The notes under the pieces were generated by a model, which was not told the origin of the DNA, searched no databases, and saw only the letters and a list, made by a program, of their open reading frames with translations. From NCBI GenBank assembly GCA_963674965.2, contig CAXXFL010000002.1, positions 32,001 to 96,000 of the forward strand: a DNA stretch of 64,000 nucleotides, written 5' to 3'. Both the position numbers and the translations under genes were made by a program. The stretch's first letter is position 1, and each line of letters opens with the position of its first letter. Of this stretch, positions 1-64,000 are shown piece by piece. Source of the stretch: a bacterium (GTDB lineage Bacteria; RBG-13-61-14; DATKZS01).

Positions 1-1371
1 ATTGAAGGCCGAGATTCTCTCGCGAGGCTGCTGCGCGACGTCGAAAGCGGGCAGGCGGCATTTGAGGAGATACTGGTATATGACGTTTCCCGCTGGGCCA
101 GATTCCAGGACGCGGACGAGAGCGCGCACTATGAATACATCTGCAAGAGAGCCGGGGTCAAGATCAAGTATTGCGCGGAGCTATTTGAAAACGACGGCAG
201 CCCTATTTCAACAATCGTCAAAGGAGTAAAGCGCTCCATGGCCGTGGAATACAGCCGGGAGTTGTCGGGCAAGGTCTTTCATGGAGCGTCGAACCTGGTA
301 AAGCTGGGATTTCGCCAGGGTGGCACGGCTGGTTACGGCCTGCGTCGAGTGCTGGTGGACGCCAGCGGACAATTTAAGGACGAGTTCAAAATGGGCGAGC
401 ATAAAAGCCTCCAGACTGACCGGGTGATTCTGACTCCTGGCCCTGCCGAAGAAGTGGCAAACGTTCGTGAGATGTTTCGGCTTTTCGTTCATGAAGGCAA
501 GAATGAAGGCGAGATAGCCGCTATTTTCAATGACAGAAATATTTTGAACGATTATCAGCGGCCCTGGAAGCGTGGTCCCATTCGCCAGATACTGACCAAT
601 GAAAAGTACATTGGGCACAACGTTTATAACCGCCAGTCGTACAAGCTGAAAATCGCGAGGGTGCAGAATCCGCCTGAGGAGTGGATTCGTAAGGACGGGG
701 CCTTTGAGCCGATCGTTGACGCGCAGACTTTTTTCACAGCTCGGGGCATAATCCTGGCTCGCAGCCGGAGGTTGAGCGATGATGAGATGTTGGAAAAGCT
801 GAAAGATGTGTACCTCAAGAACGGCAGGCTTTCGGGGATTTTGATTGATGAAGCTGAAACACTGCCCACGGCTTCAGCGTATCAGCATCGCTTCGGTAGC
901 CTGTTACGGGCCTACCGGCTGATAGGTTACGTCCCGGAAATCGATTACAGTTACATTGAAGTCAATCGTCGGTTGAGGGAGATGTATCCGCAAACTATCG
1001 CTGAGGTGATCAATCAATTGGAAGAACATGGCGCGGAAGTGGAGACTGACGAGCAATCGGATCTGCTATTGATCAATCGAGAGATTCTGGTTTCCTTAAC
1101 CCTGGCTCGCTGTCGGCAGACAGGAGCCGGGGCCCTTCGCTGGCTGCTGCGCTTTGAAGAGGGCCTCAGGCCCGACATAACCATTGCGGTTAGAATGGAA
1201 GAAGGCAATGAGCAGATCCGGGATTATTATCTGTTCCCCGCTCTCGACCTGACGGCCAGTAAACTTCGCCTGGCAGAAGAGAAGAGCATCAACTTGGACG
1301 CGTATCGTTTTGACAATCTCGATTATTTCTTCAATCTTGCCGAGCGCGTGATTCTGGAGGATGTGGCTTAA
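1..1371 (+). CDS. Large serine recombinase (recombinase family), 5'-partial
   Basis: Frame 1 is open from base 1 (IEGRDSL...ILVYDVSRWARFQD...) into ORF 238-1371. It shows the resolvase-type YDVSR motif, EYSRELS and a recombinase domain (ILTNEKYIG). Confidence 0.85.
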   Translation: MEGRDSLARLLRDVESGQAAFEEILVYDVSRWARFQDADESAHYEYICKRAGVKIKYCAELFENDGSPISTIVKGVKRSMAVEYSRELSGKVFHGASNLVKLGFRQGGTAGYGLRRVLVDASGQFKDEFKMGEHKSLQTDRVILTPGPAEEVANVREMFRLFVHEGKNEGEIAAIFNDRNILNDYQRPWKRGPIRQILTNEKYIGHNVYNRQSYKLKIARVQNPPEEWIRKDGAFEPIVDAQTFFTARGIILARSRRLSDDEMLEKLKDVYLKNGRLSGILIDEAETLPTASAYQHRFGSLLRAYRLIGYVPEIDYSYIEVNRRLREMYPQTIAEVINQLEEHGAEVETDEQSDLLLINREILVSLTLARCRQTGAGALRWLLRFEEGLRPDITIAVRMEEGNEQIRDYYLFPALDLTASKLRLAEEKSINLDAYRFDNLDYFFNLAERVILEDVA

Positions 1372-1373
1372 TC

Positions 1374-2267
1374 ATGGCTAAAAAGAAGCTGGAAGATCTT
1401 ACAATCGCGGTTATTCCTATCGAACAGATCCGGGTTATCAATCCCCGCGTGCGTGATAAAAACAAGTTTCATCGGATCGTCCGCAGCATGCCCCAGATCG
1501 GCATCAAGAGGCCGATAATAGTGAGCCGCGGAAAGCCTGGTGAAACCGAGGAGTCGGGATATGATCTGGTGTGCGGGCAGGGGCGTCTGGAGGCGTTTAT
1601 CGAGCTTGGCGAAAAGGAAATTCCCGCAATCGTGATTGATGCTTCCCAAAAACAGAGTCTGCAGATGAGTCTGGTGGAGAACCTGGCGCGTCGTCATAGC
1701 AGCTATTATGAATTGATTGGAAATCTTTTGTTGCAAAAGGATCGCGGGTACAGCAATCTTGAGATAGCCAATAAAACCGGGCTGACTGAAAATTACGTTA
1801 GAAGCATATTGAAGCTGCTGGAGGAGGGAGAAGAGCGTTTGGTAGAAGCGGTCGCGTCCGGGCGCATACCCATCAGCGCCGCTTTGGAAATAATGAAACT
1901 GGACGACTCACAGTTGCAGAGTTGGCTAACCGAAGCGTATGAGGACGGTGAGTTGAAAGGCAAGGAGCTGAGGATGACGCGGCGCATAGCTGAGAAGCGC
2001 ATGCTGATGGGCAAAACCAAGCATAAGTATCCTCACGGTCAAGGGGGCGGCAAGGCAGGTCTGCTAAGGGAGTATCAAAAGCAGGCCGAAATCCAGAAGC
2101 TGCAGGTAAAGAAGTCGGAATTGGCGGAGTATCGCCGCTCGATAGTCGAGGCCGCTTTTCGGCGACTGCTCGGCGATGAGAATTTTATCAATCTACTGCG
2201 CGCCGAAGGTTTGCAGGACATGCCGCGCATGCTGTCGGATGGAGCCCTCAAGGTTGACGGGCGATGA
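1374..2267 (+). CDS. ParB/RepB-like partition or nuclease-domain protein
   Basis: GIKRPIIV...LVCGQGRLEA and SLVENLARR motifs followed by an HTH-like segment; starts 2 bp after the recombinase stop. Confidence 0.8.
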   Translation: MAKKKLEDLTIAVIPIEQIRVINPRVRDKNKFHRIVRSMPQIGIKRPIIVSRGKPGETEESGYDLVCGQGRLEAFIELGEKEIPAIVIDASQKQSLQMSLVENLARRHSSYYELIGNLLLQKDRGYSNLEIANKTGLTENYVRSILKLLEEGEERLVEAVASGRIPISAALEIMKLDDSQLQSWLTEAYEDGELKGKELRMTRRIAEKRMLMGKTKHKYPHGQGGGKAGLLREYQKQAEIQKLQVKKSELAEYRRSIVEAAFRRLLGDENFINLLRAEGLQDMPRMLSDGALKVDGR

Positions 2268-3148
2268 GCAAGAAAATCAAATGGGCTTTTAATGGCGAAA
2301 TGGTCGTCCTTCCCTTGGACAGAATACTTCCCGTCAAATCGATCAAATTCTCGACAAGTCATTCCAACAAATACAACAGCATTCTTGCCTCGATCAAAGA
2401 AGTGGGGCTGGTCGAGCCACTCGTGGTTTTTCCCGAAAAAGGCCGCAAGGGTTTTTATTGTCTACTGGACGGGCATCTTAGATACAAGGCGATTACTGAT
2501 CTTGGCTGGACTGAAGTCAAGTGCCTGGTCGCGAAGGATGAGGAGTACTTCAGCTATAATTATTACATCAACCGACTTGCAATTATCCAGGAGCACAGGA
2601 TGATTGTGGAGGCTCTAAGCAAGGGCTTATCTGAGGAAGAACTCGCCCGAACCCTCAATGTCGACGTTAAAAGGATTCGCGAACGCAGGGACATAGTGAA
2701 CGGCATCTGCCCGGAAGCGGTGGATATGCTGAAAGATAAACAGGTTGCCGTAAAGACTCTCAAGCTATTAAAAAAAGTCAAGCCCATTAGACAAATAGAG
2801 ATTGCTGAGACACTGGTTCGACTGAATTATTTCAGCGCAAAGTACGTGGAGGCACAGGTCCTGGCCACTGCGCCGGAGCTAATGGTTGATTCAGGAAAAT
2901 CAATAAAAGGGAAAGAGACCACACTTGCTGATATGGCAAAGTTGCGCAAAGAGCTGGAGACATTGGAGCGCAAGTATCGCCTGCTTGACGATTCGCTGGC
3001 CGAGAACACACTTAAAGTCGCCATATACCGTAAGTATTTAAAGCGTATACTAGACAACTCCAAGGTGAAGAAATATTTGTCCAAGAACTATCCAGAATTA
3101 TTGAGCGAGTTCAAGGAAATCATAGAAAAAGAGACGATCTCAGTGTAA
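2264..3148 (+). CDS. Second ParB/RepB-like protein
   Basis: SIKEVGLVEPLVV...LLDGHLR ParB motif; ATGA overlap with the previous gene. Confidence 0.8.
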   Translation: MSKKIKWAFNGEMVVLPLDRILPVKSIKFSTSHSNKYNSILASIKEVGLVEPLVVFPEKGRKGFYCLLDGHLRYKAITDLGWTEVKCLVAKDEEYFSYNYYINRLAIIQEHRMIVEALSKGLSEEELARTLNVDVKRIRERRDIVNGICPEAVDMLKDKQVAVKTLKLLKKVKPIRQIEIAETLVRLNYFSAKYVEAQVLATAPELMVDSGKSIKGKETTLADMAKLRKELETLERKYRLLDDSLAENTLKVAIYRKYLKRILDNSKVKKYLSKNYPELLSEFKEIIEKETISV

Positions 3149-3687
3149 TTGAGCATAACTTCATGCCCTGAGTATGTTTATAGTATGAATCGATGCGCAA
3201 ACCTGCCATAATGAGAAAAGATCATGGCCCGCCGAAAGGAAAGACCTTCGCAATATTGCTGACCTGAGATCTAGAGATTTTCTAGATTTTTCAAATTTTC
3301 CCGACACTTTCACATTTTCTCCGGTATATAATCTGCAGGAGCTTTTCATTTTTTCTGGCGATTGCCTTGCTTTGTTCCGAATCCGAGGCTCCGACGAGGA
3401 ATTTAATGGAACTTTTGAATCCTGATTTCGGATGGTTGACCCTCAACATGCTGATGAGCTTCGCCGAATTCGAGCGTGAGATTATCTCGGAGCGAACTCG
3501 GGACAAGATAGGAGCAGCAAGGAAAAAAGGGAAATGGACCGGCGGGCAGGTTCCCTTACGTTTCAGGATTGTGGACAAAAAATTGATTCTCAACGAGCCG
3601 GAGGCGGATGCGGTGCGGCCCTCTGTGCCAACGTAGATGAGACACTTCCCCTATGTTAAATTACTGTAGGGCGGGGGAGGTATTAGG

Positions 3688-4227
3688 ATGTATAGAGAGA
3701 TGGATGAAGACAGGAAGAAGGCAGGGATTGTTGGGGAGACGGAGGGAGCCCGTAGGGCGACCGGAGTCTCCCCAACCGGGACGGCCGAGCCGGAGGACAC
3801 TCCTGCCAAGCGGCCCGAGCGGGTGGGGGCGCCGATCATTCTTCCCGAGCCGGAGGTCCCGGAAAAGCCCGCCCGGCGGCGCTTCACCGCGGCTTACAAG
3901 CTCGCAATCCTCGGGAAGGCCGACGCCTGCTCGGGGCATGGCGAGGTCGGCGCCCTGCTGCGCCGGGAGGGCCTTTATTCGTCGCACCTGACGGCCTGGC
4001 GCAAGCAGCGGGACGAGGGGGCCTTGAAAGCGCTTTCGCCCGTAAAGCGGGGCCGCAAGCCCAAGGCCAAAAACCCGCTGGCCGATGAAGTGGCCCGCCT
4101 CGAGCGCGAGAACGGGAAGCTCCAAAAGCGGCTCGAACAGGCCGAGATGATAATCGACTTCCAAAAAAAAGTTGCCGATCTGCTGGGGATACCCCTGGCC
4201 AAGCCGCCCGGCGAAGAGAGCGAATGA
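3688..4227 (+). CDS. IS3-family transposase OrfA (HTH)
   Basis: RRRFTAAYKLAIL...LLRREGLYSSHL..WRKQ plus a leucine-zipper-like segment; A8 run at 4163-4170 with an open -1 frame into OrfB. Confidence 0.85.
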   Translation: MYREMDEDRKKAGIVGETEGARRATGVSPTGTAEPEDTPAKRPERVGAPIILPEPEVPEKPARRRFTAAYKLAILGKADACSGHGEVGALLRREGLYSSHLTAWRKQRDEGALKALSPVKRGRKPKAKNPLADEVARLERENGKLQKRLEQAEMIIDFQKKVADLLGIPLAKPPGEESE

Positions 4228-5240
4228 TGGAATCGGCAAGCACGGCCGCTCCCCGGGTCGGCGCCAAGGCCGCCTGCGAGGCCCTGGGCCTGTCGCGAGC
4301 AACGTTTAATCGTCGCGCTAAAATTCCCTTCGGGCCTCCGCCGCCGAGGCGCGCGGCCAAGCCGGCAAGGTCGTTGAGCGAGGACGAGCGGCGCCGGGTG
4401 CTGGACGAACTCCACTCCGAGCGCTTTGCCGACAAGGCCCCCCGCGAGGTCTGGGCAACGCTCCTGGACGAGGGGACATGGCTGTGCTCGGTCCGCACCA
4501 TGTACCGCGTCCTCGACTCGGAAAAGGAAGTCCGGGAGCGGCGCAACCAACTCCGGCGTCCCCGATACAAAAAACCCGAGTTGCTGGCCGAGGCCCCCAA
4601 CCAGGTCTGGTCCTGGGACGTCACCAAACTCAAGGGACCGGCCAAATGGACCTGCTACCAACTCTACGTGATCATGGACATCTTCAGCCGCTGCGTGGTG
4701 GGATGGATGATCGCCGGACGCGAAAGCGCGGAGCTGGCCCGCCGCCTGATCGGGGACAGCATCCGAAAACAGGGGATCGAGCCGGGACAACTCACCATCC
4801 ACGCCGACCGGGGGAGTTCGATGAAATCAAAGCCGGTGGCCTTCTTGATGGCCGACCTGGGCGTGACCAAGAGCCACTCGCGGCCCCACGTGTCCGACGA
4901 CAACCCCTACTCGGAAAGCCAGTTCAAGACCATGAAGTACCGGCCCGAGTTCCCGAGCCGGTTCGGCTCCATCGAGGACGCCAGGGCCTTTTGCGTGAAG
5001 TTTTTCGATTGGTACAACCGCGAGCATCGGCACACCGGGATCGGCCTGATGACGCCCGAGATGGTCCATTACGGAATGGCGAGCGAGATCGTGGCCGCCA
5101 GGCAAAAAACGCTCGACCACGCCTATGAAAAAAAACCGGAGCGCTTCGTGAAAAGACCGCCGACGGCGCCGGAGTTGCCCGGCAAAGCGTGGATCAACCC
5201 ACCGGCGAAACCGGAGGAAATAAACAGTTTGCCACACTAA
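4224..5240 (+). CDS. IS3-family DDE transposase OrfB
   Basis: rve/DDE motifs WSWDVT, IHADRGS and DNPYSESQFKTMK. Confidence 0.92.
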   Translation: MMESASTAAPRVGAKAACEALGLSRATFNRRAKIPFGPPPPRRAAKPARSLSEDERRRVLDELHSERFADKAPREVWATLLDEGTWLCSVRTMYRVLDSEKEVRERRNQLRRPRYKKPELLAEAPNQVWSWDVTKLKGPAKWTCYQLYVIMDIFSRCVVGWMIAGRESAELARRLIGDSIRKQGIEPGQLTIHADRGSSMKSKPVAFLMADLGVTKSHSRPHVSDDNPYSESQFKTMKYRPEFPSRFGSIEDARAFCVKFFDWYNREHRHTGIGLMTPEMVHYGMASEIVAARQKTLDHAYEKKPERFVKRPPTAPELPGKAWINPPAKPEEINSLPH

Positions 5241-6233
5241 ATTCAGGAAAGGCGTGTCTCATTTTGCTTGACACATTCCGCGGCGGGTGTTCGATCTCTA
5301 TATCGATTGCCGATCCCCGCTTGCGGTTTTCCAAAGCCTTTCTGATAATTTGGAAAACATAGACAGTAACCGCAAATGGAACAAGCACACGGTTCTGCGC
5401 ATGCTGAAAAATCCGCTTTATGCGGGCTACATATCTTACGGAAACAATCTCTATGAAGGCGAACATGCTTCAATAGTGGACAAAGATAAGTTCCATGCCG
5501 TCCAGAAACTTATTCGTGACAATACCCGAACCCGCCAGGTTTCTACAGATGAATATCTTCTGCAGGGACTGACTCGTTGTGCAGCCTGCGGGGCCGCTTA
5601 TACTCCAGCCTCAGCCAAACGAGGAAAAAACAAGCGGCGCTATTACCGCTGCCTTACCCGCGATAAACAGGGCCGGGACGCCTGCCCCGCCCGGCCACTG
5701 CCCGCGGAATCACTCGAGAAATATGTGGTTGATCGGGTAAAGGACGCCGCGTCCGAGATCGACAATCCTGACGATTTATTGTCATCCGTTAGACGGAATT
5801 ATGCGGCCAGGCTTCAGGAAAGGAACATGGAACGTCAACGACTGCCTAAGATGATCGGCGAACTTGCGGCAAAAGGGCACGAGATCGCTAAAAATATGGA
5901 GCAGGCAAAGGGGGAGGATTGGAAAAAACTCGATGCCAGGCTCGGCTGCTTGTACGATGAACTGGGGAAGATGGACCACAATCTTTGCCAAGTGGAACGG
6001 AACATCGCTGCTCTGAAAAAGCAACATGAAGAGGTCGAGTGGATGATTAGCGTTATGAGACGATTTGACTCGGTATGGGATGCCTTGACATCTGAAAACA
6101 AACGCCGACTACTGCGCGCAATTGTAAGTGAAATCATCATCGACGAGCCTTGTGGCAAGGTGGAAATGAAAATTGTCGATTACTCGGCCGCGGGGCCTCC
6201 TTATGTTAACAAGAAGACGCGCTGGAGGATACC

Positions 6234-6653
6234 ATGATCGAATCCGAACAACTCATTAAAACGATGACCGCATATATTTTTCGCGCCCGCCGGGGACGGG
6301 AGACTATATTGTCCGCCGAGCCTCCAGTTAAACCAGAACCCCCCACTTTGAAACCGATTCCCCTTGCGGTATTGCTAGGGCAGGCTCATCATCTGCAAAA
6401 GGAGCTTGACCATGGCGGATGCGGCAACCGGGCTGACCTGGCTCGGCGGCACGGTCTCACACGGGCCCGCCTTACCCAGATACTGAACCTGCTCCTATTG
6501 GCCCCGCAAATCCAGGAGGAGATTTTATTCATGGAATCGACCAGTAAAAGAGATGCCATTAGCGAACGCAGGCTGCGTGACATTATCCAGGCCGAGGACT
6601 GGAACCAACAGCTGAGACAGTGGGAATTGCTGAAGTCTTCATGCGGGACTTGA
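6234..6653 (+). CDS. Small HTH-like protein coupled to the recombinase
   Basis: ADLARRHGLTRARLTQILNLLLLAPQIQEEIL; homologous to 26917-27350; ATGA overlap with the recombinase. Confidence 0.7.
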   Translation: MIESEQLIKTMTAYIFRARRGRETILSAEPPVKPEPPTLKPIPLAVLLGQAHHLQKELDHGGCGNRADLARRHGLTRARLTQILNLLLLAPQIQEEILFMESTSKRDAISERRLRDIIQAEDWNQQLRQWELLKSSCGT

Positions 6654-6722
6654 TGGCTCACATGCGAATTTTCTCCTTCAGGTACATGGCAATGGGCATG
6701 GTCGAATAAAAGGTGACCGCTG

Positions 6723-7406
6723 ATGAGCCATATGAATAGAAAAATCTCGGAATGTAATGGCTTGAAAAAGGGATCGGGAAAGCCCATTACTCTGGATATC
6801 CTCTTTCATGACGGGCTTTCGCAATTCATCGTGCGTAAGATCGACCCAATAAGTTTCCATGGCTATAAACGGAGGATAGCTCTGGACCATGAAGATAGAG
6901 AGTGCTCCACCGCATTGCTCACCGATGACGGCCTCCACCTTATGCCCAACGGCTGTACAGCGGAAATGTACCTGGATGAGGAAGGGGACCATGTCGAGCG
7001 GAAGGAAATCATTGCTTGTGATGAAGCTGGAAACTCATTAGCTGAATTTCCAGCCACCGCCGGGGCTCCACAGACGATATCAGGCCCGGTTCCGGCCAGT
7101 GAGATTTTGGAGCATGTCGTCACGGCGGTTTCTCTACTGGAAGCGAAAACGCTGGACTCGGGATTGCAGGACTCACTCGAAGCTGGCGAAATTTATCGGA
7201 CATCGTTCCGGCCGCGCAAAACATACCATGACAATCCCGCATTCCTGCTCAAGGGAGTTGAGGGATTTTTCCTGATCGTGGGTGAGCGATGTCGATTCGA
7301 GTATGCTCGGCGTGGGCAATTGATCAACTTCGCCGATAATTACGAGAACGATGACGCTCAGGATTTCTTTGATATGGGATTTAGAGCCTGGAGAGGTTTT
7401 TCGTGA
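6723..7406 (+). CDS. Conserved hypothetical protein, possibly a divergent Ku-like subunit
   Basis: 227-aa ORF with an acidic tail, first of three overlapping genes. The segments YLDEEGDHVERKEII and PVPASEILEH resemble bacterial Ku by eye only. Confidence 0.5.
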   Translation: MSHMNRKISECNGLKKGSGKPITLDILFHDGLSQFIVRKIDPISFHGYKRRIALDHEDRECSTALLTDDGLHLMPNGCTAEMYLDEEGDHVERKEIIACDEAGNSLAEFPATAGAPQTISGPVPASEILEHVVTAVSLLEAKTLDSGLQDSLEAGEIYRTSFRPRKTYHDNPAFLLKGVEGFFLIVGERCRFEYARRGQLINFADNYENDDAQDFFDMGFRAWRGFS

Positions 7407-8113
7407 GCGCGCGCAAGATCAGGATCACGGACCATCTTGGCAGGGATGCGGTAGTGGCGCTGGAAGCATGTCGTCTTGGTAAAAACATCACGTACAAGAG
7501 CATGAGCGGATCGACCATTCGCCATGTTCGCCTTGTGAAGGGCTGCACGACAAATAATCATGAAGCTTTGATTGATCGTTTCGGTGATGGACAGGCTCTT
7601 GCCAAGGCATTGATTGAGGGCGACCCGGAAATAGACATGGAGGCGGTGGGCAAGGAGACTGGTCAGTGCAGGAGGGTATTCGTGAATGGCCAAGACCAGC
7701 CATTGTACGCGGCAAAAATCATGGAGGTCGTTTATGGTCCTGATGGCTCGGAATGTGAACGACGGGAACCGAAGCCATATCACTCGAACCTCCTCGATCC
7801 TCGTCCCTGGTCCGGGAAGCTATTACCTCGTAATGTCACGGCCCGGCGTTTTGCATTCACGCGGAAGTACATGGTCAGGCACGTTGACGCCCTTACCTTC
7901 GACTTTCTATTTTCGCTTGCCGGTTACCTCGAAGAGCGAGATAGCCTGGCTATTATCGGCTCCGGACCTGACAGCCTGGGCCCTCTGATCCTTGAACGAA
8001 ACGGCGCTCCCATGCTGGGATTGCTCGAGGGCAGGACAGACGGCGACAGCTACCTGCTGGTTTTGCATCTCGCGGCTTTCGAGTTGCGGCGCCCGCTGGA
8101 GATCGTTTTATGA
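7403..8113 (+). CDS. Conserved hypothetical protein, possibly a second divergent Ku-like subunit
   Basis: 236 aa, GTGA overlap. The C-terminal FTRKYMV...FLFSLAGYLEE...YLLVLHLAAFELR pattern resembles the Ku core by eye. Confidence 0.5.
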   Translation: MSARKIRITDHLGRDAVVALEACRLGKNITYKSMSGSTIRHVRLVKGCTTNNHEALIDRFGDGQALAKALIEGDPEIDMEAVGKETGQCRRVFVNGQDQPLYAAKIMEVVYGPDGSECERREPKPYHSNLLDPRPWSGKLLPRNVTARRFAFTRKYMVRHVDALTFDFLFSLAGYLEERDSLAIIGSGPDSLGPLILERNGAPMLGLLEGRTDGDSYLLVLHLAAFELRRPLEIVL

Positions 8114-11100
8114 TTGTCGATCCGTCCCGCTGGAAGCCATTTGGGCAAGGACGCATTGCTCCTCCGGGCTCCATAGTGAACACTGTTCTTGCAGCCCGAT
8201 TGGCCGCGTACAAACGTAACGTGGCGTCCAGCTATCGGAGCGTATCACCGGACAACATCTTGCAGACCATTCCGCCCGGCAGCCATATTCTGTCACCGAA
8301 GATAGACGGCGAGTGCTGGTTCCTGTATGCGTGGGATGGAGAGGTCGATCTGCTGTCGCCTTCAGGCAGGGCGATTACCGGCATCCCGATTACCCATAAA
8401 GCTGCGGAGAACCTGGGTGATCAAAGAATGCTTGTTGCTGGAGAGCTTTATGCCGAGAGCAACTCGGGCAGGTCACATATCCACGACATCATGTCAGCTT
8501 TGAAGACAGGAGAGCATGCCGATCCCGACCGGTTGCGTTTTGCCGCATTTGACCTGATACAGGATAATGACAAGGATGCGCAGGCATGGTCCTTTCCCCA
8601 ACGGGTTGGGAGGTTACAGGAAATATTCGACACCGGCGATAAAATCCACATCGCTGATTTCAAAACAGCCGATTCGCCCCATGCCGTCGCTCATGCGTTC
8701 GAGCAGACCGTGACCCAAGGTGGAGCGGAAGGAATCGTACTCCGATTAGAAAACGGCGGGATTTTAAAGATCAAACCTGAGATTACCATCGATGCTGCGG
8801 TGGTCGGATACGCTGAATCTCAGGGTCGAGTCCATGAACTTCTCCTTGCCCTGGTGCTGAACGACAATCGCTTTATGCTGATCGGCAGAGTATCTATTGG
8901 CATGAGTGCAGTCGAGAAGATGGACCTTCATGAACGTTTTTCTGAGATGTCCTGCCAATCGAGTTTCCGAAAGGTCACCGACCAGGGAGTCCTTTATCGC
9001 TGGGTACGCCCGAAAATCGTCGTCGAAGTAAAATGCAATGATATCATCAAATCTGACAGCAAGGACCGTCCTGTACGCAGGATGCTGTTGGATTACTCTG
9101 AGGATGGTTGGTCACCCGTAGGGACAACGAACAGCATAAGCATGATAAACGCCGTCTTTCTGCGCATGCGTCATGACAAATCCGTGAGCGTAGCAGAGGC
9201 AGGGATGAGACAGGTGACGGACCATGTCCATCTTGAAGAAACCAAACAACCGCAACTTGATCCTGCTGAAGCGCTTCGCCGCGAGGTCTACACCAAGGAA
9301 GGAAAATCCGGGATAACCGTTCGAAAAGTAGTTACCTGGAAAACCAACAAGCATGGTGCGGACGATTTGTATCCCCCATACGTCGCCTTCTTCACCGATT
9401 ACTCTGCTGCTCGCAAGGAGCCGCTTAAAACCAGCCTGCGTATAGCCTCCACGTTGGAGAAGATAGACAAGATCGCTGACCAATGGCTGGCCGAGAACAT
9501 TAAACGAGACTGGAATTGCGTTAGCCGTGACCTCACAGATCAATCCAACATCATTCATCAAGAAGTCACCCAGGATAATTCAGCGACGTCTTCCAAACAA
9601 TTTTCCCTTCCGAAGACAGTTGAAAAAAACGTCACTATATCATTCGCCCGTAGCGCCTCGCCGTCATTCCCCATCGCCAGGAAACGCCTCAAATCTCTGT
9701 CCGATAGTGGCGCGCTCATGATCGAGACGGACGATAAGGACCGCGAGGTTTGGTACTCTCTTACCATCGGATCTGGTAACCTGGTCGAGCTCGCCCGTAG
9801 AATCTCTAACCTCACCCGCATGGTCCGGGGGTGGAAGTCCGCAGAGTTCTGCATCTCGAGAGAACCGGTCAAGCCAATCGACTTTGGAGCATTTATTAAT
9901 CGACTGGAAGAGGTAGACCGTTGCCGCCGCAAGAAAATCCGTGAGGCTTCAGAGTCGTGCGCTAACAATTGTCGATTGGGATGTGATCAACTCTTTATCA
10001 AGCCCGTCAAACAATCCCTTGACTCGTACCAATCCCGGCAGTTGTGGTGGACGGTCGGGAACTTCGATGGCCGAATGCTGAAAATAGACAAGAGGAAACT
10101 CAAGCGACAAGCTTCTGCCTCTAGAAACGAGCTATACCGGCTGTGTCCTAACTATGATAGTAAAGCCGTAGCGCAAAACATAGATTGTCTGCCCGAAGTT
10201 ATCACTGCAGAGGCCGAGGGCTGGAAAATTATTTATCGCAGGGAAGACGGATCGCCCGCATGGCTATGGCCGGTTAAGCACCCACTGCCCTTCGGGTTTT
10301 CTGATGCGAGGCGTGTGGGCGTAGCGGATGCAAAAGGCGCGATGGAACATGGCCAGCCACATGCTGCGCCACTCCGAAATATCTCTACTGTATCTTACTT
10401 GGACGTCCGCGGGCAGGACGAAGCGGTCGAGGCCGTGCGAGACATGGTCGAGCTACCGATAACGCATGCGGACCTGTTCGCTCAGGTGGGCGTGAGTGGC
10501 GCTGGTGGAGGAATCATTCTCGCGGGACCGCCGGGGACAGGTAAAACTCTTTTGGCCAGGGCCGTGGCTGGCGAGAGTAAAGCGCATATCGAAATAGTAG
10601 CGGGGCCGGAACTCCTGTCGAAATGGTTCGGTGAGTCCGAGAGAAGGTTGCGCGCTGTCTTTAAAAGAGCCCGTGAGCTTCAGCCATCCATCATTCTCTT
10701 CGACGAACTTGACGGAATCGCCGGAACCAGAAATGGAGATTCCAGCCAACGAACCTTTGTTGCCCAATTGCTAACGCTACTCGATGGCATTGAAAGCCGA
10801 GGGCAAGTATTCGTGATCGCTACAACCAACCGGCCCAACGACATAGATCCCGCGCTTCGTCGTCCCGGAAGGTTCGACAGGGTCGTAAACATGGACCTAC
10901 CAAATAAGTCCGGTCGCAAGTCTCTTTTCGAACATCACACCAGAAACATGAAGATCTCCCAGGACATTGATTTTACGCAACTGGCCACTATAACTCCCAG
11001 TCTCTCCGGAGCCCAGATCGCTTTCATCTGTAGACGCGCTGGTGTCCTGTGCATAAAGGAGGCCATAATTGAAGGGCCTTTCAAACAGTCCATGTCCGTT

Positions 11101-11196
11101 AAAAGTAAACATTTAATAAAAGCAATTGAAGAGATGAGGCCAACAAGCTCTCAATCCCATGTCAGTGATTGGATGCCAACAGAAAGTGCTCTTTAA
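8110..11196 (+). CDS. ATP-dependent DNA ligase-like domain fused to a C-terminal CDC48-like AAA+ ATPase
   Basis: Ligase motifs PKIDGE, VAGELY, FAAFDL, AEGIVLR and LKIKP, plus an OB-fold (WVRPKIVVEV). AAA motifs GPPGTGKT, pore loop SKWFGES, IILFDE and TNRPNDIDPALRRPGRFDR. Confidence 0.85.
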   Translation: MIVDPSRWKPFGQGRIAPPGSIVNTVLAARLAAYKRNVASSYRSVSPDNILQTIPPGSHILSPKIDGECWFLYAWDGEVDLLSPSGRAITGIPITHKAAENLGDQRMLVAGELYAESNSGRSHIHDIMSALKTGEHADPDRLRFAAFDLIQDNDKDAQAWSFPQRVGRLQEIFDTGDKIHIADFKTADSPHAVAHAFEQTVTQGGAEGIVLRLENGGILKIKPEITIDAAVVGYAESQGRVHELLLALVLNDNRFMLIGRVSIGMSAVEKMDLHERFSEMSCQSSFRKVTDQGVLYRWVRPKIVVEVKCNDIIKSDSKDRPVRRMLLDYSEDGWSPVGTTNSISMINAVFLRMRHDKSVSVAEAGMRQVTDHVHLEETKQPQLDPAEALRREVYTKEGKSGITVRKVVTWKTNKHGADDLYPPYVAFFTDYSAARKEPLKTSLRIASTLEKIDKIADQWLAENIKRDWNCVSRDLTDQSNIIHQEVTQDNSATSSKQFSLPKTVEKNVTISFARSASPSFPIARKRLKSLSDSGALMIETDDKDREVWYSLTIGSGNLVELARRISNLTRMVRGWKSAEFCISREPVKPIDFGAFINRLEEVDRCRRKKIREASESCANNCRLGCDQLFIKPVKQSLDSYQSRQLWWTVGNFDGRMLKIDKRKLKRQASASRNELYRLCPNYDSKAVAQNIDCLPEVITAEAEGWKIIYRREDGSPAWLWPVKHPLPFGFSDARRVGVADAKGAMEHGQPHAAPLRNISTVSYLDVRGQDEAVEAVRDMVELPITHADLFAQVGVSGAGGGIILAGPPGTGKTLLARAVAGESKAHIEIVAGPELLSKWFGESERRLRAVFKRARELQPSIILFDELDGIAGTRNGDSSQRTFVAQLLTLLDGIESRGQVFVIATTNRPNDIDPALRRPGRFDRVVNMDLPNKSGRKSLFEHHTRNMKISQDIDFTQLATITPSLSGAQIAFICRRAGVLCIKEAIIEGPFKQSMSVKSKHLIKAIEEMRPTSSQSHVSDWMPTESAL

Positions 11197-11477
11197 TGTT
11201 AGGACCGTTGACTCTCCTGACGGCGGATAATCTCCGTAAAGCGAGATACTATCTCGGCCGTGATATGTTTGGGATTAGATTTTCTTATGGTCTGAGCGAT
11301 CATCTCAGCGCTTTTTCCGGGGATTCCTCCTGCTTTGTGAAGCTCGACTATAAGCTGAAGGCCCCATAGGAGAGGGACTCCTTCTTGCTTGCAAAGTTTT
11401 CGAAGGTTCCCTCTGTGCCAACGTAGATGAGACACTTCCCCTATGTTAAATTACTGTAGGGCGGGGGAGGTATTAGG

Positions 11478-12017
11478 ATGTATAGAGAGATGGATGAAGA
11501 CAGGAAGAAGGCAGGGATTGTTGGGGAGACGGAGGGAGCCCGTAGGGCGACCGGAGTCTCCCCAACCGGGACGGCCGAGCCGGAGGACACTCCTGCCAAG
11601 CGGCCCGAGCGGGTGGGGGCGCCGATCATTCTTCCCGAGCCGGAGGTCCCGGAAAAGCCCGCCCGGCGGCGCTTCACCGCGGCTTACAAGCTCGCAATCC
11701 TCGGGAAGGCCGACGCCTGCTCGGGGCATGGCGAGGTCGGCGCCCTGCTGCGCCGGGAGGGCCTTTATTCGTCGCACCTGACGGCCTGGCGCAAGCAGCG
11801 GGACGAGGGGGCCTTGAAAGCGCTTTCGCCCGTAAAGCGGGGCCGCAAGCCCAAGGCCAAAAACCCGCTGGCCGATGAAGTGGCCCGCCTCGAGCGCGAG
11901 AACGGGAAGCTCCAAAAGCGGCTCGAACAGGCCGAGATGATAATCGACTTCCAAAAAAAAGTTGCCGATCTGCTGGGGATACCCCTGGCCAAGCCGCCCG
12001 GCGAAGAGAGCGAATGA
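11478..12017 (+). CDS. IS3-family transposase OrfA
   Basis: Protein identical to 3688-4227. Confidence 0.85.
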   Translation: MYREMDEDRKKAGIVGETEGARRATGVSPTGTAEPEDTPAKRPERVGAPIILPEPEVPEKPARRRFTAAYKLAILGKADACSGHGEVGALLRREGLYSSHLTAWRKQRDEGALKALSPVKRGRKPKAKNPLADEVARLERENGKLQKRLEQAEMIIDFQKKVADLLGIPLAKPPGEESE

Positions 12018-13030
12018 TGGAATCGGCAAGCACGGCCGCTCCCCGGGTCGGCGCCAAGGCCGCCTGCGAGGCCCTGGGCCTGTCGCGAGCAACGTTTAAT
12101 CGTCGCGCTAAAATTCCCTTCGGGCCTCCGCCGCCGAGGCGCGCGGCCAAGCCGGCAAGGTCGTTGAGCGAGGACGAGCGGCGCCGGGTGCTGGACGAAC
12201 TCCACTCCGAGCGCTTTGCCGACAAGGCCCCCCGCGAGGTCTGGGCAACGCTCCTGGACGAGGGGACATGGCTGTGCTCGGTCCGCACCATGTACCGCGT
12301 CCTCGACTCGGAAAAGGAAGTCCGGGAGCGGCGCAACCAACTCCGGCGTCCCCGATACAAAAAACCCGAGTTGCTGGCCGAGGCCCCCAACCAGGTCTGG
12401 TCCTGGGACGTCACCAAACTCAAGGGACCGGCCAAATGGACCTGCTACCAACTCTACGTGATCATGGACATCTTCAGCCGCTGCGTGGTGGGATGGATGA
12501 TCGCCGGACGCGAAAGCGCGGAGCTGGCCCGCCGCCTGATCGGGGACAGCATCCGAAAACAGGGGATCGAGCCGGGACAACTCACCATCCACGCCGACCG
12601 GGGGAGTTCGATGAAATCAAAGCCGGTGGCCTTCTTGATGGCCGACCTGGGCGTGACCAAGAGCCACTCGCGGCCCCACGTGTCCGACGACAACCCCTAC
12701 TCGGAAAGCCAGTTCAAGACCATGAAGTACCGGCCCGAGTTCCCGAGCCGGTTCGGCTCCATCGAGGACGCCAGGGCCTTTTGCGTGAAGTTTTTCGATT
12801 GGTACAACCGCGAGCATCGGCACACCGGGATCGGCCTGATGACGCCCGAGATGGTCCATTACGGAATGGCGAGCGAGATCGTGGCCGCCAGGCAAAAAAC
12901 GCTCGACCACGCCTATGAAAAAAAACCGGAGCGCTTCGTGAAAAGACCGCCGACGGCGCCGGAGTTGCCCGGCAAAGCGTGGATCAACCCACCGGCGAAA
13001 CCGGAGGAAATAAACAGTTTGCCACACTAA
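12014..13030 (+). CDS. IS3-family DDE transposase OrfB
   Basis: Protein identical to 4224-5240. Confidence 0.92.
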   Translation: MMESASTAAPRVGAKAACEALGLSRATFNRRAKIPFGPPPPRRAAKPARSLSEDERRRVLDELHSERFADKAPREVWATLLDEGTWLCSVRTMYRVLDSEKEVRERRNQLRRPRYKKPELLAEAPNQVWSWDVTKLKGPAKWTCYQLYVIMDIFSRCVVGWMIAGRESAELARRLIGDSIRKQGIEPGQLTIHADRGSSMKSKPVAFLMADLGVTKSHSRPHVSDDNPYSESQFKTMKYRPEFPSRFGSIEDARAFCVKFFDWYNREHRHTGIGLMTPEMVHYGMASEIVAARQKTLDHAYEKKPERFVKRPPTAPELPGKAWINPPAKPEEINSLPH

Positions 13031-13387
13031 ATTCAGGAAAGGCGTGTCTCATTTTGCTTGACACATTCCGGTTTTTATCGTTGGTCACACAGGTGAAGCC
13101 ATGCCGTTTTGCCGCTAGGAGACATAGTCGGTCCTGAAACGATGTCGGTCCGGGTTGAGTGGCTGCGGCAAAGGCATCCTCGATTTCGGGCTCAATGATA
13201 ATAAGACCAAGCTCGACAAGTTCGTTTTCGTCATCTATCTGGTTGACTTCGTCTACTACAGGGCTGGCCACATGGAGTGGTCCCACGTATTTCACAACAA
13301 GTTGAAGAATAGCTCGGTCCGCATTGATGAAATCAATGAGGACACAAGCATCCATGATCATCAATTGGGGATTTCGTTGGCGCTTCG

Positions 13388-14500
13388 TCAAAGAACAGCC
13401 TCCCAATTATCGAGGAGATCCCGCATCTCCTCAATACCAATGTGAAGCATTTCCGCGCCACGACTGATAGAAATTTTGTCCTTTTCAAGGGCCTTTCTGA
13501 CAAGACGACTGAAGCGGTCCTCGTAAAAATCGAATCGCTGTAATCCATATGGCTCAGCGGAGTCAATGGCCATTGGTTCTTCCTTAAAGGCGAGTTTTCG
13601 ATTGAATCGTTTCTGATAGGCAACATTGAATTTCATCCAGATGGACTTGTCCGCGACTTCGTGTTCAATGAGTCGAGCCAAAACGGTTTTATAGCTGACA
13701 CGGAAAATTCGTTTGACTTTAAAGACCCTGTCTACGAAGTGCAATCCCGATGCATCATTCCATTCTTTGAGAAATCCCTTGTCCGGCATTATGAAATGTC
13801 CGGCAAAAAAATCAGCCTCTTGCTCCTCTTTTTTGTTTTCCTCAGTTTGAGAAACATCATAGGCGTCAGGATGCAGCATGAGATGACCGAGTTCGTGGGC
13901 TGCGCTAAAGATCCGCCTCTCAACGGTAATCCTTTCCCAAACGTTTACTGCTATGGCAGGGCCTCCGTCCTTTTCTCCCACTGATAATCCGAAAAAACCA
14001 TCAGAAGCCATGGGAACAGACCGCACTTTTATACCTGCATGTTCGAGCAATCCGCAGATATCGTATAATGGCTCGTCATCCCAGAGTTCCAATTTCTTCC
14101 GGCAAAGCTCGGCGGAACGGACGATATTCTCATTGGAGCAGCGCACCCTGACCTTCTTTAGCTCAAAAGGAATTCTCTCGCCGAGAGTTCCCTCTAGGTA
14201 ATTGAAATCCTCTAGCCATCTGGACACCTCTGCCAGGATATTTTCACGGTACTGTACCTTCCGGGTAGAGCGAAACCTTACGGTCTGCAAATCCCTTACC
14301 GGCAAAAAGAGTTCCCGGAGATTAACATCAAGCGCTTTAGCGATTGCTTGAATGGTCTTCATCCGAGGTTCGTTTTTGGCAAGTTCCATGTTCTTGACTG
14401 CGGGCAGGGATATACCTGCTGCTTCAGCCAATGCCTTTTGGCTGAAGCGCTTTGCAGTCCTAAACCGCCTCACGTTTTTAGCGAGTATCTGCAAGTTCAT
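13388..14500 (-). CDS. XRE-family HTH fused to an ImmA/IrrE metallopeptidase
   Basis: N-terminal HTH (SQKALAEAAGIS...NMELAKNEP), HELGH zinc motif and EQEADFFAG; SD GGAG precedes the ATG at 14500. Confidence 0.9.
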   Translation of the reverse strand: MNLQILAKNVRRFRTAKRFSQKALAEAAGISLPAVKNMELAKNEPRMKTIQAIAKALDVNLRELFLPVRDLQTVRFRSTRKVQYRENILAEVSRWLEDFNYLEGTLGERIPFELKKVRVRCSNENIVRSAELCRKKLELWDDEPLYDICGLLEHAGIKVRSVPMASDGFFGLSVGEKDGGPAIAVNVWERITVERRIFSAAHELGHLMLHPDAYDVSQTEENKKEEQEADFFAGHFIMPDKGFLKEWNDASGLHFVDRVFKVKRIFRVSYKTVLARLIEHEVADKSIWMKFNVAYQKRFNRKLAFKEEPMAIDSAEPYGLQRFDFYEDRFSRLVRKALEKDKISISRGAEMLHIGIEEMRDLLDNWEAVL

Positions 14501-14528
14501 AGCAATCTCCTTTCCCGACCACATCCCT

Positions 14529-14564
14529 AATATACCACTTATCAGATATTTGTCAAGTAATATC
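14529..14564 (-). promoter_or_regulatory. Sigma70-type promoter of the XRE-ImmA/PIN operon with a candidate operator
   Basis: Minus strand TTGACA (14556-14551), 16 nt, TATATT (14534-14529) with an extended -10 TG. The inverted repeat GATATT-N8-AATATC (14545-14564) straddles the -35 box. Confidence 0.6.
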
Positions 14565-14851
14565 TTTTAGGCATGGAAAATCACGCCTACAATTTCGACT
14601 TGACTTCGAAAAGGGCACCTAATTTAACCACTTGAGAAATAGTGTTAAGTTGATTTCACTGCAGAACAGACAGTCTTCTTGCTTTTTCCATTGTTAAATC
14701 AGTTAGATATTGCACACGGGATTTATAGAGCATGCTTTATGGAGGTCTCATTTGCGGAGCCAGATCTTCACCCACGTGGGGGGGGGAATAGCAAAAAGAT
14801 AAAGTGACGCGCTGATTGCAATGGCCAACCGCCAGGATTTATCTCGCTCTT

Positions 14852-17716
14852 TCATTCCCGCTTATCGCCGTCCAGCACCTCGCGAATCTTTCTGGCCAGC
14901 GTCTGGGATGTGAAGGGCTTCTGGAGGAAGTTGGTCCCGGGGTCGAGCACCCCGTGGTGGACGATGGCGTTGTCGGTGTAACCGGAGACGTAGATGATTT
15001 TCATCTCCGGGCATGACTTGGAAAGCCTTCCGACCAGTTCCTTGCCGCTCATGCCGGGCATGACCACGTCGGTGACGATGAGATGTATCTTGCCCGAGTA
15101 GGCGGCGCATATTTTTATCGCCTGCTCTCCATTGGCGGCCTCGATCACCTTATATCCAAGTTTAAGCAGTATCCGGCTCGCGACCTTGCGGACGTAGCCG
15201 TCGTCCTCGACGAGGAGTATGGTTTCGGACCCGCGCCACGATTCCGCCCCGTCCCTCTCCCGTTTTTTCAGTTTCTCGGCCTCGTCTTCGACCCGGGGCA
15301 GATATATCTTGAAGGCCGTCCCCTCCCCGGGTTCGCTGTACACCCAGATATAGCCCCCGCTTTGCTTGACGATCCCGTAAACGGTGGACAGGCCAAGGCC
15401 CGTGCCCTTGCCCCTCTCCTTGGTGGTGAAGAAGGGCTCGAAGATGTGAATCCGGGTTTGCTCGTCTATGCCCGTGCCCGAGTCGCTAACCGCTATCATC
15501 ACGTATTGTCCCGGCGTAACGGACGCGTGCCTTTTGGCGTATTCCCGGCTCAGCTCGACGTTGGCGGTCTCGATGGCGAGTTTCCCGCCTCCGGGCATGG
15601 CGTCCCGAGCGTTGACCGCCAGGTTGGCCAGAATCTGCTCTATCTGTCCCACGTCGGCCTTGACGTTTCCCAGGTCGGGGGCCAGGAACTTTGTTAACTC
15701 GACGTCCTCCCCGATCACGCGGAAGAGCATCTTTTCCATGCTCGCGACCACGTCGTTTAAATTGAAGACCCGCGTTTGCAGCGCCTGCCGCCTTCCGAAA
15801 GCCAGGAGCTGCCGGGTCAGGTCGGCGCAGCGGTTGGCCGCTTCCTGAATATCCTCCATGTCCTCGCGTATCGGGTCCCGATCGTTTAGTTCATTGAGCA
15901 GGGCCGCGGTGATCATTATTATCGGGGTCAGGGCGTTGTTGAAGTCGTGGGCCACGCCCCCGGCCAGCCGGCCGATGGCCTCCATCTTCATGGCCTGGTT
16001 AAGCTGTTCCTCGAGCCGCCGCTCCCTGGTGATGTCCCGCACGACGGCCACGACCTTGTCGTTTCCCGCCTTGACCAGCCTGGCCTCGAAGATATGGTCC
16101 TCGCCGCCGACTTTCAAATGGTAGTTGTATACCTGCAACTCGCCCGTCTCGAGGGCCCGATCGACCATGCTCATGTGCCGCTCGGGCAGGTCGCCTTGGA
16201 ACACGTCCACGATTTTCTTGCCCAGAAACTCGGAAGGTGGCACGAGGAGTTCTCCCAATGGGGAATCCTTGTAGTCGAGGAAAGTGTAATCCTTGTCCAA
16301 AAGGAACATAATGTCGGGGTTCGCCTCGAGCATGGCCCGGTTGCGGGCCTCGCTTTCCCTAAGGGCCTCTTCACTCCGGGCCCGCCGGAGCGCGATCGCG
16401 GCCATGTCGCCAAAGGCTCGGGCCACCTCCGCGTCGTATTCGTTGAAGTCCTCCGGCTTGTTGGCCAGGCCGATGACCCCCACCACCTTGTCCCCTATCA
16501 CCAGGGGAGCGAACATTACGTTCTTCAACTCGACGTGGCCGGAGGGCATTAACTCGACGTGTTCTCCCTTCATGAAGTCGTTGTCGTAGACGACTTTTCC
16601 CGTCGAGTAGGACTCGGCGCGCAATCCGCGGACGGGCATGGGAAGGCTCGGGGCGACATTGCAGGGCATGCCGCCCGCCTCCAGAAAAAGAACCTCGTTC
16701 TCGGAGCCGTCCTCGCTGAGAAGGGCCACGTAGCCCGAGACCGCCCCGGTTACCAGGCGGCAGGCGTCGAAAATCCTTCGCGCCGAGGCCTGAAAGCTTT
16801 GGAATTCCAGGACCGCTCGGGCCGCGTCGAACAATCCTCTAGATTCGGCCTCCCGCCGGCGGGTTTCGGACAGGGACTCTTTTAATAGCCGTTCGGATAA
16901 CTTCTGCTCGGTAATGTCCAAATTAACCCCGGTCATCCTCACGGCGGCTCCTTGGCCGTCGCGCTCGATCACGCAATACCCCTTGATCGAGCGGACCGAT
17001 CCGTCGGGCCGAATCACTCGGAACTCATTGTCGGAATTCCGGTCGTTTTGGAGGGCCTTACAAGCGACTTCATCGCTTTTTGCCCGATCTTCCGGATGGA
17101 TCATCTCAAGCCAGGCCTCATACGTCCCGGGGAAGTCCTCGCGCCGTACGCCGTAAAGCTCGTACATCCGGTCGTCCCAGATCATCTCATTCTTTTTTAC
17201 GTCCCAGTCCCAGATCCCGAGCTTTGCCGCCTTGGTGGCCAGATCGAGTCTTTCCAGCAGCGTGGCTACCCGCCGGTCGGCGTTCCTTCTCTCGCGCCTT
17301 ATCTTGGCCTCACGAAGCTCGCGCTCGACGGCCGGACAAAGACGCTTCAAGTTGCCCTTGACGAAATAATCGCTGGCGCCGGCCTTCATGGCCTCGACGG
17401 CCGTGTCCTCGCCGATGGTCCCGGAGACGATTATGCATGGAACGTCAAGCTCGCTTTCGTTCAAGATTTTCAGACCCTTGATCGCGTCGAACTGGGGCAT
17501 GGTGAAGTCCGAGAGGATGACGTCCCAGGCCCCATTCCCGAGAGCGGCCTTCAAGTCGGCCGCCGTTTGCACGCGGACGGAGTGAACGTCGTACCCCCCG
17601 CGGATCAACTCTCTTTTGATTTGCAAATAGTCGTCCTCGTTGTCCTCGAGGACAAGGACTCGAAGCGGCAATCCCATCGGCCCCTCCATGCATATCCGCT
17701 GCGGACTTCGCGGCAT
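14852..17716 (-). CDS. Hybrid sensor histidine kinase/response regulator (REC-PAS-GAF-PAS-HisKA-HATPase-REC)
   Basis: VLVLEDN...DVILSD, GGVAHDFNN, FEPFFTTK...GTGLGL and a C-terminal ILLVEDD receiver; the true start may be a few codons downstream. Confidence 0.92.
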   Translation of the reverse strand: MPRSPQRICMEGPMGLPLRVLVLEDNEDDYLQIKRELIRGGYDVHSVRVQTAADLKAALGNGAWDVILSDFTMPQFDAIKGLKILNESELDVPCIIVSGTIGEDTAVEAMKAGASDYFVKGNLKRLCPAVERELREAKIRRERRNADRRVATLLERLDLATKAAKLGIWDWDVKKNEMIWDDRMYELYGVRREDFPGTYEAWLEMIHPEDRAKSDEVACKALQNDRNSDNEFRVIRPDGSVRSIKGYCVIERDGQGAAVRMTGVNLDITEQKLSERLLKESLSETRRREAESRGLFDAARAVLEFQSFQASARRIFDACRLVTGAVSGYVALLSEDGSENEVLFLEAGGMPCNVAPSLPMPVRGLRAESYSTGKVVYDNDFMKGEHVELMPSGHVELKNVMFAPLVIGDKVVGVIGLANKPEDFNEYDAEVARAFGDMAAIALRRARSEEALRESEARNRAMLEANPDIMFLLDKDYTFLDYKDSPLGELLVPPSEFLGKKIVDVFQGDLPERHMSMVDRALETGELQVYNYHLKVGGEDHIFEARLVKAGNDKVVAVVRDITRERRLEEQLNQAMKMEAIGRLAGGVAHDFNNALTPIIMITAALLNELNDRDPIREDMEDIQEAANRCADLTRQLLAFGRRQALQTRVFNLNDVVASMEKMLFRVIGEDVELTKFLAPDLGNVKADVGQIEQILANLAVNARDAMPGGGKLAIETANVELSREYAKRHASVTPGQYVMIAVSDSGTGIDEQTRIHIFEPFFTTKERGKGTGLGLSTVYGIVKQSGGYIWVYSEPGEGTAFKIYLPRVEDEAEKLKKRERDGAESWRGSETILLVEDDGYVRKVASRILLKLGYKVIEAANGEQAIKICAAYSGKIHLIVTDVVMPGMSGKELVGRLSKSCPEMKIIYVSGYTDNAIVHHGVLDPGTNFLQKPFTSQTLARKIREVLDGDKRE

Positions 17717-17760
17717 TAAACCGTCGCTGAAATCCTCGACTCGCGTCAGTGTTTTCGAGC

Positions 17761-18204
17761 TTACTTCGGCGGCGACTGGTTAAGGAGCAGCCAATAAAGC
17801 CCTAGTTGGCCCACGGCCTCGCTGAACTGGCTGAACTCGACGGGCTTTCTCACATAGGAGTTGGCCCCCAGCTTGTAACCGTTGACCATGTCGGCCTCCT
17901 CGTCGGATGAAGTAAGGATGACCACCGGCAAGAGACGGGTGCGCTCGTCCTTTCTGATATGATCGAGTACCTCGAGACCGTCTATCTTGGGCATCTTTAG
18001 ATCGAGCAGCACCACCTGGGGCATATCATCCACGTCGCGCCCTTCATAGGTCCCCCTCCCGAATATATAATCCAGGGCCTCGGACCCGTCATGGGCGACC
18101 ACCACCTCGTTGGCCACGTTGCTCTTCTTGAGCGCCCTTTTGGTCAGTTCCACGTCGTCCGGGTTGTCCTCCACCAAAAGAATCACCTTTTCCTTGCAAA
18201 CCAT
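17761..18204 (-). CDS. Single-domain response regulator
   Basis: [17 protein letters not shown] and GANSYVRKP. Confidence 0.92.
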
Positions 18205-18267
18205 AATATTGCCTCCTTATTTTCGTGCATCTCCCATCGCTTGATTTTTCTAAACGCCGGGTTCCCT

Positions 18268-20031
18268 TCACGAGTCCAGCGTGAAATAAAAGGTCGCTCC
18301 CTTTTCCGGCTCGGACTCGGCCCAGATTCGGCCGCCGTGGCGGTGGATCACGCGGGCCACCGTGGCCAGACCGATGCCGGTGCCGGGAAAATCATGGGTG
18401 GTGTGAAGCCGCTGGAACGCCCCGAACAGCTTGTCCGCGTACTGCATGTCGAAACCCACACCATTGTCCCTTACGTAATAAACCATGCCGTCGTCCGAGT
18501 CCGGATCGGCCGCGCCCTTTTCCCGCTCCGGACCCAGCGCGCCCACCTCGATGCGGGCGTTGGGGTTATTGCCGGTGAACTTGAAGGCGTTGCCCAGCAG
18601 GTTATCCATGGCCACCTCTAAAAGTTTCTTGTCCGCGCAAACGACCAGGCCGTCCTGAATGACGAAGTCCACCATCCGGTCCGGCTCTCTTTTTCTCAGT
18701 TCCTGGGCCGAGGCCCGGGCCAGGTTGCTTAGTCCCACCTCCTCCGGTTTCATCTCCGTCCGAGTGATGCGGGAAAGCTTGAGCAGGTCCTCGATGAGCT
18801 GGCCCATGCGCTGGGCCGCGAGGCTTACCCGGTCCAGGTAGTTTTGCGCGTCCCCGTCAAGCTTGTCGTGATAGTCCTCCATCAGGGCCTGGCAAAAGCC
18901 GTGGATGGTACGAAGCGGGGCCCTGAGGTCGTGCGAGACCGAATAGGCGAAGCTTTCCAGTTCCCTGTTGGACGCCTCGAGTTCGATATTGGCCTTTCGG
19001 ATTTTTTCCTCCTGCCGCTTGCTGAACAGGGCCTCGATAAAGGCGACGGCCAAGTCCTCGACGGCCCGAGCGTCCATTTCCTCGTAGCCGCCCTCCTTGT
19101 TGGCCAGAGCGATTACGCCCAGGGTCTTTCCGCCGCGTTTAAGCGGCACGCCGAGAAAACCGGTCAGTTCCGGATGGCCCTCCGGTACCCCGACCCGGGC
19201 GGGATGCGAGGAGGGCGAGTTGATAATAAAGGATGATTCCGTCTTTATAACCTCTCCCCATATGCCACTTACTTCCATGTCCCGTATGGCGGCCAACGCT
19301 TCCGAGCCGGGTATCTTGCAGGCGTCCCATCCCGGGTCGCTCAAGGCGAAGGTGTCGAAGGTCCCCCGCTCGTTGACTTCGCCAATGAAGCCGAAGCGGC
19401 TGCCCGTGAGTTCCTCGGCCACGGCCAGACACGCCCGGCCCAAGTCCTCGTCGTTCTCGCTCGTTAGCGCCTCCTGGAAAACCCGGTTGATGCCGTCCAT
19501 GATCCGGTTGCGCCGCGAGATATACTCCTCGTTAAGCTTGCGCTCGGTGATATCCATGGCCACGCCGATGACCCCGACTACCTCCCCGGCGGCGTTGACG
19601 TAGGGGATTTTACTGGTACTGACCCAGCGCTGGTCCTCATCGGTGGTCCACTTTTCCTCGAAATTCAGCTTCGGGAGCCGGCTTTTTATAACTTCCAGGT
19701 CATCGTCAAAATAGGCCTGGGCCTGCTCGCGAGGATATATATCGAAGCAGTCCTTGCCCTCGAGGTCCTTTTTTTCCATCTTGTGCGCTTCGGCCACGTA
19801 TTTGTTCACCCGCAAATACTTGTTATGGGCGTCCTTGTAAAACACCAATCCCGGGATGGCGTCGATGATGATCTCCAGTTCGTCAGCCATCCGCCGAAGC
19901 TCCAGGGATCCGGATTGACCTCCATCGCCAGGCGGGCCGGCCGCGGCTTGGGCTTTTAGCCTATCGTTTTCCTCGCGAAGCCCGATCAATTCCTCGATGA
20001 GCTGTTTTTTCGTTTTTCTTTCGTCTTTCAT
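18268..20031 (-). CDS. PAS-GAF sensor histidine kinase
   Basis: FAYSVSHDLRAPLR H-box, NLLGNAFKF, DNGVGF and GTGIGLA. Confidence 0.92.
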   Translation of the reverse strand: MKDERKTKKQLIEELIGLREENDRLKAQAAAGPPGDGGQSGSLELRRMADELEIIIDAIPGLVFYKDAHNKYLRVNKYVAEAHKMEKKDLEGKDCFDIYPREQAQAYFDDDLEVIKSRLPKLNFEEKWTTDEDQRWVSTSKIPYVNAAGEVVGVIGVAMDITERKLNEEYISRRNRIMDGINRVFQEALTSENDEDLGRACLAVAEELTGSRFGFIGEVNERGTFDTFALSDPGWDACKIPGSEALAAIRDMEVSGIWGEVIKTESSFIINSPSSHPARVGVPEGHPELTGFLGVPLKRGGKTLGVIALANKEGGYEEMDARAVEDLAVAFIEALFSKRQEEKIRKANIELEASNRELESFAYSVSHDLRAPLRTIHGFCQALMEDYHDKLDGDAQNYLDRVSLAAQRMGQLIEDLLKLSRITRTEMKPEEVGLSNLARASAQELRKREPDRMVDFVIQDGLVVCADKKLLEVAMDNLLGNAFKFTGNNPNARIEVGALGPEREKGAADPDSDDGMVYYVRDNGVGFDMQYADKLFGAFQRLHTTHDFPGTGIGLATVARVIHRHGGRIWAESEPEKGATFYFTLDS

Positions 20032-21011
20032 CTCAGGCGCGCCTCCGCGTGGCCGCTCGCGGTTTCATGAACGTTGGCGGCCAAAGCGATATTATTGATT
20101 TGAAATCAGTATTTAATGAGGGCATAGGGAAAAAGGGCCGCGCGCGAGTCGCTGGTCCCATCGCGTCGGGAACCTCGCGCCTTGCAAGCTCCAGGGCTTT
20201 TTCCCCGACAAGTACAAGGAAGGCCGGATAAAGTTTGTTAATTCTAATTCGTGGAAGGGTCTTTGACAACTCAAATGTATGTTCGATCGCAAGCAAGCGG
20301 GCTCTCCAATGATGCAGTCAATCAGTTAACGCCCCGCCGACGATTTGGCGCGCTCTTCGGATGGCGTTATAAAAGGCCGGCCTTTATCGCGAGGACCTTT
20401 CCTCTGGGCCGGGCCCCATATGAGCCGCGACATACGATGAGATTTTCCCGCTTCATGTTCTTGTATAATTTTCAATCAGCGGTCATGGTTCCTCGGCTGG
20501 AGCGGAATTCCATACTGATGGGGGAATCGGGACCCGTGTTTTGCTTGCTTCACTGCAATTTAAATATGTCGCAATAAAGTGAAGATAGCTTACAGGCGAT
20601 CGTTTGTAAAGATCGATGATCGTTTTTTGCAAATATTTTCTTTTCTTATAATGGCGCCGCCAAGGCACTTAGGCCAATTCCCTGCTTACCATCAGCGACA
20701 ATGACGGGCGCGGCAATAATAGCGTATTCCATCTCCCTGGATGCAGTAAATCGGCCCCATATACATCGCTTCCCTTTTTGGCTCGGAAATTGAACGGATT
20801 TGAAACGAATATACAAACCGTTTTATCAAGGAAAGGAGGCCTGGGAAATCACAAGTTAAATCGGCCATATTGCAGGATTGGCGAAGATTTTGGCTTGTCG
20901 TTTTTCCCTAATTGGAAATTCGGTTCTCAAATTTGGCAATTTATTCAGGACGAGGAAAGAGGGCGCGTTCCAGCTTGATGCTTGGCGACGCGCGAACCGG
21001 GCGGGAATATT

Positions 21012-23042
21012 ATGGACCAGTCGAACAAAAGATTATTGTTGATCGAGGATTCGAAGTTCAGTGTCAAGTTCATCAGGACTTTACTTAACGAATCGACCAA
21101 ATTCAAGTATTCGATCCGCGGCGTCGAGACTTTGGAGCAAAGCCTTGCGGCCCTGGAAACGGAAGTTTTCGACCTGATACTTTTGGACCTTGGTCTTCCC
21201 GATTCCAAGGGCCTGGAAACATTGAGAAAGGTCAAGTATCATTGCGGCGACGTCCCCATCATCGTGCAGAGCGCGGGCAAGGAGGATGGACTGGCCGAGA
21301 GTTGCATAAGGGAAGGGGCCCAGGACTTCATAGCCAAGGACGAACTCGATTTCGACCGCCTTATCAAAAGCATACTCTATTCCCTTGAGAGGACGCGCAT
21401 AGAACGCAACATGCGGGACTCGGAGCAGCGCTACAGAAACCTTTTCGAGTCGTCCCGCGACGCCATCATGATACTCGACGATCATGGCTTCATTGACTGT
21501 AACGAGGCCACATTGCGCATGTTCGGGTGCAAGGCGAAGGAATATTTCATTGGAAGGACCCCGGCCGATTTTTCCCCTCCCCTGCAGGAAAACGGCTCGG
21601 ATTCCATGGCGGAGGCGCAAATGAGGATATCGCGCGCCCTCGAGGAAGGAGAGCAGTTCTTCGAGTGGACCCATACGAAGCTAAGCGGCGACAACTTTCG
21701 CGCCGAGGTACTGCTAAGCGCGGTCACGCTTAAAGACAAGCTTGTCCTTCAAGCGACGGTAAGGGACATCAGTTCCCGCAAGGAAATGGAGGAAAGTCTT
21801 TTCCTGTTCAAGGACTTGGCGGACCATTCCAACGATTCCATCCTGATAGTCGATGATAATGGCGACCTTCAATACATGAACGCGGCGGCGGAGAAGTCAT
21901 TTGGCTACTCGAGAATGGAAGCGGGCAAGATGGATATTCTCGAGCGCGTATTCGGTTGCGACGTTCAGGCCGACTATCTCGAGAGGATCATGGACCATCC
22001 CCAGCAATCCTATCAAGGGGGCTGCGCTCCAGCCCTGGAAGTCAAGGCTATAAGGAAGAATGGCGAGAGCTTTCCCGCCGAGGTCCTGATGTACAACTTC
22101 GGCGTCAAGGGCAAAAGGTTCGTCGCCTGCATCGCTCGGGATATCAAGTACAGAAAGATCGCCGAGTTCGAGATGGCGCAGGACCAGAAACTGAAGTCGA
22201 TCGGGAGCCTCGCGGCGGGCATCGCCCACGAGATCAACACTCCGACCCAGTTCGTGTCCGACAACGTCAGGTTCCTGCGGGACTCCTTTTCCGACCTGGA
22301 CTCGCTTTTGAAGAAATACAGGGAACTCGCGGGCCTGGCGGGAGAGGGCAAGGACGGCCGGGACCTCGCCCTCTCGATAGCCTCGGCCGAGGAGAGCATC
22401 GACCTCGATTACCTGATGGAGGACATACCGAGCGCCATCGAGCAAAGCCTTACGGGCCTGGAAAGGATATCCTCCATCGTGCAGGCGATGAAGGACTTCG
22501 CCCATCCCGAGCTTAAGGAGCGAAGGTTCACCAGCGTCAACAAGCTCATCGAAAGCTCGGCCACGGTGGCCAAGAACGAATGGAAATACGTGTCCGACCT
22601 CGATCTTCGGCTCGACCCGGACATGCCCGACCTTTTTTGCCAGCCCGGCGAGTTGAGCCAGGTTTTTCTCAACATGATCATCAACGCCGCCGATTCCATC
22701 GCCGAGGCGGTGGGCGACGGCTCTCATGGCAAAGGCCTCATTTCGGTGTCCTCTTCTCACGACGACCTGGGCGTGACTATCGAGATACGCGACACCGGGG
22801 CCGGCATCCCTCGCGAGATTGTCTCCAGGATTTTCGACCCCTTTTTCACTACCAAGGAAGTCGGCAAGGGCACGGGCCAGGGCCTGTCCTTGGCCCGTAA
22901 GATAATCGTGGAGGGGCACAAGGGGGAAATTATCGTCGATTCCAGGCCCGGCGAGGGCACGCGCTTTGCCATCAAGCTTCCCTTGCTGGCGGAGGAATAT
23001 CCGGTGGAGGACGGTCTTGAAAAAGAAGCTCTTGTTCGTTGA
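21012..23042 (+). CDS. REC-PAS-PAS sensor histidine kinase
   Basis: LLLIEDS...LILLDLGLPD, GIAHEINTP and FDPFFTTKEVGKGTGQGL; ATG 21012 preferred over TTG 20982. Confidence 0.9.
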   Translation: MDQSNKRLLLIEDSKFSVKFIRTLLNESTKFKYSIRGVETLEQSLAALETEVFDLILLDLGLPDSKGLETLRKVKYHCGDVPIIVQSAGKEDGLAESCIREGAQDFIAKDELDFDRLIKSILYSLERTRIERNMRDSEQRYRNLFESSRDAIMILDDHGFIDCNEATLRMFGCKAKEYFIGRTPADFSPPLQENGSDSMAEAQMRISRALEEGEQFFEWTHTKLSGDNFRAEVLLSAVTLKDKLVLQATVRDISSRKEMEESLFLFKDLADHSNDSILIVDDNGDLQYMNAAAEKSFGYSRMEAGKMDILERVFGCDVQADYLERIMDHPQQSYQGGCAPALEVKAIRKNGESFPAEVLMYNFGVKGKRFVACIARDIKYRKIAEFEMAQDQKLKSIGSLAAGIAHEINTPTQFVSDNVRFLRDSFSDLDSLLKKYRELAGLAGEGKDGRDLALSIASAEESIDLDYLMEDIPSAIEQSLTGLERISSIVQAMKDFAHPELKERRFTSVNKLIESSATVAKNEWKYVSDLDLRLDPDMPDLFCQPGELSQVFLNMIINAADSIAEAVGDGSHGKGLISVSSSHDDLGVTIEIRDTGAGIPREIVSRIFDPFFTTKEVGKGTGQGLSLARKIIVEGHKGEIIVDSRPGEGTRFAIKLPLLAEEYPVEDGLEKEALVR

Positions 23043-24222
23043 CGACGAACCCATGATACTGGCAGGCATCAGGCGCCTTTTAAGGCCTATGCGCGACGAG
23101 TGGATCATGGAGTTCGCCGGCGGGGGGAAAGAGGCGCTCGAGAAAATGGAGAAGGACGACTTCGACGTTATCGTGTCGGACATGCGCATGCCGGGCATGG
23201 ATGGGGCCGAGCTTTTAAACGAGGTGAAAAAGGCCCATCCCGACACGGTCCGGATCGTACTGTCCGGCCATTCGGAATGGGACATGGTCTCGCGGGCGCT
23301 GGGGGCGATGCATCAATACCTGACCAAGCCCTGTGACGCGGACTCCCTTAAGTCCACCATCGGGAGGGCGCTCTATATCAGGGACATGATGGCCGACCAG
23401 GCCATGAAGAAGCTGCTCATGGACATGGAGGCCCTGCCCAGTCTTCCCTCCCTATACGTCGAACTTTTAAAAGAACTGAACGACGAGACGTCGTCCATGG
23501 ACAAGATAGGCGGCATTATCATGAAGGACATAGGGATGACCGCCAAAGTGCTCCAGCTTGTAAATTCATCCTTTTTTGGACTGCCCCGTAACGTATCCAA
23601 CATATCGCAGGCCATTGGCCTTTTAGGTCTTGACACCATCAGGGCCCTCGCGATCTCGCTCAAAATATTCTCCAGCTTCGCCCCGGAGAGAAGCGCCGGC
23701 ATTTCCCTTCCCAATTTGTGGGACCACGCGATGAACGTGGCCGTCTTCGCCAAAAAAATCGTGAGGCTCGAAACCGGGGACAATAAAATGGGGGACGACG
23801 CCTTTCTGGCGGGAATGCTTCACGACGCTGGCAAGTTGGTATTCGCGTCGAATTTTCCCGAGAAGTACTCCCGGGCGCTGGAGTCCGCTCAAGGCGCACA
23901 GTCGGTCGAGACGGAAATGGATGCCTTTGGCCTGAACCACGCGGACGTTGGCGCCTATCTTTTGGGCCTTTGGGGAATGCCGGACTCGATTATCGAGACC
24001 ATCGCTTTTCATCACTTTCCCTCTCAATCTCCGAACCTTGTTTTCGGCCCCCTTGCGGCCGTGCACGCCGCGGACCGGCTCGCCTACGAGATGGCCGGGG
24101 AAGGAGACCGGATGGAGCCGCCATTGGATTTGAAATACCTCGAGGGACTGGGACTGGCCGAAAGAGTTCCCCTTTGGAGCGATGCTTGCCGTGAAATCAT
24201 GGAAACGAGGAAACCCAAATGA
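23017..24222 (+). CDS. Response regulator with HDOD domain
   Basis: LLFVDDE receiver; LPSLP, VLQLVNSSFFG and AGMLHDAGKL; GGAGG precedes the TTG at 23017. Confidence 0.88.
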   Translation: MKKKLLFVDDEPMILAGIRRLLRPMRDEWIMEFAGGGKEALEKMEKDDFDVIVSDMRMPGMDGAELLNEVKKAHPDTVRIVLSGHSEWDMVSRALGAMHQYLTKPCDADSLKSTIGRALYIRDMMADQAMKKLLMDMEALPSLPSLYVELLKELNDETSSMDKIGGIIMKDIGMTAKVLQLVNSSFFGLPRNVSNISQAIGLLGLDTIRALAISLKIFSSFAPERSAGISLPNLWDHAMNVAVFAKKIVRLETGDNKMGDDAFLAGMLHDAGKLVFASNFPEKYSRALESAQGAQSVETEMDAFGLNHADVGAYLLGLWGMPDSIIETIAFHHFPSQSPNLVFGPLAAVHAADRLAYEMAGEGDRMEPPLDLKYLEGLGLAERVPLWSDACREIMETRKPK

Positions 24223-25394
24223 ACAACAAAATATTGTTCGTTGACGACGAGGAAAATATTCTTCTGGCCTTTAAAAGGACGTTAAGAAAGGAATACGAGG
24301 TCGAGACGGCCGCCGGGGGCAAGTCGGGGCTGATGAAGATAGACTCGAAAGGGCCGTACGCGGTCGTCGTCTCGGACCTGAGAATGCCCGCCATGGACGG
24401 CATCGCCTTTCTGTCCAGGGTAAAGGATATCAGCCCCGACTCGGTAAGGATCATGCTGACGGGAAACGCCGAAATGGAAACCGCCATCAGCGCCGTCAAC
24501 GAGGGGAATATTTTTCGCTTTCTCGTCAAGCCCTGCCCGCCCGAGACGCTGAAGGCGACGCTGAAGTCCGCCCTCCAACAATACAGGCTTATCACCGCGG
24601 AAAGGGAACTCCTCGAGCGGACCCTGAAGGGAAGCATCAAGGTGCTCATCGACGTGCTGTCCCTGGTCAACCCCGCGGCCTTCGGGCGGGCCAACCGCGT
24701 CAAGTCCTACGCCAAGGAAATCGCCGCCAGCCTCAACGCGCCGCGCCGATGGCGCTTCGAGGTCGCGGCCATGCTCTCGCAGATCGGGTGCGTCACTCTT
24801 CCCGGCGAGATGATGGAAAAAATCTACCACGGACTTGAGCTTGGCCCCGAGGAAAAAGAGATGTACGACGCCCATCCCCGCGTGGCCAAGGACCTGATCG
24901 CCAATATCCCCAGGCTGGGCGAGATAGCGGAGATCATCGAGTATCAGGAGAAAAACTACGATGGCACCGGGCTGCCCGCCTCGGCGGCGGCCGGCGATAA
25001 AATTCCCTTCGGGGCCAGGATACTGAAGGTTTCCCTCGATTTCGACCGGCTCGAGTCGAAGGGATTGTCAAAAGGCGAGGCCCTGGCCGAGATGAAGAAA
25101 AGTCCGGAACTATACGATCCGATCGTCTTGTCGGCCCTCGAGACCATTATCGGCGCCAACCTGGAGGAGGAGGCCCTGGTGGTCAAGTCCATGCCCGTCA
25201 GCGCGCTCCAGGCGGGCATGATCCTGGCCGAGGACGTTCATAACGAAAAAGGCATACTGCTTATATCAAGGGGACAGGATATCTCCGCGCCCCTTCGCGA
25301 CAAGCTGATAAACTTTCATAAGTCCGGCGTCATAGGAGACGAGGTCAAGGTAATGACCAAGTCCCACGGCGAAAAACAAAGGGCCGCTGGATAA
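24219..25394 (+). CDS. Response regulator with a degenerate HD/HD-GYP-like domain
   Basis: ILFVDDE receiver; AMLSQIG replaces HD, and YDGTGLP...IPFGARIL follows. Confidence 0.82.
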   Translation: MNNKILFVDDEENILLAFKRTLRKEYEVETAAGGKSGLMKIDSKGPYAVVVSDLRMPAMDGIAFLSRVKDISPDSVRIMLTGNAEMETAISAVNEGNIFRFLVKPCPPETLKATLKSALQQYRLITAERELLERTLKGSIKVLIDVLSLVNPAAFGRANRVKSYAKEIAASLNAPRRWRFEVAAMLSQIGCVTLPGEMMEKIYHGLELGPEEKEMYDAHPRVAKDLIANIPRLGEIAEIIEYQEKNYDGTGLPASAAAGDKIPFGARILKVSLDFDRLESKGLSKGEALAEMKKSPELYDPIVLSALETIIGANLEEEALVVKSMPVSALQAGMILAEDVHNEKGILLISRGQDISAPLRDKLINFHKSGVIGDEVKVMTKSHGEKQRAAG

Positions 25395-25514
25395 TTATTG
25401 CCAGTGGCGGCCTTTCTTCGCGAGTCCGGTGGCGGGCTTTTTAAACCGAGACTTTGGGAGGTAACTCTCTATATAAAAGCCTTGACTCACGCCATGGACT
25501 ACGCGATCAATCTT

Positions 25515-26899
25515 CTAGATGACACTAGAAGGGGACGGACCTGGAGGAGACGCGGTTTCTCCGGTCGATATATGCCCCGCTTTCCATTTACCATTTCCTT
25601 GATCTCCAGCGACTTGAAAGTGATCGAGACCTTTCCAGTCGAGCCGTCGTAGCCGATCCTTTCTATGAGCACGTTCAGGAGCCGGGCCTGCTCGCGGGAG
25701 TTGAGCGAGTCTCAGATGTTATCGAAGGTCGCCAGTTCATCGACCACCTCCTTTTCGTTCACGGCCCCGCGCCGCAGTTGAATGATCTCCTCCTTGATTT
25801 GGGTCATTCTGTGCTCGGCTGTCCTGATCTGGTCCTGGAGGTCCGCGAGGTAATCTGTCTCCAGGGTCCCGTCGTCCTTCCTGGCGATTGGCTCCTTGAC
25901 CACCTTTCGCAACTTCAGGTTCAAGCGCCTGAGCTCGCCGGTCAACTCGTCGCGCTCGGTATCGAGCACCTTCAGCTTGCTTTCGACGCGGTGCCTGGCG
26001 TGGCCGATTGTCGCGGCGATCAGTTCTTCATTCATGCCAATTCCCCGAATGTGTCTGACCACTTCCTGTTCGATGTCGTGACCGTTGAGGGATTTGGAGG
26101 GGCAGGAATTATAGCCGTTCTTCTGGGCGTTCATGCAGACGTAATATCGGTAGCGCTTTTCCTTCTTTATGACGTAGGAAGGAGACATGGCCGTTCCGCA
26201 AGGGACGCAGTAGAGCAGGCCTTTCAGCAGAGCGCCGTACTTGTTGCGAACCGCATAGGAATTACCGTGGCAGTTGCCGCTCATGATGTCCTGGACCTTT
26301 TGCCATATCTCCGGCTCGACTATGGCTTTGTGCTCGCCTTCGTAGATCTCATCCTTGTACTTGATCCTGCCGGTGTAGATGATGTCGGTCAGAAGCCGGT
26401 GCAGGTTGGTTTTGTTGAAATGCTTGCCGTCCCGTTTGTGTCCCTTCTTGGTCGTCCATTCCTTGGTTCTCCAGCCCAGGTGGTTCAACTCCTTTACGAC
26501 CGGCATCATGGTGGTGTGCTCCAGGTACAGCTCGTAGATGGCACGAACCCGTTCCGCCTCCTTCTTGTTGACATGGATGCGGCCGCCGCGAGGGTCGATG
26601 TCGTAGCCCAACACGGGCATGCCGCCTGTCCACTTGCCTTTCTGGCGGGCGGCTGACATCTTGTCGCGTGTACGTTCGGCAATGATCTCGCGTTCGAACT
26701 GGGCAAAGGAAAGGAGCATGTTCAGAGTGAGGCGGCCCATTGAGTCAGTGGTCGAGAACCGCTGGGTGACCGAGACGAAGCTCACGCCTTGACGCTCGAA
26801 ATTTTCCACGAGGCGGCTGAAGTCGAGGAGCGAGCGGGATAGCCGGTCCACCTTGTAGACCACCACCACGTCGATCTCCCCGGCCTCGATGTCGGTAAG
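25515..26899 (-). pseudogene. Large serine recombinase pseudogene (5' truncated, internal nonsense codon)
   Basis: DIEAGEIDVVVVYKVDRLSRS...SFAQFERE and a CVPCG ribbon. TGA at 25712-25714 falls at a Trp position (FDNI*DSL versus FDSVWDAL in the paralog), and the frame continues to 25515. Confidence 0.85.
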
Positions 26900-26916
26900 G
26901 GAGGCGGAGAAAAGGA

Positions 26917-27350
26917 ATGAAACAGCAGGAAGTGAAAAAGCGTATCAGCGAATCAGGCGGCCTCGAGGTGGAGTTCACCCTCTCTCCAAGCCAACGTCAT
27001 CGAGGCAAGAAGAAGACATCAAAACCGGCAGTAGCACCGGGCAGCATCCCCCGCGTCACCCGCCTCATGGCCCTGGCCATCAAGTTCGACGGCATGATCG
27101 CTCGCGGTGAAGTCCGCGACTATGCCGACATCGCCCGCCTCGGCTACGTCTCCCGCGCCCGCGTCACCCAGATCATGAACCTCACCAACCTCGCTCCCGA
27201 CATCCAGGAGGAAATCCTTTTCCTCCCCCGCACGTTCAAGGCCATGATCCGATCCGTGAGCAGAAACTACGGCCTATAGCAATGGAGCCGGATTGGGGGG
27301 AGCAGAGGAAACTTTGGAAACAGCTTCTTCATCAAAGACGTAGGTCATAA
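26917..27350 (+). pseudogene. Recombinase-associated HTH-like protein, frameshifted
   Basis: ADIARLGYVSRARVTQIMNL matches 6234-6653. The homologous tail GHDPIREQKLRPIAMEPDWGEQRKLW lies in another frame after ~27240. Confidence 0.7.
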
Positions 27351-27551
27351 AGATAGAATCCTTGTTCTTTCTTTCTCCCACTGTTCCTCTGTCCCCAGGA
27401 ATTCCAGGAAATGTTCCTTTGCGGAATCCGGATCGTCCTTTACCCACTGATTCCACATTTCTTCACCCATCTTGTCGCACTCCCCTCTGTGCCAACGTAG
27501 ATGAGACACTTCCCCTATGTTAAATTACTGTAGGGCGGGGGAGGTATTAGG

Positions 27552-28091
27552 ATGTATAGAGAGATGGATGAAGACAGGAAGAAGGCAGGGATTGTTGGGG
27601 AGACGGAGGGAGCCCGTAGGGCGACCGGAGTCTCCCCAACCGGGACGGCCGAGCCGGAGGACACTCCTGCCAAGCGGCCCGAGCGGGTGGGGGCGCCGAT
27701 CATTCTTCCCGAGCCGGAGGTCCCGGAAAAGCCCGCCCGGCGGCGCTTCACCGCGGCTTACAAGCTCGCAATCCTCGGGAAGGCCGACGCCTGCTCGGGG
27801 CATGGCGAGGTCGGCGCCCTGCTGCGCCGGGAGGGCCTTTATTCGTCGCACCTGACGGCCTGGCGCAAGCAGCGGGACGAGGGGGCCTTGAAAGCGCTTT
27901 CGCCCGTAAAGCGGGGCCGCAAGCCCAAGGCCAAAAACCCGCTGGCCGATGAAGTGGCCCGCCTCGAGCGCGAGAACGGGAAGCTCCAAAAGCGGCTCGA
28001 ACAGGCCGAGATGATAATCGACTTCCAAAAAAAAGTTGCCGATCTGCTGGGGATACCCCTGGCCAAGCCGCCCGGCGAAGAGAGCGAATGA
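27552..28091 (+). CDS. IS3-family transposase OrfA
   Basis: Protein identical to 3688-4227. Confidence 0.85.
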   Translation: MYREMDEDRKKAGIVGETEGARRATGVSPTGTAEPEDTPAKRPERVGAPIILPEPEVPEKPARRRFTAAYKLAILGKADACSGHGEVGALLRREGLYSSHLTAWRKQRDEGALKALSPVKRGRKPKAKNPLADEVARLERENGKLQKRLEQAEMIIDFQKKVADLLGIPLAKPPGEESE

Positions 28092-29104
28092 TGGAATCGG
28101 CAAGCACGGCCGCTCCCCGGGTCGGCGCCAAGGCCGCCTGCGAGGCCCTGGGCCTGTCGCGAGCAACGTTTAATCGTCGCGCTAAAATTCCCTTCGGGCC
28201 TCCGCCGCCGAGGCGCGCGGCCAAGCCGGCAAGGTCGTTGAGCGAGGACGAGCGGCGCCGGGTGCTGGACGAACTCCACTCCGAGCGCTTTGCCGACAAG
28301 GCCCCCCGCGAGGTCTGGGCAACGCTCCTGGACGAGGGGACATGGCTGTGCTCGGTCCGCACCATGTACCGCGTCCTCGACTCGGAAAAGGAAGTCCGGG
28401 AGCGGCGCAACCAACTCCGGCGTCCCCGATACAAAAAACCCGAGTTGCTGGCCGAGGCCCCCAACCAGGTCTGGTCCTGGGACGTCACCAAACTCAAGGG
28501 ACCGGCCAAATGGACCTGCTACCAACTCTACGTGATCATGGACATCTTCAGCCGCTGCGTGGTGGGATGGATGATCGCCGGACGCGAAAGCGCGGAGCTG
28601 GCCCGCCGCCTGATCGGGGACAGCATCCGAAAACAGGGGATCGAGCCGGGACAACTCACCATCCACGCCGACCGGGGGAGTTCGATGAAATCAAAGCCGG
28701 TGGCCTTCTTGATGGCCGACCTGGGCGTGACCAAGAGCCACTCGCGGCCCCACGTGTCCGACGACAACCCCTACTCGGAAAGCCAGTTCAAGACCATGAA
28801 GTACCGGCCCGAGTTCCCGAGCCGGTTCGGCTCCATCGAGGACGCCAGGGCCTTTTGCGTGAAGTTTTTCGATTGGTACAACCGCGAGCATCGGCACACC
28901 GGGATCGGCCTGATGACGCCCGAGATGGTCCATTACGGAATGGCGAGCGAGATCGTGGCCGCCAGGCAAAAAACGCTCGACCACGCCTATGAAAAAAAAC
29001 CGGAGCGCTTCGTGAAAAGACCGCCGACGGCGCCGGAGTTGCCCGGCAAAGCGTGGATCAACCCACCGGCGAAACCGGAGGAAATAAACAGTTTGCCACA
29101 CTAA
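28088..29104 (+). CDS. IS3-family DDE transposase OrfB
   Basis: Protein identical to 4224-5240. Confidence 0.92.
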   Translation: MMESASTAAPRVGAKAACEALGLSRATFNRRAKIPFGPPPPRRAAKPARSLSEDERRRVLDELHSERFADKAPREVWATLLDEGTWLCSVRTMYRVLDSEKEVRERRNQLRRPRYKKPELLAEAPNQVWSWDVTKLKGPAKWTCYQLYVIMDIFSRCVVGWMIAGRESAELARRLIGDSIRKQGIEPGQLTIHADRGSSMKSKPVAFLMADLGVTKSHSRPHVSDDNPYSESQFKTMKYRPEFPSRFGSIEDARAFCVKFFDWYNREHRHTGIGLMTPEMVHYGMASEIVAARQKTLDHAYEKKPERFVKRPPTAPELPGKAWINPPAKPEEINSLPH

Positions 29105-29323
29105 ATTCAGGAAAGGCGTGTCTCATTTTGCTTGACACATTCCGCTCTTCGCAATTTTGGTTTACGAAATTTTCTATCTGCTTCTTGCTGGGCCGTCTAC
29201 GATAAATCTTTTCTTTTGGCCTGTTACAAAGCCAACATGCACAGCGTAAAATCCAGGTCTTCTCGGACTCGGACTTTGAGTCTCCCTGAGTCAAAGTATG
29301 CTTTACAGGTCCGTCGAAAAACA

Positions 29324-30673
29324 TTATTGCACCCCCTTACGGCCCAATAAATACTTCGCTAGCCGCACGAAGTGGCGAATCATTGCCTCACGGTCCTGAA
29401 GGTTACCGTAGGGTATTTCTATAACCTCATAACCTTTGCTTCTTAGTTCAGCCCTGATTTGGAGGTCACGCAGTCGTGTCTCAGCATTGCCGTGTAAATG
29501 ACCGCTCATAACCGACTTGACCTTGGAGCGGAACTCCTGGAATCGCTCGGCTAGGATGCGCTCCTCGGGGGAGAAATCTAGGTGTCGGGGATCGAGACGA
29601 CGGTCACTGAAGCGCTTGGGGTCGGTCTCTGCGTTGATCTCGCTTTTGAGCCTGCGGATGACTACCTGCTCGACCCGCTTGCGCTCGTCGGAGGTGAATT
29701 CACTGGTTCGGGTGAAGCGCACGGGGTCGAGCATTTCCAAAAGGCCTGAGAAACAGCGGGTGTGGCCGTTGTGCGGCGTCGCGGAGAGAAACAGCTTGTG
29801 TTCGAACAACGGACTAATCTGCTGGAGCATCTTGGACAGGTCGCTGTCGTCACCAAACTGGGACGGGCAGAGGTTATGGCACTCGTCTACGATCAACATG
29901 TCCCAAGGCAGGTGCGGGGAACCTTCCTGCTGTCGGCTGGCGGACAGGAATTGGCCCAAGATGTCGTGCTGGCGCAGGTAATGGTAGCTAGCGATGATCC
30001 GGGGGAATGAGCGCCAGGGGTTGATATCGAGGCCCTGGCGCTTCTGAAGAGCGTGGGTACTAGGCCGGTCAACGATATCAAAGTGCAATGAGAACTTGTC
30101 CCTCATCTCCTGCCGCCACTGGGTTCGCAGGGATGCGGGTGTCAGGATGAGTATACGGCGGACACGGCGGCGGATGAGGAGTTCGGTAAGGACTAATCCA
30201 GCCTCGACGGTTTTACCAAGACCTACATCGTCGCCGATCAGGAGCGAGATGCGGGGCATTTCCAGGGCGTGGTATAGGGGCACGAGTTGGAAATCATCCA
30301 CCTGGATGGCCCCGAAGAACGGGGAAGCCATTTTGAAGCGCTGGTCAACTTTGCATGGTTCATCGGGAGCGACAAAGGGGGTGAAGGCGGACCAGCGAGT
30401 TGAGCGAATCAGGGTGTCGAAGTCGGCGGAGGCCATGGGACTGGAGGAGTCCACCTGCGGTAGCACGGACGGCTCCAGGCACCGGGAACGCATCTCGTGC
30501 TCCCAGATGACCTGCTCCTCACGGGGACCGTCTGGGTCGGTGTACTCCAGCTGCACCAGGTGGAAGCGTCCTTCCGGTCCCGAGTCGAACGGTTCGACCG
30601 ACGATATGATGGCCCTGCGGTTGCGCACCGTGGCCAGCATTCCCACTTGGGGATGTGATGACTCCGTCGACAT
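29324..30673 (-). pseudogene. Truncated SNF2-like helicase (DISARM DrmD-like) fused to an unrelated C-terminal fragment
   Basis: GDDVGLGKT, IVDECH, LSATPHNG and VIRRLK are present, but there is no HelicC domain. The tail MSGHLHGN...RD..IR..LRSKGYEVIEI resembles a DUF559/Vsr-like nuclease end. Confidence 0.75.
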
Positions 30674-30799
30674 ACAATCCTCCCGATTTAGATTGAGCTT
30701 TTATCAGGTAAATATATCATGTAGTGTAAAACGGAGAAAGCGTCCGGCAAATACTATAAAAATTTAATGTGAGCGGATAGGTTTTGTATTATAAGTCCA

Positions 30800-31193
30800 A
30801 TGCATGGACCTTATGGAGGGCAAGAATCAATCGCATTAGATCAGGGTTTGGTCGTTGTGGGTTGGGATGATGTTCCTGATATGGGGCCAACAAAGAACCG
30901 GAAGGATATACGTCCAAGTCAAATCGGGAGATTCACCCTCCGATGTAAATACTGTACGGGAGCTGCAGGGGGTCCTGAACAGATTCCAGGCAAACCAGGG
31001 ACTTTTGGTTTCTTGGGGAGGCTTTAAAGGAAACGTGGAAACGGAGTCAAGGCAGATATTTTTCCAGATTCGTCTATGGGATTCTGATGATTTAATGGAC
31101 GCGCTTTTTACTCACTATGAAAAACTTTCAGAAGACATCCAGGCCGAATTGCCTCTCAAACGTATTTGGACGCTTGTTCTGCCGGATGAATAA
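30800..31193 (+). pseudogene. Mrr-like restriction endonuclease remnant (internal deletion and frame change)
   Basis: An N-terminal piece (ALDQGLVVVGWDDVPDM) is joined out of frame to VQVKS...GLLVSWGGF...IRLWDSDDL...LPLKRIW. Confidence 0.72.
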
Positions 31194-31291
31194 GATGGAG
31201 TGAAAAAATATACGAGGACAACTTATTCTTTTCCATCGTCCTCCTTGACTTCGATCAGTGATTTCGACTAGACTTTTATCGCTCGAGCGGC

Positions 31292-31367
31292 TCAGAAATT
31301 ATTGTTCGCCGCGCTGACTAATGGGCATTGAGCCTTCAATTCAGTCAGGGTCCGCGGGCCAATCTGA
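31292..31367. repeat. Long imperfect inverted repeat/hairpin
   Basis: Nested pairs TCAGA/TCTGA, CCGCG/CGCGG, CTGACT/AGTCAG and ATTGA-GCCT-TCAAT. Confidence 0.55.
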
Positions 31368-31413
31368 ATTTCGAAAGTCTGACGGCGACTTTTAGAATTT
31401 ATGGAGATATCCC

Positions 31414-31518
31414 ATGCAAGTTGAACGCGCCCAAGGCTGTCTCCTTGGACAGCTTGCCGGAGACGCGCTGGGCGGCCTGGTCGAGTTTCGAACTCCGGAG
31501 GACAGGGATCAGTTTTAA
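31414..31518 (+). pseudogene. ADP-ribosylglycohydrolase N-terminal remnant (34 aa)
   Basis: MQVERAQGCLLGQLAGDALGGLVEF, the G-x-x-x-G-D-A-L-G start of this family, with an upstream GGAG; too short for the ORF track. Confidence 0.7.
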
Positions 31519-33289
31519 GCGCATATCTGGGAGGTATGAAATTGAAGTATGCAAGTGTAAAGGTCATCTTGATGGCGGTGCTGGCGGTAGTTGTTATTCC
31601 AAGCGCGAAGGTAATGGGGGCTGGAACCAGGAGGATATGGTCTCCTGAATTAGAAATGATGTTCATGTCTCCCTTTCGGGATTATTATCGTCCATCCAGT
31701 TTTGAATTCATAGACACTTTGACGGCGGCCCCGCATTTCTTATTCAAGGACGTCACGATAGGGTCTGATGGAGGCTATGGATTCTCCATTATACGGCGAT
31801 CCAATCCTTATGGATGCGATAACGTGTATAAAAAAATTACCGGAGATTATGATTTGATTATTGACTCTCAAATGACTCCCTTTGGATTATATTGGGACGT
31901 TTTGGATGAGGTTCTTTATTTCAATCAAATTAAGATAAGGGACCTTGGGAATTGGAACCCCGGCGAGCAAGATATATATTCTGTAGTCTCTTTTCTGATC
32001 ACCCAGGAAGGTGAATTATATTTCTTTAGACCTTGCGAGGGAACAGGTTGTTCATGGCGGGGAGACTACTGGAAAATTATCGAGCCTCAGGACCCTTACC
32101 CTTTTTCCGGCAACACCGTTACCGCGAGGCAAGAATTATATTTTTCAGACAACAACTGGAGGCTTGAGGCCATTTCAAAAAGTAGGGCGCCAGGTTGCCC
32201 ATATGAGCATGTCGAGGCGACACTATATCTTCCCGATGGCACCAAAAAGAAATATCAAAGAACGGATGGAATCTATTCTGGAACTGTCGTTGGAAGATTA
32301 AAATTGGTTGAGATCGATTATCCTAACGGCTCCGTCGTAACAATAGAGTATCTGGCTTCTGACGCCGTTGACACCTACGGTTTTTATAACGCTCCAGAGC
32401 GGGTCACTCTCACTGGCGCCGGCAGCACGACTTATAATGTGGATTTCATTTATGAAAACGTATCGTCCGAGGTCGCCCAGTATGAAAATTCCCCATCTTA
32501 TTCTTATCGTCCCGCCGGGAGCCTAAAAAGGCTTGACGTTTCCCAGAACGACGAATATTTATACAGCCGTTATTACTATTATCACGATATTCCAGAGGAA
32601 TTTTATTGCTCACCCGTGAAGAACGGCTTCACTTGTGATTTTTTCGGGGCCAGCGACTATCAGCTCGTGGACACTTTTATTCTTGATTCTGGGGCCACCG
32701 TCGACATTTGGAACGATCTATCAGACGTTTTAAACAATTACACCGTATCAGATTTTTGGCACTTTGAGCCTTTTTCTTTCCTCGGAACCGGGACCGATGT
32801 ATGCGAGAGCGAGGTTGTTTCCGGTGATCCGGGTGAAGTTAGCTGCTCTCCTTTTGACAATAATGGGTTGTGCGAGTTTCTTTGCCCTCCTCCAGAGATA
32901 AAGGCCATTACGACTCCCTGGGGCGCGAAGATATTATATGATTATGATGGTATATATTACGACCCGCAAGTCGATTTTGGAGCGACTCCTTCCGGCTGGA
33001 ATGAGATAACCGACGGTATCTGGGAACGCAGTGCAACAATTTACTTCAGGAATATTTTGGAGCAGAGAAGCGAGATCAATAAATTAAACGGCCGCGTCGA
33101 TACCTTTAACGCTATGAAAAGGGTCGGGAGCGGCGATCAGGTCGGGACTTTAAAGACCACGATAGAAATCGACAAGCTGATGGACGGCATGAATCCCCAT
33201 ATATTCCGATGTTTCGCCGATTACATCCCGAACGAGACGGATATTGCTTCTCAATTTCATTCCTTAAAAAAGGAGATGGTATGAATGAA

Positions 33290-33480
33290 GAGTTTTGAGG
33301 TGGTAAATACTTCAACTAGGTTAGGAATGATCTATTGGAGTAGGCGGGTCGTGGGCTGGATCGTTTTCGTGAGGCTTATGACCTCGTAAAGGAGATTAGT
33401 CAGCCCCGCGACTGGAGCGCCACCGTAAGGCTAGACCTTGTATAGGAGTTTGGCGGCCCCTCAAAGCGTGTCTACTCCGA
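33290..33480 (+). ncRNA. Putative IS110 bridge RNA (approximate limits)
   Basis: Two homologous stem/internal-loop units in the left end. They contain AAAGGAG (33388-33394, equal to the target flank plus core) and ATAGGAG (33442-33448, equal to the element right end plus core). Confidence 0.62.
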
Positions 33481-33517
33481 CCTTAGATCAAATTTATTTC
33501 TAGGGAGGAGTAAGGAA

Positions 33518-34534
33518 ATGGGAAGGTACATTGGAATCGATCTGCACAGGAATTGTTTCACCTCTTGCGTCCTGGCCGAGAACGGACGGAACTATCTCAA
33601 GGACTGGCGTCTCGAGGATTTGGAGAAGTTTTGCTCGACGCTTCGCGAGTCCGACGAGATCGCGGTTGAGGTCACGGGCAACGTCCGCCTTTTTTACGAC
33701 GCCGTTCGCGGCCTCGTTTCCCGCGTCGTGGTTGTCAACCCTCGCCAGTTCAAGGTCATCAGCGAGTCGGTCAACAAAACGGACGGCAACGACGCCAGAC
33801 GCCTTGCCCTGTTTTTGTCCAAGGGCCTTTTGCCGGAGGTGAGGATGCCGAACAAGGAACACGCTCAGGTTAAAAGCCTCACTCAAAGCCGGGACAAGCT
33901 GGTGAAGCTTCGCACGGCCTTGAAGAACAAGATCAACAACATCTGCTCGGCCCACGGCATCAACCTGAAGAAGGAATATCTTTCCAGCGAGAAGGGCCTT
34001 GAGACGGTGCAGGAGATACCTTTCGACCCCATGGTCAAGACCGAGGTCCGCGTCCTGGTGGAGCAGATTCGGGGCTTGAACGCCGGGGTCAAGGAGCTTG
34101 AGGCCGCCATCAAGGACTCGGGCAATCAGCTTCCCGGTCACAAGAATTTGAAGAGCATAAAGGGTATCGGGGACCTTGGCTCGGCCATACTTTTGTCGGT
34201 GATCGTTGACGTCAAGGACTTCCCCGACGAGGGCAAGCTGGCCTCCTACTTCGGCATCGTCCCCCGGGTTAGCAACTCGAACGAGACCAGCCGCTCGGGC
34301 CGGATCACGAAGCGGGGCAACAAACTCGGCCGCACTACCCTGGTCCAATGCGCCCTCATCGCCAAGCGTTACAGCCCTTATTTGTCGAGCTTCTACGAGC
34401 GTATCAAGGCCAGGCGCGGCGCGGGCAAGGCCATCATCGCACTGGCTCGCAAATTTTTGAAGATCATTTACATCACTTTACAGGAAAACTTGATTTGGGA
34501 GGACTTCCCGAACGGAGTAATAGCGAAAGGCTGA
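33518..34534 (+). CDS. IS110-family DEDD transposase/recombinase
   Basis: GIDLH, AVEVT and KTDGND motifs; IKGIG...LASYFGIVPRVSNS...GRITKRGN. Confidence 0.93.
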   Translation: MGRYIGIDLHRNCFTSCVLAENGRNYLKDWRLEDLEKFCSTLRESDEIAVEVTGNVRLFYDAVRGLVSRVVVVNPRQFKVISESVNKTDGNDARRLALFLSKGLLPEVRMPNKEHAQVKSLTQSRDKLVKLRTALKNKINNICSAHGINLKKEYLSSEKGLETVQEIPFDPMVKTEVRVLVEQIRGLNAGVKELEAAIKDSGNQLPGHKNLKSIKGIGDLGSAILLSVIVDVKDFPDEGKLASYFGIVPRVSNSNETSRSGRITKRGNKLGRTTLVQCALIAKRYSPYLSSFYERIKARRGAGKAIIALARKFLKIIYITLQENLIWEDFPNGVIAKG

Positions 34535-37411
34535 GTTTGTAAAATAATTCAGCTAATTTAAAAGGTTGGGTAGACAACCATCATAGGAGTATTATTATTA
34601 CGACACCTCCTCCATAAGCGAGAACGGTTCAATCTGGCGTTATCAAATCCTCAAGGCTTTAAAGACGTTCGGGGTTCGAGACGACGGCGGTGTTTTCAAC
34701 TTAGAAGACGTGGAGTATGAATGGATTGGTCGGCCATCGCCTTTTTTACTTGGCATCCGGATGGTTTCACAATATTCCGCCACTTCGGTTCCTTACTACG
34801 TTTATTACAACAGGTACGTTGGCGGTTTAACGCAATCCTTTATTGATCCGACTCCCATGATCCCGGTGCTTTCCGGAGTTGAGATGATTCGCGACGGCAT
34901 CACCTACAACATGGAGGCTAGCGACTTCAACATGTACAACTCTCCCGGCAGGGTCGTGTCCTCCATGGACGGGGGTTATTCGAGGACGAGCAATTACACG
35001 TTCAATCATGAGGCCCAAGTAAGCGGGGACACCTACATGATCGGCGTGACAACTAACACAGACTCCAGCCTGAACGGGGGCACGGGCAACGTCGGAAGTT
35101 TTAGAACGGACATGGCTAATGGCCTCCTCCAGGCCTCGGTGGTTGACATGAGCGCTCTTAGCTTGGAGTACGACTCAGGCGGCAACGTAACCAACTCCAT
35201 GGGCGACGATGGCGTTAAAAACACTTACGAGGGCTATACAATGGGTCGCCCCAAGACGGTCAAACTCTACGACGAAGCTTTACGAGGCGACATGAAATAT
35301 AACGCTTTAGGACAGGCAACGGAAGTGAAAGTACCTAACGCCGGCGGCTCTGATATAATTTATCAATACATTTACGACAATATTGGGCGTCTGAAGTCCA
35401 TTATCCGTCCCGGTTCCTTGTATGACACGGAGATAACCTACCAGGGAGGTACGAGTACCACTGACGGTCCCTCCCAGGATTATTATAATTTATATTACTT
35501 TACTGATAGTAGAAAGAGCGTTACCGGGGACCGCGAGAGTATAGATCATCTGGACGGCTGGGGACGTGTTTGGAAATCGGAAAGGAAAACAAACGACGGC
35601 TATAGTATCACAAGATTTATAAGACGCGACGTTTGCGGGGTTCCCCGGTATTCGTGCTCGCCCCTAACCTCGGATTTTAACGACTTCCAGTGCGTTAACG
35701 TTTCCATTTCCATTAGCGCCCTTGACGCCTTTGGACGTCCTTCCTTTTCCACGGATCAGTCGGGAGAGGACGATGAGTTAGGAAGATACGTATCTTACGA
35801 GTACGAGGGTGGGAGTCAGGGTCTGGATGTGGATATAAACGTTGGATGCGTTTCGGGTTCTACTTTTTGCAAGAATGAACCTTATTCTACCAACTATAAA
35901 GAGGTCTATAAGGGTCCTGGTCCAGGCGAGCTATATATGACGGAGCGAGTGGGGCCTACCGTGAGCGGCGGGCCTACTCCTCGCAAGTTTAAATATAACT
36001 ATGGCTCAAAGGGCGAGCTTCTTTCCATATCCGAGGAGAGCGGGGCGGGCATTGGGGACCGTGAATTCACTTACGACGCCAAGGGAAACGTTATCGGCAC
36101 ATACAGTCCCGAGTCCGGCCAGAGAAGATTCACGCGCGATTCTAGAGGCCGGATAACGTCGATCAGGGCCTCGGACAACTCGGTCGTTAATATGACCTAT
36201 GACCGAGCCGACCGGGTGACGCAAATCCAGGCCGTTGGCGTCAATCAGCCTCTTTACAAGTTTACCTATCACTCGGGATCGGGCAGCCTGACCAAGGAGG
36301 AGGGAGACTGGAACCAGGTTTCCTACGATATCGATTACGATTACAACAACTCGGCTCCTCTTCTTGACGAGGTTTTAATTAATTACACCGTCCCCACTTC
36401 AACGGGCGTTGATTACGCCGACTTTAATATCAAATACGACTATAACGAATACGGCGAGGTAACCTCGGTAGACTACGATGGAGAAATGACCATCAATCTA
36501 ACGCGTGATTATTTGGGCAGGGTGAGGTCCATATCCAAGTCAGGGGCGGACGATATCATGGAGTCGATTACTTATCAGCCGGACGGCTCGCTTAAGCGAA
36601 TGACTTATGGAAACGACGTGGTAACGGACATTTTCCAGTTCTATGGCCTTGGCATTATCTCGGAGATATCCATACGCACGAAGGCGCAGGCACAGGCCAT
36701 CAATCGGGATGATATAACCGAAGATATTATCAGGATAGCCGGCGGCGGCTCCTACGATTATTGGAACGAAAGATATGGATATTACGACGGCTCTTACCAA
36801 TACTTCGACAATTATCTCAATCCACACAAGGCTGAAATCGGTCCCAATTATACCAGCTACCGACTTCAAATCGACGCGCAATACGACAAGGAACAACGTC
36901 TTTCCAAAGCGTCTTACTCCGACTTGCAAGGCGACACGGTATTTTTAGACATAACTTATGGTTTTGATCGTCGAGGCAACAGGACCTCGAAGAATCTGAC
37001 ATGGACCCCAGGCTCATCCGAGACTTATTCATACAACTACGATTCACTAAACCGCATCTCTTCAGTGACCGGCAATACCTTGGCCACCAGTCCAACCATC
37101 GGAGATTACGTTCACGACTCGCGGGGCAACGTTATCCAGACGCCCACGCACAAGTACGGCTTCGATCTTTTCGACCGGCTGGTTGACGCCGACGACGGCA
37201 AGGTCAAAATCTATTACACGGCGGGCGGCAACAAGTTCCTAAAGGTGACCGAGGAGGAGGCGACCGTCTATTTCTATGATCCAGGCGGTCGAATGCTATG
37301 CGAGAAGACCTTCCGACTTAGCGACTTCCGGCAGCTTAGCCGCAAGTTATACGTCTACGCCAACGGCCAGATGGTGGCCCAGTTTTAGTCGAAGAAGAAG
37401 AGGAGGATAAA

Positions 37412-38227
37412 ATGAAAAGGTTATCTTGCTGGAACTGGATCACTATTAACAAAGCCACTGGCATCGCATTGGCGGTTCTATTTTCAATGTTCATGGCGGC
37501 CTTCATGGGCTGCGGTAAAGGAATGGATAGGACCGGCTCGGACGGCGACGCCGGCGCGGCAGTTTCAGGAAAACAAGCTTCATCCTCATCGGTGAAAGAA
37601 CGGGCTGTCCCCGCCAATACCGCAACCGAGCGCAAAGAGCCTAGGAAGGGCATACAACGCTCCCCCGTTGGAGAAACCAATCTGCGGGCGAAAATACGCG
37701 GACTCGCCTCTTCCAAAAACAAGGCTGAGGCTAATGAATCCATTGATTCGCTCACCGATATTTTCGAAGGTGGAGATAATAATCATGACCTGGCCACAAG
37801 GACCCTGGCGGCGGCGGCCTTGGCCGAACTAAGCAAGGCCGAGGAAGACCGAGCGGCGGCTGTTGCCTCCCTCGAGCCTCTCCGCAAGGCCCTATTTCGC
37901 GATAAGAGCGCGGTGGTCCGAGCCTCGGCCGCGCGCTCACTGGGGGCGAGCGGCTACATCGAGTTCAAGTCCCCCCTTGAGTTAGCCATGAAGACCGACG
38001 CGTCGCTCCTTGTCCAGACGGCGGCTTCCGAGGCCCTTGAAAAGCTAACGGGCGAGACGTTAGTCTCTCCGGTCGAGAAGGCGCTAGCCGAGTCCACCAT
38101 TCCGACCAGGCGCTCCCTTTCCTCTTCGGTCTCATCGGAGTGTATCCCCAGGGAGTTATTCGAGTCGCTAAACGAGCACCTCTTGATTCTCGATCCCGAG
38201 AACGCCGAGCGATCGATATGCAAGTAG
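37412..38227 (+). CDS. HEAT-repeat lipoprotein
   Basis: Hydrophobic stretch ending in lipobox-like FMGC; HEAT-like VVRASAARSLG and LVQTAASEALEKL; strong SD GAGGAGG. Confidence 0.75.
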   Translation: MKRLSCWNWITINKATGIALAVLFSMFMAAFMGCGKGMDRTGSDGDAGAAVSGKQASSSSVKERAVPANTATERKEPRKGIQRSPVGETNLRAKIRGLASSKNKAEANESIDSLTDIFEGGDNNHDLATRTLAAAALAELSKAEEDRAAAVASLEPLRKALFRDKSAVVRASAARSLGASGYIEFKSPLELAMKTDASLLVQTAASEALEKLTGETLVSPVEKALAESTIPTRRSLSSSVSSECIPRELFESLNEHLLILDPENAERSICK

Positions 38228-38250
38228 GCAAGGAAACAAGGAGCGAAGCC

Positions 38251-41200
38251 ATGAAGTTAAAGGTAATGAAAGCGGCGGCGATCTTCGTCATATTTTTTCT
38301 AGCGGCGGTAATTGTAGGCTGTGGAGCCAATCAGAACAGCTTTGTCAAGGGACTTGGCCCGGCTTACACGGAGGTAATGTCTCTCGGCAAGAACGTGGAA
38401 ATCCTGGACCCGTCCATGGAGGACAACCAGCATAGACTCGTGGTGTTTTTCGACAGGTGCGTTGACGACGACACGGTGACCTTGTCTGATCTTGAGCTTT
38501 ACGGGCAGACCGTTACAAATTTCGATTCTTACCTCACTCCCAGTCAATCCGTCTTTAACTTCGATTATTGCTTTACAAAGTCATGGGACTCCCTTTCCAG
38601 CGGCGCTTATTTCACCGGTACTATTTGGGCGTCCACGACCGAGTGCGAGTCCGGCTATAGCGACAAGCTCTACGTGGGCCTCGTTGACGATGACACGCTG
38701 TGGCACGGAATGGACGATTATGAAGGAGCGTTCGCGTATAAACTGGTAATTGATAAGATATTCCATGACTCGGAAGAGAATCAATCAAGCGGCGACGTAA
38801 TCAATTATTTCATCGTGCGCGACTTCGCGAATAACGCGAAACATCCCACTTTGAGCCACGTTTATCCGGCGAGCGGCTCGGGGCTTTCCGGCGACTCCCT
38901 TTTATACATGCCCATGCCTCCTCACTCGACGTTTACTCTTGGAAGTTCCGAGCCTGTTCTCAACCTGTCTTATATTCCCTATGAGGTTTTCTGGCACGAC
39001 GACGATCTCCATGCCCCGTTTGACGGCCCTTCAATCGGCAATCCCAGCGTAATAGTCAGAAATAACAGAAAAATCGAGATCGGCGCTTCCTCGGGAATGC
39101 CTCTCGATATCGAGTACCATTTTTGGATTTACTCTCGTCCTCAGAACTATTACGACGTTACCTATGGTCCAGGCTCGGGAGCGACCATTTCAATGGACGG
39201 AGAGTTATCGGACGTCCTTCTTGTTTCTCCTCCCCCAATCAACGCGTTTGGCAAGGCCATCGTTCTTCCCTCGGACTCGACCTTCCAAATACTTGAGGAA
39301 GACGTCGTCGAGCGGGACGTTTTCCACGCCGGCTTTTACAGTGATCATCCCACATACGTTAAGGTCTATGAAGTAAAAGGGCGCGTCGGACCGGTCGTTA
39401 TCGACGAACCAGTTACATATTCCTATCATAAAGCGGCGTACTCGGAGAGCTACTTGACCGTGAGGGCCACGCCGGACGTGGACGAGGTCCGCATAACCAT
39501 GGACCACTGGACCGACTTGATCGGCTCCGAGATGGGCGTGGAAATAACCGACGAGCTTAAGCCTCTTTCCAGTCTTTCCATGCCCTTGTTTTCGTCAACG
39601 GTCCTCGCTCCCGCCATGTCGAGGAATGGCCAATACATGTTCTATTGGGCGCAGGACGGGACCACCGACAATGTCTTTCAGGTCTACCGGACCGACCTGA
39701 CGGTTGACGGATATTCCACGGACGCGCTGACCTCGTTTACCGTGGGCCGCGACGACGCTCAGGCGCTCGCCAGCCATAGTATTTCACCCAACAACGCGGG
39801 TGATCAGGCCGTGTTCTGGTCTCGCCAGGACCTTGAGGACGGTGAAACGTCCACTGATGGAGAATTGTATTTTTGGGACGAGAGCGAGGGCCTGTTTCAG
39901 GTCACTACCAGCGATCTTTTCGGGGACACCAGGGGCGAGCCAAATTATGACGCCGTTCTTTCCTATGAAAATATTTTCTTCTTTTGGACGGAAAACTCTT
40001 CAGCCGGCGACACGCTCGATCATTATGAACTCCTCAGATGTACTTACAGTGACGTCGGAGGGCCATACCCCATTGGCTGTGTAAATATCGTCCAGGGCAC
40101 TACTTTGCATCAGCAAGGAATTAATCCACGCTTGTCCTCGACTACCAACGGAGAATACGTGGCGTTCGTTTCCGCCGAGGACTGGGACGCGTCGGTCGGC
40201 AACTCGGACTACAACTATGAAATTTTCTACTATGGGGAATACGGAGTGGGCGTTCACCAGGTCACTGATTCCGGGTCCACCGTGACCAACGATTATCCAG
40301 TTATCGCCGACGATTCATTACAGTCGATTTACTTCAGTTCCAACGGGAATTACGGCGGAATAGACGGATTTTCCAATGATGGAGACTCTGTCTCCACCGA
40401 GCTTTTCGTTTATAGGAGGCTCAGCGGCGACACCGCCGTCTATAACGAGATTGAACAGATAACCAACGCCTCTCCCGGCGTTACGGTTATCCCCGCCGGT
40501 GTATCCTTGCCTGACGGTAACGGCAATATCGACGTTCTGGTCCTTTCCAATCATAATTTTTCGGGAGACACGGTCACGTCCGGATATAACTACTTCCTCC
40601 TCCAACCCACGAGATACGCCGACGACAGGACCTATAACGCGTGGGGCTACGCGATCACGACCGAACCCGTTATCGCCTCTGCCGGCGACGCTCCGCCTCT
40701 CGTCTCCATGGACGAGGAAAACGAATGGATACTCTTTTCCAGCGAGGAGCAATTGCTTCCAGGCGACACGAATTCGGACCTTGACGTCTATCTATTTCAT
40801 TACAAGGGCCTGGAGAAGAGTTTCACCATCTCTTGGGAGGACTTGATCGACGAGTTCAATTCCCAGAACTCTACTAATTATCGGACAGAGGTCCTGTTGC
40901 CTCGTAAAAGGCATCGGATTACCGTGCATTCATCCACCGCCGGCAGCCCCGGCGTGGACGCAATAGATTTCATCTTCACCGCCGACGACGACTCGGACTC
41001 CGACGGACTTAGCGACGCTTGGGAGATCGAATACGGATACGACCCTTACATCGCGGACAGCGATAGCAACTCCATCACGGACGACCTCGAGGACCCGGAC
41101 GGGGACGGAGTTATCAACTCCAGCGAGGAGGACAACTACACGAATCCCCAGCTGGCGGATTCAGATGGCGATGGACTGGACGATGACGTGGAAATCGGCT

Positions 41201-44200
41201 ACTGCACAAGCCCTATCGACGACGACTCGGATGATGACGGCTTAATAGACGGTCGGACCATGGGCGAGGACCAGGATAATGACGGGGAAGTTGACGCGGG
41301 CGAGACCAACCCATGCTATTACGATACGGACGGAGACGGCCTGCTTGACGGAGTGGAGATAGGCTTCGGTTCGAACCCTCTACTAACGGACACGGATGGC
41401 GATTCGTTATCGGACTACGTCGAGATCATGACGGCCAACACCGACCCCACGCTTGTTGACACTGATGGCGATTCATTGGGCGACGCGGCTGAATATGACT
41501 ATTGCACATCTCCGAGCGATCCCGACTCCGATGGAGACGGCCTATGCGATGGAAACACCTCCGTTTATGACGGTCCCACTTTATTGTGCTCCAACGGCGA
41601 GGACGCCGACCTCGATTTCGAGGTTGACGCGGGAGAAACCAACCCCTGCCGGGCAGACACTGACGGCGACGGAATGAATGACGCTTATGAGAGAGAATAC
41701 TCTCTTGATCCCCTGGACCCCTTCGATGCTTTGACTATATTGTCCAGCGCCACGATAGCCGATCCGGATGGCGACGGAGTGGACAATCTATACGAGGCGC
41801 AAAACGGCACTAATCCTTACGTTGCCGACAGCGACGAAGATGGCGTGTCCGACCTGGAAGAACTTGCCTTGGGCACCGATCCTGGAGACGCGACTTCCAA
41901 TTCCGACGGAGATTCTCTTATAGACAGCGTTGAAGTGACGCTGGGGACATCCCCCAACTCAGATGACACGGACGCCGACGGACTGAGCGATTATCAGGAA
42001 ACCACGGCCCTCTACGGCTTGACGATTGGAATGGGATGCACCATCGTGCCCACGAATCCCGACAGCGACGGCGACGGCATTCCCGATGGACTCGAGGATA
42101 TCGACCTGGACGGCGTCCTTGACGGAAATACGGAGACTAATCCCTGTATAGCCGACACTGACGGCGACGGCATGGACGACGGTTGGGAGGTCTTCTGGGG
42201 CCTGAATCCCCATGTCCAGGACGGGGACACGGACTGGGACTCCGACGGCCTCACCAACCTTCAGGAGTTCCTGCTCTACAAGGGGGCCTCATGCGACGCT
42301 TCCGCCGGGTGCCCGGGAGACACGATAACCGTCTATCTCAACCCGCTTATCGCGGACGTGGACGGCGACACCATGGAAGACGGTGAAGAGATACTTATGA
42401 CCGGCTCGACCGTCACCGCCTACGTCTGCAATCCCATCAAGCGCGACACGGACGGCGATAATGTCCCCGACTATTTCGAGGCCGTGATTAGCCTGTGCCT
42501 CGATCCCATGGACCCCGACACGGACGACGACGGCATTCCCGACGGGGTCGAGGATAAAAACCAGGACGGAATCAGGCAGAATATCGAGACCAACCCGTGC
42601 CTGGCCGACACCGACGGCGACGGGCTGGACGACTACGAGGAACTGCTCTTCGGGTCAAACCCGAGAAACGCCGACACCGACGGCGATGACTTAACCGACG
42701 ATCTCGAGTACTTCTATATGACCGATCCCAACGGCTACACCGACAGGAACGACAACGGCATATACGACGAGTTGGAATTGGTGGAATATGGCATACCTCC
42801 CATATACGTGTTCGATGACATGGACGGCGACGGGCTGGTTAACGGCGACTCCACCGGCGAGGACAAGGACAACGATTACGTGGTGGACTCGGGCGAGACC
42901 GACCCCTACGACATGGACACCGACGGCGACGGGCTGCCCGACGGGTGGGAAATCGAGCATAACCTGGACCCGCTCGAGGCCAACACCTGCTCCTTTTGCG
43001 CGGACAACGACGAGTTGACCGACCGCTCCGAGTACCTCCACCATACCCATCCCGGACTCGACGACACCGACTCCGACGGCATGGACGACGACTGGGAAAT
43101 CCTCTACGGCCTCGATCCCCTGACGGACGACTCGGCCGCCGACCTGGACGGGGACACCCTCACCAACCTCCAGGAATACTCGCTGCTCACCAACCCCAGG
43201 AGCGCGGACTCCGATATCGACGGACTAAGCGATTACCTGGAAACCCAGGCGCTATACGGCCATACCGTCGGAATGGGCTGCGCCACGTCGCCCACTAATC
43301 AGGACTCGGACGGCGACGGCGTGCCCGACGGCCTCGAGGACTTCGACCAGGACGGGGCCCTGGACGGCGACACCGAGACCAGCCCCTGCCTGGCCGACAC
43401 CGACGGCGACGGCTTGCCCGACGGATGGGAGCTTATCTGGAACTCTTACCCGCTGACCGATGACGCGACCTCGGACTACGATTCCGACGGGCTTGACAAT
43501 CTCGGCGAGTACCTGGCCGGGACCAACCCCTACCACAAGGACACGGACCACGACGGCATGGACGACAAGTGGGAGGTCGACGCCGGAGACACCCTCGACC
43601 CGCTCACCAACGACGCCGAGGCCGACCCCGACCACGACGGAGTGACCAACATCGAGGAATGCTGCGCCATGTTCCTCGAGCCCTACCACAAGTGCGGCAA
43701 TAGCTGCGACGACGACGCCCTCGATCCCCTCTCGAGCGACTCCGACGGCGACTCCCTCGGCGACTACTGGGAACTCAAGTACCTCCATCCCACGGTGGAC
43801 GATGACCTGACCGCCGACCCCGACTCGGACTCCATCTCCAATATCTGGGAGTTCAGGTTCGGCACGAACCCGGGCTCAACCGACACCGACGGCGACGGCC
43901 TTACCGACCTCCAGGAAATCTCCTTTGACGGCGATTTATCCTTCGACGGGAGCACCGCTTACCACCCCTACGTCAACGTGTGCATCGGCGACGCCGACGA
44001 GTGCGATCTCAACCCCACCCTGGCCGACACCGACCACGACGGACTGTCCGACTACCAGGAACTGTACGGAAACACCCCCACCAGCCCCGTCAACTTCGAC
44101 ACCGACGGAGGAGGAGACCCCGACGGGATCGAGTTGAATATCGGCCACGACCCCACCAACTCCGGCGACGATTACTACGACGCCGCCGGGCTGTCCTTCC

Positions 44201-47200
44201 CGCCGGCTACGGTTAGTGAAACGGTAACGAGAACGGTGGACGGGGCGTTTCTAGCGGATATTGTTGCTTATAATAATAAAGCTTATATACACTACGCATA
44301 TGAAAACGGCGTTACTTTAAGCGGAAATACGCTATATCTTAAATCGCTTCTCATTACTGGCGGATCACTTTCTTTTTCTTATGAAACTCCTTCGCCAGCA
44401 AATTCATGGCGTTTGGCCCCTGAGGATCATTTAAGCGTTGGTATATATGATGGGGATGGAGACTTTACGCATATGATTGCCTTTCCCCGCGTCTATAGCG
44501 GAACGACGCAAAGAGAACTCAGAGTATGTAAGTGGTATTACTCTAATGTGTTTGAAAGATGTTGGGCCTATAGCGATCTATTCTCTCCGTCTATCGAGGG
44601 ATGGTATCCTCTGGATAATGCGGTGGGCAATTTGATTACTTTAGTTGGCCAAAAGGTTGATCCTGAAGATCCCACGAAAATGTCGGTCGTGTACAAGGAC
44701 GGAACGCATACTTCAGATTTTGAAACATATCCTGATTGGTTTTATTGGTATGATTTTCATACTATCATCGATGATCTCGATATTGATGATATATCTACGA
44801 TTGATTTGAAATATCCAAGCCACACCGGTTCGCCCGTTTATGACTGGCTGGCCTATTTTTCTAATGGTTCAAAAAAATATATATACGCCCGATATTCCGA
44901 TGACTTGGGAAATTTTGACCTGGGCACATATAAAGCATATAACCACCAGGAGGGGACTTTCTTCACCGGCGGCCTCCAGGCCGGGGATACCGTTAAATAC
45001 GACGTGTATCGTGGTTTTACCGGATATGATATCGGTTTCTTCGCGGACAATATCTCCCACTTCCCGGACCATATAAATCAGACTGAAAAGCCCGTGGCTT
45101 TCGCCGCCGAAACCATTGGCGAGACGCGTCACGTGGTTTGGAAATCCGCGGTCGAAACCCCGGTGGGATCGGGCCAGACCAAGTCGGTCATACTCTATTC
45201 CAACGACGAGGTGTGGGCGGATTATTACAAAGACTCGCTGGACGACTCTCCTGAATGGAGACCGCCGGTCTTAATATCAAATCCCGACAATGACGCCGTC
45301 CTGGCAAGAATCAAGGCCAGCCCCAATAAAGAATACCTGCACGTGATCTGGGTGGAAAAGGACCCGTCGGATACTTATCACGTGTACTACTCGAAACTGG
45401 ACGTGGGGGAGTATTACGGATCGACGCTGTTTGACGACGATGATTCTGATAATCTTCTTAAAATCGAAGAATACTACGCGGGATCGTCGGACTCCGATGA
45501 GGACACCGATGATGACGGCATGTGGGACGTCTCCGAGGCGCTTTTCGGCCTGGACCCAACCGACCCGTCAGATGGAGACACCGGGGCCGGATGCCATGAC
45601 CTCGACCAGGACGGGCTGTGCAATTATGACGAATATTTTACGTATTTAACCGATGGTACAAGTAAAGATACCGACCTCGACGGAATGCCCGACGAGTGGG
45701 AAGTTCTTAATAATTTAGTCCCCGACGATCCTCAGGACGCGTATGATGACGAAGACCAGGACCATTTAACAAATATCGATGAGTACCGCTATGGTACTAA
45801 TCCATTGTATTGGGATACCGACGCGGATACCGTACCCGATTACTATGAAATACTCGATGGTAGCGACCCTCTATTAGCGGACTCACTAACCGCAGATTAC
45901 GACGGGGATGGATTAGACTATGAAGGAGAATTATTTTTAGGGGGAAACCCGTATAAACCCGACACCGACGAGGATTATTTAACCGATTTTGAAGAGGATG
46001 ATATATGGTATACATATAGAATTGAAGTCTATTTCTCTGACAGTGACTCCGACGGCCTGACCGATAGTCTTGAGTATTTCGCCCTCGCCTCAGCACCCGA
46101 CGATTTCGACAGCGACAATGACAATATGGACGACGGATGGGAACTCGAACACGGCTTCGATCCCATATCGGCCGCTAATGGCGGGACGGCCGACGCGGAT
46201 GGCGATGGAATAATAAACGTTGACGAGTGCGGCCCGGCGCAGATCGAAGGTCCGGAAGGTCTCGAGGGGCAACCACTTTGCAGGTCCGAAATCAACCCCG
46301 TCTCCATTGATTCCGACTTTGACGGCTTCACGGACGGGTGGGAGGTGGAGTACGCGGATAGCCTTGGGTTCGATCCGGTGGTGGTGGAGTGCGATACGGC
46401 GGTGGCGGATTATGACGGGGACGGGATGGCGGCCATTATCGAGGCGAGGCTGGGGACCAACCCGCTGTTGGCCGACTCGGACGGGGACGGGATCGACGAT
46501 TATTGGGAGGTCATCGCCGGGCTGGACCCGCTGGTGGACGACGCGGCCGATGACCCCGACGGGGACGGGAGGACCAATCTCGAGGAGTACCAGAACTCGG
46601 GCTACTTCTACACCAATCCACTGAGTCCCGATACCGACGGCGACGGGCTGTGCGACGGCGTGACCTCCGTCATGAGCGGCGAGACCGTGATATGCGGTCC
46701 AGGGGAGGGAGACTCGGCGACGCCCGAGCTGGACGCGGCGCGGCTACGGCTCCTGGCCGAGAGCGCCATCGGCGAGTTGACCCTCGGCGACGGCGACACC
46801 TGGTCCGACGAGCTCGAGGAGGGCGACACTCTCAAGCTGTCCGTGGCGAAGGCGCTGGACGCGGGGACGTACACGGTGCGCTTCGATAATGGGTCGGGCT
46901 CGGTTTACGCCATCGAGGCGTACGTGTCCGAGGGCGCGACATATATATTTGTGGACACGGGAGACCTCGGGGACGACGCCTCGGGAAATTTCGACATTGA
47001 CGTGGTGGACGACTCGGGCTCGAGCCTCCTCGACTCGGGCGCCGCCTCGGTCAATATCTCCCAGCGGCTCTACCTCCATTACGGGCTCCACTCCCCGGTG
47101 GTCGCCACCAACTCCGACGGCGAGACCGTCTGGCGCCGCGCCTATCTCCCCTTCGGCGCCGACTTCTCCGGCTCGCCCTCCCACCCCCTCACCATCGCCA

Positions 47201-48060
47201 ACTCCTCCATCACCCACGGCTTCGTCGGCCGCCGCTCCGACAACGACGTCGGCCTCTACCAACTCGGCGCCCGCTGGTACGACCCGGATTTGGGGAGGTT
47301 CGTCAGCGTCGATCCGGTTGCCGGGGGCATCAACCAGTACGCCTACGCTTATAACAACCCGTTCGTGTACCAAGACGCGTCAGGAATGGAAGGAGAAGTC
47401 GCGGAGGCCGCCTTAGGTTATAGTGAATGTTTAGGCGCGTATTCGCATGCTTTGTTTCTGGTCCCTGCGGACGCCGTTAATGAAGCTTCAGGCGGCAGAT
47501 TGCGTTCCACTGAAAATGCACATCTGGCGTATTATACTTATTACATGCCAGAGCAAGGCGACCCCACGAGGGCTTGCTATCAGCTTGGTTATGGGGTTGG
47601 CGTTTCATCCGCGTTGGTGGGCGCCGCTGAATTGCTCATTGAACTTTATGCGGCTGGTGACTCTAGCCAGGATATAGCTCCGCCTTCAGAGCCAGTGGAC
47701 CCGAATTACGAGCCGCCGTCGCCTGAGCCTGCCCCTGAATCATCTCCAGAAACAAAGGAGTTGCCAGAAGATATACAGAGAAGACATGATAAACTAAACG
47801 AAAAAGACAGAAGTGGAATGGACTTCACAAAAGCTGGCAAAGATAACGTTAAAGATATAAATAGGCATAATAATGATGGAACGATGAAGTGTGAAAATTG
47901 CGGCCAGGAGGTTGTTGACGCAGAACAGCACAAATCCGGAGTTACACCGCCTGGTAATGAAGCTCATGTTGACCATAAAACTCGAAAGAGAGAAAATGGT
48001 CGTGGCAATCCTGACAATGGGCAGGTGTTATGCCGAGATTGTAATATGGAGAAGCATTAA
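38251..48060 (+). CDS. Giant lipoprotein polymorphic toxin (3269 aa): TolB-like propeller, TSP3-like Ca-binding repeats, RHS core, HNH nuclease C-terminus
   Basis: SD AGGAG with MKLK...IVGC lipobox. PD40-like motifs (PAMSRNGQY, TTNGEYVAFVS) and dozens of DxDGDG..D..E...NP repeats. Core [22 protein letters not shown]...NNP...DASG; toxin CENC...HVDH...NGQVLCRDCN. Confidence 0.88.
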   Translation: MKLKVMKAAAIFVIFFLAAVIVGCGANQNSFVKGLGPAYTEVMSLGKNVEILDPSMEDNQHRLVVFFDRCVDDDTVTLSDLELYGQTVTNFDSYLTPSQSVFNFDYCFTKSWDSLSSGAYFTGTIWASTTECESGYSDKLYVGLVDDDTLWHGMDDYEGAFAYKLVIDKIFHDSEENQSSGDVINYFIVRDFANNAKHPTLSHVYPASGSGLSGDSLLYMPMPPHSTFTLGSSEPVLNLSYIPYEVFWHDDDLHAPFDGPSIGNPSVIVRNNRKIEIGASSGMPLDIEYHFWIYSRPQNYYDVTYGPGSGATISMDGELSDVLLVSPPPINAFGKAIVLPSDSTFQILEEDVVERDVFHAGFYSDHPTYVKVYEVKGRVGPVVIDEPVTYSYHKAAYSESYLTVRATPDVDEVRITMDHWTDLIGSEMGVEITDELKPLSSLSMPLFSSTVLAPAMSRNGQYMFYWAQDGTTDNVFQVYRTDLTVDGYSTDALTSFTVGRDDAQALASHSISPNNAGDQAVFWSRQDLEDGETSTDGELYFWDESEGLFQVTTSDLFGDTRGEPNYDAVLSYENIFFFWTENSSAGDTLDHYELLRCTYSDVGGPYPIGCVNIVQGTTLHQQGINPRLSSTTNGEYVAFVSAEDWDASVGNSDYNYEIFYYGEYGVGVHQVTDSGSTVTNDYPVIADDSLQSIYFSSNGNYGGIDGFSNDGDSVSTELFVYRRLSGDTAVYNEIEQITNASPGVTVIPAGVSLPDGNGNIDVLVLSNHNFSGDTVTSGYNYFLLQPTRYADDRTYNAWGYAITTEPVIASAGDAPPLVSMDEENEWILFSSEEQLLPGDTNSDLDVYLFHYKGLEKSFTISWEDLIDEFNSQNSTNYRTEVLLPRKRHRITVHSSTAGSPGVDAIDFIFTADDDSDSDGLSDAWEIEYGYDPYIADSDSNSITDDLEDPDGDGVINSSEEDNYTNPQLADSDGDGLDDDVEIGYCTSPIDDDSDDDGLIDGRTMGEDQDNDGEVDAGETNPCYYDTDGDGLLDGVEIGFGSNPLLTDTDGDSLSDYVEIMTANTDPTLVDTDGDSLGDAAEYDYCTSPSDPDSDGDGLCDGNTSVYDGPTLLCSNGEDADLDFEVDAGETNPCRADTDGDGMNDAYEREYSLDPLDPFDALTILSSATIADPDGDGVDNLYEAQNGTNPYVADSDEDGVSDLEELALGTDPGDATSNSDGDSLIDSVEVTLGTSPNSDDTDADGLSDYQETTALYGLTIGMGCTIVPTNPDSDGDGIPDGLEDIDLDGVLDGNTETNPCIADTDGDGMDDGWEVFWGLNPHVQDGDTDWDSDGLTNLQEFLLYKGASCDASAGCPGDTITVYLNPLIADVDGDTMEDGEEILMTGSTVTAYVCNPIKRDTDGDNVPDYFEAVISLCLDPMDPDTDDDGIPDGVEDKNQDGIRQNIETNPCLADTDGDGLDDYEELLFGSNPRNADTDGDDLTDDLEYFYMTDPNGYTDRNDNGIYDELELVEYGIPPIYVFDDMDGDGLVNGDSTGEDKDNDYVVDSGETDPYDMDTDGDGLPDGWEIEHNLDPLEANTCSFCADNDELTDRSEYLHHTHPGLDDTDSDGMDDDWEILYGLDPLTDDSAADLDGDTLTNLQEYSLLTNPRSADSDIDGLSDYLETQALYGHTVGMGCATSPTNQDSDGDGVPDGLEDFDQDGALDGDTETSPCLADTDGDGLPDGWELIWNSYPLTDDATSDYDSDGLDNLGEYLAGTNPYHKDTDHDGMDDKWEVDAGDTLDPLTNDAEADPDHDGVTNIEECCAMFLEPYHKCGNSCDDDALDPLSSDSDGDSLGDYWELKYLHPTVDDDLTADPDSDSISNIWEFRFGTNPGSTDTDGDGLTDLQEISFDGDLSFDGSTAYHPYVNVCIGDADECDLNPTLADTDHDGLSDYQELYGNTPTSPVNFDTDGGGDPDGIELNIGHDPTNSGDDYYDAAGLSFPPATVSETVTRTVDGAFLADIVAYNNKAYIHYAYENGVTLSGNTLYLKSLLITGGSLSFSYETPSPANSWRLAPEDHLSVGIYDGDGDFTHMIAFPRVYSGTTQRELRVCKWYYSNVFERCWAYSDLFSPSIEGWYPLDNAVGNLITLVGQKVDPEDPTKMSVVYKDGTHTSDFETYPDWFYWYDFHTIIDDLDIDDISTIDLKYPSHTGSPVYDWLAYFSNGSKKYIYARYSDDLGNFDLGTYKAYNHQEGTFFTGGLQAGDTVKYDVYRGFTGYDIGFFADNISHFPDHINQTEKPVAFAAETIGETRHVVWKSAVETPVGSGQTKSVILYSNDEVWADYYKDSLDDSPEWRPPVLISNPDNDAVLARIKASPNKEYLHVIWVEKDPSDTYHVYYSKLDVGEYYGSTLFDDDDSDNLLKIEEYYAGSSDSDEDTDDDGMWDVSEALFGLDPTDPSDGDTGAGCHDLDQDGLCNYDEYFTYLTDGTSKDTDLDGMPDEWEVLNNLVPDDPQDAYDDEDQDHLTNIDEYRYGTNPLYWDTDADTVPDYYEILDGSDPLLADSLTADYDGDGLDYEGELFLGGNPYKPDTDEDYLTDFEEDDIWYTYRIEVYFSDSDSDGLTDSLEYFALASAPDDFDSDNDNMDDGWELEHGFDPISAANGGTADADGDGIINVDECGPAQIEGPEGLEGQPLCRSEINPVSIDSDFDGFTDGWEVEYADSLGFDPVVVECDTAVADYDGDGMAAIIEARLGTNPLLADSDGDGIDDYWEVIAGLDPLVDDAADDPDGDGRTNLEEYQNSGYFYTNPLSPDTDGDGLCDGVTSVMSGETVICGPGEGDSATPELDAARLRLLAESAIGELTLGDGDTWSDELEEGDTLKLSVAKALDAGTYTVRFDNGSGSVYAIEAYVSEGATYIFVDTGDLGDDASGNFDIDVVDDSGSSLLDSGAASVNISQRLYLHYGLHSPVVATNSDGETVWRRAYLPFGADFSGSPSHPLTIANSSITHGFVGRRSDNDVGLYQLGARWYDPDLGRFVSVDPVAGGINQYAYAYNNPFVYQDASGMEGEVAEAALGYSECLGAYSHALFLVPADAVNEASGGRLRSTENAHLAYYTYYMPEQGDPTRACYQLGYGVGVSSALVGAAELLIELYAAGDSSQDIAPPSEPVDPNYEPPSPEPAPESSPETKELPEDIQRRHDKLNEKDRSGMDFTKAGKDNVKDINRHNNDGTMKCENCGQEVVDAEQHKSGVTPPGNEAHVDHKTRKRENGRGNPDNGQVLCRDCNMEKH
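40981..46660 (+). repeat. Thrombospondin type 3-like acidic repeats, two blocks (~40981-44180 and ~45430-46660)
   Basis: Recurring GACACCGACGGCGACGG-type units encoding D(T/S)DGDG(L/M)xDxxE. Confidence 0.85.
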
Positions 48061-48062
48061 TA

Positions 48063-48512
48063 ATGAAAAGAAAAGAAAAGAAAATATTGTTAGTTTATAA
48101 AGACTTTGATGACGTTTTTCAAATTGAAAGCGTTTGGGCTGAGAAAATGGATGAATATTATAGAATTGTCAATATTCCATTTTTTGCTAAAAACGTCGCC
48201 TATGGTGACATCGTTGCAGTGGAAAACGACGGGGGAAGTCTATACTTTGATAGCCTAATAAAACCTTCAGGCCACAGCACAATTCAAATGATAATTAATG
48301 ATCCTAATGAATTGAAAGGCATTGGAAATACATTAGTTAGTATGGGATGTGACTGGGAAGAAAGTCATATCAAAGGATACATTTCGATAGACATTCCTAA
48401 AAATGTTGATTATACACAAATAAGAAAATATTTAGAAGAAGGATTGTCGCAAAATAAATGGGACTACAGGGAAGCATGTTTAAGTGATGAACATCGAGAG
48501 AGTACGAAATAG
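48063..48512 (+). CDS. Cognate immunity protein, DUF4265-like
   Basis: AT-rich ORF 2 bp after the toxin stop; ESVWA...NIPFFAKNVAYGDIV...SGHSTI pattern. Confidence 0.75.
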   Translation: MKRKEKKILLVYKDFDDVFQIESVWAEKMDEYYRIVNIPFFAKNVAYGDIVAVENDGGSLYFDSLIKPSGHSTIQMIINDPNELKGIGNTLVSMGCDWEESHIKGYISIDIPKNVDYTQIRKYLEEGLSQNKWDYREACLSDEHRESTK

Positions 48513-48665
48513 CGTTTTCCGCGCAGGCGGGTGCCATCTACGTTATGCTAAAGACCTTGTGGCTCTCGCGAGGCGAGACAGGAGTACCGTTATAAGCTTC
48601 TCATGGTTTTTTGAAAATAGGCAAAATGAGCAATTACTCAAAGAAAAGAAAGAAGAGCATGGGTT

Positions 48666-49232
48666 ATGATATATCATAATACAGAATTGATTAAAGAGCA
48701 TTACGAAACCAACTGGAATAATGCGGCAGCAATAAAAAAATGGAATAAAGGGCCAATTCATGAATTGCCTCAATTTTTTAGCGTCCTTGAGTTTAGGCCA
48801 ACCATAAAAAGGGATATGTGGACATATGCAACATGTGGAATGTCAACACTTCAAGATCGGGAAAAGATCGAATTACATATACACTCACCAGAAAGAAATG
48901 AAGGCCTCGTAGAGCTATTAACCGTAGTAGTACATTTTCACGCAACTGATAGTAGTCTTGGTCTATGGCATACCGTTAATTTTGGAAGAGGATGGTTGCC
49001 TGATTCCAATTGTGAATATGGCCTTATTTCATTGCCTTATCTTGACGGTCCAGGCTTTGAAATATTAAAGAATAACAATGATGCCGTTTCTTTTTATTGG
49101 TTAATTCCAATTACAAAAGATGAAGTGGACTATAAAATAAAAAATGGAATAGAATGTCTTGAAGATGCTTTAGAGAAAGCAAACGTTAAATATCTTGATA
49201 AATACAGGGCCAGTGTTATCGGCTGTGAATAG
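48666..49232 (+). CDS. Suppressor-of-fused (SUFU) family immunity protein, orphan
   Basis: WTYATCGMS...IEL...LGLWHTVNFG...FYWLIPITKDE. Confidence 0.8.
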   Translation: MIYHNTELIKEHYETNWNNAAAIKKWNKGPIHELPQFFSVLEFRPTIKRDMWTYATCGMSTLQDREKIELHIHSPERNEGLVELLTVVVHFHATDSSLGLWHTVNFGRGWLPDSNCEYGLISLPYLDGPGFEILKNNNDAVSFYWLIPITKDEVDYKIKNGIECLEDALEKANVKYLDKYRASVIGCE

Positions 49233-49284
49233 GCAACCCGAAGACGGGCATTGTACACTTTAGTTGTCAATATAGATGTAACTC

Positions 49285-49298
49285 CGCTCTTTGAAAAC
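49285..49298 (+). promoter_or_regulatory. boxA-like motif before cassette 1
   Basis: CGCTCTTTGAAAAC, starting 34 nt before the arm. Confidence 0.55.
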
Positions 49299-49318
49299 TT
49301 GTCATTATTACTTCCGTC

Positions 49319-51139
49319 GATTCCGACTTTGACGGCTTCACGGACGGGTGGGAGGTGGAGTATAGCGATAGCCTTGGGTTCGATCCGGTGGTGGTGGAGT
49401 GCGATACGGCGGTGGCGGATTTCGACGGGGACGGGATGGGGGCGATTATCGAGGCGAGGCTGGGGACGGACCCGAGGTTGGCCGACTCGGATGGGGACGG
49501 GATCGACGATTATTGGGAGGTCGTGGCCGGGCTGGACCCGCTGGTGGACGACGCGGCCGATGACCCCGACGGCGACGGGAGGACCAACCTCGAGGAATAC
49601 CTGAACTCGGGGTATTTCTATACCAACCCATTCAATCCGGACACCGACGGCGACGGGCTGTGCGACGGCGTGACCTCCGTCATGGACGGAGCGACCCAGC
49701 TTTGCGGGCCTGGGGAGGGAGACTCGGCGACGCCCGAGCTGGACGCGGCGCGGCTACGGCTCCTGGCCGAGAGCGCCATCGGCGAGCTGACCCTCGGGGA
49801 CGGCGACACCTGGGCGGACGAGCTCGAGGAGGGCGACACTCTTAAGCTGTCCGTGGCGGGGGCGCTGGACGCGGGGACGTACACGGTGCGCTTCGATAAT
49901 GGGTCGGGCGCGGTTTACGCCATCGAGGCGTACGTGTCCGAGGGCGCGACATATATATTTGTGGACACGGGAGACCTCGGGGACGACGCCGGCTCCGGCT
50001 CATACGACATTGACGTGGTTGACGACTCGGGCTCGTGCCTCCTCGACTCGGGCGCCGCCTCGGTCAATATCTCCCAGCGGCTCTACCTCCACTACGGCCT
50101 CCACTCCCCGGTGGTCGCCACCAACTCCGACGGCGAGACCGTCTGGCGCCGCGCCTATCTCCCCTTCGGCGCCGACTTCGCCGGCTCGCCCTCCCACCCC
50201 CTCACCATCGCCAACTCCTCCATCACCCACGGCTTCGTCGGCCGCCGCTCCGACAACGACGTCGGCCTCTACCAACTCGGCGCCCGCTGGTACGACCCCG
50301 ACCTGGGGCGGTTCGTGAGCGTCGACCCGGTGCCGGGGTTCATCAATCAGTACGCTTACGCGAACAATAATCCATTTAAATATCAGGACGCGAGTGGGAG
50401 GCAATATGGCTCTTCAGGATATACAAGTTGGGCGGAGTGTAGTGGGACTTATGGCAATCCGGACAGCGATTATTGCACTGGAAAAGCAAATGAAAATTAT
50501 GATCCAGAAAAATTAAAGACTATTTTATACTGCACTTCAGGGGCTGCGCATGGGGAGTTGGCCTTCATGTATGATTCAGCAGATGCAGCTGCAAATTGGT
50601 GGAATCCAATTTACCAATATGGTACGTATAAGGGAATATACGAAGGGGGTGACTGGTTAATAAATGCTGATAAAGACGCAGCCTATGAAGCATGGATATC
50701 CAAGCCAAACAATGAGATATGTTACGATATTGGATATGGCACGGCAGCTTTAGGTGCTTTAGCCGCGCCATTGGCCAAAGGTAAGGTCGTTCCTAATGGT
50801 AATAAGCCAATAACTAAACCGAACGCAACTAAAGGCTGGAAAGTAGGAGACCCTATTAATAATTTGACTAGTAAAGGGAAAGTCCCTACATGGGATACAG
50901 TCAGGAAAAGATTTTGGAAAAATGAAGCAAGCAATAATCCAGGAAATTATAACGCTTCAAACCTTGCAAGAATGCGTGAAGGTTTAGCGCCTCAAAGAAT
51001 CAATCCCGGAACGGGCTCGCTTGAAAGTATGGAGTTGCATCATAAGCCTCCACAAAGAAAAGGCGGTTTATTTGATTTTGAACCATTATGGCCTAATGAA
51101 CATTCTGGGATCGATCCATATAGACATACCGGAAACTAA
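49319..51139 (+). CDS. Orphan cassette 1: long homology arm plus HNH/EndoVII (LHH-like) toxin
   Basis: Arm matches the main gene from 46309; toxin NLARMREGLAPQ...SMELHH...WPNEH; no convincing start or SD. Confidence 0.8.
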   Translation, partial: DSDFDGFTDGWEVEYSDSLGFDPVVVECDTAVADFDGDGMGAIIEARLGTDPRLADSDGDGIDDYWEVVAGLDPLVDDAADDPDGDGRTNLEEYLNSGYFYTNPFNPDTDGDGLCDGVTSVMDGATQLCGPGEGDSATPELDAARLRLLAESAIGELTLGDGDTWADELEEGDTLKLSVAGALDAGTYTVRFDNGSGAVYAIEAYVSEGATYIFVDTGDLGDDAGSGSYDIDVVDDSGSCLLDSGAASVNISQRLYLHYGLHSPVVATNSDGETVWRRAYLPFGADFAGSPSHPLTIANSSITHGFVGRRSDNDVGLYQLGARWYDPDLGRFVSVDPVPGFINQYAYANNNPFKYQDASGRQYGSSGYTSWAECSGTYGNPDSDYCTGKANENYDPEKLKTILYCTSGAAHGELAFMYDSADAAANWWNPIYQYGTYKGIYEGGDWLINADKDAAYEAWISKPNNEICYDIGYGTAALGALAAPLAKGKVVPNGNKPITKPNATKGWKVGDPINNLTSKGKVPTWDTVRKRFWKNEASNNPGNYNASNLARMREGLAPQRINPGTGSLESMELHHKPPQRKGGLFDFEPLWPNEHSGIDPYRHTGN

Positions 51140-51207
51140 TTTGCCAAGCTCGTAAAATGGTCTACAGTTAAGGGAATGAAAATACTATTTACAAGAATAA
51201 TTGGAGT

Positions 51208-51705
51208 ATGAAGGTGCCAGATTTTCAAAAATATTTTATGGAGTCAGGTGGCAAACCAATCGTGTATAATGGCAAAGAAATTCGGATGATGGATGAAATA
51301 CCTGTTCTTAACAGAGATGCCTTTGCTATTACTATTGAAAAATGTAATAGCGAGTGGAAACAAGGCATTTCCTTAGTAGTAAATGGCATTTTTCAAATAA
51401 ATAAGCAGAGGATTAAAAGGGGCATCCTTTTATGGCAAGACACTGCCCCAAGAACTTCTCAGTTTAAGCTGTCCTTAAATAAACCAGGTAAATTAATCAT
51501 AAAGAATGTTTGGGACACTGGTAATGGCGTCATCGAGTCATGGCATCATGGCGCAGGGATTATCGTTGAGGAGATAAAAAACGGAAAACGTTATCACTGC
51601 AATGATGGACATCCCGATGACAATTTCGACGATATAGTATTTATTATCACTAAAATCACTGGTAATACCAGCGAGCAGGTCGGCGCGTTTGATTTTTTGG
51701 GGTGA
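51208..51705 (+). CDS. Putative immunity protein 1
   Basis: AT-rich 165-aa ORF with GGAG SD directly after the toxin. Confidence 0.7.
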   Translation: MKVPDFQKYFMESGGKPIVYNGKEIRMMDEIPVLNRDAFAITIEKCNSEWKQGISLVVNGIFQINKQRIKRGILLWQDTAPRTSQFKLSLNKPGKLIIKNVWDTGNGVIESWHHGAGIIVEEIKNGKRYHCNDGHPDDNFDDIVFIITKITGNTSEQVGAFDFLG

Positions 51706-51738
51706 CCCGGGCTTAGGTTACAGCGTTACACGTAATTT

Positions 51739-51752
51739 CGCTCTTTGAAAAC
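51739..51752 (+). promoter_or_regulatory. boxA-like motif before cassette 2
   Basis: CGCTCTTTGAAAAC, starting 34 nt before the arm. Confidence 0.55.
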
Positions 51753-51772
51753 TTGTCATTATTACTTCCGCC

Positions 51773-53428
51773 GATTCCGACTTTGACGGCTTCACGGACG
51801 GGTGGGAGGTCGTGGCCGGGCTGGACCCGCTGGTGGACGACGCGGCCGATGACCCCGACGGGGACGGGAGGACCAATCTCGAGGAATACCTGAACTCGGG
51901 CTACTTCTACACCAATCCCCTGAATCCCGATACCGACGGCGACGGGCTGTGCGACGGCGTGACCTCCGCCATGAGCGGCGAGACCGTGCTCTGCGGGCCG
52001 GGGGAGGGCGACTCGGCGACGCCCGAGCTGGACGCGGCGCGGCTTCGGCTCCTGGCCGAGAGCGCCATCGGCGAGCTGACCATCGGGGACGGCGACACCT
52101 GGTCCGATGAGCTCGAGGAGGGCGACACCCTCAAGCTGGCCGTGGCGGGGGCGCTGGACGCGGGGACGTACACGGTGCGGTTCGATAATGGGTCGGGCTC
52201 GGTTTACGCCATCGAGGTGGCCGTGTCCGAGGGCGCGACTTATATATTTGTGGACACGGGAGACCTCGGGGACGACGCCTCGGGAAATTTCGACATTGAC
52301 GTGGTGGACGACTCGGGCGCGAGCCTCCTCGACTCGGGCGCCGCCTCGGTCAATATCTCCCAGCGGCTCTACCTCCACTACGGGCTCCACTCCCCGGTGG
52401 TCGCCACCAACTCCGACGGCGAGACCGTCTGGCGCCGCGCCTACCTCCCCTTCGGCTCCGACTTCGCCGGCTCGCCCTCCCACCCCCTCACCATCGCCAA
52501 CTCCTCCATCACCCACGGCTTCGTCGGCCGCCGCTCCGACAATGACGTCGGCCTCTACCAACTCGGCGCCCGCTGGTACGACCCGGACCTGGGGAGGTTC
52601 GTCAGCGTCGATCCAGTTGCCGGGGGCATCAACCAGTACGCCTACGCGAACAATAATCCATTCCGATATTATGACGGAGACGGCCGGGAGTCGGAGTTCG
52701 TGAGCGGAATATACGGCGCTCTTTGGACGTACGCGGACGCGGTAAACTCGAATGAGACCACCGCTTGTATCAGCGCCGGAGCTCATGGAGTGCTAAGGAC
52801 GTTTTACTCGACGGGTGAAGGCGTCTATACCATGGCCCGGCATCCAGTCGATACCCTGTATGGCACGGGTGAGACTATTGGTTATGGGGCTTATTTATAT
52901 CTTGATGAGCCCGAGGTGTTGTACTACGGGGCAGTAAACCAGTATAATGCCTTCCTGGCAAGCGATCCTGACGAGCAAGCGTTAATCGGCTCGGAGTTAG
53001 CGGCCAACATTGCGCTCAGCGCGACCGGCGGCCCGAAGAGCATTGGCAAATCAGGGAAAGCATTAAGTGGCGCGGCTAGTAAAACAAGCAAGGCGGCGAA
53101 GGCGGCAAGAGCCGCAAACAAGGCCAGGGGGACAAAGGCAAGAAAAATTCTACGTAAAAACTTAGGTGACCCGCCCTCACATTTAAAAAAGCCACATGCC
53201 CACCATGACTTGCCGGTGGAATTTGAAGATAGATTTAATAAATTAGGCATTAATGATATAAACGAGGCGCAATATGGCCGATGGGTAGAAGGAGATAATA
53301 ACCATCTAAAATGGAGCAGAGACTTTAACAAAGAATGGAGAAAATTCTTCGATAGTAACCCAACAGCTTCTGATAAAGAAGTATTAAATTTCATGCATAA
53401 TTTAAGAAATAATCCAAATTTTCAGTAG
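51773..53428 (+). CDS. Orphan cassette 2: arm with a 165-bp deletion plus AHH/DUF2380-like nuclease toxin
   Basis: HAHHDLP...GRWVE..NHLKWS..FNKEWRKFF. Confidence 0.78.
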   Translation, partial: DSDFDGFTDGWEVVAGLDPLVDDAADDPDGDGRTNLEEYLNSGYFYTNPLNPDTDGDGLCDGVTSAMSGETVLCGPGEGDSATPELDAARLRLLAESAIGELTIGDGDTWSDELEEGDTLKLAVAGALDAGTYTVRFDNGSGSVYAIEVAVSEGATYIFVDTGDLGDDASGNFDIDVVDDSGASLLDSGAASVNISQRLYLHYGLHSPVVATNSDGETVWRRAYLPFGSDFAGSPSHPLTIANSSITHGFVGRRSDNDVGLYQLGARWYDPDLGRFVSVDPVAGGINQYAYANNNPFRYYDGDGRESEFVSGIYGALWTYADAVNSNETTACISAGAHGVLRTFYSTGEGVYTMARHPVDTLYGTGETIGYGAYLYLDEPEVLYYGAVNQYNAFLASDPDEQALIGSELAANIALSATGGPKSIGKSGKALSGAASKTSKAAKAARAANKARGTKARKILRKNLGDPPSHLKKPHAHHDLPVEFEDRFNKLGINDINEAQYGRWVEGDNNHLKWSRDFNKEWRKFFDSNPTASDKEVLNFMHNLRNNPNFQ

Positions 53429-53436
53429 GCACCGTT

Positions 53437-54102
53437 ATGATTAAATTTTACTCCATTTCAGATAACTCCTTTGATACAAGAGGCTTCCCCTGGATATCGG
53501 AAATAACGAAAGGAATTACCATGTTGCCCCCCTGCGAAAAATGCGGAGGCCGGAGATTCTATCCTTCAGGTGATATCTCCGTTATTTTTGAGCCGGATAA
53601 GGGTACCAAGTGGGCTGATGTTTTAGGTTGCGGAAGCCAAATGTTATTAATTATCTCAGAAAAAGTCGTCGCAGCATGGTCGAAAGAAAACATTGGAGAA
53701 ATCCCCCTTCACAGGGTTAAACTCCAAAAGCCTTATCCAAAAAAGCTTGAGGGGACAAAGCCTCCAAAGTACTATTGGGTGGATGGAGAAAAACTCTGTG
53801 GCGCCGAGCTTGACTTACTCGCCAGTGGATTTCTTGATGCTCGCTATTGTGAAAGCTGTGGACGATTGTTGTACGATATTACTAAAACATATACATTGCA
53901 GCACTCAAAAATATGCCCTTATATATTCAAGCCTGACAGTTGGGACGGTAAAAACCTTTTCACTACCAATTTATCGTATCTTAAGTTCTTTTGTACGGAT
54001 GCTCTTATAGATTGCGCGAAAAAGTACAAGCTAACCAACTTTCGTTTCACACCCGTTGAGGAAGGAAGCGCGATAGGACATAAAGGGATTAAATATTTGT
54101 AG
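53437..54102 (+). CDS. Putative immunity protein 2 with two CxxCG motifs
   Basis: CEKCGG and CESCGR; ends YKLTNFRF; starts 8 bp after the toxin. Confidence 0.72.
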   Translation: MIKFYSISDNSFDTRGFPWISEITKGITMLPPCEKCGGRRFYPSGDISVIFEPDKGTKWADVLGCGSQMLLIISEKVVAAWSKENIGEIPLHRVKLQKPYPKKLEGTKPPKYYWVDGEKLCGAELDLLASGFLDARYCESCGRLLYDITKTYTLQHSKICPYIFKPDSWDGKNLFTTNLSYLKFFCTDALIDCAKKYKLTNFRFTPVEEGSAIGHKGIKYL

Positions 54103-54129
54103 GCCTTAGATTAAAAGCTCGCGATCATT

Positions 54130-54143
54130 TGATCTTTGAAAAC
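54130..54143 (+). promoter_or_regulatory. boxA-like motif before cassette 3
   Basis: TGATCTTTGAAAAC, starting 34 nt before the arm. Confidence 0.55.
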
Positions 54144-54163
54144 TTGCCTCTGTTCTTTCCATC

Positions 54164-55936
54164 GATTCCGACTTTGACGGCTTCACGGACGGGTGGGAGG
54201 TGGAGTACGCGGATAGCCTTGGGTTCGATCCGGTGGTGGTGGAGTGCGATACGGCGGTGGCGGATTATGACGGCGACGGGATGGCGGCCATTATCGAGGC
54301 GAGGCTGGGGACGGACCCGAGGTTGGCCGACTCGGATGGGGACGGGATCGACGATTATTGGGAGGTCATCGCCGGGCTGGACCCGCTGGTGGACGACGCG
54401 GCCGAGGACCCCGACGGGGACGGGAGGACCAACCTCGAGGAGTACCAGAACTCGGGCTACTTCTATACCAACCCCCTGAATCCCGATACCGACGGCGACG
54501 GCCTTTGCGACGGCGTGACCTCCGTCATGAGCGGCGAGACCGTGCTCTGCGGGCCGGGGGAGGGCGACTCGGCGACGCCCGAGCTGGACGCGGCGCGGCT
54601 ACGGCTCCTGGCCGAGAGCGCCATCGGCGAGCTGACCCTCGGCGACGGCGACACCTGGGCGGACGAGCTCGAGGAGGGCGACACCCTCAAGCTGTCCGTG
54701 GCGGGGGCGCTGGACGCGGGGACGTACACGGTTCGGTTCGATAATGGGTCGGGCTCGGTTTACGCCATCGAGGTGGCCGTGTCCGAGGGCGCGATTTATA
54801 TCCTGGTGGACACGGGAGACCTCGGGGACGAGGCCTCGGGAAATTTCGACATTGACGTGGTGGACGACTCGGGCTCGAGCCTCCTCGACTCGGGCGCCGC
54901 CTCGGTCAATATCTCCCGGCGCCTCTACCTCCACTACGGTCTCCACTCCCCGGTGGTAGCCACCAACTCCGACGGCGAGACCGTCTGGCGCCGCGCCTAC
55001 CTCCCCTTCGGCTCCGACTTCGCCGGCTCGCCCTCCCACCCCCTCACCATAACCAACTCCTCCATCACCCACGGCTTCGTCGGTCGCCGACAAGACAACG
55101 ACGTCGGCCTCTACCAGTTGGGAGCAAGGTGGTACGACCCGGACCTGGGGAGGTTCGTGAGCGTCGAACCAATTCCAGGGTTCCTTAACCAATACGCCTA
55201 TGCTGGTAACAATCCATTTGTTTACCAGGACGATAGTGGTATGTATATAGAGACCGCTATCGATATTGGTTTCATTTCATATGACATTTATGAGCTACAG
55301 AAAGACCCTTCAAGCGGGTGGAACTGGGCGGCCCTCGGCGCTGACGCGCTTTGCGCTGCCCTCCCGGTCGTTACGGGAGGCGGCGCCGCGGTTCACGCTA
55401 TCGGCGGTCTCAACAAGGCGGCTGACGCCGTCCAGGCCGCCGATAAACTTATTGACGCGGGAAAAGCGGTCGATAAGGGCATTGACGCCGCCAGGGGCGT
55501 CGATAAAGGAATTGACGCGGCCAAGGTTGGTTCTGAAGTCGCCAGTCATGCTGATGAGGCCGTTGACGCCGCCAAAGGCTATGAAAGATTGGCTGGAAGT
55601 AACGTCAACCATATAAACGGAGCAATCGCGGAGCAGCATGGATGGCAACGAGCTTTGCAGGATGGACACATTGGTATAAAGCCACCCGGGAAAGTGACGT
55701 CGAAAGGACCGGATTTTATTACATATAGTCGTAAGGATGATTTGATAATGGTTTGGGATGCAAAGTTTAGAAGTGGTGGTAACTTCCCATCATCCATATC
55801 AGCGAGTAAAATGAATAAATGGATGCCTTATGTGGAGGATGCCATAAAAAATATGCCGGCCGGTGAGGCTAAAACCTGGGCCGAAAGAGCGTTAAAAAAT
55901 GGAAATATCAGAGGTAAATTATTTCCGTGGCCTTAA
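54164..55936 (+). CDS. Orphan cassette 3: long arm plus PD-(D/E)xK nuclease toxin
   Basis: GAIAE...KGPDFITY...VWDAK after an Ala/Asp/Lys-rich linker. Confidence 0.78.
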
Positions 55937-55962
55937 TAATAAGGATGATTCTGGTGATTGAA

Positions 55963-56457
55963 ATGGAATGGATAGAGTTTATTCGAATTAGGGAATGGTC
56001 TCCATTAGCAAGTCTTAACATTGACATGGAAATAATTATTGAAGGCAGATATAAAATTAGTGATAATCAATATCTCCTATCATCTCCTTGCAACAAGGAT
56101 TTTATAGATGCCGCTAATGGACCGTTTGTTACTGCGCTTGTTTGGGCATGTAGTGAAGGGGCTTTCAGGAGAGTGTACTTGGCAGAAATTGAAAAGGACG
56201 ATGGAAATATCGTAAGTCCTCCAGACGAAATATTGCCGGAAGCTGGTAAATATACATATAGAAAAATTCATGAGGGCTTAGTTAAATTAAATTGTAAAGG
56301 AATTTTAGAAACTGCCAGCTATCGTATCGCCACGGATGGAGCCTTTTTAAATAGGAGTATTGAATCAGAAATTGCTTCATACCATTTTCGTGGAAGAGAA
56401 TATGATGATGAAGAAGAACCATTCGTAATCACGTGGAACTTGATATTATACAGGTGA
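55963..56457 (+). CDS. Putative immunity protein 3
   Basis: MEWIEFIRIREWSP...; homolog of 60334-60828, which fixes the start. Confidence 0.72.
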   Translation: MEWIEFIRIREWSPLASLNIDMEIIIEGRYKISDNQYLLSSPCNKDFIDAANGPFVTALVWACSEGAFRRVYLAEIEKDDGNIVSPPDEILPEAGKYTYRKIHEGLVKLNCKGILETASYRIATDGAFLNRSIESEIASYHFRGREYDDEEEPFVITWNLILYR

Positions 56458-56469
56458 ATTCTGCGGCGG

Positions 56470-56680
56470 GTGGGCTATACGGTTTTGCATGAAAACCGTG
56501 TGGCTCTCGCGAAGCGAGACGGGTATACTGGTATCAGCTTCTCACGGTTCTTTGAAAAATCAATTTAAGCTTTTTGCTGCATGTAGTTGGAGTCGCAAGC
56601 TTCGACATGACGTGAGGCGCTAAGCCAGTTCGCTCCGCTCACCCACTCATTCGTAAAGAATGAGATGGGCCACCCAAGAG
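56470..56680 (+). repeat. Structured inter-cassette spacer, type B (copy 1)
   Basis: Hairpins ACGGTTTT/AAAACCGT, TCTCGC/GCGAGA, AAGCTT..AAGCTT and CCCACTCATTC/GAATGAGATGGG. Full copies at ~60840-61050 and ~62790-62993, partial copies at ~48545-48620 and ~58230-58295. Confidence 0.85.
56546..56559 (+). promoter_or_regulatory. boxA-like motif before cassette 4
   Basis: GGTTCTTTGAAAAA inside the type B spacer. Confidence 0.5.
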
Positions 56681-57964
56681 GACGAGCTCGAGGAGGGCGA
56701 CACTCTCAAGCTGGCCGTGGCGGGGGCGCTGGACGCGGGGACGTACACGGTTCGGTTCGATAATGGGTCGGGCTCGGTTTACGCCATCGAGGTGGCCGTG
56801 TCCGAGGGCGCGACTTATATTTTTGTGGACACGGGAGACCTCGGGGACGAGGCCTCGGGAAATTTCGACATTGACGTGGTGGACGACTCGGGATCGAGCC
56901 TCCTCGACTCGGGCGCCGCCTCGGTCAATATCTCCCAGCGCCTCTACCTCCACTACGGTCTCCACTCCCCGGTGGTCGCCACCAACTCCGACGGCGAGAC
57001 CGTCTGGCGCCGCGCCTACCTCCCCTTCGGCGCCGACTTCGCCGGCTCGTCCTCCCACCCCATCACCATCGCCAACTCCTCCATCACCCACGGCTTCGTC
57101 GGCCGCCGCTCCGACAATGATGTCGGCCTCTACCAACTCGGCGCCCGCTGGTACGACCCCGACCTGGGGAGGTTCGTGAGCGTAGATCCGGTTTCCGGGT
57201 ACCTCAATCAGTACGCCTACGCGAACAATAATCCATTCGTCTATCAGGACGGCAATGGTCGTGATCCCTTTGGTTTGGCCGGTTTGATGATTTACGCGGC
57301 CGCCGGAATCTCGGTTGGGGTTACTGATGGTATAGTATACGGCCTGGGTAAGGTCGGCGGGATTCCTGAGAAAGAGGTTGAAAAATCACGTAATCAATTA
57401 CATAACGAGGTTTGGGATGCCGCCACATTGCCAGGGGATATCTGCTTTGCCTTAAGTTTTACTGAAGGTGTTTATAAAATCGCAAAAAATCCTCGTGGGA
57501 TTTATAATGGAGTTAAGGGATCATGGAATAGGCTTAAGGGATTATTTAAAGGGTCGGCTGACGACGCGGCCGGCGGAGTTGATGATGCTGTCAAATGGGT
57601 TGATGAAAATGCCCATATGAGTCAAAAGGCAAAAGCATATAATGATTCAGCCACAGGAGCGCGCTCGAACGTCGCTACACAAAAAGGACAGGCACCACAG
57701 ATCACTCGCACGTTAGAGGATGGTACAACAAAAGGAGTTAGATTTGATGGAGTTGAAGGGAATGCTTTAATCGACAGAAAGCTCTCAGTTGTAACAACGC
57801 AAAAGGCAAAAGACCAAGCACTTCGACAATCACAGGCATTGATGCAGAATAATTTGACTGGAAAGTGGGAAGTTCCCAATCAAGCAGAAGCAAATCGAGC
57901 GAAAAAATTGTTTGAAGAATTGGGGATAGATAATATTTTAGTGGAGGTTGTAAATGGACCTTAA
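56660..57964 (+). CDS. Orphan cassette 4: short arm plus restriction-endonuclease-fold toxin
   Basis: Arm begins 56681 (main gene 46807); VRFDG...IDRK...QALRQ...WEVP. Confidence 0.78.
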   Translation: MRWATQEDELEEGDTLKLAVAGALDAGTYTVRFDNGSGSVYAIEVAVSEGATYIFVDTGDLGDEASGNFDIDVVDDSGSSLLDSGAASVNISQRLYLHYGLHSPVVATNSDGETVWRRAYLPFGADFAGSSSHPITIANSSITHGFVGRRSDNDVGLYQLGARWYDPDLGRFVSVDPVSGYLNQYAYANNNPFVYQDGNGRDPFGLAGLMIYAAAGISVGVTDGIVYGLGKVGGIPEKEVEKSRNQLHNEVWDAATLPGDICFALSFTEGVYKIAKNPRGIYNGVKGSWNRLKGLFKGSADDAAGGVDDAVKWVDENAHMSQKAKAYNDSATGARSNVATQKGQAPQITRTLEDGTTKGVRFDGVEGNALIDRKLSVVTTQKAKDQALRQSQALMQNNLTGKWEVPNQAEANRAKKLFEELGIDNILVEVVNGP

Positions 57965-58202
57965 AGAAGCGATATCAAAAGCCTTGATTGAGACACTTTT
58001 ATTTTTTGAATTTAGCGACGAAGATATCATTCATCCGGATATATCAATTGCCCAGATAGAACAAGTCGCTGCAATTCTTAAGGAGATGGATGAAAATGGA
58101 AAGATGGAATTTATAAAAACATGCTCAGAAATGGCAATGGAATACAGTGGTGAAAAATATAATTTCATTATTAGCATAGGAGAAAATCTTGGATTGATAT
58201 AA
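57954..58202 (+). CDS. Putative immunity protein 4
   Basis: Acidic 82-aa ORF overlapping the toxin end, with GGAGG SD. Confidence 0.7.
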   Translation: MDLKEAISKALIETLLFFEFSDEDIIHPDISIAQIEQVAAILKEMDENGKMEFIKTCSEMAMEYSGEKYNFIISIGENLGLI

Positions 58203-58294
58203 GAATGACTTGAGCGTGGGCGGGTGACGGGTGGGCCATACGGTTTTGTAAGAAACCGTGTGGCTCTCGCGAAACGAGACAGGTGTGCCAGTAT

Positions 58295-58324
58295 AAACAG
58301 GTAACACACAAACAGGTAACACAC
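58295..58324 (+). repeat. 15-bp tandem direct repeat
   Basis: AAACAGGTAACACAC x2. Confidence 0.8.
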
Positions 58325-58501
58325 CAAAGGACCTTGAAATATAACCCCTTGGTTTACGGTTATACCTCAAACCGTCTTGGAGGACAGCCCGCTTTCATGT
58401 TTACATATAGCTCCGCTATATGGGCGAGCATAGCGAGCAGGTCATTGCGATTAAATTACCGGGAATAACCTATGCTTAGGTTGTCGATATAGATGTAACT
58501 C

Positions 58502-58515
58502 CGATCTTTGAAAAC
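58502..58515 (+). promoter_or_regulatory. boxA-like motif before cassette 5
   Basis: CGATCTTTGAAAAC, starting 34 nt before the arm. Confidence 0.55.
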
Positions 58516-58535
58516 TTGCCTCTGTTCCTTCCGCC

Positions 58536-60311
58536 GATTCCGACTTTTACGGCTTCACGGACGGGTGGGAGGTGGAGTATGCGGATAGCCTTGGGTTCGA
58601 TCCGGTGGTGGTGGAGTGCGATACGGCGGTGGCGGATTTCGACGGGGACGGGATGGCGGCCATTATCGAGGCGAGGCTGGGGACCAACCCGCTGTTGGCC
58701 GACTCGGATGGGGACGGGATCGACGATTATTGGGAGGTCATCGCCGGGCTGGACCCGCTGGTGGACGACGCGGCCGATGACCCCGACGGCGACGGGAGGA
58801 CCAACCTCGAGGAGTACCAAAACTCGGGCTACTTCTACACCAATCCCCTGAATCCCGATACCGACGGCGACGGGCTGTGCGACGGCGTGACCGCGGTCAT
58901 GGACGGCGAGACCTTGCTCTGCGGGCCTGGGGAGGGAGACTCGACGACGCCCGAGCTGGACGCGGCGCGGCTACGGCTCCTGGCCGAGAGCGCCATCGGC
59001 GAGCTGACCCTCGGGGACGGCGACACCTGGTCCGACGAGCTCGAGGAGGGCGACACTCTCAAGCTGTCCGTGGCGGGGGCGCTGGACGCGGGGACGTACA
59101 CGGTTCGGTTCGATAATGGGTCGGGCGCGGTTTACGCCATCGAGGTGGCCGTGTCCGAGGGCGCGACTTATATCCTGGTGGACACGGGAGACCTCGGGGA
59201 CGACGCCGGCTCCGGCTCTTACGACATTGACGTGGTGGACGACTCGGGCTCGAGCCTCCTCGACTCGGGCGCCGCCTCGGTCAATATCTCCCAGCGCCTC
59301 TACCTCCACTACGGGCTCCACTCCCCGGTGGTCGCCACCAACTCCGACGGCGAGACCGTCTGGCGCCGCGCCTACCTCCCCTTCGGCTCCGACTTCGCCG
59401 GCTCGTCCTCCCACCCCATCACCATCGCCAACTCCTCCATCACCCACGGCTTCGTCGGCCGCCGACAAGACAACGACGTCGGCCTCTACCAGTTGGGAGC
59501 AAGGTGGTACGACCCGGACCTGGGGAGGTTCGTGAGCGTCGAACCAATTCCAGGGTTCCTTAACCAATACGCCTATGCTGGTAACAATCCATTTGTTTAC
59601 CAGGACGATAGTGGTATGTATATAGAGACCGCTATCGATATTGGTTTCATTTCATATGACATTTATGAGCTACAGAAAGACCCTTCAAGCGGGTGGAACT
59701 GGGCGGCCCTCGGCGCTGACGCGCTTTGCGCTGCCCTCCCGGTCGTTACGGGAGGCGGCGCCGCGGTTCACGCTATCGGCGGTCTCAACAAGGCGGCTGA
59801 CGCCGTCCAGGCCGCCGATAAACTTATTGACGCGGGAAAAGCGGTCGATAAGGGCATTGACGCCGCCAGGGGCGTCGATAAAGGAATTGACGCGGCCAAG
59901 GTTGGTTCTGAAGTCGCCAGTCATGCTGATGAGGCCGTTGACGCCGCCAAAGGCTATGAAAGATTGGCTGGAAGTAACGTCAACCATATAAACGGAGCAA
60001 TCGCGGAGCAGCATGGATGGCAACGAGCTTTGCAGGATGGACACATTGGTATAAAGCCACCCGGGAAAGTGACGTCGAAAGGATCGGATTTTATTACATA
60101 TAGTCGTAAGGATGATTTGATAATGGTTTGGGATGCAAAGTTTAGAAGTGGTGGTAACTTCCCATCATCCATATCAGCGAGTAAAATGAATAAATGGATG
60201 CCTTATGTGGAGGATGCCATAAAAAATATGCCGGCCGGTGAGGCCAAGACCTGGGCCGAAAGAGCGTTGCGCAATGGCGATGTCGCGGGCCGAATCTTTC
60301 CGTGGCCGTAA
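58536..60311 (+). CDS. Orphan cassette 5: long arm plus PD-(D/E)xK toxin nearly identical to cassette 3
   Basis: Same toxin except GSDF for GPDF and the last ~13 residues. Confidence 0.78.
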
Positions 60312-60333
60312 AATTAAGAATAGGGAGATCATT

Positions 60334-60828
60334 ATGGAATGGAAAGACTTAGTGAAAATAAAGGAATGGTCTCCAGCAAATAATCTTAATATTGAATATA
60401 AGAAAATTAAAAAAGGATTACATAAAATCAGTGAAAATCAATATCTCCTGTTGTCGCCTTATAATGAGAATTTTAAAGAGGCTCCTGGCGGCCCGTTTGT
60501 CAATGCGCTACTTTGGTCATGCAGTGAAGGGGCCGTAAGAAGGGCATATTTAATGGAAATAGAGCAGGACGATGGTACTATTATCAAGCCACCAGATGAG
60601 ATAATGCCTGAGCCGGGTAGATATACTTATAAAGAGATTCTTGTTGGTTTGAAAAGACTTGGATGCAAGGGTATTTTAGAACATGCTAGTTACCGTATCG
60701 CTAAGGATGGGGCCTTTATACATAGGTCTATTGAATCTGAAATTGCTTTATATTCTTTTCGTAATATGGATTTTGATGACAGTGAAGAACCTTACGCTAT
60801 CAGATGGAATTTAGTATTATATAGATGA
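60334..60828 (+). CDS. Putative immunity protein 5 (diverged homolog of immunity 3)
   Basis: MEWKDLVKIKEWSP...WNLVLYR; GGAG SD. Confidence 0.72.
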   Translation: MEWKDLVKIKEWSPANNLNIEYKKIKKGLHKISENQYLLLSPYNENFKEAPGGPFVNALLWSCSEGAVRRAYLMEIEQDDGTIIKPPDEIMPEPGRYTYKEILVGLKRLGCKGILEHASYRIAKDGAFIHRSIESEIALYSFRNMDFDDSEEPYAIRWNLVLYR

Positions 60829-60839
60829 GTTCTTCGGCG

Positions 60840-61050
60840 AGTGGGCCATACGGTTTTGCAAGAAACCATGTGGCTCTCGCGACGCGAGACGGGTATACTG
60901 GTATCAGCTTCTCACGGTTCTTTGAAAAATCAATTTAAGCTTTTTGCTGCATGTAGTTGGAGTCGCAAGCTTCGACATGACGTGAGGCGCTAAGCCAGTT
61001 CGCTCCGCTCACCCACTCATTCGTAAAGAATGAGATGGGCCACCCAAGAG
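60840..61050 (+). repeat. Structured inter-cassette spacer, type B (copy 2)
   Basis: Near-identical to 56470-56680. Confidence 0.85.
60916..60929 (+). promoter_or_regulatory. boxA-like motif before cassette 6
   Basis: GGTTCTTTGAAAAA. Confidence 0.5.
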
Positions 61051-62313
61051 GACGAGCTCGAGGAGGGCGACACTCTCAAGCTGGCCGTGGCGGGGGCGCT
61101 GGACGCGGGGACGTACACGGTTCGGTTCGATAATGGGTCGGGCTCGGTTTACGCCATCGAGGTGGCCGTGTCCGAGGGCGCGACTTATATTTTTATTGAC
61201 ACGGGCGACCTCGGGGACGACGCCTCGGGAAATTTCGACATTGACTTGGTGGACGACTCGGGCTCGAGCCTCCTCGACTCGGGCGCCGCCTCGGTCAATA
61301 TCTCCCAGCGGCTCTACCTCCACTATGGTCTCCACTCCCCGGTGGTCGCCACCAACTCCGACGGCGAGACCGTCTGGCGCCGCGCCTATCTCCCCTTCGG
61401 AGGCGACTTCGCCGGCTCGCCCTACCGGCCCATCACCATTAATAACGACGCTATTACCCACGGCTTCGTCGGCCGCCGCTCCGACAATGACGTCGGCCTC
61501 TACCAACTCGGTGCCCGCTGGTACGACCCGGACCTGGGGAGGTTCATGAGCGTCGATCCGGTGCCGGGGTTCATCAATCAGTACGCTTACGCCAATAACA
61601 ATCCAATAAGATATCATGATGCAAATGGAAGAAGTGTAGTAGTCCTCGTATGGATGCTTGCAACTTCAGAAAACGAGACGGCTAATGAGCTTGGGAATTG
61701 CATTAGCGCGGCCGCTGCGGGAGAATTAGAAGGTGGAAAAGACTTTATAGTTGGCACTGTAACAAGCTTGGGAGAAGCTGAGACCTATTATAAGCCAGGT
61801 GCTTTGAGAATTGCAGAATCCGGGTATGAAGTTTATAAAAATAGGGAGCAGATCAAAGATGATTTCCTGAATAAAGATTCAGTTGGACAAGCTAAGGACA
61901 TTGGGCGCGTTTTTGGCGCAGCAGGTGGAGCAATATTACTGACAAAAGCAACTAAGGATTTAAGCGAATTTGCTCAGAAAAAAGCCCCGGGAATAAAAGA
62001 TCTGCCACCTTTAAGACAGCAGTATGTTGATGAAGTAAAAGGGTTAAGGAATAAAATACCAAATATGAGAAAAGCAGGAATGTCGTCTGAAGAGATAGCA
62101 AGAAAATTACATGCTGAACGAAGAAATCTCGGAATTAAATATAAAGACATGACGCCTCCTGAAGAGCTCGAAAGAATTACCGCAAGGAATATAAGAGATT
62201 GTGGTGATCCACTTGGTCCAACAATTGATCATTTAAGAAACGTCAAGGGGAAAACCTGGGAAGAAATAATCGAAAGCGCCTGTACTCCTGGCGGAAAGGA
62301 TTTAGGCTATTGA
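61030..62313 (+). CDS. Orphan cassette 6: short arm plus a basic toxin domain of unassigned family
   Basis: LRQQYVDEV...EEIARKLHAERR..GIKYK..TP...GDPLGPT...KTWEEIIESA follows the RHS core. Confidence 0.72.
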   Translation: MRWATQEDELEEGDTLKLAVAGALDAGTYTVRFDNGSGSVYAIEVAVSEGATYIFIDTGDLGDDASGNFDIDLVDDSGSSLLDSGAASVNISQRLYLHYGLHSPVVATNSDGETVWRRAYLPFGGDFAGSPYRPITINNDAITHGFVGRRSDNDVGLYQLGARWYDPDLGRFMSVDPVPGFINQYAYANNNPIRYHDANGRSVVVLVWMLATSENETANELGNCISAAAAGELEGGKDFIVGTVTSLGEAETYYKPGALRIAESGYEVYKNREQIKDDFLNKDSVGQAKDIGRVFGAAGGAILLTKATKDLSEFAQKKAPGIKDLPPLRQQYVDEVKGLRNKIPNMRKAGMSSEEIARKLHAERRNLGIKYKDMTPPEELERITARNIRDCGDPLGPTIDHLRNVKGKTWEEIIESACTPGGKDLGY

Positions 62314-62771
62314 AAATGACTGATAATATTTATCTCCAATGTTATGATGAATACAATAAATATGCATGCTATAATGTGATTAATTTTAATATATCATATT
62401 ATAATAAAGAACAAATAGCTGTTAACAAAAACATGGTCCAAAGCGGGTGGTATTCAAGTTATAGTGGCCATTTAATTTTATTATATATAATTAATGGCAA
62501 GTTGATATTAAAAGTAAATGAATTTCATTTCGAATTATGTGAAGATATCATTGTCGATGTCTCAGGCCCTTGGGACAATCGCACTCTAAAAATATATTTA
62601 AAAAAACGAGAAGTACTTACTATCATGTATACTACAATTAATAGGCCATACGATAATGATATAACGCCATTTATAGAGGATGATGATTTTGATTTATGTT
62701 TATTTGCACGCAACCTGTTAATGGACAAAGAGCGAAGAAATCGAGTAATAAACATCAAACGTTATATATAA
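62310..62771 (+). CDS. Putative immunity protein 6
   Basis: Very AT-rich 153-aa ORF overlapping the toxin stop. Confidence 0.65.
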   Translation: MKMTDNIYLQCYDEYNKYACYNVINFNISYYNKEQIAVNKNMVQSGWYSSYSGHLILLYIINGKLILKVNEFHFELCEDIIVDVSGPWDNRTLKIYLKKREVLTIMYTTINRPYDNDITPFIEDDDFDLCLFARNLLMDKERRNRVINIKRYI

Positions 62772-62789
62772 ATAGAGACATGGTGGATG

Positions 62790-62993
62790 TCCATTACGGT
62801 TTTGCATGAAAACCGTGTGGCTCTCGCGGAGCGAGACAGGTGTACCGGTATAAGCTTCTCACGGTTCTTTGAAAATTCAATTGAGCTTTTCGCATACAGG
62901 TGGAGCCGAAAGCTTCGACATGACTTGAGGCGCTAAGCCCGTTCGCTCCGCTCACCCACTCATTCGTGCCGAATGAGGTGGGCCACCCAAGAT
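62790..62993 (+). repeat. Structured inter-cassette spacer, type B (copy 3, diverged)
   Basis: Same hairpins with altered loops (GTGCC versus GTAAA; GGA versus GAA/GAC). Confidence 0.8.
62863..62876 (+). promoter_or_regulatory. boxA-like motif before cassette 7
   Basis: GGTTCTTTGAAAAT. Confidence 0.5.
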
Positions 62994-64000
62994 GACGAGA
63001 TCGAGGAGGGCGACACCCTCAAGCTGGCCGTGGCGGGGGCGCTGGACGCGGGGACGTACACGGTGCGCTTCGATAATGGGTCGGGCTCGGTTTACGCCAT
63101 CGAGGTGGCCGTGTCCGAGGGCGCGACTTATATATTTGTGGACACGGGAGACCTCGGGGACGACGCCGGCTCCGGCTCATACGACATTGACGTGGTGGAC
63201 GACTCGGGCTCGAGCCTCCTCGACTCGGGCGCCGCCTCGGTCAATATCTCCCAGCGGCTCTACCTCCATTACGGGCTCCACTCCCCGGTGGTCGCCACCA
63301 ACTCCGACGGCGAGACCGTCTGGCGCCGCGCCTATCTCCCCTTCGGCGCCGACTTCTCCGGCTCGCCCTCCCACCCCCTCACCATCGCCAACTCCTCCAT
63401 CACCCACGGCTTCGTAGGCCGCCGACAAGATAATGACGTCGGCCTCTACCAACTCGGCGCCCGCTGGTACGACCCGGACCTCGGCAGGTTCGTGAGCACA
63501 GACCCGGTGTCTGGCCTTCTGAACCAGTACTCTTACGCCAATAACAATCCGTTCGTTTATCATGATGCTTCCGGTTTGTTTTTCGAACAATTTACCACCG
63601 GAGTCGTCAAACAAGCCCTCAGCCCATGGATAAAAATCAATGAGGTTGTAAAGGTGCCGGGACTTGATACCGCAATGTATTACATAGAGGGCACGGAGTC
63701 GGAAATCTTGGCATGGGAAGATACTCATGACTTTTTCACCGGTACCGCCCATGAGGATTGGTGGGCCATGGCCGATACTTATGAACAAGGGTCGGCGGGC
63801 TATTGGGCCTATGGCGTCGGCGGCATGTTCGCATGTACGAACGATATACAGTTTTTTGGCAGTATAGCTGAACTAGGGGCTATGGGCCTTGGGGCCAAAG
63901 CTGTCGCCGGTGAGGAAATGGCAGCCGCAAATGCGGGGAAATCATCTAAAGCTTCTCAATTATCAAAAAATAAAGCAAAAGGAGACGCTTTTCGTGACGA
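62973..64000 (+). CDS. Orphan cassette 7 (3'-partial): short arm, RHS core and start of a new toxin C-terminus
   Basis: Open frame from ATG 62973 (MRWATQDDEIEEGD...) through NNPFVYHDASG to ...SKNKAKGDAFRD at the window edge; missing from the ORF track because it has no stop. Confidence 0.8.
   Translation, partial: MRWATQDDEIEEGDTLKLAVAGALDAGTYTVRFDNGSGSVYAIEVAVSEGATYIFVDTGDLGDDAGSGSYDIDVVDDSGSSLLDSGAASVNISQRLYLHYGLHSPVVATNSDGETVWRRAYLPFGADFSGSPSHPLTIANSSITHGFVGRRQDNDVGLYQLGARWYDPDLGRFVSTDPVSGLLNQYSYANNNPFVYHDASGLFFEQFTTGVVKQALSPWIKINEVVKVPGLDTAMYYIEGTESEILAWEDTHDFFTGTAHEDWWAMADTYEQGSAGYWAYGVGGMFACTNDIQFFGSIAELGAMGLGAKAVAGEEMAAANAGKSSKASQLSKNKAKGDAFRD

Follow-up and report, generated by a model that had tools for sequence, protein, structure and literature searches.

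Shell gene and insertion element

The window, i.e. the whole stretch of bacterial DNA analysed (64,000 nucleotides), carries the genes for a YD-repeat shell, a HEAT-repeat protein and a giant lipoprotein on its + strand, in this order from 5' to 3'. The shell gene lies in two pieces. [quoted passage not shown] The right piece (34590..37388, +) comprises 932 codons of YD-repeat shell, ends in ...YVYANGQMVAQF* (asterisk, stop) and lacks an Rhs core. Inside the gene sits an IS110-family element (33269..34589, +; 1321 bp) with its transposase at 33518-34534 (Pfam Transposase_20, 1.6e-21; DEDD_Tnp_IS110, 2.5e-15), and 9 further full-length copies of this element (99.6-100% identity) are present in the genome. 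Because of the element, the shell gene had to be rejoined for analysis. The frame was preserved when 1323 nt were excised, giving a protein of ~1510 aa with the C-terminus ...KLYVYANGQMVAQF*. The copy in the window is inactivated by the element and thus dead. A first-pass annotation, made from the letters of the window alone, had described a rejoined YD protein with a signal peptide; signal (by eye) and approximate length stood, and the IS110-family element that breaks the gene went unmentioned there.

Both IS junctions were bridged by unitigs at flank-like depth in runs X1 and X2 (one sample, possibly the assembly's own data). These short-read unitigs support the junctions checked and count against a misassembly, which had been considered at first pass. 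An allele without the element was not seen among the contigs examined, and contigs drop rare variants.

The right piece matched RHS_repeat (2.4e-10) and YD_repeat_2x (4.8e-7), with no match to TIGR03696. The left piece (N-terminal 577 aa) matched no Pfam family at E<=0.01; it aligned end to end with the intact paralogues and with the metagenomic protein P0208, and a language-model look-alike search pointed, as a lead only, to Rhs N-terminal regions. The shell is ~25% identical to many Rhs proteins. Foldseek with the right piece returned Rhs, teneurin and Tc shells as best matches (E ~1e-23) at TM-scores of 0.13-0.19, the low values being due to a poor AF2 model, made of this piece by itself (mean pLDDT 59.5, pTM 0.35, 10 sequences). 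When aligned to four canonical Rhs proteins, the shell was found to end with the strand immediately before the core, just where an ordinary Rhs protein enters its core, as had been claimed at first pass.

HEAT protein and gene layout

The HEAT-repeat protein (37412..38227, +; HEAT_2, 1.1e-11) bears a signal at its N-terminus, with FMGC as possible lipobox. Signal peptides and lipoboxes of shell, HEAT protein and giant were assigned by eye throughout. The gaps between the three genes measure 23 nt, and Shine-Dalgarno-like motifs (GGAGG/AAGGAG) were found upstream of all three starts. Terminator-like sites showed no excess (16 observed vs 19.3 expected). The HEAT gene and then 2938 non-YD residues of the giant lie between the shell stop (...VAQF) and the core. 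The intervening HEAT gene and the separate SD motif and export signal of each gene agree with the first-pass annotation, which had concluded that the split is no frameshift.

For the Pfam scan, 36 ORFs were picked out of 77 of >=150 aa, with overlapping shadow frames left out. VgrG, PAAR and TpsB families were absent from these 36 ORFs, in line with the earlier statement that no VgrG, PAAR or CdiB-like gene is visible in the window. The surrounding region is an island with many IS elements, recombinases and partition genes.

Giant lipoprotein and Rhs core

The giant lipoprotein (38251..48060, +; 3269 aa; TSP3_bac and HNH matches) has its likely start at 38251, preceded by an SD motif, and a signal with a Cys at residue 24. 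The lipobox signal is followed by an N-terminal globular region, a TSP3 block (~residues 914-1926), a middle globular region, a second TSP3 block (to ~residue 2800), a small pre-core domain, the Rhs core and the toxin; core and toxin make up the final 330 residues. The TSP3 repeats are probably calcium-binding and would give the protein a long stalk. Strict TSP3 motifs number 29, and a regular-expression search returned 0 YD motifs. RHS_repeat and YD_repeat did not match the giant, nor did the shell profile at E<=10, and three canonical Rhs proteins matched it solely in the core. With no YD motif and no shell-profile match, a cryptic YD shell within the giant was ruled out. Assignment to the CglD-type gliding-motility lipoproteins was likewise rejected (NF033765, 314 bits vs a cut-off of 400), the match falling on the TSP3 repeats.

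The Rhs-associated core (47065..47385, +), an aspartyl autoprotease plug by homology, runs from RLYLHYG... to ...QDASG, with predicted cleavage after DASG. It matched TIGR03696 (Rhs_assc_core) at E 7.7e-18 over ORF residues 3002-3083 and aligned with the cores of RhsA (7Q97), TccC, YenC2 and teneurin-like proteins. Its first segment corresponds to the first hairpin of the core in the alignment to four canonical Rhs proteins. The continuation missing from the shell is thus located ~9.7 kb downstream, on a lipoprotein of 3269 aa without YD repeats, as the first-pass annotation had it. The aspartates of the YDP and QDA motifs are invariant in 18/18 aligned copies and form the putative catalytic pair.

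Toxin, immunity genes and orphan cassettes

The toxin region (47386..48057, +; ~224 aa) carries a C-terminal HNH nuclease domain (Pfam HNH, 5.9e-6, residues 3251-3306 of the giant ORF). Directly 3' of it lies a DUF4265 gene (48063..48512, +; PF14085, 7.4e-31), the probable cognate immunity gene. A SUFU-family protein (48666..49232, +; PF05076, 1e-14) is encoded further on; Imm-SuFu is described as an immunity superfamily of polymorphic toxin systems (PMC3482391). An array of 7 orphan cassettes (49355..63998, +; tblastn, 74-90% identity) follows and extends past the window end. Each cassette joins a TSP3 tail and/or pre-core domain to an Rhs core and a distinct toxin tail, and a small gene follows downstream. 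TIGR03696 was found in ORF 49355-51139, and the array gave matches to TSP3_bac, Col-Pyo_DNase and Imm11. The first core hairpin is nearly invariant across 15 aligned copies of the genome.

Recurrence within the genome

The order shell, HEAT protein, giant recurs with an identical split point at 3/3 loci of the genome, so that the conserved order sought at first pass is found, within one genome. At the two further loci the shells are intact and end at the same residue as the shell of the window. All frames are open in the two intact shells (~1505 aa) and in the three giants (3255-3323 aa). HEAT paralogues with 98% and 70% identity occupy the equivalent position at the other two loci. The shell paralogues are 50-75% identical and under purifying selection (dN/dS 0.12-0.19, synonymous sites near saturation). 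Their C-terminal tails are almost the same, with a single substitution within the last 38 residues in one of them; only these two paralogous shells could serve the giant of the window. The three loci are mosaics that share long identical tracts by recombination, and because sequence was swapped in this way they are not fully independent.

Frameshift or misassembly as origin of the split was rejected because each gene has its own SD motif and start, the three loci agree and foreign shells stop alike. A one-off insertion, the possibility raised against the split at first pass, is countered by the split at 3/3 loci and in three foreign shells and by a foreign giant (P0099) that leads into an Rhs core and is devoid of YD motifs.

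Relatives in other genomes and metagenomes

An exhaustive HMMER search with the shell yielded 7 proteins at E<=1e-30, one of which (P0001) is the genome's own intact paralogue. In three metagenomic shells (P0207, P0208 and P0209; 27-33% identity) the stop lies at the homologous position, ...NG[QR].VAQ[FY]*, and P0210 is a fragment with its end missing. P0211 and P0212 are continuous shell-core-toxin fragments, as is the weaker match P0245, and continuous forms thus coexist with split ones. Over its second half, the giant's core shares 70-72% identity with the cores of these three proteins; the remaining non-self Rhs cores are <=61% identical to the giant's core (219 matches in a set of 368 proteins). 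Judged from such comparisons, shell and core appear to share ancestry. The first core hairpin present in the giant is absent from P0211, P0212 and P0245, and therefore the giant's core is not simply a segment cut from a continuous gene. P0099 carries a lipoprotein signal and 0 YD motifs and aligns collinearly with the giant (31% identity); its sequence breaks off after the pre-core domain and first core hairpin.

Genome contigs, searched with profiles for the loci that encode P0099 and the foreign shells, gave no match, and a metagenome contig search for the foreign shell loci gave only a distant ordinary Rhs (L007). Shell and core-bearing giant are thus documented together in one genome only. 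A word-index search with an intact shell recovered, outside the genome, only canonical Rhs proteins of ~25% identity; the closer shell relatives surfaced solely in the exhaustive HMMER search. Word-index matches to the tail of the giant were dominated by TSP3 repeats. Among the matches listed, the own paralogue was the only long protein with a core HMM match and without YD Pfam families. When the core of one orphan cassette was compared with longer proteins (83 candidates scored), 14 matches were obtained, all of ordinary Rhs type. YD-shell Pfam families were present in 13/14; the 14th (P0360) has no precomputed Pfam entry, and its source name is RHS repeat-associated core protein.

In a genome of the same order (G007), a HEAT protein, a TSP3 lipoprotein and a complete Rhs protein with a Sec signal are encoded by three adjacent genes. 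The HEAT protein is 28% identical to that of the window (E 3e-13). The lipoprotein (1181 aa) is a homologue of the giant's N-terminal domain and ends after the TSP3 repeats. The Rhs protein (2480 aa) is of the SpvB/FG-GAP/TcdB-mid/RHS type, with shell, core and toxin in one chain. By this operon, the pair of HEAT protein and TSP3 lipoprotein is tied independently to Rhs cocoons. G007 differs from the window in that its Rhs protein is unsplit and its TSP3 lipoprotein has no Rhs part.

Predicted shell-core complex

Structure work used a 40-sequence alignment. The complex model covered 863 of the shell's ~1510 residues and 121 residues of the partner. Shell and core reached ipSAE values of 0.83, 0.83 and 0.82, and the best of 3 controls reached 0.00. 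The ipSAE mark applied was attained by 58/80 solved complexes and 2/110 mismatched pairs, a calibration that is rough here, as own alignments were used. The runs shared >=91% of contacts, with a partner pLDDT of 79. The predicted contact is made between residues 927-932 of the shell piece, i.e. its last six, and partner residues 86-94, the first core strand. When an unrelated protein took the place of the shell, partner pLDDT was 22 and the core was predicted disordered. The multimer check proposed at first pass thus came out in favour of docking on the shell's last strand (ipSAE 0.83) for the part of the shell that was folded, without toxin or HEAT protein. Likeness to single-chain Rhs and Tc structures already solved, or the predictor's recall of them, may account for part of the high score.

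Of the predicted interface residues, 70/80 are invariant across the paralogues of the three loci, vs 223/353 for the remainder of residues 500-932. The interface residues line the interior of the YD shell, where positions tend toward conservation anyway.

Comparison with known systems

Rhs cocoons are thought to fold round their own C-terminal toxin, either as a single chain or as a TcB-TcC pair. In solved Rhs structures, the core belongs to the cocoon wall and plug, the aspartyl-protease domain closes one cocoon end, and cleaved fragments remain non-covalently associated (PMC8765631).

The Tc BC complex (TcB and TcC; TcdB2-TccC3, 4O9X; YenB-YenC2, 4IGL) is a two-chain YD cocoon, as predicted for the present system, and TcC, like the giant, holds an Rhs core (aspartyl autoprotease) and a variable toxin. 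TcC also supplies ~550-600 shell residues before the core (core at 552-664 in TccC2 and 597-690 in YenC2), whereas the giant supplies none. The SpvB and TcdB-mid domains typical of TcB were not found as Pfam families in the shell pieces, and PF12256 was not found in the genome (97.6% complete). The TcA family PF03538 (VRP1) gave no match in the genome, a search whose control also went without a match in any genome. Unlike in Tc BC, both chains bear Sec signals and the core is carried on a lipoprotein stalk of 3000 residues. Membership in the Tc family was rejected on the grounds that the giant has no YD shell and that no SpvB/TcdB-mid family was found.

Like the present system, single-chain Rhs effectors (Pseudomonas protegens RhsA, 7Q97; Tse15; Salmonella bongori Rhs) combine a YD shell with a core whose aspartates are conserved and with a C-terminal toxin that is polymorphic; an immunity gene lies downstream, and orphan cassettes occur. 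They differ in that shell and core are placed here on two polypeptides, with another gene between, and in that PAAR, VgrG and prePAAR are lacking here among the ORFs scanned, with Sec as the route of export. In place of terminal YD repeats, the orphan cassettes here have the pre-core domain and TSP3 tail in common.

Bacterial teneurin-like proteins are rare polymorphic toxins with a YD shell, anchored as Sec/SPII lipoproteins and accompanied by immunity genes as here, for which display at the cell surface has been proposed (Nat Commun 2026, PMC13018210). In the description given there they are single chains with an invariant superfold of FN-plug, NHL and YD shell (PMC13018210). No FN-plug or NHL family was found here by Pfam, the N-terminal region being compared by family, and the lipid anchor resides on the shell-less chain, the shell being secreted separately. 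Teneurin-like membership was rejected for the same lack of FN-plug/NHL Pfam families and for the lipobox (by eye) on the other chain. Three metagenomic LamG-like proteins of ~3200 aa (P0122, P0133 and P0146) combine TSP3 repeats and an Rhs cocoon with core, as here, but have every part in one polypeptide and are not close relatives of shell or giant.

Within the open-access literature searched, the architecture lists in the supplements of PMC13018210 and PMC3482391 being outside its scope, no Rhs system with shell and core on separate proteins was described besides Tc BC, which agrees with the first-pass remark that the architecture was not recognised. A two-chain cocoon as such is known from Tc BC; in the present system the whole shell is encoded apart from plug and toxin.

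Proposed assembly and alternatives

It is reasonably likely that a polymorphic Rhs toxin is divided here between two exported proteins of one operon and that its cocoon is assembled in trans on a lipoprotein stalk. Such assembly in trans had been proposed at first pass and gains computational support from the recurrence of the split, the predicted interface and the unitigs. The first gene would provide a Sec-secreted YD-repeat shell without closing core, and the third gene a lipoprotein of 3269 aa with a TSP3 stalk, a terminal Rhs core and a nuclease toxin; the HEAT protein may aid assembly or anchoring. After export, the first hairpin of the core would pair with the last strand of the shell. 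The core would then plug the shell and enclose the toxin, and the two core aspartates would cleave after DASG, leaving a toxin-filled capsule held non-covalently at the tip of a membrane-anchored stalk. This capsule may serve contact-dependent delivery into neighbouring bacteria, with the producer protected by its immunity genes. Orphan cassettes would swap the toxin via recombination that spares the shell and takes place in the giant gene, in its TSP3-tail/pre-core/core region. At the window's locus, giant and array are kept without a shell of their own because the element broke it; either the paralogous shells, which could replace it, complement the locus, or the shell is dispensable.

Were the two proteins independent, the giant's core would act as a self-cleaving toxin release module, and the core-less YD protein would be a secreted adhesin or carbohydrate-binding protein that shares the operon by chance. 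The retention of toxin, immunity genes and 7 orphan cassettes beside a broken shell would fit this, as would the G007 TSP3 lipoprotein, whose stalk, lacking any Rhs part, should therefore have a function of its own; adhesive roles were also once proposed for RHS repeats (PMC3482391). We nevertheless regard independence as rather unlikely. At 3/3 loci and in 3 foreign shells, the split lies precisely between two strands that are neighbours in the canonical fold, and the giant's core is nearest to cores fused to relatives of the same shell family. The interface score of 0.83 vs 0.00 in controls, the core pLDDT of 22 once the shell was replaced and the place of the core in wall and plug of solved Rhs structures (PMC8765631) argue in the same direction. 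Split-point alignment and complex prediction are equally compatible with a shell that binds the core in the periplasm only, as a safe-keeping cage or folding chaperone under which the nuclease stays inert up to the giant's arrival at the surface, and is not delivered with the weapon. Shell and giant may indeed localise apart, given the plain signal peptide of the former vs the lipobox of the latter (and possibly of the HEAT protein; all by eye), and the near-invariant core hairpin (15 own-genome copies) could let a single type of shell accept many toxin cassettes. Such a transient role is nonetheless improbable, as each toxin already comes with a gene for a cytoplasmic immunity protein and the cocoons of known Rhs and Tc systems move together with the toxin they hold (PMC8765631).

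Hardly to be expected is a decaying relic without function as a split system, generated by recombination of an rhs gene with a TSP3 lipoprotein gene and spread by duplication in one genome. An island full of IS elements, recombinases and partition genes, mosaic loci with long exchanged tracts and one shell broken already would suit such an origin, but a dN/dS of 0.12-0.19 with synonymous sites near saturation and the open frames of two shells (~1505 aa) and all three giants (3255-3323 aa) speak against decay. Homologues of ~30% identity elsewhere, moreover, keep the stop position (shells) or the core fusion (P0099).

If assembly in trans holds, the core alone would suffice for docking and for loading of a pre-made shell. 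This would give a direct handle on toxin entry into the cocoon, a question common to Rhs, Tc and teneurin-type proteins. It would also mean that Rhs toxins can take a Sec/lipoprotein route, on a stalk of a new kind, and the recombination hot spot for toxin exchange would be shifted out of the shell gene. As a more tentative extension, the system might constitute a contact-dependent weapon that works without T6SS, T5SS and TcA. Its lipid-anchored, Ca-stiffened TSP3 stalk (outer membrane) would bear a detachable Rhs capsule at the tip, in which a generic shell is loaded in trans after Sec export onto an exchangeable core-toxin cartridge; a few shells would serve ~20 cassettes, and the HEAT protein would act as adaptor in both the split and the G007 forms. 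The system is rare: counting the unsplit G007 form, it is present in 2/13 species genomes of the phylum and in a handful of metagenomic proteins.

Operon layout and split point

Three closely packed genes followed by immunity genes occupy 31536-48512 on the plus strand. The first encodes a YD-repeat protein, the shell, whose signal peptide is of the Sec type; the gene is present as two pieces of 577 and 932 codons, interrupted by an insertion sequence at 33269-34589. The second (37412-38227, plus strand) encodes a HEAT-repeat protein (Pfam) that carries a signal and perhaps a lipobox. The third, on the same strand and probably starting at 38251 behind an AAGGAG motif, encodes a lipoprotein of 3269 aa (the giant). 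Two bacterial TSP3 repeat blocks are separated in it by a globular region (29 strict DxDxDGxxD motifs, residues 914-2794), and its C-terminus consists of a small pre-core domain, an Rhs-associated core (TIGR03696, E 7.7e-18) and a ~224-aa tail with an HNH nuclease domain at its end. No YD repeats were detected in the giant, either as Pfam or NCBIfam repeat matches or as regex motifs (0). It was not matched by a shell profile (E≤10), and only its core was matched by three canonical Rhs proteins. The locus holds a shell without core plus a core without shell.

Downstream of the giant gene, on the plus strand, follow a DUF4265 gene and a SUFU-family gene (Pfam), the latter belonging to an immunity superfamily described in PMC3482391. 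Downstream of these, seven orphan cassettes lie within the window and further ones past its end. In each, a core, a differing toxin tail and a small gene follow the TSP3 tail and/or pre-core domain of the giant. The operon encodes three exported proteins, alongside toxin, immunity and orphan genes.

When aligned beside four canonical Rhs proteins, the end of the shell (...KLYVYANGQMVAQF) was found to correspond to the strand preceding the core, and a 31-residue segment of the giant to the core's first hairpin. This agrees with the first-pass annotation, which had located the shell's stop at the entry to the core and the missing continuation at the end of the giant. Its observation was confirmed, with the correction that the shell copy in the window is broken by the insertion sequence. 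The giant's core could be aligned to those of solved RhsA, TccC, YenC2 and teneurin-like proteins, and the YDP and QDA aspartates were invariant in 18/18 aligned copies.

Recurrence and relatives

Two more shell-HEAT-giant loci in the same order (loci B and C) were identified by tblastn on another contig of the genome. Their shells (1505 aa and, as ORF length, 1568 aa) are uninterrupted and stop at the same terminal residue as the window's; their giants (3255 and 3323 aa) carry different toxin tails and have their own orphan arrays. Between 37501 and 41000 (HEAT gene and giant N-terminus) the window locus is 99-100% identical to locus B, and between 42001 and 44000 (TSP3 block) 98-99% identical to locus C, with shell DNA only 67-93% identical across the three loci. 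The loci are recombination mosaics, and therefore the three copies are not fully independent. At 96-98% identity, an orphan cassette of locus C matched the SUFU gene and the beginning of the window giant's toxin tail (47001-49300, compared with the locus C region L006); the HNH end and the DUF4265 gene were without match in it. By sequence comparison, the window's toxin tail looks like a recent tail exchange.

A word-index search with the shell yielded, outside the genome, only canonical Rhs proteins at ~25% identity. Searched exhaustively with HMMER, 1.84 billion representatives yielded 7 proteins at E≤1e-30, one of which (P0001) is the genome's own intact paralogue. P0207, P0208 and P0209 match the shell piece with 27-33% identity, are homologous over the whole shell including the N-terminal region and all end ...NG[QR].VAQ[FY]*, whereas P0211 and P0212, and likewise the weaker match P0245, continue into a core and toxin tail; split and continuous forms therefore coexist in the shell family. 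P0210 is a fragment without its end. Recurrence of the split, a check proposed with the first-pass annotation, was thus observed as the same order and stop at two further loci and the same stop in three foreign shells. In a search of 40 further genomes, comprising the 12 remaining species genomes of the phylum and 28 from other phyla, no member of the shell family was detected.

In the alignment of cores, the last shell strand of the continuous relatives P0211, P0212 and P0245 leads over a short linker directly into the core's second half, and these proteins are without the canonical first core hairpin (YxHxDxLGS...YxPFG) that is present in the giant and most Rhs proteins. For its second half, the giant's core shows 70-72% identity to the cores of these three, compared with ≤61% for the remaining non-self Rhs cores among 219 matches in a collected set of 368 proteins (biased by the way it was gathered). 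These two features connect the shell family with the giant's core. The foreign protein P0099 (2767 aa, sequence truncated at the C-terminus) carries a lipoprotein signal and 0 YD motifs; it is collinear with the giant (31% identity), and its sequence stops after a pre-core domain and the first core hairpin. Judged by its sequence, P0099 is a giant of this same design from outside the genome. Co-occurrence of shell and giant was shown in the source genome only.

The giant's N-terminal domain was present in 2/13 species genomes of the phylum in the collection, the source genome and G007, a genome of the same order. In G007, three genes on the minus strand (980-13035 of its locus L012) encode a HEAT protein (28% identity to the window's, E 3e-13), a lipoprotein of 1181 aa homologous to the giant's N-terminal region and ending past its TSP3 repeats, and, directly next, a Sec-signal protein of 2480 aa with SpvB, FG-GAP, TcdB-mid and RHS domains. 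This protein has its own core (TIGR03696, 3e-19), preceded by a hydrophobic membrane-like stretch and followed by a glycine-zipper tail. The HEAT/TSP3-lipoprotein pair therefore accompanies an Rhs cocoon in two connectivities: in G007 the Rhs protein is unsplit and not fused, whereas in the source genome core and toxin are fused to the lipoprotein and the shell is a separate gene.

Structure prediction of shell and core

For complex prediction, the right shell piece of the window (residues 70-932; 40-sequence alignment, 39 rows counted) was combined with the 121-residue core (18-row alignment). The shell-core runs gave ipSAE values of 0.83, 0.83 and 0.82 (best of 3 controls, 0.00), with at least 91% contact agreement and a pLDDT of 79 for the partner and 83 for the shell. 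The ipSAE mark was reached by 58/80 solved complexes and 2/110 mismatched pairs, a calibration that is only rough here because own alignments were used. Shell residues 927-932 were predicted to contact partner residues 86-94 (QRLYLHYGL strand), which is how a sheet continuing across the break would look. The interaction anticipated in the first-pass annotation was thus obtained as a prediction (ipSAE 0.82-0.83 versus 0.00 for the best control). As these are halves of a split gene with solved single-chain relatives, the model speaks for parts still compatible with the known fold, not for binding. Core pLDDT fell to 22 when an unrelated protein substituted for the shell. Of the predicted interface residues, 70/80 were invariant among the three paralogues, compared with 223/353 for the rest of residues 500-932, although inward-facing shell residues are usually conserved anyway. 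Modelled alone with AF2, the shell piece reached a pLDDT of only 59.5; the Foldseek matches of this weak model, with low TM-scores, were all Rhs, teneurin and Tc shells.

Proposed mechanism and alternatives

After Sec export, the core hairpin would extend the last sheet of the shell, the core would plug it with the toxin enclosed, and the aspartates would cut after DASG. The loaded capsule may then stay non-covalently on the tip of a lipid-anchored, presumably calcium-binding stalk, in line with PMC8765631, in which cleaved Rhs fragments remain associated and an aspartyl-protease domain seals one cocoon end. Toxin cartridges would be swapped by recombination in the giant gene, with a generic shell. 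The last 38 shell residues are the same in the window and locus B and differ at one position in locus C, and the core hairpin is nearly invariant in 15 aligned own-genome copies; the two intact shells could therefore stand in for the broken one and serve the giant of the window. The genome is diderm (Omp85 family present); outside the window it also carries one PAAR gene and a gene for a T6SS sheath, but the window holds no genes of this kind. Assembly of the shell in trans onto the giant's core, a central claim resting on prediction and comparative genomics, is considered fairly probable, with the docking geometry as modelled; as an interpretation it outlived the refutation tests set in the first-pass annotation.

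Alternatively, the core might act alone and the YD protein be an unrelated secreted protein. We regard this alternative as unlikely. A shell serving only as a transient periplasmic cage appears less likely still. That the arrangement, with its broken shell copy, is a non-functional relic is very improbable: the other two shells share 50-75% identity with the window's pieces at a dN/dS of 0.12-0.19 (synonymous sites near saturation), and the shell is under purifying selection.

Assembly in trans would resemble the TcB-TcC cocoon in using two chains, the second one carrying core and toxin. Unlike in Tc toxins, the giant as second chain contributes no shell, and SpvB or TcdB-mid domains are absent; TcA was not found in a search whose control was silent. 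By these differences the system falls outside the Tc family. Every part of a canonical Rhs toxin is present except the defining shell-core contiguity. Bacterial teneurin-like proteins, described in PMC13018210 (2026), are likewise a rare Sec/lipoprotein YD-shell toxin, but the FN-plug and NHL superfold is not apparent here by sequence and the anchor is on the other chain. Single-chain proteins with TSP3 repeats, YD shell and core occur in metagenomes (P0122, P0133, P0146). Apart from Tc toxins, no Rhs protein with shell and core on separate chains was found described in the open-access full-text literature (main texts). The finding is of clear interest for the study of Rhs, Tc and teneurin cocoons and of contact-dependent toxins.

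Insertion sequence and surrounding mobile elements

The element inside the shell gene (1321 bp, plus strand) belongs to the IS110 family (Pfam Transposase_20, 1.6e-21; DEDD_Tnp_IS110, 2.5e-15) and has 9 other full-length copies elsewhere in the genome (99.6-100% identity), including a head-to-tail pair on another contig. Removal of 1323 nt keeps the two shell pieces in frame, which explains the 'rejoined' protein of about 1510 aa in the first-pass annotation; shell analyses were performed with the two pieces taken separately or with intact paralogues. Both junctions were bridged at flank-like depth by unitigs of two runs of one sample, and no unitigs skipping the element were found in these runs, which are possibly the assembly's own data. 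One contig of sequencing run X3 links the end of the element (34584) to its beginning (33271), consistent with a tandem copy or with a circular intermediate. A sigma-70-like site (10/12 matches, 34571-34598) spans its right end and the first bases of the right shell piece, reads into the genes downstream and might allow HEAT and giant to be expressed in spite of the insertion.

Three copies of a two-ORF element (HTH transposase and rve-integrase ORFs), presumably IS3-type by layout, were found at 3688-5240, 11478-13030 and 27552-29104. They share this region with serine recombinases and ParB/RepB genes, which places the toxin locus in a mobile island. At 8110-11196, a 1028-aa ORF combines N-terminal ATP-dependent DNA ligase domains with a C-terminal AAA ATPase.

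Follow-up and report, generated by a model that had tools for sequence, protein, structure and literature searches.

The window analysed here, a 64,000-nt stretch of a bacterial contig, carries on its + strand a locus with the organization of an Rhs orphan toxin-immunity array, in which a full-length gene is followed by headless fragments that combine a core with a variable tail, each with a small gene downstream. The full-length toxin gene (38140–48060) encodes TSP3 repeats, an Rhs core, and a C-terminal HNH domain, and is followed by a first immunity-type gene of the DUF4265 family (48063–48512) and a SUFU-family orphan immunity-type gene (48666–49232). Its segment 46306–47330 is the donor of the homology arms of the orphan cassettes and includes a C-rich patch (47068–47290), a candidate Rho loading site that is repeated in every core-containing arm. 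Within the Rhs core at 47140–47289, C occupies 29 of the 31 four-fold sites, against a genome value of 46%.

Seven orphan cassettes follow on the same strand, and their toxin and immunity roles are mostly assigned by position, family matches being confined to HNH, DUF4265, SUFU, and a weak DNase match. Cassette 1 (49319–51139) comprises a long arm, a core, and a toxin tail whose colicin/pyocin DNase match is below the cut-off, and it precedes a putative immunity gene at 51208–51705. The arm of cassette 2 (51773–53428; putative immunity gene 53437–54102) has an internal deletion, and cassette 3 (54164–55936) is followed by a putative immunity gene ending at 56457. Cassette 4 (56681–57964; putative immunity gene 57954–58202) has a short arm. 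The toxin of cassette 5 (58536–60311; putative immunity gene ending at 60828) is a near-duplicate of that of cassette 3. Short arms are also found in cassette 6 (61051–62313; putative immunity gene ending at 62771) and cassette 7, which enters at 62994 and leaves the window at 64000. The array continues beyond the window edge, with three further arms led by the motif described below at 97196, 99165, and 101692 of the host contig C2.

The boxA-type motif and its spacers

The motif GNTCTTTGAAAA has seven exact matches in the window, all on the + strand, compared with 0.04 expected by chance, and seven matches were reached in 0 of 100 shuffled windows, though these copies, being members of two duplicated spacer families, do not count as seven independent cases. 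They start at 49286, 51740, 54131, 56547, 58503, 60917, and 62864, so that one copy precedes each of the seven cassettes on the sense strand, as the original prediction held with coordinates one base low. The two unrelated spacer types that it described were recovered by spacer comparison. Type A leaders carry the copies at 49286–49297 and 51740–51751 (both GCTCTTTGAAAA), the former 54 nt past the upstream stop codon, and the copy at 54131–54142 (GATCTTTGAAAA), which together with its upstream bases reads TGATCTTTGAAA, as in the Bacillus subtilis consensus. A further type A copy (58503–58514) lies in a hybrid spacer (58237–58535), where a type B spacer is cut just 5' of its own motif by a type A leader at the junction word AACAGGTAAC. 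The type B spacer at 56465–56680, a dispersed REP-like element, contains a hairpin and the motif (56547–56558) and ends in a palindrome where it meets the arm; the type B copies at 60917–60928 and 62864–62875 both read GTTCTTTGAAAA. Contigs of one sample, which may be the window's own source, cover the motifs at 51740 and 54131 without differences.

The motif starts 33 nt before the four long arms, including that of cassette 1, and 130–134 nt before the three short arms; the 34 and 131–135 nt given earlier carry the same one-base offset. Measured from the other side, the boxA-type sites are located 29–301 nt 3' of immunity stop codons. The expectation that hairpins usually lie upstream held for the short-arm (type B) spacer only, in which a hairpin is conserved; the type A leaders fold without any common structure. 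A truncated type B spacer (48559–48617) ends in the degenerate copy expected before the SUFU-family gene (GTTTTTTGAAAA, 48606–48617), in which the conserved C is replaced by T. It starts 60 nt 5' of this gene, which follows directly without an arm. The full-length gene has no motif at the matching position.

Host rRNA boxA and conservation of the motif

The proposed resemblance to rRNA boxA extends to identity. The leader of the single rrn operon in the host genome carries the same site (GCTCTTTGAAAACT, 116 nt 5' of 16S), the internal transcribed spacer (ITS) contains the variant GTTCTTTGACAA, and the rrn leader of a relative has an identical boxA-type site. NusA, NusB, NusG, S10, and Rho are encoded by the host genome, as is one inositol-monophosphatase-family protein, a candidate SuhB. 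According to the available parts of two reports, B. subtilis NusB binds AUGAUCUUUGAAA (PMC13753749) and the boxA positions contacted by NusB are G2, C5, and U6 (PMC3177189). These three bases are invariant in all seven window copies, where position 3 alone varies, and are kept in 20 of 20 arm-linked copies of the genome, while the copy at 48606 lacks C5. Judged by sequence, the motif is predicted to be a real boxA, namely an RNA site of the host NusB-S10. The host rrn leader site also pairs over ~27 nt with a strand 3' of 16S, and the motif might likewise serve RNA folding or processing instead of antitermination. This is very improbable, as a partner search tolerating G-U pairs returned scattered 12-nt matches only, none of them in every cassette and several at DP codons of the core that are also present in full-length genes. 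Rfam gave no notable match either, only two weak ones to an unrelated microRNA family far below the cut-off.

All 20 orphan arms of the TSP3-Rhs family in the host genome have the motif in front of them, and none of the three full-length genes does. As these copies go back to only two spacer lineages, within-genome statistics overstate the case. Persistence of the motif amid diverging flanks, another part of the original prediction, applies mainly to type A, in which all 12 core columns are invariant among 12 leader haplotypes and the flanks are 65–76% identical. The flanks of type B are fairly conserved (~89%), with 30 mismatches in 282 flank positions versus 0 in 72 motif positions among six arm-linked copies. 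Type B copies without a following arm have decayed motifs. At five other Rhs loci of the host genome, no exact motif was found at the orphans, though their cores are mostly as C-rich; for the locus at 838–856 kb of contig C6, this absence was taken from the both-strand motif list.

In a related Rhs family, the motif is located within the coding sequence. Across 10 copies, the third codon positions are invariant in 3 of 3 motif codons and in 0 of 13 neighboring conserved codons. A promoter of the form TTGAC[AT]-17-TAxxxT ends 24 nt (once 36 nt) 5' of the motif in 8 of 12 in-gene copies, and the remaining four have lost the promoter stretch. No Shine-Dalgarno (SD)-led start is conserved at one position 3' of the in-gene boxA. 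The motif is thus on the transcribed strand and appears to be under nucleotide-level constraint, which fits a functional boxA.

A motif without function, copied along with the duplicated spacers and REP-like elements, is quite unlikely in view of these patterns. Every window copy does belong to the two repeated spacer families, gene conversion could homogenize such copies, and type B is dispersed (15 copies aligned), with one armless copy retaining the exact motif. However, the core is constant while both flanks vary, the motif decays in armless copies, synonymous sites are frozen in the second Rhs family, the upstream DNA is unrelated in the genome G048 discussed below, and the motif variant tracks the host lineage.

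Orphan cassettes in other bacteria

Arrays selected blind to the motif provided 108 orphan cores, 13 of which had the motif upstream in the sense orientation, compared with 0 in antisense, 1 for the reversed motif, and 1.2 for shuffled motifs. All 13 come from four genomes of the phylum Bacteroidota, and one of them lies inside an immunity gene. The motif was missing in 13 of the 17 Bacteroidota-phylum genomes surveyed, in all 13 genomes of the class of G016, and at all 29 orphan cores of the phylum of G045. In genome G048, it stands at all six orphan arms, whose upstream DNA is unrelated, and is lacking in the full-length gene. Three Pseudomonas loci (L083, L090, L120) have the gamma-type TTTAA variant of boxA, and across the lineages compared, the motif variant tracks that of the host rrn. 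Nineteen Pseudomonas rhs loci chosen by core matches contained no exact motif, a weak test because only four orphan cores were present. No notable C-richness is seen in motif-positive arrays of other lineages. When orphan leaders were screened de novo for 8-mers, only AT-rich words came up, and no match was obtained in E. coli genomes with Pseudomonas core DNA or in plasmids with the window core protein as query. One locus was found in viral contigs. In unrelated bacteria, most of the toxin arrays surveyed lack a boxA before the orphans and a minority has one.

In several lineages the motif lies at or close to the junction with the arm, a gene for a large serine recombinase is located ~1 kb beyond the last arm on C2, and REP-like palindromes flank the motif, all of which would suit a DNA recombination or nicking site that fixes the 5' ends of cassettes during capture or shuffling. 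Such a role is hardly to be expected of a non-palindromic motif that is strictly in the sense orientation, at junction distances ranging from ~13 to 134 nt, and absent from the donor gene both in the window's genome (G000) and in G048. Moreover, the motif tracks the host rrn variant and, in the relatives, keeps a constant spacing from the promoter that precedes it.

Predicted transcription of the array and its regulation

Expression of orphan immunity genes is known to proceed by way of long transcripts running through untranslated toxin fragments, where Rho should terminate. No published account of how these transcripts escape Rho was found in the literature, nor any paper describing boxA signals in toxin arrays. 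Conditions for Rho action may exist here, as the C-minus-G excess lies above the 99.99th genome percentile in six of the seven window arms and at 99.88 in the seventh. The claim that the arms are untranslated is better supported for the short arms, whose ATG lacks an SD (dG +0.5) and is missing from two copies in the genome, than for the long arms, where a GTG preceded by an SD-like site (dG -8.6) follows 69–72 nt 3' of the motif. The ATGs of the G048 arms also lack an SD. A prfB-like frameshift at CTT-TGA was rejected on reading the copies, because they share no open upstream frame or SD.

Judged by promoter matches, the motif does not look like a transcription-start element, in keeping with the original prediction. 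A sigma-70 consensus promoter occurs within 110 nt upstream of 0 of 20 arm-linked copies, and the rrn leader has one; the rrn ITS site likewise lies at a distance from the promoter, and the missing nearby promoter therefore does not exclude function. A promoter role for the motif itself, TTGAAA serving as the -35 box, is extremely unlikely. The 49286 copy does overlap an antisense TTTTCA-17-TATATT match, but none of the other six copies has one, no + strand promoter using the motif as a -35 box and no sense -10 at the right spacing were found, and in the relatives the promoter is a separate element 5' of the motif.

The explanation that we consider reasonably likely is that the polymerase takes up the Nus complex anew behind each immunity gene, which would protect the C-rich, presumably untranslated arm against Rho. 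The whole array would be read as one long transcript, in which translated immunity genes alternate with 1.4–1.9 kb of arm plus toxin tail that would be mostly free of ribosomes. The extremely C-rich patch in each arm may load Rho, and the Nus complex may be lost at each translated gene. The boxA after each immunity stop codon would then reload an rRNA-type Nus complex on the polymerase, which could cross the orphan toxin and reach the next immunity gene. The boxA before the orphans thus probably lets transcription cross untranslated toxin pieces to the immunity genes. The original proposal is supported in that the comparative evidence fits a functional boxA; that its effect is antitermination is our inference.

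A boxA close to a start codon can also repress translation and promote Rho termination. In the part of that study available, it represses suhB and a ParE-like toxin gene of Citrobacter koseri, even at a boxA-SD distance of 100 nt (Baniulyte et al., 2017; PMC5725501). By analogy, the Nus complex could block ribosome loading on the orphan toxin frame and let Rho terminate transcription at the C-rich patch. The site would then act as a safety device against orphan toxins, with the immunity genes using other promoters. The SD-like GTG of the long arms, with the strong C-rich patch behind it, agrees with this, as do weak promoter-like sites (matching at 9 of 12) upstream of five of the seven immunity genes, owing to which read-through may not be needed. 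The sole array copy directly before an immunity gene has lost the conserved C, which fits this arrangement and the reloading of the Nus complex alike. Repression of this type is nevertheless rather unlikely, given that no SD is found at the short-arm ATG or the G048 arm ATGs and that the in-gene boxA of the relatives lies directly behind a promoter, with no position-conserved SD-led start. It is also less economical, since that promoter would be built only to be terminated. The published outcome is repression of a translated gene, as far as the available text goes, whereas here a headless fragment and then an immunity gene follow. The supplementary table, in its accessible portion, lists without comment a boxA 28 bp 5' of a YD-repeat gene in Shewanella W3-18-1 and another 40 bp 5' of a hemagglutinin gene in P. 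aeruginosa PA7, and the words "rhs" and "immunity" are absent from the main text (PMC5725501).

The array sites resemble the rrn boxA, where the Nus complex comprises NusB-S10, NusA, NusG, and SuhB, in the host leader sequence, sense orientation, non-coding position, and host factors. They differ in occurring once per cassette within a protein-coding array, far from consensus promoters in this genome, without a paired processing strand and, in type A, without a conserved upstream hairpin. According to papers citing Stringer et al. 2020, boxA reportedly occurs in CRISPR leaders as well. As far as these secondary accounts go, host Nus machinery is borrowed there, too, to shield an untranslated conflict-system array from Rho, but by one leader site, while here each unit of an array that mixes coding and non-coding segments has its own site in front, or the site lies within toxin coding sequence. 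The orphan cdiA-CT/cdiI and rhs-CT/rhsI modules have the same array architecture, and in E. coli EC93 the orphan toxin was undetected while the orphan immunity was produced from one long transcript; no read-through mechanism is described in the available part of that paper (Poole et al., 2011; PMC3150448). Internal rhs promoters of Salmonella, like that of the related family here, lie 5' of the toxin tail, but there the translated tail belongs to a type II toxin-antitoxin pair, while in the related family boxA stands behind the internal promoter without a conserved SD-led start; the word "Rho" is absent from the main text (PMC7043789). A 2026 Stenotrophomonas Rhs preprint contains, in its accessible portion, nothing on termination.

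In a broader reading, which is conceivable but on balance doubtful, polymorphic toxin loci of several phyla independently evolved an "immunity-only" transcription logic from host parts. C-rich codon choices at synonymous sites of the Rhs core would form a Rho trap that ends ribosome-free transcripts 5' of the toxin tail. A boxA before the orphan, or in the toxin gene behind an internal promoter, would load the rRNA Nus complex, which would both bar ribosomes from the toxin frame and carry the polymerase to the immunity gene. If so, whether a cell expresses a given stored immunity would depend on the gain or loss of a 12-nt site.

A boxA-type site appears to be under selection in lineages distant from the gamma-proteobacteria, where boxA was studied. 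The 12-nt host signal before each cassette is a candidate read-through mechanism that is testable by single point mutations. It would make polymorphic toxin arrays clients of the Nus complex alongside rRNA and CRISPR arrays, and boxA would mark, by sequence, which stored immunities are active.

BoxA-type sites in the Rhs orphan array

The window contains an array of Rhs orphans. A full-length Rhs gene (38140-48060; 3306 aa, comprising TSP3 repeats, Rhs core, and HNH tail) is followed on its 3' side by headless copies of its own 3' end (arms), whose tails are different or duplicated and each of which precedes a small, putative immunity gene. The original prediction placed one boxA-like motif on the sense strand ahead of each of the seven cassettes and a degenerate one before the SUFU-family gene (48666..49232), and both were found: the 12-nt GNTCTTTGAAAA occurs seven times, only on the + strand (49286, 51740, 54131, 56547, 58503, 60917, and 62864), against a mean of 0.04 in the shuffled window, where seven was never reached, and the degenerate copy lies at 48606. 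The motif is located 29-301 nt past the previous stop codon. From it to the arm there are 33 nt in the case of long arms (type A leader) and 130-134 nt for short ones (type B spacer), and the next immunity-type gene follows after 1.4-1.9 kb. One toxin-immunity cassette (52618-54192) recurs in a second array on contig C6 of the same genome, G000 (746.6-745.9k), as does a SUFU-type gene with its leader (48666-49320; C6 737.4-736.6k), pointing to exchange between arrays. Elsewhere in the window, elements with a 338-aa reading frame are repeated at 3688-5240, 11478-13030, 27552-29104, and 33518-34534, the last of which, the only one of the four submitted to a domain scan, has IS110-family transposase domains.

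The proposed resemblance to rrn boxA holds in the host itself, as the leader of the single rrn operon of G000 carries GCTCTTTGAAAACT 116 nt 5' of 16S and its spacer carries GTTCTTTGACAA; the leader of a relative has GTTCTTTGAAAACT at -111. NusB binds the Bacillus subtilis consensus AUGAUCUUUGAAA (PMC13753749), and in Myxococcus xanthus GCTCTTTGAAA serves at rrn as well as in a CRISPR leader (bioRxiv 2026.07.09.737519). The invariant motif bases are the NusB-contact bases of boxA, G2, C5, and U6 (PMC3177189). G000 encodes NusB, Rho, NusA, one NusG, and S10, and one inositol-monophosphatase-family gene. Two truncated arms of the window family, each with a type A leader and motif, lie at C1:910808-912476 (-) and stop ~200 nt 5' of the rrn promoter region, reflecting either a genuine insertion or a join made during assembly.

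Genomic distribution and conservation of the motif

The genome-wide count yielded 35 exact copies in G000, against 4 each for the reversed and complemented controls. Twenty precede arms of the window Rhs family, one is the rrn leader site, five are identical copies within a repeated IS-like element, four lie in another dispersed repeat, one in an armless type B spacer, and four in other reading frames. In the window family, the motif precedes every one of the 20 orphan arms by no more than 200 nt, and none of the three full-length genes has it at the matching place. G000 has five further Rhs loci, which belong to different families, and no exact motif was found at their orphans.

The 20 arm-linked copies trace to two spacer lineages and therefore do not represent 20 events. 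TCTTTGAAAACT and the first G do not vary across the 13 type A leaders, which comprise 12 haplotypes; pairwise identity is 65% over the 20 nt upstream and 76% over the 19 nt downstream (column-shuffle test P = 6.5e-5, overstated by kinship). The type B spacer is a dispersed REP-like element. Compared with the copy at 56547, six arm-linked copies show 0/72 mismatches in the motif and 30/282 in the flanks; among seven armless copies the motif is exact in one, and the others have 1, 1, 2, 4, 6, and 7 mismatches, the last two being apparently truncated at the motif. The motif is a real, selected signal, and its passive copying along with the spacers fits less well and is improbable.

A third dispersed repeat of G000 consists of a hairpin followed by GCTCTTTGA[ACT]AA (C1 1078860; C2 128040, 323622; C3 165184, 316526; C5 227243; C6 6706; C7 894282); four copies lie at the 3' end of a shared, mobile-looking reading frame of 350-450 aa, and the repeat may represent a boxA upstream of a non-coding RNA. 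Another sequence, AACAGGTAAC (58296 and 58311; 30 copies in G000), marks the points of insertion of REP-like elements and of type A leaders, mid-arm included, and is a possible end of a mobile element. On C2, a large serine recombinase gene (102758-104104; L179:8759-10102) lies ~1 kb beyond the last arm fragment and is followed by a reading frame that by appearance resembles a restriction-modification methylase subunit. The motif itself as a recombination site, or as a site of RNA processing, fits less well, and we consider each very unlikely.

Occurrence in relatives and other phyla

The proposed comparison with Rhs loci of related genomes found the motif at some of them. In 11 Rhs loci of five genomes from the 13-genome phylum, it lies exact and 5' of the core in four (G007, G008, and two in G012) and was not found upstream of the core in seven. 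In G008 and G012 it falls within the coding sequence. Scans of the collection added L051/L096, L095, L097, and L098; one seed held the motif's own peptide, which did not capture L095-L098 because the peptide there is ELFEN, RLFEN, or RFFDK. Across ten in-frame copies, the third-codon positions of the motif are invariant (3/3) despite amino-acid changes; in the adjacent conserved GPR and DQLGSTR codons of the same copies, 0/13 are. Three of four G012 orphans start only ~10-15 nt 5' of the motif, suggestive of erosion that came to a halt there, and L096 has an extra motif 17 nt past an immunity stop, at an arm start, as in the window.

A promoter-like TTGAC[AT]-17-TAxxxT ends 24 nt (once 36 nt) 5' of the motif in 8/12 copies from these relatives, two of the eight being near-identical and the remaining four copies having lost the stretch. 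In G000, a consensus promoter within 110 nt upstream is present at the rrn leader and was found at none of the 20 arm-linked copies. That the motif is a promoter element is the least probable of the readings. Internal rhs promoters are already known from Salmonella (PMC7043789). In the Rhs proteins of L039, L040, L037, and L036, a hydrophobic stretch followed by P-R-x-A-x-A just before the core resembles an internal signal peptide; the DNA for this stretch contains or adjoins the promoter and boxA.

A survey of other phyla selected arrays by Rhs-core hits, blind to the motif, and applied a generic pattern within 1.2 kb upstream. An exact sense motif was found at 13/108 orphan cores (44 loci), against 0 antisense, 1 reversed, and 1.2 shuffled. 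All 13, one of them inside an immunity gene, come from 4/17 genomes of one phylum, which we take to be Bacteroidota; no motif-positive genome was found among 13 of the G016 class, and no positive core among 29 of the G045 phylum. In genome G048, all six orphan arms begin 13-48 nt past G[TC]TCTTTGAA, the DNA upstream of the cassettes is mutually unrelated, the site was not found at the full-length gene, and the rrn leader carries GATCTTTGAAAG; the leader of G082 is interrupted by a contig end. In Pseudomonas, a gamma-type form occurs 62 nt past the first immunity gene of L083 and at an arm start 25 nt past an immunity stop in L090. L120, selected for its four clustered motifs, is of the hemagglutinin type and holds a PT-HINT fragment. 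No exact motif was found in 19 further rhs loci of Pseudomonas, which between them hold four orphan cores. The motif before orphan cassettes is a recurrent and lineage-matched, yet minority feature.

Possible roles in transcription of the cassettes

A 150-nt stretch of the Rhs core holds ~76 C and ~27 G. In 6/7 window arms this excess of C exceeds the 99.99th percentile of the genome, and it is synonymous (C at 29/31 four-fold sites vs 46% genome-wide). Such a C-rich, G-poor profile is that of Rho loading sites, and the patch is a candidate one by composition. A C-rich core is also found in most motif-less Rhs families of G000 and is for the most part lacking from the positive arrays of other lineages, so the patch neither predicts nor requires the motif. 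Shortly before the core end, codons abruptly go from ending in G to ending in C (47140-47289 and all arms; C2 11.7k, 13.8k; C4 370-378k). This change, shared by several unrelated Rhs families of G000, looks like a built-in Rho checkpoint before the toxin tail.

The ATG of the short arms lacks an SD and is missing from two copies; in the long arms, a GTG that is SD-like lies at +69 to +72. Orphans of a second Rhs family (C2 11730, 13777; C4 378557) carry no motif, share a REP-like leader, and have a strong GGAGG 15 nt 5' of an in-frame ATG; their translation is possibly an alternative solution. In Escherichia coli EC93, orphan immunity is expressed from a long transcript and the orphan toxin is undetected (PMC3150448).

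We consider it fairly likely that the motifs act as a relay. After each translated immunity gene, a fresh Nus complex would load and take the polymerase over the ribosome-free arm and toxin tail that follow. The main rival, which appears unlikely, is silencing as at suhB: boxA represses that gene and one for a ParE-like toxin, and does so even at 100 nt from the SD (PMC5725501; review PMC12360218). Relay and silencing can coexist. The supplement of PMC5725501 lists, as single rows, an upstream boxA at one YD-repeat gene and one hemagglutinin gene. A full-text literature search, with most subscription papers outside it, found, among the matches listed, no work in which Rhs, CDI, or orphan immunity arrays are tied to boxA or to Nus factors. 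The signal would represent known boxA/Nus regulation newly seen applied to polymorphic toxin arrays, with antitermination as the presumed direction of its effect.
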